This document shows, piece after piece, positions 1 through 63,712 of a DNA stretch of 63,712 nucleotides. The notes under the pieces were generated by a model. That model was not told where the DNA came from, ran no database searches, and saw only the letters and a list, made by a program, of their open reading frames with translations. Position numbers and translations under genes: made by a program. Source of the DNA: Chlorokybus atmophyticus. Lineage: Eukaryota > Plantae > Mesostigma and Chlorokybus algae. The DNA lies in contig RHPI01003369.1 in the NCBI GenBank assembly GCA_009103225.1, positions 627,500 through 691,211 of the forward strand, given 5' to 3'. Position 1 is the stretch's first letter. The number at the start of each line of letters is the position of its first letter.

Positions 1-1728
1 CAGTGGCAACCTGAATAACTCAGGCTCAGGGTCCGACGGTGACGGCCAGAACAGGTCTGGCTCTGGTGGATCTGATGCCTTGAATGCTGGAGATGCTTGT
101 CCAAACGGCAGCGATAATGGCTCTGACACCTTGAGTGGCAAGCCCATGGTGTTCGATCCAAACAAACCTGAGGTAGGCTTACCAGAACAGGCCCTGGATG
201 ACTAAGCATGCTCTCTGTTGGCTGTTCAGCTTTGCTGAGTCTGCACTGTATTTGCAATTAAGAGATCTGCATGGTCAGCCAGTAATTGCTGTTGCTAAGT
301 GTTTGAGCTCAACTCATGCAGGAAGTACCGGACGCTGATTGCGCGGCAACATCGACGGGACCACCTGAGGCGAATTCTCACAAGCGCAAGGAGACAATGC
401 CACCACCAGAGCCCTCTCCCAAGCAGGCACGGGTGCACTCTCAGCACCTCCAACAAAAGCCGCATCAACCGCAGGCAGCTCACGGACAGCAGTCGATGTC
501 AATACCACCGTTGCCACCCCAACACCATGCGTCAGAACTGTCCAGCCCAGAACGCCCCTCCCCACGCTCCACTAAACCAGTTCCTCAGAAGACACCTCCT
601 GGTGTTCATAATGACTTCAACCTGAAAGCAAATTCGGCTGCCTCTAAAGACAATGAAGATGTGAAACCACAGCTTGGCAGTGCCGACAAGCGCCCATCTG
701 CTTTCTCCGCTTACAGTGCTCCACAGAACGGCAGCAACTATTCACAGGTATAATCTTGCTGCCCAAGCTAGGTTGGTCCACTGGGTTGCTTGTCTCACTG
801 TTACTGGTTGCAGCAGGCTGGAAGCAACAGCTACAAGAACGGCAATGGCAATGGCAGTGAAGCAACAAACGGTTACAAAAGCAACGGAAGCACAGCGCAT
901 ACTGCAGAACATGGTCATCATTCTCACAGCCACGGCCATCATCAGCCCCAGCAACATCAACAGCAACATCATGACGCCCATGCCCACCCCCAGCATCATC
1001 ATGACCAACATTCCCACGGGCACCATGCAGCTCAGTCCAACGCCCCCCATACTGAGCGCGTTGAGCAGTCCCCGGATACAGCACATGACGCTGCTACTAG
1101 ACAACAGCACTTGGGACCCTTCAACATGCATCGCTACCACCAGATGCCAGCGGCAAACTATTACGCTGCAGGCCCTAGTATGCACGCGCACAAGCCTCAA
1201 TACCCCTGGACCCAGAACAATGTTGCTGCTCCAGATACTGCAGTGGGTGCGTCTCCACACGGATTTGGGGACGCGAGTGCCAGTCCAAGTGGTGAGGGCG
1301 ACGCCACCAATGCTGAGCCAGGAGGCAGTGGCAATGGAGGCAGTGGCGAGTCTGCTGTCACAGTCGCTGGCACTAGTCAAAGTGCGAGCCAAGCTGAGGA
1401 CGCCAAGAAGGCTCACTCCACGCCTGGCTCAGCACGCCGTGAAGCTGCACTTGATAAGTTTCGCAAGAAGCGCGAGCAGAGGTGTTTTGAAAAGAAGGTT
1501 CGCTACCAGAGCAGGTAACCAAGGCAGGCCTTTTATGAAAGCTGCCCTGTGTTGTGGTTATGGATGCAAAATTGAGATGACATGCGCGCCACAATCAACT
1601 CATGTCGTTGTTGTGGATTTGCTGTTGGCAGAAAATGGCTAGCAGAGCAGCGGCCGCGCGTACGTGGTCAGTTTGTCCGGCGCAACAAGTCGGAACCGGG
1701 TGAGGGCGGGGGTGAGGAGGCGATATAG
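1..1728 (+). CDS. PRR: Pseudo-response regulator (PRR7/PRR3-like clock protein), 3' part with CCT domain; exons approx <1-172, 322-747, 817-1514, 1632-1728
   Basis: Splicing AG|GTAACC (1514) to GCAG|A (1632) rebuilds [42 protein letters not shown], a PRR-type CCT motif. The 5' exon is Ser/Gly-rich (SGSGSDG..GSDNGS). Stop TAG at 1726-1728. Confidence 0.85.
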
Positions 1729-2393
1729 TGGCTTGTGAATATAGTGGCTATTACTAATTATGTACCTCAAGACGAGAGGGTATATTGTTTGTGCGCGCCT
1801 AGTTTGGACTGGTGTACATGGCTTCTGTGCAGGCTGGGTTGCTGCTTATATCGCAGGCCAGTCTCTTGTGGATCTTAGTCAATTTTGATGCGCTATGGTG
1901 ACAGTTTCAGCCAGTCCCTGTACATATTGTAATGACAGATGTTGCTCGTTCTGAGGATAATGTCTGACGCTGATTGTTCCTGTACACGGAAAATAACGTA
2001 ATTTACAACATTTGCCATTTGCATAAAAGCGCCTGAAAGCTGAAGCAAGGTCTGGCCACAAAACTCTCAGGCGCAACCATAGCAATAAACAAAGATATGG
2101 GAAGTGCTGTAGCGTGGTAACATCTAATATCGCTCAAAACAATCTAGAAGCCTAGATGTAAGGCAATGTAAGCAGCTGCATGAAAAGCTGATTGGTGCGG
2201 ATGAGAGTATCACATATCCACTACATCCCAGCGCACTTCAAATCTAGCTGGTCTGACACTTTCTTACATGTCTGCAGGTTGTCCCCTTGGTTGTGGTACT
2301 CCGTAGCTTCTCTTTTGCGACTTGTAAGCTCCCGCAAGTAGAAATAGGCTGTGCATTTGCGAGATTGGTCGTGCTGTTCATGCGTATAACACT

Positions 2394-2997
2394 TGTCATG
2401 CCTATTGCCCAAGCATGCCAGTCGTCATCGGGCATGCCTACAGCAAGACCCTCGCCCGGCTTACCAGCATGGCAACCCGCGCGCGCCTCTGACCAGTAGC
2501 TAGGTCATGTCCCTAGAGTAGCTCGTGACCATAGCCTGCATAGGCACCGCGCGTAGCTGTTCAATAGTGAGTTCAGTTATAAGTCCGGTTCTATATCGAG
2601 TGGGCATTTCCTGTGGAAATAGCCTCGATATGACCGTTAGCTTATGTTCTGGACAGTCATGAGTTGACTTGTATAAGCAGGCACAGTGTTCACCGGATCA
2701 GCTGGTGACACTGTAAGTGAGAAAGCTAAGAGCTTGTGAAGCGACTTGAACTACGAACATACCGTCCTGGTTCCCAAGAATCCCCTCACCGTGTGAAAGC
2801 CTGTGCATGTTCTTGTGCACTGTGCTTGTTCTTGCTGTGAGCTTTGTGTACTTGGTCGCGGTGTGCTTGTTGGCATCAGTCAGGGCATAGCATCCACGTG
2901 TTGCTTGCTCATTCACCTCACTTAACAGTGTAATTTCTCTCCCACTCACGCAAAGAACTGTGTAAACAGCACTACCCATAGTAGTGGCTTGTTGACT
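2394..2997 (+). repeat. Repeat A1 (604 bp), 5' terminal repeat
   Basis: Colinear with 12654-13257 (offset 10260); 8 substitutions counted by eye. Confidence 0.95.
2672..2677 (+). promoter_or_regulatory. Putative TATA box (TATAAG) of the Gypsy element; predicted TSS near 2704
   Basis: TATAAG lies about 32 bp upstream of the segment complementary to the PBS. It is conserved in A2 (12932-12937). Confidence 0.5.
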
Positions 2998-3009
2998 TAC
3001 AGTGTCACC
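2998..3009 (+). promoter_or_regulatory. Self-priming primer-binding site (non-tRNA)
   Basis: 2995-3009 ACTTACAGTGTCACC is the exact reverse complement of 2704-2718 GGTGACACTGTAAGT. No TGG-type tRNA PBS follows A1. Confidence 0.75.
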
Positions 3010-3208
3010 CTCTTTGCTCAAGTGAGTGTAGTTGCAAGCTGTACATCAGCATCGCAAGCTGTAGTTGTACACATCGCAGTGCAGTGTTGTCACCGTCATC
3101 GCATAGCGCGCACAAGCGCTAGTGTGTTGGGTGATAGCAGCACTGGAGATCCCATTGTAGAACACAAACACTCTACCCTTCATCCACTTTCACCATCGCA
3201 CCAGCTGT

Positions 3209-6200
3209 ATGAGCAGGCCCACCCCGTTCTCCCCAATAGACGAGGGTGACCTCAGCAGTTGGAGCCCAACCACCAACCTCACCTACGAGCGGACCAGTGA
3301 CGGGAGCATCGACCGCAGCAGCAGAGGCTCGCGCTCCATCTCCGGCTTCACCCCGCTCCACTCTACTCCTCGTCATCAAGCTTCTCCACTATCCTCGGAC
3401 AGCGACGACAACGAGATGGAGTCTTCCAGTTCAACCACATCCCTGCGCCTCTCCGGACGTGCCGGCACCACCTCGCTGGATGAGTTCATCATCAAGTTCC
3501 ACTCCAAGATGCGGCAGCAAGCTCTGAAGAACAAAGACTGGTCAGATGAGATCTCTTTCCACATTGCTGCTCAGTATCTTGATTATGAAGCACACGATGT
3601 CTGGAAGTCCGTTGCTGAACTGCATCGAGTGGACGGCTATGGCGAGCTTGCCAGCACCATAGAATCTGCATCACTGCACCGTCCAACAGGTGTCGTTCCA
3701 CCTGCCACTTCAGTTGCAGTAACAGGCTTGTCCATAGCTGCAGCTCCCAAGCAGGCAGAGGAGGAGGAACCGGAGTTGGTACTTGTAAACTTGACCCCTG
3801 CAGAAGTTGAGTCCAAGGAGGCCACATGTCGAGTTCGCATCCTTGACCGTTCTGCCGTCATCATTGAGGAACAAAGAGCTGCACAGCAAGCGGCAGCCGC
3901 AGAGTGGGGTACTCCTCTACCTCCGGCAACACCTGGCTCTCGTGCAGGAGGCAGTACCTTCACCCTCGGGTCAGTAGCACTGCGCGCACCAGCCATCTCC
4001 GTAGGTGCTGCCATCTCTGATTTGCCACTCAAGGACCTGTACGCTGCCCTGCGCCGCACCTTCCCTCCTCAGACCACCAGCAAGGTTGAGGAGCTGAGAC
4101 GCTTCCGACGCAAGCCCAATGAGGATCCCCTCCGCTTGTACTCCAGACTGGAAGGTCTGCTGAAGGACACTGACTACAGGATTGTCAGTAAGGAGGCTGC
4201 TGCAGTGATATACGTCAATGAGTTGGATGCGGCTCTAAGCGAGTCGACACGCCTGACTCTGAACTACAGCAGGCCCCTTGGCTACACCCTTAAGGAAGCT
4301 TTCGAGACTGCACAAGCCATCCATAAGCGCGCAGTGTATGAGAAAGCGGTGCTGGACACCAACCGCAGTGCCTCACGGCCTATGGCAGGCACAAGTGCAG
4401 AGCCTTTTCGGCGGGACCGCAGCCGGGCGTCGCAAGGCATCTATTACAAGGATGAACGGTCAGCTCATGCTGCCCTTGTGGCTCCAGTGCTGTGCCACCG
4501 GTGTGGTCGACATGGCCACTACCAGAAGGAGTGCACCGAAGATTACGGCAACCTTGTGTGCGACCACTGCCACAAGACGGGACACTTGGAGACAGTATGC
4601 TGGCTCAAGTTCCCTGAGCTGCGGCCCCCTGTTGGCTACAACAACAGCAACAACGCTGTTGGCTACCGCGGCCACAACAACCACAACAACAACAGGGGCT
4701 ACAACAACAGCAACCACGCTGTCGGCCACAACAACAGCAACAACGCTGGTGGTCGCAACAACGGCAACAACGCTGGTGGCCACAACCCCAACAACAACAA
4801 CAACGCTGGCGGCCGCAAGGAAGAAGCTGGCTATAGAGGGAAAAACCGCCCTCCACAGCACAAAGGACTTGAGGGACGTCCTCGCGCTGGAGCTGCTGCT
4901 GTAAAGGCACCAACCAATCCATCGGCTATCGTCCAAGTGGCAGCCCTGATGGCGCCCGTGGCACAGCTGGAGGAAAACAAGGAGCAGGACTATCAAGCCT
5001 GCTATGCTGCTAGGTGGGCATTGATGGCACCGAAACGGGATAGGGACACTCCCACGCCGTCACGCGTACAACCATCCAGACGGGCGCGCAGGGAAGCTGG
5101 CGCGTCGTCAACAGCGGCATCGTCGGACGCCACAAGCGGTGCTGCCTCGGCAGCCACAACCACCGCTGGGACGACGCCGTCGACGACACCGTCGGCGTCC
5201 ACACCGACCACGACAGCAGGTGTCAGCACTCTTGGCACCACGCTGTTCCCGGTGATGGAGAGCACCCACGCCGCAGCAACCATGGTCGTTGGGTTCGTAA
5301 GTGGTGAATCCACCACTCCTGCCTCCATCGGAACGACCACATCAACCGCAACTGCTGCCACCCTCACAGCCGCCACCTCAGTGACGACGACTGCGGCAGG
5401 TGCCACCACCATCGCCTCCAGTAGTGCTGCCATACCCACCGCACCACTTCCTGAGGGCCGGACGGCACCGCCACCAGCATTGGACGTCACACAGCAAGTG
5501 CCACGCGGGCCGCAAGCAGAAAGCGCCTGGGCGTCGATTCTACGCAACGTGGAGCCCACCACTATTGCGTACGGACCAGGGGGGCAACGCACCACGCACG
5601 TGGCACGCGATGATCGCATTTTGCCCCTACCACCGCCAGAATACCACACGCTGCCGGAACCCACACAACAGCAGCTGGAGGATGAAATCCTCGCCGGCAC
5701 TGCACCAGAGATGAGGGATCGTCTGTTCGGGGTCACCTATCGCCAACCTGCGGTGTTGGAACTGGCCATCCAGTTGTTCCTGGCATTACACACACGGTTG
5801 CAGGGCGCACCCAGTCAATCGCGACAGCCCATGCCCGCTCAACAGATCGACTTCGAGCCTTCGCCACTGGACCCACTCAGCCTCCAGCGACACAAACTCC
5901 AAGACCTCGTGGTCACGATGTCTGACATCGCGCTGGGCGCTGATGCCGCTCTCCGGGGGCTCACTCCAGGCAGTCGTCAAGAGAGTTTCTCTGCACTCGA
6001 ACAGGCCCATCGGTATCGCATGGACCAAGCTGCCCAAGTGGACGCGCGCCGACAAGCGTACGAAGCTGCACACGCCGTTATCGTACCAACCATAGCGCCA
6101 GCACACGTTGCCAGCGCCTCCACGGCGCCGACCACAGCACACTCCACAACGATCGCCATCGAGCAGCCGGGACACGCAACTGTTGCAGACCAAGCGAGGG

Positions 6201-8167
6201 CGTTGGCGCAACAATTGAGGGGAGTAATCGCCCCGCTGCTGCCTCCTTTGGTCGAAGACATGCCTGAGGATCAACGCGATGCAGGGCGAGGGTACCTCAC
6301 CCCGCAAGGGGACACCACACAACGAGGAGGAGCTGGTATGGTGGGGGAGCAACAACTCCGTACCGCACTCATCCGGCAAGCAGTCATGTTGCACAGGCCT
6401 GAGGGCAACACATTAAGACAGATGATGGGGATGCAAGACGGCAGCGCCGCGCGAGCTCGTCTCGTGACATGGCTCGTTGCCAATCACCCTGCTGTCCCCC
6501 TGTTTGCCTTTGGCAACCGAGCATCATGGTTGGGGGCATTCGTTCGTTCGCTGCGACAAGCATACGACGAGGCTGCCACCACAGCCCCGGACACGCTGGA
6601 GGGAGTGCAAGAGGCAATGCTTCGGCTGCCAGGGGTGGAAGCCGCACGGCAACGGCGGCGCATCGCCATTGCTCATGAGCTACACGCACAGCAGACTGAC
6701 CTCCAGCGCACCCTACGTGCTCGCGCCATGACTGTGCTCGATGTGGGAGTGGTACAGGGAAGGTGGGATGCCTACATGGCAGGGATCCTACGAGTCCCCA
6801 CCATTACTCACGACATGCGGCGACAGCTACTACGCGCCGTATACCTGCAGCCCATGCCTCAATATCATCATTGGACCGACACGGACACCGAGCCCACGGC
6901 CACGTGGGAAGGGACATTGGTCAGAGAAGCGGCTCATGCTGTGCGATGGACGTACGCCGCGGAGCAAGCTGAACGCGAGGCAGGCCCACAAACACCGGGT
7001 CCGCCGGGGTTCCCTCCACAGCCACTGGGTACGCCCGTGGGCATGATTCCAGCTTCTCAGAGGCGTCATCCACCTGCGCCGCCACCACAACCGGCGCCGG
7101 AACCTCCAGCACCGAGGCCCCCCCGTGTCTACCAACCACCTCGACAAGGTCGGTTCGGCAGAGGGAGAGGGCAAGGAGGGGGTTCTCCGGATCCAGCAGG
7201 CAGAGGAGCTCTGGCTGCCATGCGCTCGGCATCTCCAGCTGAGGCAACTGAGTCAGAGGAACAAACACCTCGTATGAAGAGGTTGCGTATCGACGCCAAC
7301 GCTGCCATGGTGGCCAACCAAGGCAAGCACGTTACCATCAACGGTCTGGCACCCAAGCGGGTAATGTTGGACACCGGAGCACAGCCTGTCATCATCGGGC
7401 GCTTCCTCGCGCGGTCCCTAGGCATAACCAGTTCCGACTTGGTGCCTTGCCCGTGCGTGTTGGACACTGCCACAGGTAGCCGGGATAAGGTGATGGGAGT
7501 CACCAGGGAGGCCTTTTGCATTCGGTTGATAGGGCTGGACCCAACCCACACGACCGAGATCGTCCAGCAATACATGGTCACCAATGCCGGCTCCTTCGAC
7601 TTTCTGCTTGGGCAGGATTTCAACTTCCCTGTGGGCATGGGCCTCGACTGCTGCACAGAACGAGCGTGGTTTCGGCCACATTGGGATGAGGATGACGGAG
7701 AGGTACAGGGTTTCCTGCCTCTCGAGTTGGTCTCGCGCACGCGCGCCCAACGCAAAATGGCTGCCATGGCCACACGCAGACACGCCCGCACCCGTAAGGC
7801 TGTAATGGACATATACGACGGTGCTCAGACGCAAGTCGCTGCTGGTGCCACAACCCCGTGTCAAACCGGCGACCCTCCTCCCATCTCGTACAACAAGGAG
7901 CAGGAGGATGCCACCGTGGAAGTAGCATTACAAGACCCAGCTGAACGGCGCTGGCGCGCACAGGTGGACGCACACATCTTGCTCAGCCACCCACTGATCA
8001 CCACGCGCTTCCCCAACTACCGAAGCCACGTCAAGGTGCAGGACCACATATGGTGGCCACCGGAGTGGTGGAATTCCACACCTTTCGCAGACAACAGGGC
8101 ATCACAGTGTTGGAGCTGTTTGGAGGCATTGGCAGTGGTCTTGCTGCGGTCCTCAACACGGGCGTGA
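3209..8167 (+). CDS. gag: Gag-protease polyprotein (1652 aa)
   Basis: Capsid-like segment (LRRTFPPQTTSKVEELRRFRRKPNEDP). Two zinc knuckles, CHRCGRHGHYQKEC and CDHCHKTGHLETVC (4493-4600). Aspartic protease RVMLDTGAQ...FDFLLGQDF (about 7330-7640). Confidence 0.88.
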   Translation: MSRPTPFSPIDEGDLSSWSPTTNLTYERTSDGSIDRSSRGSRSISGFTPLHSTPRHQASPLSSDSDDNEMESSSSTTSLRLSGRAGTTSLDEFIIKFHSKMRQQALKNKDWSDEISFHIAAQYLDYEAHDVWKSVAELHRVDGYGELASTIESASLHRPTGVVPPATSVAVTGLSIAAAPKQAEEEEPELVLVNLTPAEVESKEATCRVRILDRSAVIIEEQRAAQQAAAAEWGTPLPPATPGSRAGGSTFTLGSVALRAPAISVGAAISDLPLKDLYAALRRTFPPQTTSKVEELRRFRRKPNEDPLRLYSRLEGLLKDTDYRIVSKEAAAVIYVNELDAALSESTRLTLNYSRPLGYTLKEAFETAQAIHKRAVYEKAVLDTNRSASRPMAGTSAEPFRRDRSRASQGIYYKDERSAHAALVAPVLCHRCGRHGHYQKECTEDYGNLVCDHCHKTGHLETVCWLKFPELRPPVGYNNSNNAVGYRGHNNHNNNRGYNNSNHAVGHNNSNNAGGRNNGNNAGGHNPNNNNNAGGRKEEAGYRGKNRPPQHKGLEGRPRAGAAAVKAPTNPSAIVQVAALMAPVAQLEENKEQDYQACYAARWALMAPKRDRDTPTPSRVQPSRRARREAGASSTAASSDATSGAASAATTTAGTTPSTTPSASTPTTTAGVSTLGTTLFPVMESTHAAATMVVGFVSGESTTPASIGTTTSTATAATLTAATSVTTTAAGATTIASSSAAIPTAPLPEGRTAPPPALDVTQQVPRGPQAESAWASILRNVEPTTIAYGPGGQRTTHVARDDRILPLPPPEYHTLPEPTQQQLEDEILAGTAPEMRDRLFGVTYRQPAVLELAIQLFLALHTRLQGAPSQSRQPMPAQQIDFEPSPLDPLSLQRHKLQDLVVTMSDIALGADAALRGLTPGSRQESFSALEQAHRYRMDQAAQVDARRQAYEAAHAVIVPTIAPAHVASASTAPTTAHSTTIAIEQPGHATVADQARALAQQLRGVIAPLLPPLVEDMPEDQRDAGRGYLTPQGDTTQRGGAGMVGEQQLRTALIRQAVMLHRPEGNTLRQMMGMQDGSAARARLVTWLVANHPAVPLFAFGNRASWLGAFVRSLRQAYDEAATTAPDTLEGVQEAMLRLPGVEAARQRRRIAIAHELHAQQTDLQRTLRARAMTVLDVGVVQGRWDAYMAGILRVPTITHDMRRQLLRAVYLQPMPQYHHWTDTDTEPTATWEGTLVREAAHAVRWTYAAEQAEREAGPQTPGPPGFPPQPLGTPVGMIPASQRRHPPAPPPQPAPEPPAPRPPRVYQPPRQGRFGRGRGQGGGSPDPAGRGALAAMRSASPAEATESEEQTPRMKRLRIDANAAMVANQGKHVTINGLAPKRVMLDTGAQPVIIGRFLARSLGITSSDLVPCPCVLDTATGSRDKVMGVTREAFCIRLIGLDPTHTTEIVQQYMVTNAGSFDFLLGQDFNFPVGMGLDCCTERAWFRPHWDEDDGEVQGFLPLELVSRTRAQRKMAAMATRRHARTRKAVMDIYDGAQTQVAAGATTPCQTGDPPPISYNKEQEDATVEVALQDPAERRWRAQVDAHILLSHPLITTRFPNYRSHVKVQDHIWWPPEWWNSTPFADNRASQCWSCLEALAVVLLRSSTRA
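4635..4812 (+). repeat. Imperfect coding tandem repeat (GGCyAC-AAC-AAC... units; Gly/Asn-rich) in gag
   Basis: Repeated G[YH]NNSNxA[VG] units directly after the zinc knuckles. Confidence 0.8.
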
Positions 8168-11100
8168 AGGTTACCAAATACTGTTACTGCGACCCAGACC
8201 CACACGCGCAAACGGTCCTCAAGCACCACTTACGCCAACTGCACACCAGGTATCCACGTCAACTACCCCTCTCGGCGTTGCAAGGCAGCCTCAAAGCATT
8301 GCCACAGGACGTCCGGCTGATCACTGAAGATCACCTACTGTCCCTCGGCAACATCGACCTGTTAATAGCTGGATGGGAATGCCAAGGGCACTCCAGGGCA
8401 GGCAAGGGACAAGGCCTCAAAAACCCTCGCTCCAGGTTGTTCTGGGAGCTGATGAGGATCATCCACCTCCTTCAACACCACCAGATCTCCAGACCCCTGG
8501 GGTACGTCATCGAAAATGTGCATAGAGAGGACGACAAGCGTCCGCACGTGGCCTCCAGCTACCGACAAGTTTGCTCCATTCTGGGGCACCCACTCAAGGT
8601 GAACGCGGCACGACATGGCTCGCGCGCACATCGTGTACGTGCCAAATGGACAAACTTGGCCACCGTGGAGGAGCTCATGACCGCCGAATACACGCGCAGC
8701 GCTCGGCCGCGCAACCTGCTGGTCGACGACATCCTTGACCCCGGCCGCACAGCACAACCTGTCTTGCATCATGACCACAACCACTTCTACCAGTGCAATC
8801 AGCCTGGTCAGCCCCGTCGCGCACTCCCCACATTGGTGTCCTACCCGGGCTCCTACGCATTTCGGAACGGTGGTGACGGGATGGTATTTAATGCAACCAC
8901 CAACACGTTGAAAGAACCCAACGCACGCGAACGTGAACGCGCCATGGGCTTCTTCCCCAACAGCATCACAGGTTCATCGCTGACGGACAATCAGCAATGC
9001 CAGCTGGTTGGTCGCGCCATGGACCAGAACAGCATGGTATGGCTGCTGGAGCTGAGCTTCGCGTTGCAGGACCGCCACGTGTCCTTTGAGGATCTCGAAC
9101 ACTTGGCTGGGGGGTGGGCTGATCGCGTCGACACCAAGGCAGCTCACACAGCTCTCGAGGTGATCCACATGGAGGAGCAAGCGGCAGTGACAGTGGAGGA
9201 CATTCCTGTGGTTGCCAATGCGACCTCCTGGGACCATGCCATTGGCCCGTTGGCCACGGAAGACACTCGAGAGAAGCTGGAGGCTCTCCTCAATAAATGG
9301 AGGAGCCAATTCAGCTTCAATGTGAAGGAATTGGGTACATGTTCGGTGTACCAGATGGACATCGAGCTAGTGGACACTGAGCCGGTGTTCCGGCGACAAT
9401 ACAGGCTCTCCAAGTTGGAAGAAGACTTGGTGGAACAGAGATGTAAGGCGCTGCTGGATGCAGGCCTTTTCGAAGAGTCCACATCGGACTTCGCAGCAGC
9501 AACCGTCATGCCCTTGAAGAAGGATTCAGCAGGCAACTGGACAGAGCGACGCATGTGTGGCGACTATCGTCCCCTCAATAACAAGACCAAGCAAGACCGG
9601 TACCCCATGCCCACAGCAGAGGGTATTTTTGATGATGTGGGAGACTGCACAGTCTTCAGCATCCTGGACATGCGTCAGGGGTACAACCAGATCGCCATCA
9701 AGGACGAGGACAAGCACAAGACCTCCTTCTGGGGCAACCGACAGTTGTACCAATGGAAGGTAATGCCGTTCGGGCTGAAGAATGCCCCCGCCAAGTTTCA
9801 ACGCGTCATGGACAAAGCCTTGAAGGGGCTGGACTGCGCGCGGTGCTACATCGATGACATCCTCATCTTCAGCCGCAGCAACGAGGAGCATCTTCAGCAC
9901 ATCGAAGCGGTGCTGGAACGACTCAAGGGAGTGGGGATGACCGTACACCCCGACAAGTGTACCTTCTTCACCCACAAGGTGCCGTACTTAGGGCACATGA
10001 TTGTGCCCCATGGTGTGTATGTGCAGCAGGCAAAAGTAGAGGCTCTGGCAGCTATCCCTGCCCCGACAGACCTCACACGTCTGCGCGCTTTCTTGGGACT
10101 TGCCAACTACTATCGCCGGTTCGTGAAGGACTTCGCGAAGATCGCAAGGCCCCTCAACGAGCTACTGAAGAAGGAGGTGGAGTTCGCGTGGAAGGAGCCG
10201 CAACAGCAGGCCTTCGAGGAGCTGAAGAGCAGACTCACCAGCGCTCCCATCCTTCAACGTCCGGACTACGCCAAGCCTTTCATCCTTCACACCGACTGGA
10301 GCAAGCTGGGGATGGGAGCGGTGCTGGTGCAGCACGATGAGCACAAGAAGGAGCGGGTGGTGGCATACGCCAGCCGAAGCAACAACAGCACTGAGGCCAA
10401 CTACAGCAGCTATGAAGGGGAATGCCTCGCTGCAGTGTGGGCCATCTCCTTCTTCCGACCTTTCCTCTTTGGTCGACAGTTCCAACTGATCACCGATCAT
10501 CAGCCCCTCAAGTGGCTGATGACCAACCAACATCTGACAGGGAAACTTGCTCGATGGGCCCTGCTGTTACAGGAATACGACTTCGAGATTGACCACCGCG
10601 CTGGCCTCACCAACCAAGACGCCGATGGCCTCAGTCGCAACCCCCACCTCAGCACCAACGACGCAACTGGAGCGCGGCATGAGCTCATCCCTGCAGCAAC
10701 AGCTCCCACCATGGCAGCCATGTTTGCTGCTGCCGCGTTGCGCTCAGGGCGCAAGACCAACACCACAACCTCAGCAGTGGTAGAGGAGATTCCTGCCCTT
10801 GAGTCTACTGACCCTGCGGCAATCACACCCTTGGGAGACGCCCACGCAGCCAACATTGACGTCGATGACACAGAGCTGGCGTCCACTGACACCAGGCAGG
10901 ACATATGGCACGACAAGCCATCACTCTCCTTTCTTCAACATGGCCATCTCCCCTCTGGCATGAGCGCTCGAGAGAAGGACCGGGTCAATCAACGCACCCG
11001 TCACTATCGATGGGCAGGTGACAAGCTGTATCGCCGCTTCCACGACGAAGACAAGAAAGTGCCGACACCAGTCACGCGCGAGGACATCATCACTTCCCTC

Positions 11101-12364
11101 CACACTGAGCTTGGACACTTTGATGTCAAGCGCACAGTCAGTCTAGTGAGAGCACAATATTGGTGGTATGGATTAACAAAACAGGTGCAAAGGTTCGTCA
11201 GCCACTGCCAGCAGTGTGACATGGTGCGCGCCAGCCTCAACACGCGCAGCGCCACCTTGCACCCACTCCCCATCTCCGGTCTCTTTTACCGATGGGGACT
11301 CGACATCTTGGGGGACTTGGCACCCTCAGCACGTGGCAACCGTTACATCCTGGTTATGATTGAGCACTTCTCCAAATGGGTGGAGCTGGTGCCATTACCC
11401 GACAAGAGCAGCAGGGGGGTGTCTCAAGCCTTCCTCTCTCACGTTCTCAGCCGCTTTGGCAGCTGCGCCGAGGTCATCACCGACCAAGGTACTGAGTTCT
11501 GAGGGGAATTCGACACCCTCTTGGACAAATGTTACATCGACCACCGCCGTACCCTCGCGTGATCACCCTTAAGCCGACGGCCTCGCCGAGCGGACGGTAC
11601 AGACCATCAAGAAGGCACTCCGCAAATACGTGTTGGAGTACAAGAAGGACACTTGGGATGACCACCTCCCATGGGTGGCCCTTGGATATCGGTTGTCAAA
11701 ACAGGCGGCTCTGCGGGAGTACAGCCCGTACTACTTGCTGTTTGGGCGACCACCATTGCTCCCCTTCCGTGCGCAACAGGAGGTGGATAGCGTCGTGAAC
11801 AACCTCGACGACCCTGACTGGATGCACCACGACATCACCACGCGCGCCGCACTTTTCGAGCGCACCGTCCCCATGGCCTTCAACAATCAACGCATCGCGC
11901 AGCATCGCAACACGCTGCGCTACGAGCGCGTACGCAGCGGCTTTTACAAGGAGCGCCAACGGCGATTCCAAGCGGGGGACTTTGCCTATCGCATGGCAGC
12001 CACCAAAGACACGCTTGACACCTCCGTAGGCCGCACCGTCTACAAGGTACTCAAAGTGTACCCCACAGGGGTGCTGGACCTCCTTGGTCAAAACGGAGAA
12101 AGGTTGAAGGACAACATGGTGAACTGTGCGCCATGTCACCTCCCTTACGTAGCTGGCTTCGGGCGTATCCAGCACCCTCGTCCTGCGCGCAGCACCCGCT
12201 GTGAACACTGCGGCAGCGCCGGCGACGACGCACTTATGATGCTCTGCGATGGCTGCAACAAAGGCCTGCATTGCTACTGCCTGGAGCCACCTTTGAACAC
12301 GATACCTATGGAAGAATATTGGTGCGACGACTGCCGTACCAACGGCCCTCCTCACTTGCGCTAG
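8050..12364 (+). pseudogene. pol: Pol: DNMT3-like C5-methyltransferase, RT, RNase H, integrase, PHD; integrase core disrupted
   Basis: DNMT motifs LELFGGIG, DLLIAGWECQ, YVIENV, HRVRAKWTN, LVGRAM. RT motifs RMCGDYRPLN and YIDD. RNase H ILHTDWS...EGECLA. Integrase HTELGH/CQQC, WGLD, TDQGTEF. TGA at 11500-11502, an extra base near 11552, and TAA at 11570-11572 break the core. PHD at 12200-12334. Confidence 0.92.
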
Positions 12365-12401
12365 CAGCTGAGCTCTGGAGCTGGAACCTTCCCCAGAGCC
12401 C

Positions 12402-12409
12402 AGGGGGGG
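12402..12409 (+). promoter_or_regulatory. Polypurine tract-like AGGGGGGG
   Basis: Purine run just after the pol stop and directly before repeat B1. Confidence 0.6.
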
Positions 12410-12651
12410 TGGCTTGTTGACTCTGTATGCTACGGCACAGCATGTTCTTAGGGAAAACACCGACTCCATCTGCCCGTACTACCCAGCAGCAGCACCCCAG
12501 CTGCACGAAGCACTTGTCACCATGAGGGGGGAGGTCATCTTTCTGTTCTTGCTACGCGTCACCCAGGTGGCGCAGCAGCATGTCCAGCACAATATGGCTG
12601 TCCATGCAGCTGTCCGAGACAGCGTGACCCTCGACTCCCCTCGACCCGACA
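12409..12651 (+). repeat. Repeat B1 (243 bp)
   Basis: Colinear with 13244-13486 (offset 835); 6 substitutions; ends CCCGACA. Confidence 0.95.
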
Positions 12652-12653
12652 GC

Positions 12654-13257
12654 TGTCATGCCTATCGCCCAAGCATGCCAGTCGTCATCGGGCATGCCTA
12701 CAGCGAGACCCTCGCCCGGCTTACCAGCATGGCAACCCGCGCGCGCCTCTGACCAGTAGCTAGGTCATGTCCCTAGAGTAGCTCGTGACCATAGCCTGCA
12801 TAGGCACCGCGCGTAGCTGTTCAGTTGTGAGTTCAGTTATAAGTCCGGTTCTATATCGAGTGGGCATTTCCTGTGGAAATAGCCTCGATATGACCGTTAG
12901 CTTATGTTCTGGACAGTCATGAGTTGACTTGTATAAGTAGGCACAGTGTTCACCGGATCAGCTGGTGACACTGTAAGTGAGAAAGCTAAGAGCTTGTGAA
13001 GCGACTTGAACTACGAACACACCGTCCTGGTTCCCAAGAATCCCCTCACCGTGTGAGAGCCTGTGCATGTTCTTGTGCACTGTGCTTGTTCTTGCTGTGA
13101 GCTTTGTGTACTTGGTCGCGGTGTGCTTGTTGGCATCAGTCAGGGCATAGCATCCACGTGCTGCTTGCTCATTCACCTCACTTAACAGTGTAATTTCTCT
13201 CCCACTCACGCAAAGAACTGTGTAAACAGCACTACCCATAGTAGTGGCTTGTTGACT
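12654..13257 (+). repeat. Repeat A2 (604 bp)
   Basis: Copy of 2394-2997; begins TGTCATG two bases (GC) after B1. Confidence 0.95.
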
Positions 13258-13486
13258 CTGTATGCTACGGCACAGCATGTTCTTAGGGAAAACACCAACT
13301 CCATCTGCCCGTACTACCCAGCAGCAGCACCCCAGCTGCACGAAGCACTTGTCACCATCAGGGTGGAGGTCATCTTTTTGTTCTTGCTACGCGTCACCCA
13401 GGTGGCGCAGCAGCATGTCCAGCACAGTCTGGCTGTCCATGCAGCTGTCCGAGACAGCGTGACCCTCGACTCCCCTCGACCCGACA
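13244..13486 (+). repeat. Repeat B2 (243 bp), 3' terminal repeat
   Basis: Copy of B1; overlaps the A2 end by the 14-mer GTGGCTTGTTGACT; followed by TSD CACT. Confidence 0.95.
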
Positions 13487-14187
13487 CACTGGAGGCTGTG
13501 CATGAGGGTGTGGTATTTACATCGTATGTCATGTGCAAGATACTTGAGGATGTGCATGTGCAAGATAAAAGAACCCTAGCATGTGGCATTGACAGTGCAT
13601 CGTAACCCACCTTGGTTATGCCAGTCTTGTTTGGTCCCTTCAATCATGTCGCCGTGGTCGCAGCTGCTGGTGGGTCGAATGCTCTTGGAGGTAGTATTAT
13701 GGTGTGCCTTTTCCCACTCGGAGGGGAGCCCTCATAAGATATCGCTCAAGCCACTGTTGTCATTGGCTGTGCCTTTGGTAGGCATGGTGGGGTTTGACAC
13801 CAAGGACACCCCGCTGGCACCTTGCCCGCCCTATGCGAGCATGGGGCTTCATCCCGGACCTCGACCACAATGCCCACTACGCCCTTGGCAGCGCCGCCAA
13901 CGATCCACCAAACGCCACATACCCTCGGCATCACCGCCCTGTAAGGGCATAGCTTGGCGGAGCCATCAATAGTGTTTTCATGCGCAAGGACTGGCATTGC
14001 CAGCACTTGTCAATGTTACGAATTGCCATTGCCACTGTATAAAGGTACCATTGAAATGATACCTTTGTACAAAGGCATCTTCGAACTATTGAAACGGTAC
14101 AATCAAAATCTATGCAAACTCACCCCACCCTGGACATGCAATGGCTCGATCGTATTATAATAATAGTACGACGGAGCCGTCACGCCA

Positions 14188-17100
14188 GTGAATGGCGGCC
14201 AAGTTTCCTGCCTCTGGCATGCAAGGGTAGCGGCGGCGGCGTTGCGTGTTGATGGATATGATGATGCAGTTTACATTTGCGACACTTGTGTCGATGTTGG
14301 TAGTGAGATGGGAGTCCTTTATCCGTATTGCCACATGCGCTTTGCCACACGCAGCTCGGTCTACATGCACATTGTTAGCAGCAGGGTGTGCAAGCAAATC
14401 AAGCTGTATGTCGGCCAGCGTCCAGTACAGTATGATGCGGGTCATGTTGAACCGGGGAGTTCACTCCAGGATGCGCACATGCTTGATGCTGAAGCACCCA
14501 TTCAGGAGACACACGCACAGCAGCAACAGGAGGAGGAGGAAGTGAACGAGGGCTTTTAATGTGTGCGTTTGCCTAAGAAACCTATGGCACGCCAGCATGA
14601 AAGTGGAGGCGTCCCTTCGCATGTGTCGGAATATAGGTGGTATGGCTCGGAGCATGCTCTTGCAGTGACATTTGTGCAGTGCAACAATGGTGAAGGCCTG
14701 TCGGCCTCCAATATGGGGTGGATCATCAAGTGCATCCGAAATGCACACTTCCTGACGGAAGAGCTCTAGTGGGAGACCGGTGTGCATGTGGCCAGCTACC
14801 TCCGGACCAAAATTGCTTTCTCTTGGTCTGAGGAGTGTTCACGGTGTGCGGTGCATGTGTTCAACCATCAGAGCCATGTCACATATGCACATGCGAGTGT
14901 GCTGCCGTATCAGAACTACGTGACGGCTGACCTGCGCAAGCCTGCAGATCCTGAGGATCAGGACATCAGCGTCACATATATGGCGGCCAAGGTTTGTGAA
15001 ATGCGGTATTTAATTAATTTGAGGCCAGCATGGCTGTTAATGCTCTTGGTCGGAGCAGGTATGGCTCGCGCGGCTATATGGCAATCCACATGCCATTAAT
15101 GGCTTCAATCTCCAGTACAGTGGTAACGAGCACAGCTTTGGCCAACCTTCCACGTGCAATTGGTGGAAGGATGTTGAGGTGGATTTGAGGAGAGAGGTGG
15201 GGGAAGCGTCCTACTTGGCGCCTGCCATTCTGTACAATGACATGACCACGCTGGACAGCGCGGGCAAGCACTCTGGCTACCCTCCAATGACATCACTTGC
15301 CAACTACAGTTGAGACATGTATGCTAGCAACATGGGGGTTGATATGATAGCGCTTCTGCCGGTGGTTCACGCAGTGGCCAAGCATCCCACCTGGGCACAG
15401 GGCACGGAATCGTTCCCAATTTAAAAGCGTGAGATTTTTGATGACGCTTCAAATGTGGTGTTAGAGGATGTGAAGCGGGCGAGCTGGGAAGGTCTGCAGC
15501 TCATCGACCCGAATGGCATCGAGCGTTGTGTATTTCCCGCACTTGCCAACTACATCAGCGACTTGTAGGTAGTGGGCATGCATGGTTGTAACTAGATGCA
15601 GCCTGCCGGCAAACAGCTTATTGAGGATGTTGGCAGCGAAGCATCTGAGTTTGTCGTGTTGCAGGAAATTGCCACACTCGCACACACTGTGTCGGGCAAC
15701 CAAACACGACATCCTTGCGATGTTTGCCTCGTCACCAAATCAGATCTGTTGGAGATGGATGAGCACGCGGAATTGAGAACCGAGGCTTTCTACACACCAG
15801 CAATGCAACAGCTGCGGGCGGACTTGCATAGCGGTGTTGGGAATGCATGCCAGACAAACGAGGCTTTTAAAGAGCAGCACTTCATGCATGTCGAGGAGGT
15901 AATGGTTAAGTTACCGGCATTCTGCTGCCAAACCAAGCAATGTCGTTTGGCAGCAGAATGCACTGTGGGGGTGGCAACAATAGCGGGTGCCGGGAGCTGC
16001 TACTCTCGCCTTGCCCCTGACACAATGCATGTGCTGGGAAGCATCATTGACCACCTGCTTGCTGCTGTGTATGACACTGCGAAGGAACGCATGCGTGTAT
16101 CCATGAGACGGATTCTGCAGGCCAGGCACGTCTTTAGTGTTGCTTTTGTGTTGAATAAAAAGGCCAACGACACGTGCTCACAAGCAGACGTGCACAGGCT
16201 GAATGCATACAAGGCGATTCTACGGGTCTCGCACTTCAAGGCACCCACAAGCACAGTAGATTCCTTCATGTCCTGCCACTCTTTTGTAATGGTGGGGAAA
16301 ATGGCGGTGCTGCAGCTGCTGCCGGTCCTTGCAGACGGTTTGCTGCTCGACAGTGAGGGCAACGATTCGTTCACCATTCATGCCGCATCGCTTGTTCAGT
16401 GGAACAAGAAGTTGCTCAAGGCGCATGAACACACAAGATCCCTGACTACAGCCGACAATAAGCTGGCTGCCTTTAAATCTGCTGTGCTGCAGCCGCTACT
16501 GTCGCCATATTCTGCACAGAAGTCAGGTTGGAAGATCGAGAAGATACATCAGCTCACTCTTTGTGGGCCGGCAATTGTCAGCAATGGACACCCAGATTGG
16601 TTCAGCGCCAACCGCATGGAGCAGACGCACGCCAAAAATATCAAATAGTGGGCGCGTGGTGGCAACAACAGGGACTACCAGGTGCGTATCCTGAAGGCAT
16701 GGAGCTGTGCGGAATATGTGAGAGAGGATGGCATGGTCGTGGATCCCGAGATGCGCTCGGTCATGGCGCAGGCGCGACAGCAGTGCTGTAATGTAATGGA
16801 GAAGACGGACAAGTTGCTGACAAGGAGGAAGTCCAGCCCGTACTGGAGCGGATCTGCGCGTAGCCAAGTCGCCCTAAAGACTCCATTCGCCAACAAGCTG
16901 CCTGCCACCCTGGACAGCTGGTTGAGGAAGGAACAACTGGAGTTGGCCGACGGGTGGCGTGCTGTTTGCGTGGTGAACGGAGGCGTAGCGGTGTACATGA
17001 CATCAGGAGTCAGCATGGCGCGCGCAACTGGGATGTTTCATGGGCGGCCTTGGTTCTCTACACTTGAGCTAGAAGGTGATGAGCGCGGTGTGAACGTGAC

Positions 17101-17373
17101 GTGGTGGGGTTAGGCACTCCTTTTTTTTGCGCTTGGTGGTGTGGTAGCGGGTGGTAGCGACGAGCGCGTGTGAAAGGAGGTCGTGCTTGTCCGCTGGTAT
17201 ACGAAGCTGGACGTGAGGAGCGACACAAAGTGCATTGCTCTAAAATGGGAAAAGCGTCGAGGGGGTCCACATCTGAATGTCGTAACTCTACAGCAAATAA
17301 AAGGCATTGTCCAGCTGCTCGCCATGCTTGACAAGGACAGCGCCCGTGTACAAGAGGGCACAAGTATTGGGTG
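14188..17373 (+). pseudogene. Decayed Plavaka-family transposase with a 67-nt intron (14992-15058)
   Basis: After splicing: K|VWLARLYGNP...TCNWWKDVE...LAPAILYNDMTTLDSAGKHSGYPPMTSLANY. Later motifs: LIDPNGIERCVFPALANYISDL, HPCDVCLV, PDTMHVL, FSANRMEQTHAK, RATGMFHGRPWF, VLVRWY. There is also a degenerate N-terminal C2H2 (YPYCHMRF...MH). Many in-frame stops. Confidence 0.75.
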
Positions 17374-20251
17374 AACGTTTACCGCACTGCCACGTGACAC
17401 ATGTACTTGTCTCACTATTCTGAATTTAGAGCATACCAATCAGTTAGGCATTGCTAATCGTATGCTAAGAGTTTTGCATGTGGACGTGTACAATACCGGG
17501 CAGCTGTCACTGCACAACTGTTACCATAGTCGAATATTGAATGCAACATTTGATAATAAGTTAACTGTGTGGCGTTAAGCCTGTGAATACAGTGCACCAC
17601 ACTCAAGCCTCTAGTTCCATGACACCGTGTGACGTGAGGGTAGTCACAGCGCATATCCATTGTTTCAAGCATGAGACGCCCTATGCACTCCGCCATTGCC
17701 GGAGGAACTGCATTCGCTATGGTAAACGGCCAAGGTCATCCATGGCACTCCCAGCATTGTTTGCTATGCAGCAATGCCGTTCCTGGTGCTTGAAAGGCCA
17801 TAGATTAGGTACATTTGCTGTTGCGCGTTTGGTGTCACAATTGTCTTTTTTGCGCTAGCGGACAGGTGCGGTGTTAGCAGTCCAACCGCCTTGCTCGCGT
17901 GCGAGCAGCGTGCTGGTGGGGTAGCTACCGCTGGCTGTGTCTCAAACAGACGATGTTGAAAGGTTGATAGGCCAAACATCGTGCCACAAAGGGACAAATT
18001 GGGTCTGAATGAAGAAGCTGCTCCTGGCACATTCGTAATCACGAACTTGGCCTGGCTTACAAGCAGCAGATGTCGGACGAGCGATAGCATACCTTGGTGC
18101 CTCCAGAATGTGCCATGTGCCGCCCGTTGAGGTGTCGGGATAGCACCTGAATAGGCCTGGCATGGTGGACTTGCCTATATGAGCTCGTACTTGCTCAGTT
18201 CTGTTGCACTCAGGGTGCATACATCATGGTGTATGAAGGGCAGCGGGTACTCAAAAGAAGGACTTATGTCCGGTCACATCAAAGCCTGCGTGAAATAGAC
18301 CGATACTGGCACCGCCACCGCCGCATAATAGGTTGAGTGCCTTTAATCTGCACGTGCGTCCAAGCTTGTTATTAAATTGCGTGTATGTGGTCAAGGCTGG
18401 CCGTGGTGCTGGCCAGGGACTAACAATGATGCCGTCATGGCTTACTTTGCGACTGACCTTCTCCCCTCCGGCGCGCAGAATATGGCGTGCACATGAACTG
18501 ATGTGTACGCGAATACGTTGTGCCCCTTGAAGTTGATGGTTTGTGGTCGATCACCGTCACAAATACTATACGGTGCTGCCCTGCAAAGACACTTTCCATT
18601 GCACCATGCATATTTGATCAGTCCTCAATCTCGCATGCCACGAAGCGATGCTGACCTGACGCTTGCTTGAATGATTCCACAACGCCCGCATACCATTCCC
18701 CAACCAGCGGCCAATGCACCATGACACTTACACCGATCAGCTGCTCACATCCCAACTTAACTGCGTTCCGCAGCCGATGCAGTGCGCTGTCAAACGGTCA
18801 ATAGTCTGCCTCCTCTACATCTGCCAGGGGGTGGAGCTGCCCACGCCCACACCGTGGAAGACTGCTCTGAATGCGACAACAGCTTCAACATGCATGACAC
18901 TAGCATACGCCCAACATAACATGCAGTGATACGTCGCGGTCCACTCTGCCGAATTACCTCCACAGCATCCACCACCAGTCCACTAACCACATGTGCCGGT
19001 GTTGTCCATGTGAAGAAGCGCATGGGTTCCCCTCGCCACTCGAAGCATGAGGGCGAGCACGATACGCACACGCAATGGAGAAACTCGGGTTCCTTGCACA
19101 GCACTTTGCGGAGGCGGCAGCCAAACACGTCGACATTGTGTGTGGTGTGATGCCAGCAAGCATTAAAACCGTGGCACACTATCTGCACTCGCTAGCATTT
19201 GGTCAAGTGTGCTCGCATTTGTTGTCTACGGCCATTGACACATACGTACGCATTGCATTGTGGGCATACCAAGCATGGACTTTCAGGTGAGGGGGATTCC
19301 ACTGCTGCCAATATCATGCGAAATATGAGTCGGCACGGCTGCCCACAAACTGAGCGAGACTTTATGGTGTGGGCATTTATTTGGGGATGCCAGCTTACGA
19401 ACCCTAAATGGGTCACACTTCAAGTGAAGCACGACTGTACCATGGACGCTATCGCAGTACCATGCATGGTACTACATCAACATGAATGGTATTTCATGTA
19501 TTAGTGGTACTACAGTACAAGGATACTCGCATACTACTACGATCGTAGAGTGATACTGTGCTGTCATGCCATGGAACCCAGAGCGCTGTCTGAGTCTGTT
19601 GCTGTCAACCACGCTCTGAACCAGCGAGGTATGCAAGCCATGCACTGACTCATGCGCCGGGCAGTCATCATACACATGTACAGCCAATGCTTCTGACAAC
19701 AGCAGATCTCGGGTGCACCATGCACCATGCTGCAACTATACATGTATCTACATAGTTAACAGGAAGCCAACACAAAACTACAATACATGCACAATTAGCA
19801 TTAAGACGGGGGCCAAATTACCGCCGACACGTTGGCGTCTTGCATCAGGCGTGGCGCCAAAAACGGGTGAGGTTGCTTGCAGAAGGGACACGCTTATAGA
19901 TTCTTTGATTTATTTGCCACAGTCTTCTGATATGCTATGATGCAGACATGGCACATCGCTTTCTTGCAACGGAGCGTCTCCCCATCCGCTGGAGGGGGTG
20001 GCTCTTCAATGCGACAAATCAGCACGCATGGTGCACGCAGGTGTGCAAGCTGCCTCCGCCACGAAACTCTGTTATCGCGTTGCAGGCGTAGCAACTCCCA
20101 CCTAAATGGCGCAGCATGACGCTCCACTGCCAGCTTGATCACCTGTTGCCCATCTGCCGCCATACACCACCTGCTGGTCTTGGTGGTGTCGTCCAGCATG
20201 CGTTCATCCAGGCCCTTGACATGGCTGTCGTCACTCGTGTACTCCCCCGCA

Positions 20252-20653
20252 TGTTGAAGATATTCCTACATTCGGTCAGCCTGCCCTGCATACAAGAGAG
20301 AAGAGAAGGGACCTCGATGGGAGGACCTCGAAGACTCCGGACATGAAGGTCCTGGCGCGGACTGCAGAGAAGTGTCCTAGGAGAATCGTCATATCTCCTA
20401 GGATACTCAGTCTTATAGGACATGGCATAGCTTGTTGGAAAGCTTATCAAGTTAGCTACGTGGCACATCTTACAGCGTAGGATTCGGTTCAGTAGATCGG
20501 ACGCTGTTGCATGTAGACCAGCAGTGTGTACAAACTGTGTACTGACTGGCGGGTATATGACCCCGCGGTTTGTTGGTAATAAATCGGGAAGTGTGTTGCC
20601 TTCTCCTGTGTGTCATTGCTTGCCCTCTTCACTTGCATGCTTGCTTCTCAACA
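20252..20653 (+). repeat. Copia 5' LTR
   Basis: TG...CA; direct repeat of 24912-25313. Confidence 0.97.
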
Positions 20654-20976
20654 GGTTATGGGCCCACACTACGCGTGAAGAGTGTAAGAAAGAGAAAGAA
20701 AGCGAAGTGAAGAAAAGTGACAAAGTGCATTGAAGTGAAGATCGAAGTCACTCAAGACTGAAGAGTGAAGAGAAGACCGAAGTCACTCAAGACTGAAGGC
20801 GCTGAAGAGTGAAGTGAAGACCGAAGTCATTCAAGACCGAAGTCATTGAAGTCACTGAAGAGTGAAGTGTAGGTTAAAGTTACTGAAGTCAACAAAGTCA
20901 CTCAAGTCACAACACGTGAAGATTATCAAAGCAAGTCTCAAGTGCTAACTGCAAGAAGAAAGCAGGCGCGGCAAAG

Positions 20977-23900
20977 ATGGAGGTAAGCTACGATAAAGGG
21001 CTGATCACAAAGCTGGACACAAACAACCACAGCACTTGGTGCGTAGAGATGAAGGCACTACTTATCCACAAGAAGATGTGGAAGTATGTTGACCCGAAGG
21101 CATCTGCACCAAGAGCAGGAGAAGAAAGCATCTGGCTTGAACACTCAGTTGAAGCACATTCCTTGATGGTGTTTAACTGCAAGCCACATCACTTTCCCAC
21201 GCTCATAGCATGTGAAGATGGCAGACAAGCTTGGGAGAAGCTTGCAGCCGTATTTCAAGCCAAGAACAACGCCAGAAAGTTACAATTACGCAAGCAGCTA
21301 AGCGCGCTTCATAAAGAGACGTCCGAGCCGGTCACAAAGTATGTTGCACGTGCGAGAGAGCTGTGGACGGACCTCATCAACGTCGGCCACAAGATGGAAG
21401 AGACGGAGGTCGTATTGGCAATTGTTGCAGGACTGCCATTAGAATACGAAGTTGTCGCTACTCTGCTCGAGACATCGTCATCGGAGCTAACCCTAGACGA
21501 TGTGCTACCCAAGTTGCTCACTGTGGAGCAACGCGTCTCAAAGAAGGAAGAGCAAGCGGACTCTGTGGCCTTCTACACACGAGACAANAAGACAAATACA
21601 AAAAATTAAGCAACTATGAAGACAAGAACAAGGCGAAAGGCAGCAACTCAAAGTTCAAGAATCTCACATGCCACTATTGTGGTATTAAACGACATATCTC
21701 AAAGGATTGTCGTAAGCGCCAACGAGAGCAATCTGAAGCAGGTACCAGTAGCAACGCTCAACGCAAAGAAAAGGGTGTTGCGTTTACTGCCTTAAGAAAG
21801 TTTGATACAACTTCATGGGCAATTGACTCAGGCTGTGACCAGCATCTCACACCGCACAAGGAGGTGATGGAGAACTACAGGAAGATGTCAACCACAAGGA
21901 AGGTGGAAGGCTTTAATGGTCACGAGTTGGAAGCAATAGGAGTTGGTGAAGTGAGGCTTCAATGCAAGTTTGGTGATGGTGAGAGAGAGGTGGTACTGCG
22001 TGAAGTATTGCACGTACCTGGAGCTGCTGCAAGCTTGTTTTTTGTGAGAGTTGCTGAGTGCGTGGGAGCTGAGATAGTGATCCGGGAGGGACGCTGCTCC
22101 GTACGCATGGATGGGGTCAAGTACATGGTCGGCACCCAACGAGGAGGGCTCTACATTGTGGAGCAGACTCATGGCAGCAAGGCTATGATCGTGAAGGAGA
22201 AGGAGACGGCTGAGCTTTGGCATCGAAGGTTCGGGCATTTGGGCTATAGCAACCTCACACGCCTGGTCGCTGAAGACATGGTGAAGGGCATTACTGGGAG
22301 CAAGGAAGATTTTCAAGCGTCTTCAACTACGCTCTGTGAACCCTGTGTGTTGGCCAAGCAGCATCGCATGCCGTTCTCATCATCTTCTTCAAGTAGCAAA
22401 CATCCCTGCGAGCTTGTGCACATGGACGTTTGCGGGCCTATGCGCATTGTGGCGAAAGGAGGGGTAAGGTACTTTGCAACATTCCTCGACGACTACAGCA
22501 AGCTTTCCATCGTCTTCCCTTTGATTCAAAAGTCAGAAGTCGCTGGAGCTGTGCGTACAGTCATTGCATTGCTTGAGATTCAATCGGGCAAGAAGATGAA
22601 AGCAATGAGAAGTGATCGAGGAGGGGAGTACATCAACGCCCAGCTCAAAGAGTTCTTCGCCAGCAAAGGCATACGGCATGAGACAACAGCACCATACACT
22701 CCGCAGCAGAATGGAGCAGCTGAACGTCTCAACCGAACGTTGTTGGAGCGTGTTCGAGCCATGCTCAATGACACCAAGTTGGAGGACAGTCTGTGGAAAG
22801 AGGCCGTTCTCACTGCCAACTACATCCGCAACCGTTCACCGATAAGCTCTGAGCAAAAGACTCCGTGGGAGCTCTTTTACGGTGAAGCGCCAGATGTGAG
22901 TGGCATGCGTGTGTTCGGATGTGTGGCATATGCACTTGTGCCAAGTCAATTGCGACACAAGTTGGAGCCGGTCAGCAAGAAGGGCATCTTCGTTGGCTAC
23001 GAACCAGGCTCAAAGGCGTACAAGGTCCTACTGGAGGACACGCGCAAGATTGTGGTGAGCAGAGAAGTCGTGTTCCACGAAGGCTCATCACAAGTTGAAG
23101 CTGAAGAAGGTTTCTACCCTCAAGATGAAGATGACAAAGCACAACCTGAAGAGCTTTCAAGCAGAGAAGAGGTTGAAGGCGAGGCATCAGTCATCAATAA
23201 AGAGCAGGGCTCATCTGTAGCAGATGAGAAGCAGAAGCAGCAGGAGCAAGCTCGACGCTACCCAGTAAGGGAAAGACAAGCACCTGACTTCTACAAGGCA
23301 CACATCGCTAGTGTGCACAATCACGAGAGTGAAGAACCAAGCACCTGCGAGGAGGCATTGCGAGCACCAGATGCAGAACAATGGCAGCGAGCTATGGATG
23401 ATGAGATTGCATCACTCCATGCCAACAACACATGGGTGTGGGAGAAGCCCCCGCAAGGTGTGAAGCCCATTCCGGTCAAGTGGGTGTTCAAGGTGAAGCG
23501 TGATGGTCAAGGCAACATCGAGCGCTACAAGGCAAGGTTGGTGGCAAAGGGATTTTTGCAACAAGAAGGTGTGGATTTCAATGAAGTGTTTGCACCTGCA
23601 AGTAAGCATGCAACCTTCCGCACATTGATCGCCATGGTTGCTGCTGAAGACCTCGAGTGTCACCACCTTGATGTGAAGACTGCTTTCCTTTACGGAGAGC
23701 TGGAGGAAGAGATCTACACCAAGCAACCACCAGGCTACGCAGAAGGGGAGCCAGGCATGGCTTGCAAGTTGATCAAGGCTTTGTATGGGCTGCGACAAGC
23801 ACCACGTGTGTGGCACATTCGCCTCACGAAAGAGTTGGAGAAACTCGGCTACAAAGCATCCTCAGCGGATCCGGGGCTCTTCATCCATGAAGAGAAGAAG

Positions 23901-24866
23901 GTTTACTTGCTCGTGTATGTGGACGACATCATCGTCACGGCCAAGCAAGTTGAAGACCTGAAGCAAACGAAGCACGGATTGCAGCAAGCATTCGCAGTAC
24001 GCGACCTTGGAGAGGTCAAGTTATTTCTTGGCATGGTGATAGAGCGTGACAGAGCAGCACGCACAATCAAGATCAGCCAAAAGCAGATGGTGAAACGACT
24101 TGTCACCAAGTTCGGACTCAACGAAGCAAAGACCAAGTCTACTCCATTGGCACTCGGCACCAACCTCATCAAAGCGAAAGATGAGGAAGTACTCGACAAG
24201 GCTCAGTATCCCTATGGTGAGCTTATTGGGAGTATGCTCTACCTAGCAGTGTGCACAAGACCCGACATCGCACATGCAGTTGGAGTGCTTGCGCGCTACA
24301 TGTCTGCACCAAGCATGGAGCACTGGCGTGCAGCGAAGGGAGTATTGCGCTACGTGGCTGGAAGCGCAAGTGTTGGCATCAAGTTTGGTTGCGGAAGCAC
24401 AGAGATGGAGGGCTATTGCGACGCAGACTTTGCAGGTGACCTCGATAGCAGGAGGTCCACAACGGCGTACGTCTTCAAGTTGAATGGAGGCGTGGTGAGC
24501 TGGAACAGTAGGCTGCAACCCACAACAGCTGCATCTACTTCAGAAGCGGAGTACATGGCAGCATCGGCTGCAGTGAAGGAGGCGTTATGGCTTCGCAAGC
24601 TGATGGCAAATCTGGAGCACCCGATGGCGTGTATCACGATCAACTGCGACAACCAAGGCGCCATCAAGTTGCTGAAGCACCCCATTGCCTCGACAAGGAC
24701 AAAGCACATTGATGTCATGCATCACTTTGTGCGAGACAGAGTCACACGCAAGGAGGTTGAGTTCCAATATTGCAATACGGAAGACATGCTCGCGGACTTC
24801 ATGACGAAGCCACTGTCACCGCTGAAGTTCAAGGCATGTTGCAAGGGACTCGGCATATGTGCTTAG
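20977..24866 (+). CDS. gag-pol: Copia gag-pol polyprotein (single apparent frameshift at the ambiguous base N 21588)
   Basis: Gag (NHSTWCVEMKALL), zinc knuckle CHYCGIKRHISKDC, PR WAIDSGC, GAG-pre-integrase LWHRRFGH, IN HMDVCGP/RSDRGGEY/NGAAERLNRT, RT YVDD, RH YCDADFAG. Confidence 0.93.
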
Positions 24867-24911
24867 GTGAAAGAAGACCAAGCGTTGGAGGCCAAGCTGC
24901 CCGCGTGGGAG

Positions 24912-25313
24912 TGTTGAAGATATTCCTACATCCGGTCAGCCTGCCCTGCATACAAGAGAGAAGAGAAGGGACCTCGATGGGAGGACCTCGAAGACTCCGG
25001 ACATGAAGGTCCTGGCGCGGACTGCAGAGAAGGGTCCTAGGAGAATCGTCATATCTCCTAGGATACTCAGTCTTATAGGACGTGGCATAGCTTGTTGGAA
25101 AGCTTATCAAGTTAGCTACGTGGCACATCTTACAGCGTAGGATTCGGTTCAGTAGATCGGACGCTGTTGCATGTAGACCAGCAGTGTGTACAAACTGTGT
25201 ACTGACTGGCGGGTATATAACCCCGCGGTTTGTTGGTAATAAATCGGGAAGTGTGTTGCCTTCTCCTGTGTGTCATTGCTTGCCCTCTTCACTTGCATGC
25301 TTGCTTCTCAACA
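24912..25313 (+). repeat. Copia 3' LTR
   Basis: Direct repeat of 20252-20653. Confidence 0.97.
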
Positions 25314-27694
25314 CCGCATCGTTATTTTTTTCGAGCTTCCACAGAATCAGCTCGACGTGCCGTATGACATACAGCCACCAGCAGCTAAAGCATGCCAAGT
25401 ACAGCTCGAATGGTTTTTCTTGCTACCCAGTTTGTTTGCTCAGGTAGTGGCACACATCTCGACCCGCATCAGTCAGACATCAACAGGTACATCTGCTGCA
25501 GCAGGTCGAAGTTCTGCTCCGCAGATAGCTCTTGCACATTGCCGGATTGCTGCGGCAGCAACAACACCATCATATCGAGGACGGCGAGGGGCAACAACGT
25601 ACTACGGACGGCCATGTCTTGTTTGGGTTCCAACCACGGCCAATGCTTAGAGTTCTGTTTAGACCGCACTCTCCGCGTTTGCTCCCACTCATTGCATACT
25701 TTCGTCACCCACCTCGAGGCATGCCGCATGCGGTGAAGCAGCGCGTCTTGGGCATATTGTGGGGCAATCAACACCTTTGCACCACAAGTCAGCTCCTCAA
25801 AGCGTCTGCGCGTCGGTGGTTTGAGCTAAAACAGCTCATGCCGCACTGGCTGTCTCTCTGGATAATGCTGAGCAGCCACATGACGCTATAAACCCGCCTG
25901 TGCCCACTCAGGACACACAGTCAGCCCCAGTAAGGCTTCAAGGCGCTGTGCTTCTAATACATTGAAACGATGCATCGCCTTTGCTTTTTTGGTCATGTCA
26001 GCGTCCCTTGTTCCAACAACTTCCTTTATTTTTGGGTGTGGTCGGCCTGCACATCCTAGCAGGCGCTCTCCGTGGGATTGTCATTCAAAGGAGGTAAGGC
26101 GTTATCTTTTTAATAGCAGACTTTTAAACAAACGAGTCGTACGTGTCATAAATACTGCGATGTATCACACAATGACATGTGATATAGAATATAATACAAA
26201 AAGCCTAACCAATGTGTTGCACATTACTTGGGTGATTTTGCACAAGCAAGTTGCCCACTCTGCTCGCACCTGCAGCACGTACATATTACGCTACTGACAT
26301 GGCTTTGTGCTAATATGTCACACGCCTGTAAATACTTTTTGCACCTACATTTTATATGCAGTTGTTCTCAAGCTAGGGATTGTTATGTGATGTGTGCAAA
26401 ATGTTTCTCATTAGTTTTTCCTTACCTTATGTGTACAGTGCGAATGGACGGCGCTTGCTAAAGAAGTCCTCGACTTTTATACAAGCCCCCCACCCTTTCT
26501 GTTGAAGGGGGAGGGGGGGGGGGGGTATGGAGTCTATTTGTGCCCGTAATATAACATTTGTTAACAAGCCCCGCACCCGTTTTTGCCAAGAGGACGGGTA
26601 ATGGAGGGAGCTTGTGTACGGGTAATTACGGTATGCTGTTAGGTGCATGGAGCATAGCACAGCATATCACATCACGTCTGTGCGCTGCTTGATGTCCATA
26701 CCTGCCAACTCTCTAGCCAACCGTGGCGACCTGTGTGTGACTCATGTTGGTGCTTGCTGCTATTACTTGCCCCACCCACTGTTGCAATGCACAACTTACA
26801 TGAGCCTTTAGCGTGAGGTTGTGGCTTGAGGTGTAAATGCAAATATGCCTGTGCTTGCTTTGCCTACTTTGCCTTGCCTGTGGTATATGCTTGTCAATGT
26901 TTGTCAAGATCAATGAACCCTAATTTTGGAAGCCAGTTTTCCCGTGAGCATACGTGGTACAAGACTTGTACCACCAGTTGTACTGCACAACGCAAGGAAG
27001 CCATTGGCTCAGCGCTGGACCCTGACTCAGCCTGATGTGGGTAGTCAAGGTTAGCTAAGCACTGAAGGCCCCTTCAGTCGAGGGCGGTAGCACTTCATAA
27101 AGTGTCCCATCGTCCAGTCACGACTTGTGACTCACGAGCCATGATGACTCACATTCCAAGATCGTGCGCACGCTGTGGCGGCCACGTTGCCACTTGTGCT
27201 GCGTTCAGATCTTTTGGCCCATCTTGCCGTACCCGCGTTACACCCTTCAAGCGGGGGAGCTCGTATCGCGCGCGCAGCGCGCAATAATCCGACCGATTAT
27301 CCAAGCGCGGCCCAAAACGTCCATGTCACGAGCTGGCGACCGGCGCACATGTCGTACTGACTGGTAGTAACCTGTCACAAGGGCCCCACTCATAAATACA
27401 AACAGGACAATAAGAGTTGTAAGACTTGCAATTACCGGTTCGCTGGCAAAGGTTTGCTGCTGCGGCGGCGGTGTAGCTGTGGCTGTCGATATGGGCATTG
27501 CTTCTTTGTGTGCTTGAGTGGTAGCGTCTGAGTGCGGCGGCGTCGGCAGCTGGTAGCTGCTTGGGTGGTGCATGCGAAAGGGCGGGAGCGCGTGTCCCGT
27601 CAAGTAGCGGGCTGCTGCTGCTGGTGGTGGCGGTGGGTTGGTGGGTGGTCCGGTTTGGTACAAGAGAGTGGACTGCTTGCGGCAGCTGGACACA

Positions 27695-29832
27695 ATGGCC
27701 GCATTGTCAGCGTTGCAGCTGGCACCGCTCGTGTTCCAGGGCAGCACCAGCGCGCAGAAGGGTCGGCCCTTGTCCAAGAGAAGGGCTGTGAGGTTGCAGG
27801 CGCGATCGGCGCAGCAGCACCACACGGTGGTCGCAGCCACAGCCACCAAGCAGGAACAGAAAACGCATCTGGACAGCGAATCCAGCAGCGTCGCTGCTGC
27901 CTCCAAGCCTGAGCGGGCTACATGGAGGGTGGAGGCCGAACGCAGCGAATGCAGCGGTGAGTGCCTACTGTCAATGCTGGTAATGCCGCAGGTTAGCTGG
28001 TTTTGCGAGACGGCAGGCAGATCTCCGGCTGGAATGCTTTGTCGTGTGAAAAGCTGACCCGTAACCACTTAGGTGAAGGCGCTGCTCCAGTCCAGACGCC
28101 GGAGGCCAATGGCGCAACGTGGAAGGTTGTGGAGGAGGCGCAGGAGCCGGAGGGATTGGTTGCGGAGGGAGAGACCAGTGCCTCCAGGGAAGTGCTAGCC
28201 GCAGTCGGTTCCAGCAAAGACACCCCTGTTTTGGAACAATCCGGAGCAGCTGGTGGTGGAAAGTCGCTCTGGGATCTGCTCCCGTTCAAGCTGTCTCCGC
28301 GAATGCGGGGTCTGGTGCTGATCAATGCCATGACCATGCTGTATGGTAAGGCTTTGCGCTGTTTGAAGTGTAGCATGTGTCACATGCTTTGCATGCTTTC
28401 AGCACAATTCCCATTGTTGTTGTACTCTCAGGTACAAACATGGTTGTGATCAAGAGTAGCGAGATGGGCCTGGATGCAAACCTATTCTCTTTTGGACGGT
28501 TTGCTATCGCTGCACTTGCTTTCACTCCATTCTTGCCCAAAGCGATGGAAGACAAGAGAATACGCAATGCTGGCCTTGAGCTTGGAACATGGGCAGCCCT
28601 TGCATATGGCGCGCAGGCAGTTGGGCTCTTGACATGTGAGGCGTCAAGGGCCTCTTTCATATCAACCTTCACAGTAAGCTTTCATACCATTAGCACTGAG
28701 TTGATAGCAAACCTTTCGCTTGATGGTTGCGAGAATCTATTGTCCTCATGTGCGAGGAGTGAGAACTAGTGCTGTTGGTTGTGCAGGTTATTGTCGTGCC
28801 CTTCTTGTCGGCTTTTCTTGGTCGCAAGATCCCGTTCGTTACATACATCTCCGCAGTTGCAGCGCTGACTGGTGTTAGCTTCCTTGAGACCAGTGGTGCA
28901 CCGCCCTCTGTTGGTGACGCATGGACAGTGTTGAGTGCTGTGCTGTTTGCATGGCACATCATCAGGAGTGAGCATCACTCTAAGGTCTTGGCCGGAGCAA
29001 ACACCACTGGGTTGATTGGCATCCAGGTACTGTGTTTCCCCTTTGCATATGCAGTATGCTTTCATGCGACATGCGCTGGTAGCAGCCTATGTGACCTGAC
29101 TTGTCTCATTGTTGCATGCACCTGACACGCCGTTGTATGTTGCAGTTGGGAGTGATAGCTGCACTGTCAGGGGTGTGGGTAGCTGCTGGGCCAGCTGCTC
29201 ACAGTCAGTTGGATAGCCTGGTCTCAGGAGGCCTTCCTGGCCTCATTTCTGCTGCCCAGCATGCGCCCTGGTTGGCAATGATTTACACTGGCCTAATCTC
29301 CACAGCTTTCTGCTTGTGGACAGAGGTGAGCAAGTTATTCACCGTTCACCAGCATATGGCACTGCAGTGCGTACCACTGTTGACAACAATTTGGGTTGCG
29401 CAGATGGCAGCATTGCGCGACGTCACTGCCACGGATGCTGCGTTGATATACACTGCTGAACCTGTGTATGGTGCTGCTCTCGCATATCTCGTGCTGGGCG
29501 AGCGGTGGGGGGAGAGAGGCTGGTTGGGTGCAGCTCTCATCCTGGGGGCTAGTGTAGCCGCCCAGATCTTCGGGCAAGAAGAAACACCAGGTGGTGGGTC
29601 CTGCGAGTCGTCCTCTGATGTGGCCACCTCAAAGACCTCACAGCAGAACGACTCACCCAACGTGCTGCACAGTGAGCTGCATGGGCATGGGTTCAACCCT
29701 CGCTTTGCTGATGCTTACGCAGCGCTGATTATCGCTGATGTAGCTCTCTCCCTCATGTTGGCATCCGGCAATGATGAGATGGCTACAACCGCTGCAGCAG
29801 CTTTGGGCGCTGTTATTGAGCAGTTGGGCTAA
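27695..29832 (+). CDS. EamA/DMT-family membrane transporter with predicted plastid transit peptide (multi-exon)
   Basis: N-terminus MAALSALQLAPL...RRAVRLQARS. Hydrophobic exons FSFGRFAIAALAF, GLELGTWAALAYGAQAVGL...ASRASFISTFTV, AALIYTAEPVYGAALAYLVLGERWG. Confidence 0.8.
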
Positions 29833-31577
29833 AGCACAACTTTTGGGTTGCATTTCCGCGGGAGTCCTGAAACGAGTTTGTGCGTCATTGAACTGTAGAT
29901 GCTGGTCGGTGGCCGCAGCTTGCTTAAGACATGTGCCGGCTGCCTTAGATTTTGTCTTATATACAGTTTTGCCTCAGAGGTAAATGAGTTGCCTAGGTTA
30001 GTAGTGCACGCGCTGCAGGAGTTGCCTTGGCACTTGAACTGGTGCGGTGCTGTTCGCACGGGAGGGCAGGAGGTTTTGTACCTTGAGGGTTAGTAAACAA
30101 GAGCCTCAAGAAATGCTGCGGATGATACAGCTTATGCAAGTTTTGCTGGAGGTTGTGTTCTCATAGACTGGTGAGTGCACAGTTGCAGAGTGTTACTCCT
30201 AAACCACCCGTTGCTCAATGCGACCTCTGCAGTTTCAGGGCCACAGAATCTTGTGTACATGGCTGCAATACAGCAGCTCAGCTAGTCTCAGTCAACTGTG
30301 GGAGATTTGGCAGACGCGCTTTGTCCGCCCTGGTATTGTGCTCGGCTGTGTGTAAAGCAGTAGAGATGCGGACAGGGTGCAAGCAGTGCCCCAGCAAGCA
30401 CACATGTGCGTGTGTATCGCTAGACTGCTTTGTTTGTACCTGCGGCCTGCGGCGCATATGTGTGTAGGCAGCAGTGGCAGTGTGATAGCATTGGACGGTT
30501 GTGTTAGTGGTCCATTTCATGCACACATAAGCAAACTGATCGACCAGCGGTCACAACATGGCAAGGTGTCACAATACGCACAAACGTACAGGCACGGTGT
30601 TGTTGGCGGAGTGGCCAGGTTGAGCCGGAGGATGAACGCTTACAGGCAGTTAGTATTGCGCAATTGCAGCCAGCATAGCAAGCAAGTGGTAGTAGTCTGC
30701 TGGCCCCCACAGCGACCCTCGCAGCAAAACAAGAGCAAGGAAACACCTAAGACAGCACATCACCTTATCGCAGCCTCTGTGCTACAGGTCAATTGCTAAA
30801 CTCCCTCAATTATCAATGACATACAAGCGCTCGATGTCTAGTGCTGCCACCACGCCTAACGCCCATCATGCCCAATCAGACACAACCAACATACAAGATG
30901 TGCTGCAACGCCGTAAGCTATGACTAACTATTGGCGACGGGTCTTACACTTACACGGGGGGAGTCTGCTAGTCATTGTGGTCGTCAACGTGGTCCTACTC
31001 AAGGCTGACTCTACTGGCGATGTGGCAGGTAATGCATGCTTGCAGACTGACAGGGTTGGGCAGTTGAGTAGTGAAGTAGGTAGTGTGTACCTAGCCCGGA
31101 GGTCGTGATAGAGGTGAGTGTGATTGTTGTTAAGTGTCCATGCATGTGTCGTGCATGTTGCATACATCACGTGCATATTCTGTACACTAGTCACATCGCA
31201 TTTAGGGCGGCTGCACAACACTGCGCGGCCACAACGCTGCACAGCACAGCACTCCCACCCACGCCCTCACCCTCGCCCTCACCCTGCTGTTGCTGCTGAT
31301 GTTGTTCAAGCTCTCCTCGGGGTCGTCTAACGCCTGTCGCTGTGTGACTACAGGTGGTTCACCGTTGCTGCTATTTTGCTTGCCCTGCCCTACATGCTGT
31401 GCCGCCCTCATCCCCGCCCTTCCCTTCACTTAAAAACAGCACATAGCTAGCATTGCCCCTGTCTTAATTCCATTCCCTGTTGCCTAGCTTGCCTTGTGAT
31501 GTTGGCCTATGCTGTGATGTCATCGTGTGTGGTGCGCGCTTTGCATCATGCGACACTTGGATAGCTCATACAACCCT

Positions 31578-32160
<583 letters not shown>

Positions 32161-35100
32161 AGCATGGGTTGAACTTTGCCTTGCCTATGCTGCTCTCGCT
32201 TTGCCTACCGGCTCCAATATTGCCTTGCACATCATTGCACGCACGTAGATAGATACTTGCCCCTGCCTACGGCATAATTCATTGCCCTGCCTTTTGTGTG
32301 CTTGTGCCTTTCGCTGGTGCTTATACGGGGTTGCCTATTGCAGCCAAGGTACGTGGTCAGCCTGCCCTTGAGCGCCATGTTGTTCAGTTGCCTTGAAGCA
32401 ATTGGCAACTGCAAGCTCCTTGCGCTTAATAGAATACCCATTAAAGGATCATATGTTTTGTGTGAATATGAACTTACCTTAACTCAATTGTGATTAGACG
32501 CAACATGTTAAGAAGCGAACAAGCGAACATGAACGCGCAATCGACATTGAGTCTTTCGCACGTTTAAGGAAATGGGTGCAATTGACATGCTTTGATTGGC
32601 AACGGATGATTTGTAAAGTCGATTTGCGTGCAATCAATGGTAGAAAAACTACTTTCAGTAAGGTAAATTAACAAAGTGAAAGCAACATCACACGTAAAGT
32701 CCACGTCCAATTTTATCTCTTATGGTACTCTACAACCTTTGAGTTATGCTTTATCGGCAACTTACAGCGGCTACAACCGGTATTGAACTTGAATGCAACC
32801 GAGTAACCAATACTCCCCCACCAGATGGGAGGTGTTTACGAACATCAGGACAAGCGCATTTAATCAGCAATGGTTTTACATCAATAGCATGCAATTTAGC
32901 GATTAACTTAGCAATACATAAGAACACATGCGTGGTCTCTGTGTTTGGCAATGGTGGTTTGCTGGTAATTACAATGTGTTTTGATTGTGCAACATGAGGC
33001 TTTAAGACATAGGTGGTCCTTGCTTTCAACACCTAAGTTTTTGGGACTCATATGTACCCATTTCGTGACAACTTATTACATGAGGTGCGGTATCTCACTG
33101 GGATAAAATGACCATCCATTGTTATTGTCGTAGAACCGTGAAAGGCCCTTTACTTTGGATGGATTCTAAACTTGCACATATGACCACACCATAACAGTGA
33201 GATGGTTGCAAACATTTGTCATAAAAACCCAACAACACGTCTGCATTGCCATGTTATTATGAAGTGACATGTCTAAAACTAAGCAGAAAGTAACCATTCT
33301 TCCTCCAGCAACCTGCACATCTTGCCCGTTAACAAAATGTTGATCAATAAGAAGCGAGGGGGTTTCCCTCACTTTTTGCGGCTTGATAAAGGGGACAGTC
33401 ACTTTATTTTTGTATATTCAATTTTATTATTATGCCATGATGTTGTTGTACGTAGGATGGTCACAACATGGTGGGGTCTTAAGCTTGTATTCAAAAATTT
33501 ATGGCCAACCCGGTTGGCAGCAAACTTGTAGGTGATCTACGAGTGTCATGTGCTTGTTGCTTATGTTTGTTGCGCTGAGTGGTAGTGGCCAGTTATTAAC
33601 GCTTCGAATGCATGCTGATATGGATGGGGTGCTTGTATACAATTCTGCATCATGCTGAATTGAGTCATTCGTAACCATTTTATTGCTGGCAAGTTGTGGT
33701 TGCGTGACTATAGAAGAATGCTAATGAGCACTTCATCTTACATGCGGCCCTTGTATACAGCTTGCACAGCATGTACCGCGCGCCTTGCGGCTAATACCAT
33801 ATGAACTCATGCAACTCAATAATCATGGTTGCTTTTGTGTTATGGCTGCGGTGCTAAGTTGTTTAATAACACAAGGCGTCACCTCGATGCAATTATATTT
33901 CTATAGATGCATGCTTGGCCCCGTTGCTTTATCATATGCTATCATTTTTATGCTATCTTTCGAGTGTGCATGTTGCCCTTTTCGGCGTCATAACAAAGCC
34001 CATCGTCAACAAAGGTTTTAGTAAAGGCAACAAGAAACAACGGGCTTAAGCAGTTTGCTCTTATTAAGACAATCCTTGGTATAAAGTTCAAGAAATATGC
34101 AATCAGCATCCACGGCTATAGATCACATTGTTAATTGAATGCCCCTTGTAACACCATTGCTGCAAGCTTGCCCTGTTGCAGGCTCAGGCTTAAAAATCTC
34201 CTATGCTGCTGCTGTGAAATCGAAGTCAATTTGTTAATTATACAACCGTATTCACGTGCGCACGTAGATATAGTTCGCGCGAAGTTCAAGTGAGTTATGC
34301 TCATGTGCATGCACGTTGTAATGGTCAGATTGGTTAGTTGCTTGACTGCCCTTGCTGCCTTTGCATGCACAGAGCGCATTGAGTTATTGGGCACTCACGG
34401 CGAGACAGTCATGTGGTCTGTCTCCGCTTGCTTGCTTGGTTGTGTGGTGAGTGTGTAATGGGTGTAACTGATCTATCAGCATCGACATATAGATGTTGGC
34501 TGCCAATTTTAGTTCAAAGTATACAATGCTGTATATGTGTGCCGTGAGTCCTATTCCAATCGACATTATGCTATTGGTGAACAGACAAAGGTTAGCAGTA
34601 AAAAAACACTGTTATTGGCGCTACGGACTCAATGGTCACAATGTCACACCCATTCACAACACATAGGGGGCATATCAATGAGATTGAGCAAGATTTATAC
34701 GAAGTGTAGGGGAGGCAACAATAGGCAAACAACTCATGATTTAACACATACAGCTTAACTGGCCTACGGGGCTGGGGTCTATGTGCAATGCTGGCAGGCC
34801 TAGGGGCAAGCGAGACGCTTGGCTGTGGGTCGCCGCCCAAAAATACCGGAGCAGCGCAGCAGAGCAGAGGACAAACCACAACCATGCTTGGTGCAGTCAT
34901 ATGCCACAGTGAGTCATCGCTTTTTACATGTGAATCCAGTAGGGTGTGCACCAAGCCAGCACTGAGTTACGGTTGCCATGCACGCAGCAACAACCTGCAT
35001 TATAATACTATGCACACGACAGCACCAGCACAGTATAGGGAGTGCGACCCACTTTGCGGGGACATGCATAGGGTAAAAGAGAGGGTCCCCCCGGTAGTAG

Positions 35101-37534
35101 CACCTACATGCAAGCACACATCATATCATGACGTACAATATGCAGCTAACAATACAAGCAGTTTACAATACGAAACCAAAGTTAATGCTAACGGGGCTTA
35201 GCTCAGTGCACGCCAAACAATTGAAAATGCTGATAGCATGTATGCTGCGCGCCGATGGGCGCACCTATAACAAAGCAACGGCAGTTGCGGCAGGGATTGG
35301 CACAGTGGAGGCGGCGGCAAGAGTGGTGGACGAAAGAGGGGAGATCTAGAGAGAGAGTCCACGTCCTGCTGTGATTGTCATCGTTGGGTGGTGCGACTAA
35401 GACCGCTGAAATGCCAATGTGAGCAGGTGATCGCTCATCGATGCATGCATGCGTCCGTTACACCTCCACGTTACGGCGCAACAACTTCTACAACAACGTG
35501 CTCTAAGAGCTACCACAACACAGGGAGCTGCCATATATCAGCTCCTGTCTCACAATCTTTCGCATGCGAAGGACTTGACGAACGGATGGGTAAGTGTGGG
35601 TGCGTACGTGAGGGGAGCGACTAGTTTGCCCTCATGCAAGTCATGTTGCACGATCGATGCAATTGACATAAGTGTAATTGCCTATGCATATTAACCCCAC
35701 TTATGCCCGTTGGACCGACAAGACTCATTACGCAGCTTGATACTATCGTAGTGCGACCCAACGTCGCGCGTACACCTCTAACGACGCTCGCACGGATCAG
35801 TTCGTGTGGGGTTGACGTGTGGGGCGGGCGGCAGACCATAGAGCACTGCACATCACCGCATTTGTCTTGCCGCTCCTTGCGCCTGCTACCACTGCTGCTC
35901 CATTTTTCAAGGACTCATCATCGCCTCCTGCTTATGATTCACACGTTGGTTATGCCATTGATGCCTGCTGCCGCCGCCTCCTATTGCACGACACTTGCAT
36001 AGCACATATGGCACTTCGTGGCGTCGGCTAGCTAAAGGCCTCGGGTGTGATAACTGTATTTGCTTGTTCATGCTAGCTTGTTGCTGTGTGTTCAACCCAA
36101 GTTGTGTGTTTGCACATTCAGCATGTGTGTACAGAAAATGCAAGTGATCATGATATATGCAACATGCATGACACATGCCTTGTTCACCAAGCTCATCACC
36201 ATGCAATAATTATTTACCATCGGGGTCTACCTATACTAGCCACACGTAACTATTGTAACTACTGCCTTCAACCCCCATCAGACATACATGCATGCATTTG
36301 CTCATTACCTGTATACAAGGCGTCAAAACACGTTAGCTAGCGGCACAGCATCATGCGAGGCAGCAGCAGACAGCAGACGGACTCCCCTTCCTCTCTCTTC
36401 CTCTCTCTCCGTCACCCTCCTCCTTCCTCCGCTCCCTCCTCTCCCTGTGCCCTTGCTGCAACGGCTTGCAAGGGTTGTAGTGTGAACGTCAGCAGAGCAC
36501 CGCTACGTGCTCTGCTCGGGCGACCTGCCCAGAGGCTGCACGCGTGTGCAGTCAGTTAGTCTTGCAATTCTTTGCAGCAGCCAGGAGCATGAGCTGCCAA
36601 CGGACTCCCACTCCCCCGTTCTCCTTCACCCACAGTCTCACTCCCGCCATTTCCATGCAGCTATGTATGTTGTTACCCTGGCTGAGGGCTCCTCCGCCCC
36701 GCCCCTCCGCCCCGTCCCTGTGCCCGGCCTTTGTGTGACTTGAGATGACTATGATGTAAACCCTATGCACAAACAATGCGGGGCGCGCTTGCTCATGCAT
36801 TGTGTCATGCATGATATGTTCCATGCACACGTCATACAACAGGCGCACATCTTCACTGCACGACTAACATGGATCGGGCAATAGGGTTAGGGGTAGTGAG
36901 GTAGGTGGCTAGCGCCTGGCCTGGTGGTCTTGTTTAAGGTCAGCTGGTGATAAGTACATGCTATCGATGATGCATGTGTGCGTGGCATATCCCTCATTGC
37001 ATACTTCGTCTGCCCTATTGAAATGAGTGGACTGGTTTATAAGGCTGACAAGCTCCATACCAACAAACACTTCGCAGGTGCCGCCACAAAGAGATAGATA
37101 CGATTAATGTACGCAAGCAACCAGGCTGAAGAAGGTAACAACTAGTACTGGCATGCTTAGCATACCTTGATGCAACTCAGCCGTAAGATCAGCTACTCAA
37201 GGGTTCAAGCAGTAGTGCAGACGGTAATTCACCTGCAGCTATCCAGCTAGTGTCGACCAGCATACAGCACAACCAACAATGCATTGACAACGCATGCAGA
37301 GCAGGCTGGAAACATCGGTGGTATAGCCCTTGTTTAGCCTCCTCGTGCAAGTACAATTTACCTATGGTAACAACAGTGACACAATGCTGCACAGCGGGTA
37401 GGGGATGTACAAGTCACTCCTCACAAAGGGGTGGTAAGTTATGTGGGGGGCTTAGGCTTACAACATGCGGCCAGAGCTAAGCGAAGGCTCACCGTCAAAG
37501 AGAGACAGCAACAGCGTAGATCATCACCCAAAGC

Positions 37535-38201
37535 CTAATCCAGATACTTCTCGATGGTGGCAGTCAGCGTCGACTTTGGGACGGCGCCGATGACGGTGTC
37601 CTGCTTTTGGCCGTCCTTGAAGATCATCACGGTGGGGATGGACCTGATGCCGTACTCCGTCGCAACGGACGGCGACTCATCGGTGTTCAGCTTCACAGCT
37701 CGCAGGCGGCCCTCGTACTCAACCGCCAGTTCGTCAATGAGGGGTGCAATCATGCGGCACGGCCCGCACCACGGCGCCCAGAAGTCCACCAGCACGGGCA
37801 CAGGCGAAGACAGCACCAGCTCCTCAAATGTGGCGTCCGTCACCACCATGGCAGCTGCAATAGAGGCATACACGCAGGCATGAAGCTACGCATTAGACAG
37901 TAGCAAAACTAACGATAAACGACCAGCAATCATGGAGCAATGCAAATGCATAGAGCCATGCACAATGCACAGTGAGCTTACTGCCGGTCTCCTGCTGCGC
38001 GGCGCAGACGACCGGGCTGCTGCGTCGGGAGGCGCCGACCAGGCGAGGAGCGCCAGCACGGCGCACCGCTAGCCGGCTGCTGCCGGCGGCGGCAACGCGA
38101 GCCTTGACGGCGGGGGCGGCGGGGGCGGCGCCCGCGCTGAGGCGGGCGCTCACCGGCACCGCCGCCGACACCACGGCCACGGACTGCACGGCGGCGTACA
38201 T
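37535..38201 (-). CDS. TRXm: Chloroplast thioredoxin m; exons 38201-37982 and 37854-37535
   Basis: Ala/Arg/Ser-rich transit peptide; [18 protein letters not shown]; [26 protein letters not shown]. Confidence 0.93.
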
Positions 38202-38887
38202 GGCTGCACGGTCCTTTAAGGCCCCCGCTCCTGCTTGACCTACGTGCTGTGAATCGCACGCACGCCCCCGCCCGACCACGCCAATGACAACCACGACACC
38301 GGCGGCGATGGCGACGACACCAAACCCTAGCCGATGGGGCAAACTATAGCGTAAATGCACTGCATTGAGTCGCGCAAACGAGTGGTGCATACGCTCAGTC
38401 CCAAAGCCGGAAAAGTTTCCCCGCCAGCAAAGGACGCGCGGTGCGGCTCTGCGCGTGGATTACGCAGCTGGGCATCGCTTCGTTATCGAGTCGCGTCAAA
38501 AAGGCGAGCTCGGGACTTAGTGCTTGTCCCGAGCACAACCCTTGTGCTCGTTGCGCACAAGCGCAATGTCAATTATCTCGCAAAGTTGTTCATGATTGGG
38601 TCGTGAAAGAGTGCCGCGCACTGCAGCTGGCGGATCTGAAAGGCACCCGGGCACTTCTGTTTGACAATTTCTGCCCTAAAGTAAGTTGCACGGTGCAACT
38701 TGCACCCCAACGGGTACGGTGTACGACGACTCGTGTGTACGACAGCTAATGTTATTGATGAATTACGTTATCGCCGCTAAGGCAGCTGCCACGTGGCCAT
38801 ATTGGTGTTGTTGGCAGTACTGTTGCCACTGCTGCCGTCGTCGTCGTGGGCGACGGCGGCGGCGGCAGCGTAAGGGACAAGACCTAC

Positions 38888-40203
38888 ATGGCACCGCCCT
38901 CGTTGTCATCAGGACCGATGGCGTGCGCCGAGATGGCAGTATACTGTTTCGACACCCTGCTGGCGCACTATAGCGGCACAGACATCGCCGCCCCCCTGTT
39001 TCAGGACGCACACTAGTAAGCTGAGAATGCTCGCTGCTGCTGTGTAGGCTTCGAGCTTCTGTGTTCATATTGCTTGCGCTGCATGCTTTTTGTCATCGTC
39101 AACATTGCTACCCTTTGCCTTCTTCTTTGGATTGCTGAAAATGCACATATTGGACCGTCGATTACATAGTCGACGGATTTTCTGAGCAGCCTACGGACTG
39201 CTTTGTCAGCAAGGTGCTTGCCAACTTTTGAATGCACGAGACTGTATGAATCTGAGCAAAATTGATGCATGTTGCATGCCACGTGATTGGTGGCTTGCGC
39301 AGTTGCTAAGCATGTTCGCCACTGTACAACTACTTAGGCTTTCAGCTTGTCAGTTTTGCCGTTGTGTGCTATGCACAGTGAAGCAAGAAACCTGCCCTAA
39401 GTGTTGGTCCGTTGCTGCAGCGCGTTGTTTGTAACATGGAAGCGCCTCTCCCGCAACGGCGACACGCGGTTGCGGGGTTGCATAGGCACGCTGGAGGCGC
39501 GGCGCATAGTCCCCGCGCTGAAGGAATATGCGCTCACCTCCGCGCTGCGCGACCGGCGCTTCTCGCCCATCGCGCACCACGAGATCCCTCACCTCGAGTG
39601 CACCGTCAGCCTTCTGTTCTCCTTCGAGACCGCCCATGACCACCTTGACTGGGAGGTACACGTGTTGTACGTGTCTGCCGCACTGCATGCCAGATGCTGG
39701 CGTGTGTTCAATTTCCCCAGAGGACATGCTGATCAGGTGTGCTATGGGACATGACAGCTGATGTTACTTGTAGGTTGGCAAGCATGGACTGATCATCAAT
39801 TTTACGGATTCTTATGGCAATCAGCGCAGTGCAACATACCTTCCTGAGGTTGCTTCGCAGGAAGGTATAACTGAGCCATGCGTGGGTATTTTGAACTTTA
39901 GTTACTTAATTTGGAGCATTATGACCCAGCGCCTCTTGCATGGCAGGTTGGAGTCGGCAGGAGGCAATTGACTCGCTGATGAGAAAGTCCGGGCACAATG
40001 GCGCAATCACGGAGTCTTTGCGCAGGTCCTTGCATGTCACGCGGTATCAGAGCAGTCTGCACACGATGTCATACGGCGAATACCAGGCGCACTGCGCTAT
40101 GCGCCAGGCGTTGCCTCACGCGCAAGTCAGCGAGAGCATTATCAATGAGCAGAACCTGGACGCGGCCGTGCATCTCAACATCACCAACGTGGCCCTCGCT
40201 TGA
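38888..40203 (+). CDS. AMMECR1: AMMECR1-family protein (4 exons)
   Basis: MAVYCFDTLLAHY; ALFVTWK...LRGCIGT; SALRDRRFSPI; VGKHGLII...SATYLPEVA; GWSRQEAIDSLMRKSG. Confidence 0.92.
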
Positions 40204-41750
40204 TTTGATGTTGACAATGTGTTGTTGGCGAACCCGCAACCCCACACACAGAACAGAAAGCCCACAAAAGCCCCTGCACCAGTGACACCTCTATCTCAAC
40301 ACTGCCAGTGCGCATTTGCGCTGTGTCAGTGTCTGTTAGGGTTTGTTGCAAGCTGTTGCGCTTTAGGTATGGCGCTGTGCACATTGCAGTAGCGCCGGTT
40401 TGGGGTATGACAGGATGAAAAGAAAGGAACCCTCAGTGAGAGACAGTACCGCCCTTCTTCGCTTATGTACATAGAACAGCAATAAATCAGCCACCATGCT
40501 GGGCATTCATGCTCAGTGTCGTTGATCCGTCGCTTAGGTCTGTGTGGTTGATTGGTTGTATGCATGCCTGCTCGATTCGGCTCAACTCTGCATGTCCTGA
40601 GATCATGGCAACCGCATGCTACTTTGCAAATTAAAACTCTTCGACGGTAGTTGACCCAGTGGAGCGAGTGTGCCCACAGGGTCACGTTTGCAAATGGGTT
40701 CATGAAGGCATTCCATATTGGCATTCCCTTGCTGGAGGCACACGCATGGTACTTTGGCTGGGCCAAGCAGCAAAGCAAAGCGATGACCTGACAGCATACG
40801 GCAACTATCAGTACGGCAATGCTGTGACAGCCCTTCAGCAACTCATGTTGCTACACCAATCAAACAACAGCTGCTGCAACTCTACTCTCTCTGTTCTGCA
40901 TGCTCTTGGCATTGCAGCAAGCTGCGCGCAAGCTGGGCTGGTGAGCGTTGGCGTCGGCGGCGGGGCTCCCAGGTGGGGCGCGTGCGGCGGGCATGCCTGT
41001 AGGACAGGTTAGGTTGAGCATACAGCCATCACTTCAACTGATCGACCATGTGCTTGGCCTGGGAGTGCGTTTCTGACAAGAGAGGCACGTGAGACATGCG
41101 AGTTACTGGAGCAACCGACGGAGCCACTTTTGCCTTCACGCACAAGTGGTCAAGACTTCTAAACTGATCTTGAGGTACTGCACTGCTTGGCAAGTGCGCT
41201 TGTTTCAGTCGCTAGCTAGTTAGCAAGCCAGCTCGCTTGCTTGCTTTACAAACAAGGGAACACTGCCTTATCGTCGTACGATGACGCGGTTGGGTCACGG
41301 TTGTCAAGTGCCTTGTTTGGATGAGAGGATACGCTACCGCTTGCCTCTGTTTTGTGATCGTGTTTGGGATCTTGCTGGGCTTTGTAGCGGCAAACATTGT
41401 GTACCGTTTCTGGCGTGTGTATGCTAAGGGCCAGGTTGCTTTGTAACAGAGTTTGGTCATTGCTTGATACTACTCTGCAACTGTATGCGCTGATGGCGCT
41501 ATGTGTTCAAGGCGTGTTCAGTCACCGCTGGCATGCTCTGGTTACGACTTCCGAGGTTCACCTAGCTGCATTACACATTCAAAGCGTCCATTGTTGTACA
41601 TGCACTTATCCGCGAGCAATTTGTGCTTCATCCGCACACACATGCATGTACAGCAGTCTTCTGCCATGTTCTGCAACCTGCACTTATGCAGCGCCTGACG
41701 AAATGTGGTTTTCCCACAGATAAGGCGCCTTTCCCTTCTCCATGTAAGTC

Positions 41751-44700
41751 ATGACTACTATAGCGACCGCGCTACAACGCGCTTTGTTCACATACAGCAC
41801 CATTGCTTGTCTGTGGGCATTCGTGGTGGCCCGTGCGAACGGCACTTACGTCCTCGACCTCGGCGGCGACAAGTAAGCGCCAGTTGACAAGCATAAGTTT
41901 GGTTTCTGTTATTGGATCTGACGGCAACTTGCAAACTTGCAGTTGGGTTTTGAGCAATGCCAATGGGAGCATCAGCAACATCAGAGCAAGGGTGCCTGGC
42001 GTTGTTCACACTGACCTCATGGCCGCCGGCATCATTGATGGTGCACGAGTTGATATGTTGAGTATGTGCAGCATCAATCACTTCAAGCGAAGTGCAACTG
42101 ATAGAATAGCTCTGCTGCAGATCCTTACTACCGCTTCAATGATGTTGAGTACCGCTGGATTGGACTGGACAATTGGACGTATGAGAAGACATTTGACGTG
42201 CCAGCTCTTACCCTAAATCACGCCGCTGTTGATCTTGTATGCGACGGCATCGACACCATCAGTACTGTTTACATCAACGATGTGTACATTGGCAGCACCG
42301 ACAACATGTTTCGCAGGTATTGTGTGAACTTCCACATATGCGCTGCACAGGTCTTAATCTTCAACAGTGCGAATGCAGATATATCTTCGATGTGAAGAAG
42401 CATCTGCAAGCTGGCGCCAACACAATACGTACAGACTTCACCAGTCCAGTAACGTATGCAGGCTCGCGACGCAAAGATTTCAGGTGCGTGCGTCTTGCAT
42501 ATAACTTGCATATGACTTCCTCTAAGCAGTGAGTCTAAGCCTGGCATATGACGCAGGTCTCGCTTCAGGTATGATGTGCCTCCTTGGAAGGATCCCAAAG
42601 TGATTCGCGGCGAAGGTGGCCGCGCGTGGGTCCGCAAAGAGCAGTCATCTTTTGGCTGGGTACTAGGAAACAGTATTCGCATAATGTGCCACCATGTATT
42701 TTGTCATGAGGTATCCATTAATAATGGTAGGTTACATCCAGGACTGGGGTCCCTGCTTCGTTCCTTGTGGGATCTATCGCCCAATACGCCTTGAGGCGTA
42801 CTCAACTGCTGTCATTCGCCACATAACAACAGTTGCGAAGCCTGTGGAAAGAGCTATCAACATTGTTGACGGGCAACGGTGGAGCTTACAGGTGAGTACG
42901 GTTACTGGTGAAGTCAAGTGTGTGCGTAGCAAATGTGCCATGGAACAGTATAGTACATGTTGTGTGGGACCAGGTTGGCGTGTACTTGGACCATGCGGTG
43001 TCGGCATCAGGGGAGTTGCAGGCATCAATTACTTTCAACGGTTGCGCAAGTTCCTCGACTCAATCCGACAGCATGCACTACACCAAGACAGTGGCCGTGA
43101 CGCCCAACACGCCAGTGACCAACATCACTCTCTACCCTCGGGCGTGTGTGTGGTGGCCCAATGGTTACGGCGAGGCGCACCTGCACGAGCTGACGATTAC
43201 GTACCGTGCCCGCGGGGAGACTACCACCATTGTGAAGCGCATCGGCTTCCGCACAGCTGAACTTGTGCAGACGCCGACCTTAGACGGCAAAGGCATCAGC
43301 TTCTGCTTCAGGCAAGCATGATCTGGCTTGTTAATCGGGATGCACACATGCGTGCATATTTGCAAGAAGTCTAGTCATGCGACCAACAACCGCACTTTCA
43401 CAAGCTTCTCAATTGTTGTTTTTTTTCCCTCGTCGACAGCACGTATGCTGCTATGTTCACGCCAGACTCTTGTTCAGGATCAACAGTGTGCCCATCTTCT
43501 TCAAGGGAGCTAACTGGGTGCCAGCAGATGCGTTCGCACCGCGAGTGACGCACAACCATGTGCGAAGTCTCCTTGCCGCTGCGCGGGAAGCTCATCATGT
43601 TGGGGTCAGGGTGTGGGGCGGAGGTATATACGAGCGGGACACATTCTATGAGGCAGCTGATGAGCTGGGACTGCTCGTGTGGCAAGAGGTGAGCATAGTG
43701 GTTGATTGAAAGCAAGTTGGTGTGTATGATACATACTCACATTTTCTGTGCCGTTGGCAGTTCATGTTTGCGTGCTCTATGTATCCCGCCGATGAGGCTT
43801 TCCTCACCACTGTGGCAGCTGAAGTGGAAGATCAGGTGGGTACATGCTGTGCTTGTTAAGTTGTTGTGTGACAGACACATTCAACCTTATGTGGCAGGTG
43901 TTGCGGCTTCAGCACCACCCTTCCATAGTCGTCTGGTCCGGCAACAATGAGAACGAGGACGCTCTGGCAAAGAACTGGTGGAATATGACAAAAATCAACC
44001 ACTCGCGCTACGAGGACGACTACCGTTCGCTGTATGTGGCAACTATCTCTAAGAAGGTGGCGGCGTTGGACGCGTCCAGACCCTTTGTCACCTCCAGCCC
44101 ATCCAATGGAGATCAAAGCATTGCACATGACTACATTGCTGATGACCCGCAGGTAACCTTGGTCGTGTGCGCATGTGCGTGTGCGTGTATGTTGTTGCCA
44201 TCTGCATTTTCAGCAGTATTGCCTTGATGCAGGATCAGCATTACGGTGATATGCACTACTACAACTACACGGATATCTGCACCAATGTCAGCACCTTGCC
44301 AACACCTCGCTTTGCCAGCGAGTACGGCTGGCAGGCAAGTGTTGTATTGCTGTCTTCACACCGAACATTACACATGCGTCTATCATCTGAAAAATACTTG
44401 TGGCAGAGCTGGCCGAGTGCAGTTACACTGGAGCCCGTGAGCACCCAACACGACCGCGTTTGGAACTCGAAATTCATGCAGCACAGGCAGCACCACGATG
44501 ACGGCGACCACCAGATGCTGTGGCAGATAAGACAGCACTTCGCTCTGAGGGATGCGAAGGAGTTGAAGGAACCCACTGCCTACAAGCGCATGCTGTACCT
44601 GACTCAGGTAAAGTGTTCATGGTGTGGACTTGTGTGTGGTAAGCACGGGCTCATGCTGTATCTGTTGTGCGCAGATTATGCAATCGCTGTGCGTGAAGAC

Positions 44701-45650
44701 GCAGAGCGAGCATTACCGACGCAACCGTGCGAACGGCTTGAACGGCGATGACGGCACAATGGGTGCAATCTACTGGCAGCTCAATGACGTCTGGCAGGTG
44801 AGCCAGCAGATGGCAATCATGATGGGGAGAATTTATCGCATGCATCCATATTACGGGCAATTTGCTTTGTAGTCTGCTGCATGCGGGCGTGCCTGCACTA
44901 TGCGTGGCTGCATAACCACTCTTGTCATACACGCAGGGTGCTTCGTGGTCTGGTTTGGAGTGGACCGGCAGGTGGAAGGCGCTTCACTACTTCTCAAAGC
45001 GGTTCTTTGCACCGATACTGGTGTCTATGTACAAGCATGATGGGACTTGCTTTGTGTACGTTGTGAACGACAACGTTCAACCCTCACCCCTGCGCATCAC
45101 CATTGGAGTGCAACAATGGAGCTCATTCACTCCGCTGTGGGAACACAGTTTCACTGTCCTCTCGCACGGCCTCACGGCAACAGCGGTTTACCGCGCACGC
45201 GTTTCGCAACTACTTGGCGATGCCGGCTGTGTTGAAACAAGTTGCTTCATCACCGCGACAGCCACGACCGACGCCTTCATCAGAGAGGTCACTGATGTTG
45301 ACTTCAACTTGGGCAATAGTACAACCAACTCCATGCTCATCTTCCCAGCAACGGTAAGCGAGAGCTTCCTTGTGCCAACCTTCTTCAAGGAAGTGTCGGG
45401 CCTGCGGGCCCCAAGGTTGACAGTGGAGGTGGCAGCGGGTGCACATGACAAAAAGTTAGTTGTGATAGTTTGCAGTGAAGCCGTCGCACTCTTTGTTTGG
45501 CTGGAAACCCCACTTGCGGGACACTTCAGCGACAACGGTTTTCTGATGCATTCTCCAGTGCGCCAGCTGGCGTTTGTTGCTGATGCAAAGGTTTCGATGG
45601 ATGAGCTGAAGAGCAGCTTGACTGTTATGTCTCTGTACGATACGTTGTAG
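41751..45650 (+). CDS. MANBA: Beta-mannosidase (GH2), secreted or vacuolar, multi-exon
   Basis: Signal-like N-terminus; RVPGVVHTDL; DGIDT; RKEQSSFGW; DWGP; FFKGANWVPAD; RVWGGGIYE; HHPSIVVWSGNNENE; SEYGWQ|SWPS; GAIYWQLNDVWQ. Confidence 0.9.
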
Positions 45651-46504
45651 ATGGGTTGATGCTGTCAATCACATGCTTCATCTTTTTTCAATAGCTTCTG
45701 CACATGTAGCCTAACCAATCTTATGCATTCTGTTCATGCATGCATGGTTGTGTAAGCACTGCATCTTGTCTATACAGATGCCTTTGCTCGCGTAGCCTTG
45801 GTACCCATGGCACCAAGGGTCAATTGTACTGTGATGATCAACACGTAATCAGCAGAGAGAAACCACTCCTTGCATACTATATTATACTACTGTACATATG
45901 CAGCACAAAATCCTTTGTATACATACACACAGCACTTCACATACCCTATATACATGAATCAACATGGCAACGGTTTGCTTGCAAAGGTGTAGTGCACACA
46001 GTGGTCAAATCCGTTTGTTTGCAGCGCTCAAGCTAGTACGCAGTAATGCAATCTTGCCTCACGAAGGTATGCACTTAAAAAGATTAGAGCGGCTGCTTGG
46101 ACGGATAGCAATGTGCAGCAACAATCGGTTAGTAGCTGCATAGTCTAAACTGTACATGTCGCATGCAGTTACAGGCGCCTGTAACCTTCAAAATGCATGA
46201 GCCTAAATCTGGAGCTGATGATGGTATCTGTTTTATGTTTTCATGTACTGGACTTTACAGGTACAGGTCCACGTGTAAGATGCAACATGCAACTTGGGTA
46301 GGATAAGACTGTCATGTATGCCATGCTCCAGACCAAAAGCATGCCTGTCTGCGCACGAATATGAATGCACAGCCCAAGCCGCTGAGCCTCAACAGCACAC
46401 TTACCCTTATGTACACTAAGCACAGGAGCAGTGATCAAGAAACCAGTAAGTCCTCAACACAGCAGCGTAAACATGTAACAAGCTCTTCACGTTACCCGCC
46501 ACAC

Positions 46505-47887
46505 CTACATCTCCGTGCCCTTCGCCTTCACCACGACAACAGGGCACGGCGCGTGACGCACGACGTACTCAGTCACGCTTCCCGTAAACATCCTGCACAC
46601 CAAACAGTACAGTTGGGGCATAGGAAATTGTGTGTGTGCATGCGTGTGTATGTTGGCATGTGCGACATTGTTGTTGTTGTTGTTACAATTGCTTGAGGCA
46701 CACACCTTTTGATGGTGGACATGCCACGGTGGCCGATGACTATCATGTCGGCGTCGTGCTCCTTGGCGACTTTGATGATGCCCTCACGCGCATCGCCTTT
46801 CTCTATGACAGTCTCCCATATCGCCTGCAGCGATAATCCTGTTGGTTCTGAATGTGAGAGAACTGATACCTGCGCTTTATGTTGGGCTAGCTCTTACATC
46901 CGCCCTAGCCACACGCTCCGCAAACGCAGCCATGAAAAGCCTCCCTTCCTTGTCCATCACCTGCGGAGATGCATGCAAGTCAAGCCCACGCTCATGCACG
47001 CAAACAGAGTAGCTACCAACACGCATGCATCGCCAATACACAACAACATCTGCTCTCTGTGTCCCCCTTACATCAATTTCCAGGTTAAGCGCCCGCGCAT
47101 CCACCTTATGCGACTCTCCTGCCGGCACACCCGCTACGTGTCGTTCGGCCTCAGCCGAGACAACACTAACACCTTAATACTCACACTCTCACTCACCTGC
47201 GGGCAGGTCGACGATGCGCAGTCGCTCGACCTTCAGGTCCTTGACGCTGTGGACGAAGGTGACGCGGTCCCCGGGGCGGACGAGGCGAGCCAGGGCCCAC
47301 TCAAATGCGTAGCGGGAGTAGTCGGAGGGGTCAACGCCTGAGATGGGAGGATGGGGTTGGGATGTGTGTTGGGATGGTTGAGTGGCGTGATTGGATTGGA
47401 TGCATGCATGCCGAACATGCGTGCTGGTAGGTATGCCTACATGCATGCATGCTATCTGGTGGGTATGCGCGTGTCGACAAATGATGCGCATGCGGGGACT
47501 GCTGCAAAAGTGGCGTTCTTGTTGTTGAGAGCAGCATGCGAATGAGACAGAATGTCGACGCAGAAGTTTGTGACTTGCTTGCACAGGCTGGCATGCATGC
47601 AGTCCTGCAATGTTCCGTCCCTTGCTTGCAACGTCATGGTATGATCTTCGCAAACACGCATCTAGCGAGACCACCTCACCTCACTTCAGCTCAGCCCATG
47701 CATACCACAGTCTGCAACCAAAGTGACTGCCAAAGAGAAAACCAAGCAAACAATATCACAGAAGAATATACAACGTACCTATCACAATGACTTGCGGCGG
47801 CAGCATCCTGGGGCCACCACCCCCGGTGCCCCTCTCCTGCGCCCCCTCTCTTGCGCCACCTCCACCTCCTTGTCCTGTCGTCGCCAT
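46505..47887 (-). CDS. USP: Universal stress protein A-like (multi-exon)
   Basis: VIVIGVDPSDYSRYAFEWAL; GDAREGIIKVAKEHDADMIVIGHRG; GSVTEYVVRHAPCPVVVVK. Confidence 0.88.
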
Positions 47888-49124
47888 GGCTCAAGACCAC
47901 CTCGCAACCTCACCTGTGCACAAACAGCAGCACACCCCATCAGCGCCCAAACCCCCCCTCTCAACCTTGAAGCTGGGTACCGTAGAAGCAAAAACAAGAC
48001 AAGAGAGTTGAGCTCATAAAGACAGATCTCCATCTCCACAGGTGGGGTTCAGACGCGTGAGTCCTTAACAACAACAAGTTGTGCAGATGCATGCATGTGT
48101 GAGCGGTGTCTCACCTCGACGGCGTCGTCTTCGTCGTCGTCGGCGGAGGGCCAGGAGGAAGATTATCAGGCACCGCGCCGTGGTTGGGCCGAGCTTAAGA
48201 CTCTCAGAACAGGCAAAGTCTGTTTCGGTGCTTGACAAAACGCCTGGTGCGCATTTTGTGTTGTGCTGCATGAGAGCTTTCAAGTACAGTCGACATGGCC
48301 GCCTGCGCCTCCAGCGTGCGGCACGTAACCAAGTGCAGCATCATCTGTGTGACAGCCCTGTCAAACAGTGTGTTGCAGCATACGTCAATGCTCCCTTGAG
48401 GTACGGAGCTGTCTCTCGCTCAACCTACACTGACTGACTGGGGGAACTCGATAAATCCGCCCAAACAGGTATACTGTCCAAAAGGGAAGATGCCCATCTC
48501 CGCCACCACCGCCACCGCCGCCGCCGCCGCCGCGGAGTCAACTCTCCAAGCCGACCCATATCTTGCGATCACGTGACTGCCACCCACCAGCGCAAAAAGC
48601 GAAAGCGAAAGCGAAAGCGAAAGAAACCCTAGAACAAGGGCAACACACGTTTCTCTCCTACTCCTGCGGAGTCGTATGAATGCTGCTCGGTGTTGTTAAA
48701 GCGGTTGAGGGATGATCTGCTCTTGACGCGCTGCAGGCTAGGCCTAAAACTGGTGCTCTTTGCGTGCTGGAGCGGGCTGTGCTGTGCTGTGCGTAGTAGC
48801 AGTGATGATGTCATCAGAGCTATCAGATGGGACGGACGGTGTATATATATACTGCAAACAGGGGAGTGGCTAAGGGTGCGGCAGTGAGTCTCAGACTTGG
48901 CAGAACGAGCCGCTGAAACTGCTGCCTACACAGCGATTGTCTAGTTGTTGAACTGGTAACTCACAACAACAACTGTGCGGATGCGTATGGATTGTAAAAA
49001 CATTCTCACTCTTGAGCTGTAGCAAGCCGCTTGAGTGGGGGGAAGACGATGACGCTACAGGTGTCAAGGCATAGAGAACAACCCTGCATATATAAACTAT
49101 CTTAGAACTTCAGCGTTCTTGGAC

Positions 49125-50671
49125 ATGGAGCGCACCCGTCATCAGGCGGGGCTCAAGCGCCGTGATGTGGACACGCCTGCAGCGCAGGCAAGCTGCATTC
49201 AGAAAATCGGGCGTTGGTGAAAGCTAGCAGAGTTTCTTTCCCTTCGCTTTTCCCTTTGCTTTCCCCTTTGCCTGCACCCGCGTAGCTGCATAGCAATAAT
49301 AAGGGTGTGAGCAGTGCTGCTGCTGGTTGCAAGTCATTTGCCGACGCCTGTGACATTCAACGCGCACGAGTATGCTGAGATGCACAAATGAAGGCACCCA
49401 CGGACGCACCCCCCCCCCCATGCACGCACAAGCGCACGTATGCGCAGGCACGCACATGCCCGTATGGGTGCGCATGCGTGCGTGTGCGCGTACATACACG
49501 CATGCACCCCACGCGCACGACCATGAACACCTACCCCCCCCCTACCCCCCTCAGGACCTCGCCTCCTTATCCAAGCGCCTCGGTCTCCACCCCCTCCGCG
49601 ACCTGGACCTCGCCTGGATCGCCCAGGAGTACGCCGCCGCGCCTCTCCCACCCGGATGGCGACACATACCGGCCTCCGGGAAGGACGTGACTGAGAAGTG
49701 GTTACAGGGGAGGAAGAGGTGGGTGGGTGGGTCCATTGGGTGGAGTGGTGGTGTTGGTACTGATGCGAGTTTCTCAGGATCGAGGTGAATGTGAATCCTA
49801 TCGAGCATCGATACAAGGTGCTCGTGCAGCACTTTCAGCAGAGTAGGGGGAGTGGCCAGCCCGTCGACGAGATCACAGGTGGGTGTGGTTGGTGCAGACG
49901 GCAGAGTGTGCGCGCGTGGGTGTTGATTCATGATGGTGCAGTGTTTGAGCTCATGGAGCCGTTGGAGAGGCCGCAAGACGTCATGGAGATGGCCACCTAC
50001 ATGCAGATAGACCTCGACAGGGTTAGTTAACACGCGCGGCCTCATTACATGCTGCTCACACTACACAACTCATCACGCCTATCGCTGCCACACACCCGCA
50101 GGACTTCCACTTGGTATGGGTGGCGAAGCTCGCCGTGCTCGAAGCCCTACCCGAAGGCTGGGTGGGGATACGCACTTACACAACTTCAAACACACCTCTG
50201 TCAGTAGTCAATGTGTGCTCAATTGTCATTGTGTACAAGGTTGAGGTGGAAGGCAGCGATGGGGAGAGTCTCTATCGCAACACTATGACAGGCGAAGAGG
50301 TGTCCGAACACCCTTCCGACGAGTACTTCAAAGCCCTGGTCAGTGTGGTGTGTCGCTGTTGTGGACAACAACAACAACAACAACAACATGAATAACAATG
50401 GTAACAACAGCTTGCGAGGGAGCGCGCGAAGAAGCCCCCGCGCGTGTGCCTGTTCCCCGCGAGTCTGTATTCTGTCCCTGTGGTGCACTACCGCGTGGAC
50501 ACGGGGGCGGACGGCACCGTACGCAGAACGGAAGGTGAGAGAATGTTGAATCTGTTGGGTATGCGTGGGTATGTTTATGCGCGCGTGTGCGTCCATACAC
50601 GCGCATGCACGCACACGCACGCAAGCATGTGCTTGTGTGTGCGTATGTGCCCGCGTGCCATTGTGTCTGAC

Positions 50672-50702
<31 letters not shown>

Positions 50703-53700
50703 GTGTGGCAGAGGTGCCGGCGACGGGAACTTATCTGGACTTCTGGGACGCGTACGGCACCAAGTACTGGTACGACCTGCGCACCGGTCACAAAACCACC
50801 GACCTCAAACTAGTGGTACGTGGTTGTGAAGCCACAGGGGAAACACACACAATCCTCATAACACCAACAATGATGAGGTTGTGCGGCTTGGTGTTACTCG
50901 TTGCAGAAGCAACGACCTGCTGCAATCACCATCCAGCGCATGTACCGTGGTCATGCCGCGCGTCGCCACCTTCTAATCATGCACAGGTGGGTCAGACAGG
51001 CAACAGCGGCACGCATAGGTAGACACGTGCCACACATATGTAGACGCACAGAAACATTATCTTTGCATGCACACATGCATACATACACGAACCCACCATG
51101 TGTAACTTGTTGCAGAGCGTCAGAGAGGTTGGGTCGCGCCTGGCGTACGCGTCGTTTCCGTCATGTGCTCTCCGCAGTGTTCACGCGTCGCAACAGCGCC
51201 GTGCTGCGCATCCAGCGCGAGTGGAGATTGGTACTTACCAAAGTGGACTACTCCAAGCGGCTGTTTGAGAAACTGCTGCAAAGCTATAAAAATAAGAGAA
51301 GCGCGGGGGTGATGGAGACGAGAAGGAGTTTTGGGGGAGTCAGGAGGGGCGTGGTGGTGATACAGAGGAAGCTTAGGGAGGTGAGGGGAGACATATGACC
51401 GCGCGTGTGTGTGTGTGCACGCACATAACCGCGTGTGCGTGTGCGTGTGTACAGTGCGTGCAGATATGGTTGAGGGAACGTAGAGAAAGTGTGTGTCGTG
51501 TGTAGATGTGCCCGTGCCAGCGTGAGCGCATGAGTGTGCGTGCGTGCGTGCATGTGGCGCAACGTGTAAGTCTACTGATAAAGATTCTGCTCTGTGTGCA
51601 GTTGTTTGAGCGTGACGGGCTGCCTAGAAGGCGCGCCCGCCGCGCCAATGCCGCCACGGCCCTCCAGGCCACGTGGCGCGGGTGGCGCACGCGGCGGGAG
51701 TTGGGCATCAAACCTCGCATCAAAGAGGTGGGAGAGACTGTGTATGTCATGTCAAGCTTGTTACTTTCTTTAAGTTGCAACCAACACTTGTCTAACACGC
51801 TTGCGCAGGCGAGAGCACCAAAGCAGCACGTCACAGCAGCAACTTCATCTCCTCCTCCTCCTCAACCACTTCCACTCCCTCCTCCACCCCCTCCTCCATC
51901 TCTGTCTCCTCCTTCTCTGTCTCCTCCTCTAACTCACGCTCACGACACTCTCACCCTCCCCAACGCCGTCCCCATCACCCCCTCTCCTCCCTCATCCCCC
52001 CCGCTCCCACCCTCGCGCGCTGAAGCAACAACAACAATGACGACGCCGTCAGTCCCCGTGGCAGCTGCTCCCCCGCCGCGCACGCACGCCCTCGCGCTGG
52101 ATTCGAACCTGGTGCTAAGTCCGACCAGAGCAATGTCGGTGAGGACGAAGCAGACGCAGGAGCAGCAGTCGGTTGGTGTGGGTGTGGGGTTTGAGGCGGC
52201 GAGGCCGAGCATAACGCCGATGCCGCCACCGCTCCCGCCAGCTGGTGAGAGAGAAACTACTCGCACGCACGTACGCACGCACGCACGTGTGCGCGTGTGG
52301 ACACGCGTGTACATGCGCGTGCACACATGTGCAGATGCATACACACATACATGCCCTCGTGTATGCAGCCTCGCAAGTACGCGCCCACATAGTTGCTTGT
52401 GTTGTGAGGGCTCCTCAACCTTCGCAGGTACGCCCTTGCGGAGGGGTCGCGGGCAGCGGGCGGCTTCACCCGGGCCAAGTAGTACAGATGCGCTGGGGCT
52501 GTCGTCGTCATCAGGGACATCCTTACAATCTTCGCTCTCGGGAGCAATGGCACCACCACCACCACCACCACCAACAACAACGACAATGCCTTCCTCAACT
52601 ACAACGACAGCACCCATGCCGCTCGCTGCAGTTAGCGACCCACACCAACATGTTATGTCCGCTCCAGCGCCACCCACAACATTGCCTATACAGACCGCTG
52701 CTTTGCAGAGCGTCCATCAGTCTGAGCCGATAAGTTCAATCGCAACTCCGCCTGCAGCTGCGATATCCCCTGCACGACTCGCATCAGCACCAACAGTACT
52801 ACCCAAAAGCGTGGAGCCGGAAGCATTGATGTCACCAACAGCACCCGCCAGTCACTCCCAACCAAGCGCAACAACATCGACCCCGACATTGCTTCAGCCG
52901 CATGCACAGACGGCTGCAGCTGGTGCCTTGATATTCCCCACATCGCCTCCACAGGCACCGGTAGACTCTGCGATATCAGCGCCACAAGGCTCCGGGCAGC
53001 CGCGACCCGCGTTACCAACCCCAACTATAGGGGCGGGTTCAGCAGTGGCTCCCGTGCCAGCTAGACAGGCGAAGCCGGTGCCATCAGCAGCACCTGTGCT
53101 GATATCGTCTCCACAACAAGCACAAAGTGTTGCAATGACATCGACACCGAACACGGTATCGGCAGCAGCAGGAGGGATGTTTGCGCCGTCTCAGAAGCCT
53201 TCAGCGCCACCTGCAGCTCCAGCAACATCGATCCCAGCTCCCACGCAAGGTCACCCGCCCTCGGCAGCTCCCATGCTGGCAGGAGGGCCCACTGTGCGGC
53301 CCGCGATTCTGCCACAGCAACCAGCCTCCTCCTCTGCGTCCACAATAACGCCGGCGACATCGGGAGCGATATCCACAGCAGCAGTAACGTCCGTGGGAAT
53401 ATCTGCACCGCAACCACAGCCAATCAGGCCCTCAGGTCTGTCTCCAGTACCAGTAATATCAGCCCCAGCTCCCGCACGGGGTGAGCCACTCTCGGTTATG
53501 CGGCCAGGGGTATCAACACTACCGCAGCAAGCATCTTCTTCCACATCCACAACAACACCTGCAACATCATCAGCAGCAGCGCCAATAACGGCACCGACTA
53601 CAGCACAGCTACACGCAGGGCCGCCCGTGCCAACAGCAGCAGCGGCAACGATATCTCTGCCACAACCACAAGGACCCAAGCCTTCAGGTCCACCTTTAGC

Positions 53701-54127
53701 GCCACTACTACCAACACCAGTGATATCGGCACCGGCAGCAGCAACGTCCAGCTTGATGGCTCAGTCCCTCCAGCCCGCGGCGCCGATATCGCTGCTGCCG
53801 GGCATGCAGAAACCGACGATGATGGGACAAATATCGCCTCCAGTGCAGCAGGTATCTCACCCGCAAGGAGCGATATTGGCGCCTCCACCTGCGGGGCTGT
53901 CCGTCCCTCCCAGGGTGTCTAACCGGCCCCCGGCTATGTTATCGAGCCAACTCCCCGTTGGCGTATCAGTTGCAGGACCGAGACCCCCTGTGGTGAGGCC
54001 AATGTTGGCACCCCCCAATGGCAATGTCATGATATCACCCTCAGCGATGCCACACGCTGGAAGCGTGGTGCCAGCGGGAGTGCGACCACCGCTACCGGTA
54101 TCAGTGCAAGTTCTGCCGGTATGGTAA
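49125..54127 (+). CDS. Protein with CEP164-like WW modules, IQ motifs and a long Pro/Ser/Thr/Ala-rich tail (exon structure approximate)
   Basis: KRLGLHPLRDLDLAWIAQEYAAAPLPPGW; ATYMQIDLDR|DFHLVWVAKLAVLEALPEGW...LYRNTMTGEEVSEHPSDEYF; AAITIQRMYRGHAARR; AATALQATWRGWRTRR. Confidence 0.6.
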
Positions 54128-55726
54128 ACCGCGGGTTGTGCTGGTGTTCAAGTTGTGTTTTGTCGTTGTGTGTAACAAGTTCTTGTACAACATGCAGGGC
54201 CTTTCGCAACAAGTGAGACCACCTCCGCAGCCTCCCCCACAGACACGGAGCACTTAGGAGGCAGGCATACAGTATATGTAGCGGTTGTGTTGTGCAGTGC
54301 CCTTTAATCTTTTTCAGAGAACATGTGCATGTGCGCGTGCGTGTGTTTAGTTGTGGCAAGCACTGTATGGCAAATCGTGCAGGTCTCCCTTTGCAGACTC
54401 ACACGTGCGAGCACGGTTGCCAGAGTGCAGTCCTCACAAGGGACACCGCCAGTTGTTACCACATCTTCAATCCAACACAAAGTCTCAGTCTTGCGCGCAT
54501 GTGCCCGATGTTTGCAGTCAATTCATGTCAACCGGGTGCTCGTGCGCGTCCGAAATTTAGCCTTGTACGAGCGCTCGCACTTCCACAACGCACAACAACG
54601 ACACTAACACCACCAGCACTACAAATAACAACAAGGACGATAACCACAACAACCATGATCCACACAACTTTCAATAGCAATTATAACAACATTAACAACA
54701 CTGTGCGCAACGCCTTCACACATGTAGCAAAAGCTTGCGAGAGTACAGAGAAATCATAGTATTGGTGTACAAAAGGTGGAGTGCTGATAAGACCGCATGC
54801 AAGGGATCATAAGCATGAGACATGCATGTAGTCGTGCACACGCCGCAAGCAAACAGTCAGCAGCAGTCACAGTGCTATTTCACCACCGGGCTAGGTACTT
54901 CTAACGCACTAAACTACCACTACTTGGCTACCCCGTTAGTCATGCATGCATGCATGCATGTATGTTCCATTATCACCTGCAGTTGGCAGCAGCAGCAGCG
55001 TCAGGCCAAAGTTGCACGGTCGTGCAGCGGTATGCGAGTACGAGCATGAGCATGCAGCGTGTGAGTGCACCTTCTCCTCTCCCTTCCCCTCCTCCTCTCC
55101 CTCCCCTCTCTGTCCCCTCCTCCTCCCCCGCCCCTCTCTCTCTCCTCTCGCCACGTCCGTCTCCCTTGCTGGCGACACAGCAACCCTTGTTGCTGTGCAA
55201 GGGAGGGCCCCTCTGCCCCGCCCCTCTGCTGTCCTGACTCTCCTTGGGTGCGTAGTGCGAGTCCGCACTGCATGCAGTAGCAGCGGCGCTGTCGGTGGCG
55301 GTTAGGTATTGCTGGTGGGGTTGGGTGGTGGTATCTTCGGCACGGGCAAGCTCGATTACCAGTCAGCCTACTCCCCGCGCACTGGGTGCACTACTGCACT
55401 CCAACATCAGGCGCGGTGTTTGCGCACTTCTGCGAACACCAGCTTGTACAACAGCTCTGGAGGGGTGCAGTATGCATACTTGTCGGCCGTGATCATCCTG
55501 TGGCGTAGCGTGGCCAGCAGCCGCTTCAATGCATGGCCAACTGCTTGCATGGCTAGCAGCAAAGCGCTCATAGCCGCGATGATATGCGTGCCATACGTGC
55601 ACACACGCACGAATTTCGCGTACTGTGACTCCACGACTCCTAACTTCACACAAATGTGCATCTTGATTAGTACAGATTGCACCGGTATGCATAATGCGTA
55701 TGCTAGCATACGTGTCACACGCACAC

Positions 55727-55930
<204 letters not shown>

Positions 55931-56353
55931 ATGCATAAACACAACAATCCATAATGGTCAAGACAAGCACGTCGCGTGTGTGCATTAGGGGTTACAAACT
56001 AGGCTAACAGCAAAAAAAGTGGTGCCCCAAGTGTTTACCAGTTCCATGTGCGCCTCCAGCCTGTATTGCATTACTCCCACAACTTGAAAAAGAATTCCAA
56101 GGAAATAATAAAAAAGTCGTAAAAATGACTGCCTGTGCTGCCTGCGAAACAGCAGATATCAGCAGGTCGCGGCAGCATATTTACGAGCTGACTGTTTATT
56201 GATCGGGCGGCATGTCAAGCCAAGAATATGCAAGTCACATTGATATCGCCGCTTCATAACGCAGAGGTCAATGTCTGCCACGTGGCGGCAGCTGGAGGGG
56301 CAGAACGCGGCGGCGGCGGCGGCGGCAGCGGTGGTGGCGGCGAGATCAGCCGC

Positions 56354-58231
56354 ATGGGGCAGTACAGCCCCGCGCCGCAACCCCAGCGCATGGCGGCGGC
56401 GGGGATACCTTGTCGGTACGGGCGGGGCTGCCTGAACCCGGCCTGCAAGTTCGCCCACCCCGCCGGCCACCACAGCCACAACCACCACAGTCCTGCGACC
56501 GGCCCTCCCATCGCAGTCAGGAGCCGGTTCCAATACCGTCGCACTGAGGAGGACCAGGCCGGCCCTCCTCCCGCTGCTGCTGCCGATGATCACGACAGCC
56601 TCCACAATAATACCAGCCACAGCCGCAGCCAGCAGCAGGGGCTCCAAACCCTTAAGCGCACGCACTCCCAGCAGGCGACTGTCAACAATATTACATTTAG
56701 CGATGAGGCTGATGTTGAGGACGACGACGCAGCAGCAGTGGCAAAAAGGCAAAGGGTGAGTTTTTGGTGGTACACGTGAAAATCAATCTGTTTACAGGCA
56801 GTTGCGGGTTTGAATTCACTATCTAAGTTCTCCATGTTGAGGTTGGGTCATGGGTTTGAGATTGGAATACAATGGGTTAGGTTATTGTGAGTTGTCTTGC
56901 AAGCAAGCCCTTGTGCATTAGAGCTACTGCTGGAGTCCAATCTTTACTTTGATCTGTGCCAGTCTTGAAACACACAAGTGGCTCGGGTTAATGTCATGTA
57001 GGTGCAGACGTGATCAATGCCACAGCTGCAGTCTTCAAGTTGCATTGTCACCGGTTGAGTCATACGATCTTTATCACGTGCGCTGTCACGTACACTATTG
57101 CACAAAGTCACTTCATCGTGTTTTGGTTTTCTAAGTGTGTTGACTCCAAGCACATGCTTGCAACCTTGAACTGTCCTCATCCCCAATACTGTGTCATCCC
57201 CCAGGTTGAGGAGGCAAGGCAGAGCGCTCGGTCCGCGGTCGAGGCGCGGCTTCGTCAGGCGGAAGAGCAGGCGCGTGAGCTGGCGGAGCGCATCGCCGCA
57301 GCGGCGCGCGTCAGGCAGGAAACTGCTGAGCGGGAGTCCCGCGAGCGAGCGGAGGCCGAGGAACGCGCGCGACGGGAGGCTGCAAGGCTGCGGTCCCAGC
57401 GACTCAATGCCGGGTTCGCAAGGGTAAGAACAGGGCTTGAATAAATGCTGCACGCTGTGTTGCGTGCTTACTACAGATCCTCCTACACGCTGGAGCTGTC
57501 ACGTACTGCAATTACCATTGCTAGCATGCACATAAGTCACGACCAGTTGATGTTGTTGTTTTGCTAAGCACTACAATTGCCCGTGGGAAATCATGGACTG
57601 GCGTTGTAAACTTTAGAAAATCAGAATCATGAGAGTGGCAATGGTTTGTAACTTTGAACAAAGTCACAGTGGCCAACAAACTACCCAGTGGTGGTTGGAT
57701 GGCTGTTTGTGACTGGACACGACTATCACTGCACACAATGTCTGGGGTCAATGCCTGCATCAGACACCAGTCAGATGTGCTGATCGGCATGACCATTATG
57801 ATTGCAAATAGTGACCCCAAGTGAAGGTGGTATACACTTTGCTAGTTACTGCCAAGCAGTGTTGGCCGCAAGCACTGTTGCATATGATTGACCAGGTTTA
57901 CCGAGCAAATGACATGGTGCTGACCAGGGATGATGGTTGTCATTCACCTTCCGCGCAGGTTGCGCAGCAGAGGATGAGCGAGAAGCAGGTGGCCAGGGAG
58001 CGCGTTGATATGGAGGAGCGCGCGGTGCGGCGGATCCTCGCCAGCGATGGCAGTGACCCGCACGAGTGTCTTGGCGTGGACAGGGGCGCATCTCTAGACG
58101 CCATCAAGCGGCAGTACCGCGCGCTAGCGCTCACGCTCCATCCCGACAAGAACAGCAGCGTCCAGGCTAAGGCAGCCTTCCAGCGTGTAGCTACGGCTTA
58201 CAGGACGCTTACCGCGCAGCTCGCCGCTTAG
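56354..58231 (+). CDS. CCCH zinc finger + coiled coil + C-terminal DnaJ-domain protein
   Basis: CRYGRGCLNPACKFAHP; E/R/A-rich exon 57205-57423; J-domain DPHECLGV...YRALALTLHPDKN...AFQRVATAY. Confidence 0.72.
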
Positions 58232-59082
58232 GATTGTGTATTTAGTGGTGCATTGCTGCTGCTGCTAGTGTAGGGTGCTGATGTGTCGACATGCGCGCAC
58301 ACCATGACGTCATGTTTCTAAGGTAGTGAACTGTTGCAAACAACAGCTGCGCGGGCTCCCTGTCTGCTTCATAGCTTCGGATATCGGACTGAGTTGCTAC
58401 ATAGGATATATAGAATGTCAACTGGACAGGTGCTTGCCCATTACCATTCAAGGACTGGCCGTTACTATACCTTCATGCAGTCTTGTAACATGGTGTGCAA
58501 AGATTGCACTGAGGGGTTGTGCATACTACATAGCGTACAGCAGACTTTTGCGACGCACACTCCAAGAACAAGGGGTGCAAACACATGTAGCCCGGTGGTG
58601 TTATATGTAAATGCATGCATGCGGTGTGCTGAGTTGATATGTGAGTGTGCTTTGCATGCGCGTGATGCAGCTTGCATCTTTTGTACACATACTTTCACAA
58701 ATCTCAAGGGCCTGAGCCATTTGTTCACTGCACGACAACTGCGCAGCAAGTCTGTGTGACCTGGCCTATCAGCACGCAGCCGCACTGAAATATTATGCAT
58801 GCAATGCTGTGTACACTCACTGAAAAGTATGCTACAGTTACTGCCTAAGCTGTGTCGCAGAGCATATAGCCATCATGGAAGCATGTGGAACCACGCAGAC
58901 AGTTGAATGGCTGACATAATGCAGGCACGCGGAGTGCCTCATAGTTTCCCATAGTACTTGTACGCGCTCTGTATCTAGCCAATAGCAGCTTAATCACCGT
59001 GCAGCCAATCAAAGAGCGTGCCTGCACGATCGTCATCCCCCCTCCCCCTCACCTCTCTTATGCATAATACTGTACACCACAC

Positions 59083-60583
59083 CTATCTTTCCTCAGGCCT
59101 GTCAAACCTGAACTCCTGCAGATAAGGGTCGTGACCGACATCTGCGGTGAGCTCATGCAACTGCGAGACGTCCTCGTTTGCGGCGGGCATGAACGTGGGA
59201 AGAGGGAAATTGTCATCAATCGGCTTCTTAATGGCATCCTTGACTAAGAGAAAGTTCCCGGCATGGCCAGGCACCTGCACCATCACAGTCTCAAGTAGTA
59301 AGCAAAGTTGCAACAAGGGAGAACTGCATGCCAGGCTGTGAGAGCATGTGTTGTGGTGACGGCTTGGACTTGAGCAGTTGGACAACAAGTCACTGGCTTT
59401 GTGTGGTTCTGTTGTGTCAGTACCTGGCCCCTCACGTAGAGGAGGTTGCGCACGGGGTCAACCTTGTACAACCACACGTTTTGAACGGTGCGGCGGTCGA
59501 CGCCCATCTGCCCAGGCATCTTCTTGCCCTTGAACACCTTGCCGGGGTCTTGGCACTGGCCCGTTGAACCCGGCGTCCTGTGTGCCAAAGAGTTGCCGTG
59601 AGACGCCGTGCCTCCCTTGAAGCCATGCCTTTTCATTACACCCTGCACACAACCAACACAGCGCCATCAGCCATGATGCTTCCCTGCGTGCACGCACGAA
59701 TGTGAACACCCCCAACACACAAACACACGTGCGCATACTCGTCATGCACGCACGATGCCCACACCCACACCCACCTGGAAGCCCTTGCCAATGGTGATGC
59801 CTGTAATGTCCAAGTACTGTCCCGGGACAAAATGGCGTGCTGTAAGGTGCGTGCCAGGCGGAATGACGCAGTCTGGCGTGACACGGAATTCTGCAAGTCG
59901 TCTCTTGAGCGGCACGCCGGCCGCGTACAGGTGCCCGACCTCGCCCTTCCCCATGCGCTTCTCCTTGTTGTCGCCGCAACCCAACTGCAGACCCCAGTAA
60001 CCCTCATGCTCAGCAGTCTTCACCTGAACAACCTGAAAAGCAAACCAAAACAGTGGTATAGAGTTGAAGCAAAAAGCAAGCACAAAGTGTGTACAGTCGT
60101 TAGCACGCACATACTTATGCCAAGTACATATGTCAAGTTCAGCAAAGACACGAGCACATTCACACATAGGGCAATGCAAGGTGAAATGCCATTGCAATTG
60201 TAGTGTGCTTTTAATTGCAAGTTGATGTGAAGCCAAGCTAGCCAGCATTGTGAGTTTTGAAGCTTGCGCGTGTGACCAATGCTGCGCACCTGGCAGTTAT
60301 CTATAGCGATGACGGTGAGCGGCATGCGGACGCCCCACTGGTCCCACAGGGACGTCATGCCGCACTTGATTGCTATGACACCCGTGCGCTTGGAAGGCCC
60401 ATGGTAGGTCGCTGCGGCGGCCCGCCAGGCCGCCTCCCTGACCTCATACGGCCTGACGTACGCCGCCTCCTGATGCTGCTCCCTCAGCGCACCTGAAGCG
60501 GCAGCGGAGACTTCACCTTCTGGCGCAGAATAGCATCTCGTCCCGGAACGCACCACAGCCGCTGCAGCCCTCCAGCCCCTCAT
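59083..60583 (-). CDS. RPL3: Mitochondrial ribosomal protein uL3m (multi-exon)
   Basis: [12 protein letters not shown]; [20 protein letters not shown]|[47 protein letters not shown]; Arg/Ala-rich presequence. Confidence 0.92.
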
Positions 60584-60887
60584 CGCCACCGCCGCCGCCG
60601 CCGCAGCGGCATCCGACGCCGATGACACTGCTGAGAGGAACAAACCCTAATGACGATGGCAGCGCAGATGCCCAGGCGCGATTATCGCGCGCGCTTCACA
60701 GCGCGAAGCACTCTTGGTTACTGCTCCCAGTCGTGCTTCGATGACGTAACCAGTCTCCGAGTAATCTGGCAATGAGATCGCACTTGAGCAAGACAAGCGC
60801 ATCATCGCTGCTGCTGCGGCGGCAGGAGACGTGGCGGAGGACGGACAGGAGCAGGATTAGGAAGAGAAGCAGAACAGGCTAGCAGTC

Positions 60888-62017
60888 ATGGAGGCTGTCG
60901 TGTGCTCTGTGCCCGTGGCTGCCGCGCCCTGCGTGTCGGCGTCCGCGTCCGTGCCATCGTCGTCCTGCAGGGCGCAGAGGGCGGTGGCAAGGCCGAGGGG
61001 GTCGTTGCGCTGCAGCAGCTGGCGGGGACAGTGCCTGCAGCTCGTCGGCGCCGAGGCGGCGACAGGAGGCAGCAGATCGTTGTCCAGTCAGCCGATCCAC
61101 GAGCGCATGGCTGCCGTCGTCGCCTCGGACGGCAAGGCCCCCAGCGTCTCTCTGACCGACGAGGAGGAGGGTGGCGAGAGGGACGAGTCGCCCCTTGAAG
61201 TTGACATCAAGGTGATCGGCTGAGCTCTTCTGGAGGCACGCTAGCAGCTTTCAGTCAGACGACAGCGGCTGCAGCACTGCATGCACGCATTGCCATGGCT
61301 TTTGCTGATGAGAGTGAAAAGCAGTACGCCAGTAACTTTGTTGCTTAGTGGCATGCATGTTGTTGTTGTTGTTGTTGTTGTTGTTCATGCAGCTTGCTTT
61401 AGGTCAGTTCTCTGCCGTGCTAGCCTGTGCTTGTCGCTTTGCACTTGACAGAGAGTTGCGTATAACTGCACCAATGCTGACGGCCATCGTGTCGCTAGGT
61501 AGAAGGCATGGTGTGCGACGGCTGCAGCAGCCGAGTGCGGGACGCATTGAAGGTGAGTTGCATTTCATGGGCTGTTCAGTTAACACACACCTCAGCTGGC
61601 AGCATACTGTGAGTGGAAGTGGAATGAACACTGCGCCAGAACAAACAATGGTGTAACTTTTGGCCTGTATTGTTGCTCATTGCCTTTGGCCATTGCAGGC
61701 AAACCCCGCTGTGCTGGATGCAGAAGTGTCTCTTGAACGCAAGGTTGCCTCAGTCAAGGTATGGTTTGTACTGCTTTGCATGTGAAGGCCATGGCAACAA
61801 CATGCAATGGTGTCCACTATGAATGCACGCACACTCAGATACTGCTGTCAAGACAATTCCGCAGCTACATCATTGCCATGGAACGTCTTAGACAAAGTAA
61901 TGAATACAAACGTTTATGCAGTTGGCCTCCGGCAACATGATTGATGCGATGGAGCTGTTGCCGAGTCTGCTGGCCGCAGTGGAGGAGATTGGCTTCCAAG
62001 CTGAGCCGGACCTTTGA
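60888..62017 (+). CDS. Plastid-targeted single HMA-domain protein (copper chaperone-like); exons 60888-61211, 61499-61552, 61699-61758, 61922-62017
   Basis: All four exons join in frame at GT-AG: ...PLEVDIK|VEGMVCDGCSSRVRDALK|ANPAVLDAEVSLERKVASVK|LASGN...AVEEIGFQAEPDL*. Contains the GMxCxxC metal-binding motif and a Ser/Ala/Arg-rich transit peptide. Confidence 0.82.
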
Positions 62018-62495
62018 GACGCGAGTGAGTTGACCACCAGGGGGAGCAACTCTGCTGGTTTAACAGTTTTGACACAACGAGGTGTAGCAGATACATGTGT
62101 TGTCGCAAGAGCTGTGGTATGTGCTCTTCACAAGGTTGGTGTCCCATTTTGCGAGTGTAACCATCAGCGAGACCTAAGTGTTATGGTGACATGCTTGCAG
62201 CACTGCATCCAGGTATCACATGTGGGGTGTATAATAAATAGAGTGCAAGGATTGTGGCATGCATGAGAGTGTGACACACACATGCATGAGCAGTCGACTC
62301 ACCACACCATGAAGCACTCTCATTGACCACCGGGCTGCCAACCTAGCTGCTACCTACCTTCTCTACTGCCCATACCCATTAGACATGCATGCATGCATGC
62401 GTGCGTCATCACCTGCACATGCGCCTTGGTCAGCGGCCTTTGTGTTTCCATCTGCAACCTTTTGCCTACAAGGATCATCGCTATTTGTATGTGTA

Positions 62496-63420
62496 CTAGC
62501 GCAGTACTGTACACAAGCCTATCACACTAAGGTTATGACTGGCGCAGTGTGCGCATGGCAACCACCGCTGTGATTGCATTACAACAAAATCAGTGTTGTT
62601 CTCCAGCAGTAGTGTGGGTACCCTGATCACTCTCAAGGTGGGACACGCGCCGTTTTTCTGTGGTGAAGCTTGGCTTGCAGACACCATCTCTGGCACATCG
62701 TCTTGACTGTCTTCAAATTGGGACGCTGCGGACTGTGGCGAGTCTTCCACAGCTTGTAGCTGCTTGCCGCGATCACGGGCGATTATCTCCGCGCAACCAC
62801 ACTCGAGCAACGCCGCAACTGATTTCGCATCCGGTCCGTATGGCCCAACTGGAAGCATCAATCGCTTGCACAAGCTGGCGAGCTGAAAGTCGTCCCATTG
62901 CTCACCCCACGGCTGTGAAGGTCAGAGAGTCAAACTACATGTGCATGACAGCGCCCCGTGCATGCGTGCATGCGTGCGTGCATGCGTCCTCGCGCTTGTC
63001 TTTTTTAAGTCACGCATTTATATGCACTTGATGCACATCAAAGCCCACACCAAGGCCCCATTCACACCTAGTGTGACTTGCCTTCCTGGAGAAGTTAAAC
63101 GTGCATACAAACTGCCAATCGCCAGGTATTGTGATGCTATTGCGTTAAGTGTCCGCTCTTAGCATCCTATGGAAATCCCTGTAGTGCGAGTACAACATCA
63201 CAGTTGCACCCCCTGGCACTGCAGACTCCACGTAGTCCACCACCTCCTGCCAAACCTGCGCCATGAGGCAATGTTACTGTTGCTGTGAGTCCGATCCGGA
63301 TAGAATGCTGAGGGTTTGGTTGACTTGTCTCCTCTGAGCAACCGCACTTCCAATATACAGACTGAATGCCGCACGGATGAAATTCTAAAATTCTCACATC
63401 GCTAGTGGCCTGGCTCAACT
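62496..63420 (-). CDS. 3' exons of an unidentified protein-coding gene
   Basis: Protein-like open segments VWQEVVDYVESAVPGGATVMLYSHYRDF and PWGEQWDDFQLASLCKRLMLPVGPYG; family not recognised. Confidence 0.35.
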
Positions 63421-63712
63421 TTGCACACAGAACGCGACGCGTAAAGAACATGTGTAATATGTTTAACTTATGCGTATGTACACTATGGTGTGTTTTTAGT
63501 CGATGGCAGCAGCAGCTGCTGCCATGCCATCGATCAAACAAAACTGGTAAATTGTACAAAGGACAGCCATGCTAAGCAAACAACGAAGGACGCCGGAAGA
63601 GTCCAACACGGTTGCATTGTTGCTTAAGGCATGCCTGCATGAACACATGCGCAGGCATGCACCGGCACAACAACATGCAAGTACCGGCTAACAACAGTGA
63701 AAGCCAGAAGGG

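Follow-up and report, generated by a model that had tools for sequence, protein, structure and literature searches.

The window, a 63.7-kb stretch of Chlorokybus atmophyticus DNA, contains an old, by now defective copy of a probably self-priming Ty3/Gypsy element, a member of the streptophyte Gypsy-DNMT3/PHD clade. Repeat searching, BLAST and alignment gave the order of its repeats as A1-internal-B1-GC-A2-B2. The Pol domain order PR-RT-RNaseH-IN, a DDE integrase (broken in this copy), TG..CA ends and a short target-site duplication (TSD) are all as found in Ty3/Gypsy elements (Metaviridae). However, the two complete flanking LTRs of that family are lacking; the 5' end consists of A only, and the unit running from polypurine tract (PPT) to primer-binding site (PBS) is permuted relative to the integrated ends. 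The features of the element are listed in Table 1.

Table 1. Features of the Chlorokybus element, in window coordinates
Feature	Position	Strand	Remarks
5' target-site duplication, CACT	2390-2393	+	Identical to 13487-13490
A1	2394-2997	+	Promoter-bearing 3' part of U3, followed by R and U5; opens with TGTCATGCC
Putative TATA box, TATAAG	2672-2677	+	About 30 nt 5' of the probable transcription start; read from sequence
Probable genomic-RNA 5' end and self-primer, GGTGACACTGTAAGT	2704-2718	+	Perfect 15-nt reverse complement of 2995-3009
Putative self-primer PBS, TACAGTGTCACC	2998-3009	+	Adjoins the A1 3' end; pairing extends 3 nt into A (2995-2997)
ORF1, 1652 aa	3209-8167	+	Gag and aspartic protease; Pfam, ORF list, tandem-repeat search
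Pol	8050-11598	+	-1 frame relative to ORF1; C5 cytosine DNA methyltransferase, RT, RNase H, integrase H2C2 zinc finger, rve core; Pfam, tblastn with P0002/P0003/P0004, translation
Remaining integrase core and C-terminal PHD finger	11465-12364	+	Other frame; tblastn, translation, Pfam PHD match
Polypurine tract, AGGGGGGG	12402-12409	+	Adjoins B1; read from sequence
B1	12410-12651	+	5' part of U3; terminates in CCCGACA
Palindrome GACA-GC-TGTC, GACAGCTGTC, 10 bp	12648-12657	.	B1/A2 junction; candidate integrase recognition/cleavage (att) site
A2	12654-13257	+	604 bp, matches A1
B2	13245-13486	+	A2/B2 joint is the U5 end joined to the U3 start
3' target-site duplication, CACT	13487-13490	+	Equals the 5' copy

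The two A copies differ at 8 of 604 bp (98.7% identity) and the two B copies at 6 of 242 bp (97.5% identity). A first-pass annotation of this DNA had placed A correctly, at 2394 and 12654, and had taken B to be 243 bp long, starting at 12409 and 13244; the extra G is a chance match of both flanks. Its view that the element was inserted as one piece agrees with the outer termini, TGTC from 2394 and GACA to 13486, with the CACT TSD on either side. The 13-mer TGGCTTGTTGACT both closes A and opens B, and A2 and B2 consequently overlap at 13245-13257; the same 13-mer is also found after the G-run, at the start of B1. BLAST detected no further copies of A, B or the internal region within the 63.7-kb window, and the source genome is represented here by this single, defective copy. 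A Copia element elsewhere in the window has a normal LTR pair.

ORF1 encodes a Gag, whose CCHC knuckle (aa 429-444) is weak, and an aspartic protease (Pfam Asp_protease_2, aa 1375-1471); its long middle part, to which no domain is assigned, carries 27-nt repeats of the CAACAG type. Pfam matches in ORF2 comprised RVT_1, RT_RNaseH/RT_RNaseH_2, Integrase_H2C2 and rve, together with a DNA methyltransferase (DNMT) domain (PF00145, aa 86-159). The Pol reading frame halts at an in-frame TAG at 11500-11502, and homology extends to ∼11598. The integrase is broken by a frameshift near 11555-11598 and by a second in-frame TAG near 11570. In a tree of RT-RNaseH sequences the window element falls among Gypsy elements. 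No Pfam match to a tyrosine recombinase (Phage_integrase) was obtained in the three sense-strand ORFs or, on either strand, in the 11 longest of the remaining ORFs; the domain is also missing from the precomputed Pfam lists of the relatives described below, in which rve is present. The Gypsy-type assignment of the first-pass annotation, with its Gypsy RT and DDE integrase, thus stands: the element has the domains PR-RT-RNaseH-H2C2/rve and, in the scanned ORFs, no tyrosine recombinase. The DNMT, the PHD finger, the probable self-priming and the breakage of the integrase had all been overlooked.

The putative signals for replication lie at the inner edges of the repeats. The 15-nt complementarity between the putative self-primer and the A1 end was reached in none of 2000 shuffled sequences, in which the longest match was 12 nt, and in the predicted RNA fold 2704-2718 pairs with 2995-3009 in both the minimum free energy and the centroid structures. 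A perfect self-primer complement of about 10-16 nt, at most 3 nt from the A1 end, is present in 11 elements: that of the window (W) and L004, L005, L010, L032, L035, L079, L081, L088, L089, and L090. Six different self-primer sequences occur among these 11 elements, and the pairing therefore covaries. The predicted folds bring the probable RNA 5' end together with the PBS, and relatives keep this arrangement although their sequences differ. These features suggest that the genomic RNA begins at the self-primer, at position ∼2704. No tRNA genes were found in the window. A tRNA-type PBS at TGGCTTGTTGACT was considered and rejected; this sequence begins with TGG but is a poor fit to a tRNA 3' end, and priming is better explained by the self-primer. 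At the other side of the internal region, a G-run lies immediately 5' of B1 in nearly all relatives. With a G-run or PPT before B1 and a self-primer site at the end of A1, the replicative LTR is B-GC-A, as had been proposed at first pass from the PPT-to-PBS span; the G-run abuts B1 and the 15-nt complement straddles the A1 end.

Because the dinucleotide GC (12652-12653) lies between B1 and A2, the junction forms the 10-bp palindrome GACAGCTGTC, which is unique in the 63.7-kb window. Relatives keep CGACA-GC-TGTCA; the spacer is GC, or GT/AC (one transition off), and is AA in one copy. In the collapsed contigs L001, L002, L006, and L007 the palindrome occurs exactly once, downstream of pol. The conservation of this motif points to the palindrome as the probable recognition and cleavage site of the integrase.

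Related loci were gathered using an alignment of seven Pol sequences. The order A1-internal-B1-NN-A2-B2 was also found in Closterium (two species), Marchantia, Calypogeia, and about 20 moss-associated metagenome contigs, in elements with Pol about 40-60% identical to that of the window element. The first 450 aa of the window Pol are 45-52% identical to DNMT proteins of Calypogeia, Closterium, and many metagenome DNMTs, and the DDE integrase is conserved throughout the clade. A perfect 4-bp TSD was seen around the window copy and in 12 or more relatives. These include Closterium sp. NIES-65 (L004, split layout, ACTC), Marchantia polymorpha (L088, split layout, CCCT), Calypogeia fissa (L089, with three A-B units, AGGT), and the moss-associated contigs L005 (GGTC), L027 (TGAC), L032 (ATGT), L035 (TTTA), L079 (CCAT), and L016 (CCAC). 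Imperfect TSDs were seen in L010, L075, and L081, which match at three of four bases, and in L051, which matches at two of four. The metagenome contigs L001, L002, and L003 are uninformative on layout because they were assembled as collapsed circles or tandems. L086 and L087, the closest outgroup in the sample, carry normal LTR pairs with TG..CA ends, a PBS of the tRNA type, and 4-bp TSDs; they are sister to the 33-row split-repeat clade with SH-aLRT values of 99 and 100.

A census of repeat arrangements at the sampled loci was made with reference A and B sequences. It counted about 23 independent copies of the form A-int-BAB or int-BAB, about 10 of the form A-int-B or int-B, and one solo A-B (L084, TSD CAAT). 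No A-B-A-int copy was found among the ∼21 loci having upstream sequence, and the census gave no AB-int-AB copy in the clade. The screen of relatives and the RT tree that the first-pass annotation had called for thus bear out a Gypsy element whose layout is a family trait, recurring with its own TSDs in each host group. The A-int-B and solo A-B forms that it predicted exist, with TSDs; the A-B-A-int-B insertions that it thought possible are those missing at the ∼21 loci. Unequal recombination after insertion can make A-int-B, solo A-B, and the Calypogeia triple unit alike, and these forms consequently do not discriminate between the routes considered below.

The joint between A2 and B2 differs among close copies that share A ends and B starts. 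It is blunt in about 12 copies, carries one additional nucleotide in four (C in L011, T in L056 and L065, A in L077), and is an overlap of 2 nt in L027 and L079, 1 nt in L088, and 13 nt in the window copy. Deletions of ∼15 nt and ∼150 nt are found at the joint in L078 and L016, respectively. Single-base differences could in part be later mutations. The variability fits a process in which cDNA ends are joined anew for each insertion and integrase then cuts at the internal palindrome, and the heterogeneous joint matches the fresh joining of cDNA ends in the circle proposed at first pass. The 13-nt A/B overlap was rejected as a feature of the clade since it is missing in all relatives.

We propose a model of replication and palindrome-cut integration that, taken as a whole, is probably correct. 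The transcript would begin inside A1 near 2704, and the first ∼12 nt of the RNA would fold back to the site after A1 and prime the minus strand, in the manner of Tf1. The plus strand would be primed at the G-run before B1. Reverse transcription on this scheme duplicates B-GC-A, and the primary cDNA would therefore be BA-internal-BA. The DDE integrase would bypass the cDNA tips and act in the middle of the repeat, on ...GACA-GC-TGTC..., where nicking of the palindrome substrate (CGACAGCTGTCA) 3' of each CA would leave a 2-nt GC overhang resembling a processed retroviral end. The native cDNA tips, the end of A and the start of B, would be joined together. Cutting of the left-repeat palindrome would then give A-internal-B-GC-A-B, inserted with a 4-bp stagger. 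Both the tip joining and the integrase cleavage are deduced from integrated copies. The layout may persist because no shorter integrated form would give a transcript, running from A1 to a putative poly(A) site in A2, that keeps one full B-GC-A; B2 would be a by-product.

The census bears directly on how the palindrome is chosen. The first-pass annotation had proposed that linear BA-int-BA is ligated to a free two-LTR circle, which is then opened at either of two identical B/A palindromes. Such a symmetric circle accounts for the A-int-B-A-B order, the conserved palindrome, and the heterogeneous A/B joint, and circle junctions are cleavable by retroviral integrases. However, it expects A-B-A-int-B equally often, and finding none among ∼21 loci against ∼23 A-int-BAB copies has a chance of ∼1e-7 under a 1:1 ratio. 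The process thus appears to be polar, which a simple, symmetric circle does not account for; we consider such a circle unlikely. Our preferred model, palindrome cutting after tip joining, itself needs an additional polar assumption to meet the 0:23 ratio. Speculatively, the earliest double-stranded palindrome, formed by plus-strand strong-stop DNA on the minus strand, would end up in the left repeat, and integrase may commit to this left palindrome before the right copy exists. How far the palindrome lies from the cDNA tip was rejected as the cause of polarity, as A and B of L079 are nearly equal in length (316 and 314 bp).

Polarity would be inherent if the joint arose by a template jump of the reverse transcriptase. 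In this scheme the plus-strand 3' end (the A end) would jump to the minus-strand copy of the B start and copy B as far as the integrase nick at the palindrome, giving linear A-int-B-A-B-GC with no ligated circle. The 13-nt redundancy of the window copy, in which the A end equals the B start, is what such a jump would use; the additional nucleotides and the 1-2-nt overlaps at other A/B joints resemble its products, and its run-off end, CA+GC, is like an unprocessed retroviral end. Most relatives are nevertheless without overlap, and the large joint deletions in L016 and L078 look more like end joining. We accordingly hold this scheme, too, to be improbable. The 13-nt overlap of the window copy has no explanation in the preferred model of palindrome cutting after tip joining, and counts against it. 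Hepadnaviruses and caulimoviruses have circular DNA that is permuted relative to the RNA, with no integrase and no need to integrate, and in hepadnaviruses a short terminal redundancy of the minus strand (r) guides the circularizing jump. The 13-nt A/B overlap could play the part of r, an analogy drawn from one copy.

A DIRS/PAT/Ngaro-like element whose tyrosine recombinase is lost or supplied in trans would also have the order A1-int-B1-A2-B2, which is the hallmark of the PAT/Ngaro type (PMC8969392). The PAT, Ngaro, and TOC1 elements share with the window clade the further property that the internal B1/A2 junction copies the joint of the element ends. These elements have a tyrosine recombinase, no DDE integrase, and no TSD, whereas the window clade has TG..CA ends, 4-bp TSDs, and an RT that groups with Gypsy, and retains the DDE integrase clade-wide; DIRS elements make no TSD (PMC8969392). 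With a tyrosine recombinase found neither in the tested ORFs nor in the Pfam lists of the relatives, this origin is very unlikely. That an ordinary AB-int-AB Gypsy element was rearranged in one instance or misassembled, as the single copy in the window might suggest, is already refuted by the same layout, palindrome, and TSD rule in independent Closterium, Marchantia, and Calypogeia assemblies and many metagenome contigs, by a clade in which no AB-int-AB copy was seen, by the positions of the PBS next to A1 and the PPT next to B1, and by the assembly of the Copia element in the same window with normal LTRs.

The first-pass annotation had known of no such arrangement in Gypsy elements. However, a DIRS-like repeat arrangement with Gypsy domains appears in Fig. 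4c of a study of KnitGypsy-Dnmt3 from Klebsormidium nitens (de Mendoza et al. 2018, Nat Commun 9:1341, PMC5890265). KnitGypsy-Dnmt3 and the window element both combine a Gypsy Pol carrying a Dnmt3-like C5 methyltransferase with DIRS-like repeats and belong to one kind of element. That paper (PMC5890265) does not extend to junction sequences, TSDs, an analysis of PBS and PPT, a mechanism, or a distribution beyond K. nitens, and our literature search found no published account of mechanism or distribution for the split-repeat Gypsy layout. No Klebsormidium-named protein was among the best matches to the window proteins, the best of which were 45-54% identical. An EamA-like exon had a single, weak match.

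Tf1/Sushi elements are known to self-prime, and plant Tcn1 is predicted to do so (PMC6317226). Similarly, in the window clade the first 11-16 nt of the probable RNA are complementary to a site immediately after U5, and a tRNA-type PBS is absent. Tf1/Sushi and Tcn1 differ in having a chromodomain and a full pair of LTRs; the window clade has split repeats and a PHD finger, and usually a DNMT. Retroviral integrases (PFV, HIV-1) cleave palindromic LTR-LTR junctions (PMC1905944, PMC1180852, PMC4372172). There, nicking of a CA..TG palindrome gives integration-competent ends, and the window clade may do the same. In retroviruses the palindrome comes from ligated cDNA tips, has a 4-nt spacer, and represents a side route. 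In the window clade, by contrast, the palindrome is encoded within the repeat and has a 2-nt spacer, the A/B joint would correspond to the ligated tips, and the route appears obligatory.

We put at about even the proposition that this clade moved its integrase site from the cDNA tips to a palindrome within the LTR, with prior tip joining, by ligation or template jump, being obligatory and of one fixed polarity. If true, this would be a natural, obligatory form of circle-junction integration, and split direct repeats would have evolved independently of tyrosine recombinases.

In the textbook view, an LTR retrotransposon enters the genome through the tips of its linear cDNA, and split direct repeats are taken as the signature of a tyrosine recombinase; integration by way of a circle junction was long since discarded for retroviruses. 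The clade described here departs from the rules on both tip integration and split repeats. It combines a DDE integrase and TSDs with integrated ends that fall midway along the reverse-transcription repeat; what are probably the cDNA tips are fused inside the element, at a joint that varies from copy to copy. If the proposed route is right, these elements, which are often multicopy in Marchantia, Calypogeia, Closterium, and moss-associated contigs, would offer a natural system for the action of integrase at internal palindromes and for the fate of joined-end cDNA. The route would also call for caution in annotation, as LTR finders will miss or misclassify such elements, and as a convergent parallel it may help to explain the PAT/Ngaro layout. 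The findings are relevant, too, to the biology of the retrotransposons with DNMT and PHD domains that were reported in 2018.

The Gypsy element has its repeats in the order A1-internal-B1-GC-A2-B2, and the positions assigned to A and B in the first-pass annotation were borne out (see the table). The element ends in TGTC...GACA and has CACT on either flank. The GC spacer between B1 and A2 forms part of a palindrome, GACAGCTGTC, which occurs once in the window. The final 13 nt of A (TGGCTTGTTGACT) are identical to the initial 13 nt of B, so that A2 and B2 overlap; this detail is new. A Ty1/Copia element in the same window has an ordinary direct pair of LTRs, 99% identical, and so provides an internal control that ordinary LTR pairs were assembled correctly there. 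The window also contains two microsatellites, two single N bases, and three host gene fragments for which no close named homologues were found.

Positions of features in the window and, where indicated, in loci of relatives
Feature	Position	Description
A1	2394-2997	604 bp; 8 differences from A2
A2	12654-13257	604 bp; 8 differences from A1
B1	12410-12651	242 bp; 6 differences from B2
B2	13245-13486	242 bp; 6 differences from B1
Self-primer pairing	2995-3009 with 2704-2718	15 nt
ORF1	3209-8167	1652 aa; weak CCHC knuckle, aspartic protease
Tandem repeats in ORF1	4629-4804	27 nt, CAACAG type
ORF2	8050-11502	-1 frame; C5 DNA methyltransferase segment, RT, RNase H, H2C2 zinc finger, beginning of rve core
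Methyltransferase	8050-9399	Dnmt3-like
Third frame	to 12364	remaining integrase, PHD finger
In-frame TAG	11500-11502	
Frameshift	~11555-11598	
PHD finger	11630-12364	
Copia element	20252-25211	
Copia LTRs	20252-20551, 24912-25211	
Copia pol ORF	21363-24866	RVT_2, rve, gag_pre-integrs
Single N bases	21588, 31639	
(AC)n	31578-32161	584 bp
(AG)n	55729-55931	203 bp
Host gene fragment	29101-29832	EamA-like transporter exon
Host gene fragment	44922-45650	beta-mannosidase Ig-fold domains
Host gene fragment	51506-54127	873-aa GC-rich ORF with IQ motif
L001 matching ends	36-149, 10785-10898	
L079 B repeats	12728-13041, 13357-13661	
L089 element	6855-16429	CBCUJL010000032.1

The Dnmt3-like methyltransferase lies at the N terminus of Pol, and the PHD finger at the C terminus of the integrase occupies the place of the chromodomain in chromoviruses. 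Both domains were missing from the first-pass annotation, and both are common to relatives in Closterium, Marchantia, and Calypogeia. ORF1 is unusually long, with tandem repeats inside a stretch of ~900 residues without an assigned domain between the zinc knuckle and the protease. Scans of the sense ORFs and of the 11 longest remaining ORFs detected no tyrosine recombinase domain. Comparison with intact relatives showed that the integrase core is broken by an in-frame TAG and by a frameshift followed by a second TAG (~11570) in the new frame. These lesions make the window copy a dead one, and its repeat divergence of 1.3-2.5% agrees with this. Both premature stops stand at positions where relatives carry Q; these stops and several of the differences between repeat copies are transitions, a pattern compatible with deamination of methylated cytosine.

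Pol homologues with the same methyltransferase/RT/integrase/PHD architecture were found in Closterium, Marchantia, Calypogeia, and many metagenomes, and the repeats at their loci were inspected. Four loci have the order A1-internal-B1-NN-A2-B2 with ends TGTCA...CGACA, each within its own perfect 4-bp target-site duplication (TSD): Closterium sp. NIES-65 (L004, ACTC), a 55-kb contig where the element adjoins a PPR-DYW gene (L005, GGTC), Marchantia polymorpha chromosome 6 (L088, CCCT), and Calypogeia fissa (L089, AGGT). A degraded copy in a second Closterium species (L090) has the same B-palindrome-A-B tail. This recurrence in Closterium, Marchantia, Calypogeia, and metagenome contigs shows that the layout is neither a one-off rearrangement nor a misassembly. 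The Calypogeia element has A and B three times each (A-int-B-GC-A-B-GC-A-B) within its one TSD, and may have arisen by unequal exchange or from an intermediate that carried one more repeat unit.

Scanning JGI metagenome contigs yielded 80 loci, mostly from moss-associated samples, which were surveyed by self-BLAST and with reference A and B sequences, duplicate contigs being removed. This census gave ~19 A-int-BAB or int-BAB copies, ~10 A-int-B or int-B copies (two with perfect TSDs, ATAT and AATT), and one solo A-B (TSD CAAT). At the census locus L016, B2 is reduced to its final 29 nt within a perfect TSD (CCAC). The census contained no AB-int-AB copies, and A-B-A-int-B was absent from the ~21 loci with upstream sequence. 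Two metagenome contigs from GC-rich relatives are self-closing, with periods of ~10.7 kb (L001) and ~15.4-15.8 kb (L002); assembler collapse of repeats is the most likely cause, and we disfavor them as evidence of circular DNA. In an RT-RNase H tree the split-repeat elements form one clade (SH-aLRT 99). Their sisters, in the sense of nearest in this sample, are L086 and L087, probably from animal genomes and conventional in structure: their TG..CA LTRs are complete, the TSDs are 4 bp long, and the primer-binding site is of the tRNA type.

In the window copy and in almost every relative, B1 is immediately preceded by a G-run. No tRNA-type site follows A1 directly. In its place is a stretch of 10-16 nt, beginning no more than 3 nt from the A1 end, that is perfectly complementary to a segment of A lying 107-290 nt upstream. 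The same pairing is found in L004, L005, L088, L089, L090, and five further loci (L010, L032, L035, L079, L081), and it covaries, since six unrelated sequences are involved. For the window copy, the longest match in 2000 shuffles never exceeded 12 nt, compared with the 15 nt observed. Such complementarity is characteristic of self-priming elements of the Tf1/Sushi type (PMC6317226), with a putative RNA start at the upstream site. TATAAG lies ~30 nt upstream of that putative start, and in the predicted fold of the corresponding leader the first bases pair with the primer-binding site in both minimum free energy and centroid structures. The positions of the G-run and self-primer identify B as the 5' part of U3 and A as the 3' portion of U3 together with R and U5; the end of A is the U5 tip expected with a 12-nt primer. 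The unit copied twice by reverse transcription is thus B-GC-A, upholding the replicative LTR originally proposed. In the L079 subfamily of the moss clade (likewise L080 and L082), B extends ~140 nt farther in the 5' direction and begins after a weak purine run, AATGGTGG, with the usual G-run inside B, which suggests that plus-strand priming has moved to an upstream site.

The two junctions differ in character. B1|A2 is a conserved palindrome, CGACA-GC-TGTCA, whose spacer is GC, GT/AC (one transition off), or AA in one copy (L032); in collapsed contigs there is just one such palindrome downstream of pol. The two palindrome halves resemble TGT...ACA, with which the ordinary sister elements begin and end. 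A2|B2, the U5 tip joined to the U3 tip, is variable. Among moss-clade copies sharing the A end (..CAAT) and B start (ATACATG..), the joint is blunt in ~12. Others have an extra C (L011), T (L056, L065), or A (L077), share 2 nt (L027, L079), or lack ~15 nt (L078) or ~150 nt (L016); 1 nt is shared in Marchantia and 13 nt in the window. This spread is what joints formed anew at each insertion, by end joining or template jump, would look like, and the variable joint is the strongest new support for fusion of the cDNA tips before or during integration.

The best reading of these sequences is a four-step route. Self-primed reverse transcription would yield a BA-int-BA cDNA, and its tips would be joined. 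The DDE integrase would then nick 3' of both CAs in the palindrome of the left repeat, leaving GC overhangs, and insertion of both nicked ends with a 4-bp stagger would give A-int-B-GC-A-B. Cutting of palindromic LTR-LTR junctions is a known activity of retroviral integrases (PMC1905944, PMC1180852, PMC4372172). A-int-B-A-B would be the shortest integrated form whose transcript keeps one entire B-GC-A unit, which would account for its being the propagating form. We speculate that the polarity is kinetic: the first duplex palindrome would be plus-strand strong-stop DNA on the minus strand, which becomes the left repeat, and the right-hand copy would arise only once the entire plus strand is made. 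Another possible route is a template jump: at the end of A the plus strand would switch to the start of B and be extended until it runs off at a nick made by integrase. Such a jump is inherently polar, and the 13-nt overlap in the window is consistent with it. Unequal recombination after insertion can account for A-int-B, solo A-B, and the Calypogeia triple unit alike, and these forms do not discriminate between routes. The circle model of the first-pass annotation accommodates the layout, but its symmetric form, with opening at either palindrome, is not enough, as it would yield A-B-A-int-B and A-int-B-A-B equally often (observed, 0 versus ~23).

The first-pass annotation knew of no description of this layout for Gypsy elements, but one exists: a figure legend on KnitGypsy-Dnmt3 of Klebsormidium nitens reports a DIRS-like repeat arrangement with Gypsy domains (de Mendoza et al. 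2018, PMC5890265), and the window element is a further member of this kind. Our literature search, including that paper, found no account of the junction rules, TSDs, self-priming, variable joint, or polarity, nor of the wider distribution in Zygnematophyceae, liverworts, and moss-associated sequences. The window element differs from DIRS elements in showing no tyrosine recombinase in the ORFs scanned and in having TSDs, and agrees with Ty3/Gypsy on each criterion compared other than the two complete LTRs that define the group. The split-repeat feature is real and was correctly outlined, with an earlier one-line mention that offered no explanation. Its significance comes from the mechanism that it implies rather than from the layout by itself.

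What the first reader, a model, noticed from the sequence alone, without database searches (positions are those of the whole stretch)
12648..12657. Perfect palindromic att-att junction GACA-GC-TGTC inside the element
Seen: the element's right end (...GACA) is joined head-to-tail to its left end (TGTC...) through a 2-nt GC spacer, forming a 10-bp palindrome. The spacer is absent at the outer ends. The half-sites recur about 35 bp upstream as GCTGTC-CGA-GACAGC (12609-12623 and the matching position in B2). Known: retroviral integrases cut 3' of CA and remove two terminal nucleotides. Inference: staggered cuts after CA on both strands here would open a circle and release integration-ready ends, so the att site is carried mid-LTR and regenerated each cycle.
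Basis: partly seen in the sequence, partly recalled or inferred. Interest (0 to 1): 0.8.

Follow-up and report, generated by a model that had tools for sequence, protein, structure and literature searches.

The report
Gypsy retrotransposon inserting from mid-LTR palindrome
The palindrome is a conserved fusion of the two insertion ends of a green-lineage Gypsy jumping gene and lies between the signals predicted to mark the ends of its DNA copy, so its integrase likely cuts the copy open at this inner site instead of trimming the ends, a route once proposed and then rejected for retroviruses.

Summary
Observation confirmed. GACA-GC-TGTC (12648-12657) joins the right-end and left-end sequences of an 11.1-kb Ty3/Gypsy element (2394-13486, 4-bp target duplication CACT) laid out A-coding-B-GC-A-B. 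The spacer is 2 nt in 55 of 55 own-genome junctions, 53 with the exact 10-mer; target duplications are 4 bp and variable, so it is not host DNA. The 10-mer recurs behind the integrase in relatives at 40-50% protein identity (9 hits, 0.06 expected). A CA-GC-TG core sits in C. reinhardtii library families, including the lab-active Gypsy-7a. A polypurine tract precedes B and a Tf1-like self-priming site follows A, so the reverse-transcription LTR is predicted to be B-GC-A, with the att pair inside U3. The A|B joint looks end-joined. Best reading (0.65): integrase opens the PBS-proximal junction by a staggered cut; cleavage is untested. Unexplained: a symmetric circle should give both permutations, but one dominates (0 of 67 versus 41 of 100). 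The layout was noted once in print (Klebsormidium, PMC5890265) without mechanism; this scan reported the same reading twice before on other DNA.

The parts
2390..2393 (+). left 4-bp target-site duplication CACT
   Evidence: matches 13487-13490
2394..2997 (+). A1: left terminal repeat, starts TGTC; predicted 3' part of U3 plus R and U5
   Evidence: 98.7% to A2
2672..2677 (+). TATA-like box about 30 nt before the predicted self-primer
   Evidence: kept in other families of the genome
2704..2718 (+). predicted transcript 5' end and self-primer, 15-nt perfect complement of 2995-3009
   Evidence: same geometry with other sequences in distant families; no RNA data
2995..3009 (+). predicted self-priming primer-binding site at the end of A1
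   Evidence: 98 exact 18-mers in the genome
3161..8167 (+). gag with zinc knuckle and aspartyl protease (stop-to-stop frame)
7945..11502 (+). C5 DNA methyltransferase, RT, RNase H, integrase zinc-binding domain and start of the core; ends at a stop inside the integrase core
11573..12364 (+). integrase C-terminal part with PHD finger, in another frame (this copy is broken)
12402..12409 (+). G-run polypurine tract directly before B1; predicted plus-strand primer
   Evidence: 173 exact PPT-B 17-mers in the genome; G-run before B in distant relatives
12409..12651 (+). B1: predicted 5' part of U3, ends GACA
   Evidence: 97.5% to B2
12609..12623 (.). upstream inverted repeat GCTGTC-CGA-GACAGC; family-specific, likely incidental
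12648..12657 (.). att-att junction GACA-GC-TGTC (spacer 12652-12653)
12654..13257 (+). A2
13244..13257 (+). 14-nt overlap shared by the end of A and the start of B; the A2|B2 joint, predicted join of the two cDNA ends
13244..13486 (+). B2: right terminal repeat, ends GACA
13487..13490 (+). right 4-bp target-site duplication CACT

Best explanation
The palindrome is a conserved right-end/left-end (att-att) fusion inside the terminal repeat of a Ty3/Gypsy element, and its DDE integrase likely opens it by a staggered cut after CA on both strands to release the ends that are inserted, so that genomic copies would be circular permutations of the predicted cDNA. Steps: (1, inferred) RNA starts in A about 30 nt after a TATA box, self-primes at the site after A1, and plus-strand synthesis starts at the G-run, giving linear cDNA [B-GC-A]-coding-[B-GC-A]. 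(2, inferred) Integrase assembles on the junction of the left, primer-proximal repeat, probably because that repeat is completed first. The cut leaves CA-3'OH ends with 2-nt 5' GC overhangs, the same structure that retroviral 3' processing makes. (3, product shown) Strand transfer and repair give TGTC...GACA outer ends without GC and a 4-bp duplication. (4, inferred) The true cDNA ends are joined to make the A2|B2 joint, before the cut (a 2-LTR circle) or after insertion, through a 14-nt overlap in this genome and by sloppier end joining elsewhere. The product A-coding-B-GC-A-B keeps one junction and a terminally redundant transcript. One-LTR circles, or B-B recombination, would give the junction-less A-coding-B copies.
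For: Spacer 2 nt in 55 of 55 anchored own-genome junctions, exact 10-mer in 53. In 35 copies with both outer ends seen, 30 have an exact 4-bp duplication, 4 have one mismatch and 1 has two (tallied by eye). PPT abuts B, not A. The primer/PBS complement keeps its geometry with four different sequences: window, low-GC family (8-15 nt in 6 of 7 full elements, 11 or more in 5), L172-174 and L154. B1-B2 differ by 1.6% within a copy and 6.4% between copies (28 elements); A1-A2 by 1.7% and 3.7% (14 elements). The A|B joint is variable in the low-GC family (6 two-base overlaps, 5 blunt, 4 deletions or odd, of 15) and joint type does not cluster on the tree (6 changes, shuffled mean 7.3). Head-to-tail dimers joined through the GC junction exist (C2939, C1407; C1800). 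D-D-35-E is conserved (27, 27 and 26 of 27 rows) and Pfam found no tyrosine recombinase in the three frames. Foamy virus integrase is reported to cleave palindromic LTR-LTR junctions (PMC1180852, abstract). C. reinhardtii Gypsy-7a reads G-run, 8 bp, GC, LTR start, and its left LTR lacks those final 8 bp.
Against: No biochemistry, no cDNA and no RNA were seen. A closed circle with two equal junctions predicts both permutations: 41 of 100 listed PPT sites are followed by an exact junction, but 0 of 67 listed PBS sites are preceded by one. Only one A-B-GC-A-coding copy was seen (C3352, truncated). The timing argument for this bias is untested. In this genome 53 of 55 A|B joints are precise, which inheritance would also give. 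The joint-type tree is weakly resolved (2 of 12 inner branches starred). The own B1 is the closest match to B2 in only 19 of 28 elements. No self-primer was found in L123, L155, L165 or L177. 15 of 24 metagenome clusters show no junction, many with short tails. For retroviruses the circle-junction route was rejected (PMC11054761, passages).
Confidence: 0.65

Rival explanations
1. Reverse transcriptase makes the ends: an extra template switch moves B to the right end and synthesis stops at the junction on both strands, giving a linear cDNA ending GC-TGTC and GACA-GC that integrase trims by ordinary 2-nt 3' processing. The palindrome is then the shared template of both att ends, not a cut site.
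For: Explains the one-sided permutation directly. The 14-nt overlap could serve as a jump site and is kept across families whose repeats are otherwise about 70-80% alike. It needs no new integrase activity.
Against: Needs two precise stops at one site with no primer there. The overlap is only 0-2 nt in the low-GC family and absent in L172-174. Dimers and arrays run through the junction intact.
Confidence: 0.2
2. A host or other nuclease cuts the CAGCTG core and integrase performs only strand transfer.
For: The constant part across C. reinhardtii families is the hexamer CAGCTG.
Against: The implied cut falls exactly 3' of CA on both strands, the known integrase chemistry (established knowledge; PMC11054761 passages). 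The site is conserved from algae-like to low-GC hosts. No nuclease domain besides RNase H and integrase was found.
Confidence: 0.05
3. A tyrosine recombinase supplied in trans integrates a circle at the junction, as in DIRS/Ngaro/PAT elements with the same A-coding-B-A-B layout.
For: Same repeat layout as DIRS-type elements (PMC5890265, Fig. 1e and 4c legends).
Against: TG...CA ends, variable 4-bp duplications and loss of the spacer are DDE signatures. The catalytic triad is conserved. No recombinase domain was found.
Confidence: 0.03
4. The junction is an accident of tandem or nested insertion of a solo LTR next to an element, the GC being target DNA.
For: Solo A-B units, A-coding-B copies and arrays of up to four junctions exist.
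Against: Spacer always 2 nt and nearly always GC whereas duplications are 4 bp and variable. One duplication flanks the whole unit. The same junction occurs at 40-50% protein identity.
Confidence: 0.02

Closest known systems
KnitGypsy-Dnmt3 of Klebsormidium nitens (de Mendoza et al. 2018, PMC5890265; abstract, passages and figure legends read, figure not seen)
   Same: Gypsy Pol carrying a C5 DNA methyltransferase; the Fig. 4c legend says the repeats are arranged as in DIRS while the domains are Gypsy. K. nitens proteins are among the homologues at 42-47% identity.
   Different: The passages read give no junction, priming signals or integration mechanism. Its repeats were not compared here.
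C. reinhardtii Gypsy-6 to -11, -14a and -18, including lab-active Gypsy-7a_cRei (Craig et al., PMC9940879; passages and parts of the supplementary library read by eye)
   Same: 13 of 19 internal records whose ends were seen finish in CA-GC directly before an LTR that starts TG. Gypsy-14a shows the full A..B-GC-A-B layout. Gypsy-7a has a PHD finger and a left LTR lacking the final 8 bp.
   Different: B is about 8 bp in Gypsy-7a against 243 bp here; its internal part starts with TGG, like a tRNA primer site, not a self-primer. The paper offers no mechanism in the passages read. Clade membership was not tested by a tree.
Retroviral 2-LTR circle junction cleavage (Panganiban-Temin model; foamy virus integrase, PMC1180852)
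   Same: A palindromic att-att junction as integrase substrate, giving 3'-processed ends.
   Different: In retroviruses the junction forms by ligating the linear ends, has a 4-base spacer, and is not the normal precursor. Here it is hard-coded inside U3 with a 2-base spacer, and the ligated cDNA ends are a different site.
DIRS-order split-direct-repeat elements (Ngaro, PAT, TOC1; names recalled)
   Same: A-coding-B-A-B layout with an internal end-to-end junction.
   Different: They use a tyrosine recombinase; this element has a DDE integrase, TG...CA ends, a PPT and a 4-bp duplication.
Tf1/Sushi/Tcn1 self-priming chromoviruses (PMC6317226, PMC2864245, passages)
   Same: Primer site complementary to an LTR-internal sequence just after the TATA box.
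   Different: They have ordinary full LTRs and a chromodomain; this element has a PHD finger and permuted repeats.

Membership tests
Ty3/Gypsy LTR retrotransposons | Domain order gag-protease-RT-RNase H-integrase | tested here: met
   with an added methyltransferase and PHD finger
Ty3/Gypsy LTR retrotransposons | DDE integrase with HHCC and D-D-35-E | tested here: met
   conserved in 26-27 of 27 clade rows; the window's own copy is broken in the core
Ty3/Gypsy LTR retrotransposons | TG...CA ends and 4-6 bp target duplication | tested here: met
   30 of 35 paired ends exact at 4 bp
Ty3/Gypsy LTR retrotransposons | Two complete direct LTRs whose outer ends coincide with the PPT and PBS boundaries | tested here: not met
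   PPT abuts B, PBS abuts A, and insertion ends lie at the internal junction; Gypsy by proteins, non-canonical by repeat structure
Ty3/Gypsy LTR retrotransposons | Integration of linear cDNA after 2-nt end processing | not testable with these tools
   needs cDNA ends or an enzyme assay
DIRS-order split-direct-repeat elements | A-coding-B-A-B repeat layout | tested here: met
DIRS-order split-direct-repeat elements | Tyrosine recombinase in place of DDE integrase | tested here: not met
   no such Pfam hit in the three long frames
Tf1/Sushi/Tcn1 chromoviruses | Self-priming complement | tested here: met
   sequence level only; transcript start not mapped
Tf1/Sushi/Tcn1 chromoviruses | C-terminal chromodomain | tested here: not met
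   PHD finger instead
KnitGypsy-Dnmt3-like green-lineage clade | Methyltransferase in Pol plus DIRS-like repeats | tested here: met
KnitGypsy-Dnmt3-like green-lineage clade | Monophyly with KnitGypsy-Dnmt3 or a named REXdb lineage on an RT tree | not tested
   only similarity ranks; no reference set was held

The most novel reading that the evidence does not exclude
A widespread green-lineage Gypsy clade, from chlorophyte algae to bryophytes and including the most active transposon of Chlamydomonas lab strains, has moved its att sites into U3 and depends on integrase cutting an internal att-att junction of an end-joined (circular) cDNA: a natural, obligatory form of the circle-junction integration route rejected for retroviruses, converging on the DIRS layout.
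Probability: 0.45. Interest if true: 0.88.

Novelty: new variant of a known kind. Interest (0 to 1): 0.76.

Why it matters
In every well-studied LTR element the priming sites fix the cDNA ends and those ends are the att sites; end-joined circles are dead ends. Here the two are uncoupled, which would make end joining part of the productive cycle and internal cleavage the normal job of a DDE integrase. The old question of whether a circle junction can serve as integration precursor becomes testable in an element already moving in C. reinhardtii lab strains. It also matters for annotation: LTR finders that expect two equal terminal repeats would miss or mis-bound this clade, and junction-less A-coding-B copies have no LTR pair at all.

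Tried and rejected
AT, AC and GT spacers in the low-GC family first looked like compensatory change. I rejected that: they are the C-to-T and G-to-A decay products expected at the two CHG sites, and similar changes hit neighbouring positions. GC at the start of 6 of 26 outer right flanks is not a retained spacer: where the left end was seen it belongs to the 4-bp duplication (C3603, C1216, C1788, C1249). A tRNA primer site after A1 was looked for by eye and not seen. The upstream half-site repeat was rejected as functional. No RNA holder listed; the one run laid was contigs and gave nothing on starts or ends. Viral contigs gave 3 weak hits only. In one search the 'precise' flag had an offset error and printed 0; the count of 53 of 55 is read from its position columns (exceptions C1800, C46), and C2045, sorted into the other class, has an odd joint containing an N. 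The REM1 paper was not held. Nine paper searches found no description of the mechanism; theses, Repbase reports and most subscription journals are not covered, and the Craig supplement was cut at 4 million characters. No fold or complex prediction was run.

Full report
Observation. GACAGCTGTC is at 12648-12657. Self-comparison gives A1 2394-2997 = A2 12654-13257 and B1 12409-12651 = B2 13244-13486, with a 14-nt A/B overlap and GC between B1 and A2. The unit 2394-13486 starts TGTC, ends GACA and is flanked by CACT on both sides. It encodes gag, protease, a C5 methyltransferase, RT, RNase H, integrase and a PHD finger. This copy has a frame change before the methyltransferase and a stop plus frame change in the integrase core. 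The host is a 74-Mb eukaryote. Named homologues are mostly green-lineage (Calypogeia, Klebsormidium, Closterium, Marchantia, Tetraselmis), so a green alga is my inference.

Invariance. In the first 30 loci, 27 of 27 anchored junctions had GC. With anchors that ignore the junction itself, 55 of 55 junctions from all families fetched have a 10-base core, 53 exact and 2 with one C-to-T change. The genome holds 140 exact junction 15-mers against 1 control. Of 35 copies with both outer ends seen, 30 have an exact 4-bp duplication, 4 one mismatch and 1 two, tallied by eye. The upstream GCTGTC-CGA-GACAGC is real but within chance (71 of 300 shuffles) and is unpaired in all 17 junctions of other families.

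Reach. A scan with an integrase alignment returned 80 metagenome loci at 37-56% identity, forming 24 clusters. The exact 10-mer lies behind the integrase in 9 loci from 7 clusters, against 0.06 expected and 0 in the coding control; decay-type variants add 2 clusters; 15 clusters show none, many with short tails. Seven low-GC full elements have the A-coding-B-A-B layout with 4-bp duplications (3 exact, 4 with one mismatch). In the C. reinhardtii repeat library (PMC9940879 supplement, read by eye), Gypsy-14a shows the full layout and 13 of 19 internal records seen end in CA-GC before an LTR starting TG, while Gypsy-12, -13, -15, -16 and -17 end in a purine tract as usual. Gypsy-7a has an 8-bp B, matching the figure legend that its left LTR lacks the final 8 bp; it made 86 new insertions in one lab strain. 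The constant part is CA-GC-TG; the outer two bases of each arm vary.

Where reverse transcription puts the ends. A G-run precedes B1, not A2. The end of A1 (2995-3009) is the exact complement of 2704-2718, about 30 nt behind a TATA-like box, the geometry of self-priming elements (PMC6317226 and PMC2864245, passages; Tf1 detail recalled). Three other sequences keep this geometry in distant families: the low-GC family, L172-174 and L154; L123, L155, L165 and L177 gave none and L201 only 8 nt. The predicted LTR is therefore B-GC-A, with the att pair in U3, and the predicted cDNA is [B-GC-A]-coding-[B-GC-A]. The genomic form is a circular permutation of that molecule opened at a junction.

Regeneration each cycle. 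B1-B2 differ by 1.6% within and 6.4% between copies (28 elements; own partner closest in 19). A1-A2 differ by 1.7% and 3.7% (14 elements; own partner closest in 12). A subgroup with a variant in the overlap carries it at the PPT side and at the A2|B2 joint but not at the A1 end, so the joint takes those bases from B. Joints are precise in 53 of 55 own-genome cases, where 14 nt of overlap exist. In 15 low-GC loci they are 2-base overlaps (6), blunt (5) or deleted or odd (4), without clustering on a weakly resolved tree. That pattern fits end joining made anew per insertion.

Other forms. A-coding-B copies with duplications are common (9 paired), as are solo A-B units (3 paired) and arrays of 2-4 junctions; all can also arise by recombination or assembly collapse. 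Head-to-tail dimers joined through GC occur at C2939, C1407 and C1800. The mirror form A-B-GC-A-coding was seen once (C3352, truncated). By coordinates, 41 of the first 100 listed PPT sites (of 173) are followed by an exact junction, and 0 of 67 PBS sites in the range covered by the junction list (of 98) are preceded by one. This bias is the main result against a simple symmetric circle.

Mechanism. A cut 3' of CA on both strands of the junction yields two ends with recessed CA and 2-nt 5' overhangs, the structure found in retroviral integration intermediates (PMC11054761, passages), and repair would remove the GC as observed. The clade's integrase keeps D-D-35-E. Foamy virus integrase is reported to cut such junctions (PMC1180852, abstract only). 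I commit to integrase opening the primer-proximal junction, with the cDNA ends joined before or after (0.65). An 8-bp B in Gypsy-7a seems too short to be held as a free end (my inference from recalled intasome footprints), which favours joining first; the permutation bias favours early binding to the left repeat. The chief rival (0.2) has reverse transcriptase generate the ends.

Prior knowledge. The layout is mentioned in one figure legend for KnitGypsy-Dnmt3 and is implicit in the Chlamydomonas library. Nine searches found no account of the junction or the mechanism, within the limits of the library. Two unreviewed notes of this scan reach the same reading on other DNA; they are not independent evidence. 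None lay near this window.

Verdict. A real, conserved feature; a new variant of LTR retrotransposon with a probably unusual integration route; interest 0.76.

Noticed in passing
window about 20252-25211+: A separate Ty1/Copia element with 99% identical repeats, gag at 20920-21609 and a 1183-aa pol at 21315-24866; short tandem repeats in its leader at 20723-20898.
   Followed up: no
window 7945-8530 region: C5 cytosine methyltransferase domain between protease and RT, also present in many homologues; any link to the junction is unknown.
   Followed up: partly
G000 C2939:67233-79869 (L105, L107): Head-to-tail dimer of two full forms joined by B-GC-A, as a dimeric or recombined circle would give.
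   Followed up: partly
G000 C3352:336375 onward (L061) and C67:4862: The only mirror-permutation copy shares its left flank with a normal copy on another contig, so both may sit in one repeated target or derive from one insertion.
   Followed up: partly
outer right flanks of 26 copies: Target bias: A at position +7 in 18 of 26 and T at +3 in 14 of 26.
   Followed up: no
G000 C1044:5436-13456: A left end and a right end in opposite orientation, both flanked by ATCT; possibly an internal inversion.
   Followed up: no
G000 C481 and C2939: A younger sister family (83% protein identity) has gag to PHD in one 3044-codon open frame.
   Followed up: partly
window 4629-4818: AAC-rich repeat inside gag.
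   Followed up: no
window about 31570-32250: Long CA microsatellite containing an N.
   Followed up: no
window 51506-54127 +: 873-codon open frame with a weak IQ motif hit, probably a host exon.
   Followed up: no
PMC9940879 supplement, Gypsy-21_cRei: Its internal record begins GC-TGTC right after an LTR ending GACA, which looks like the junction on the left side or an array.
   Followed up: no
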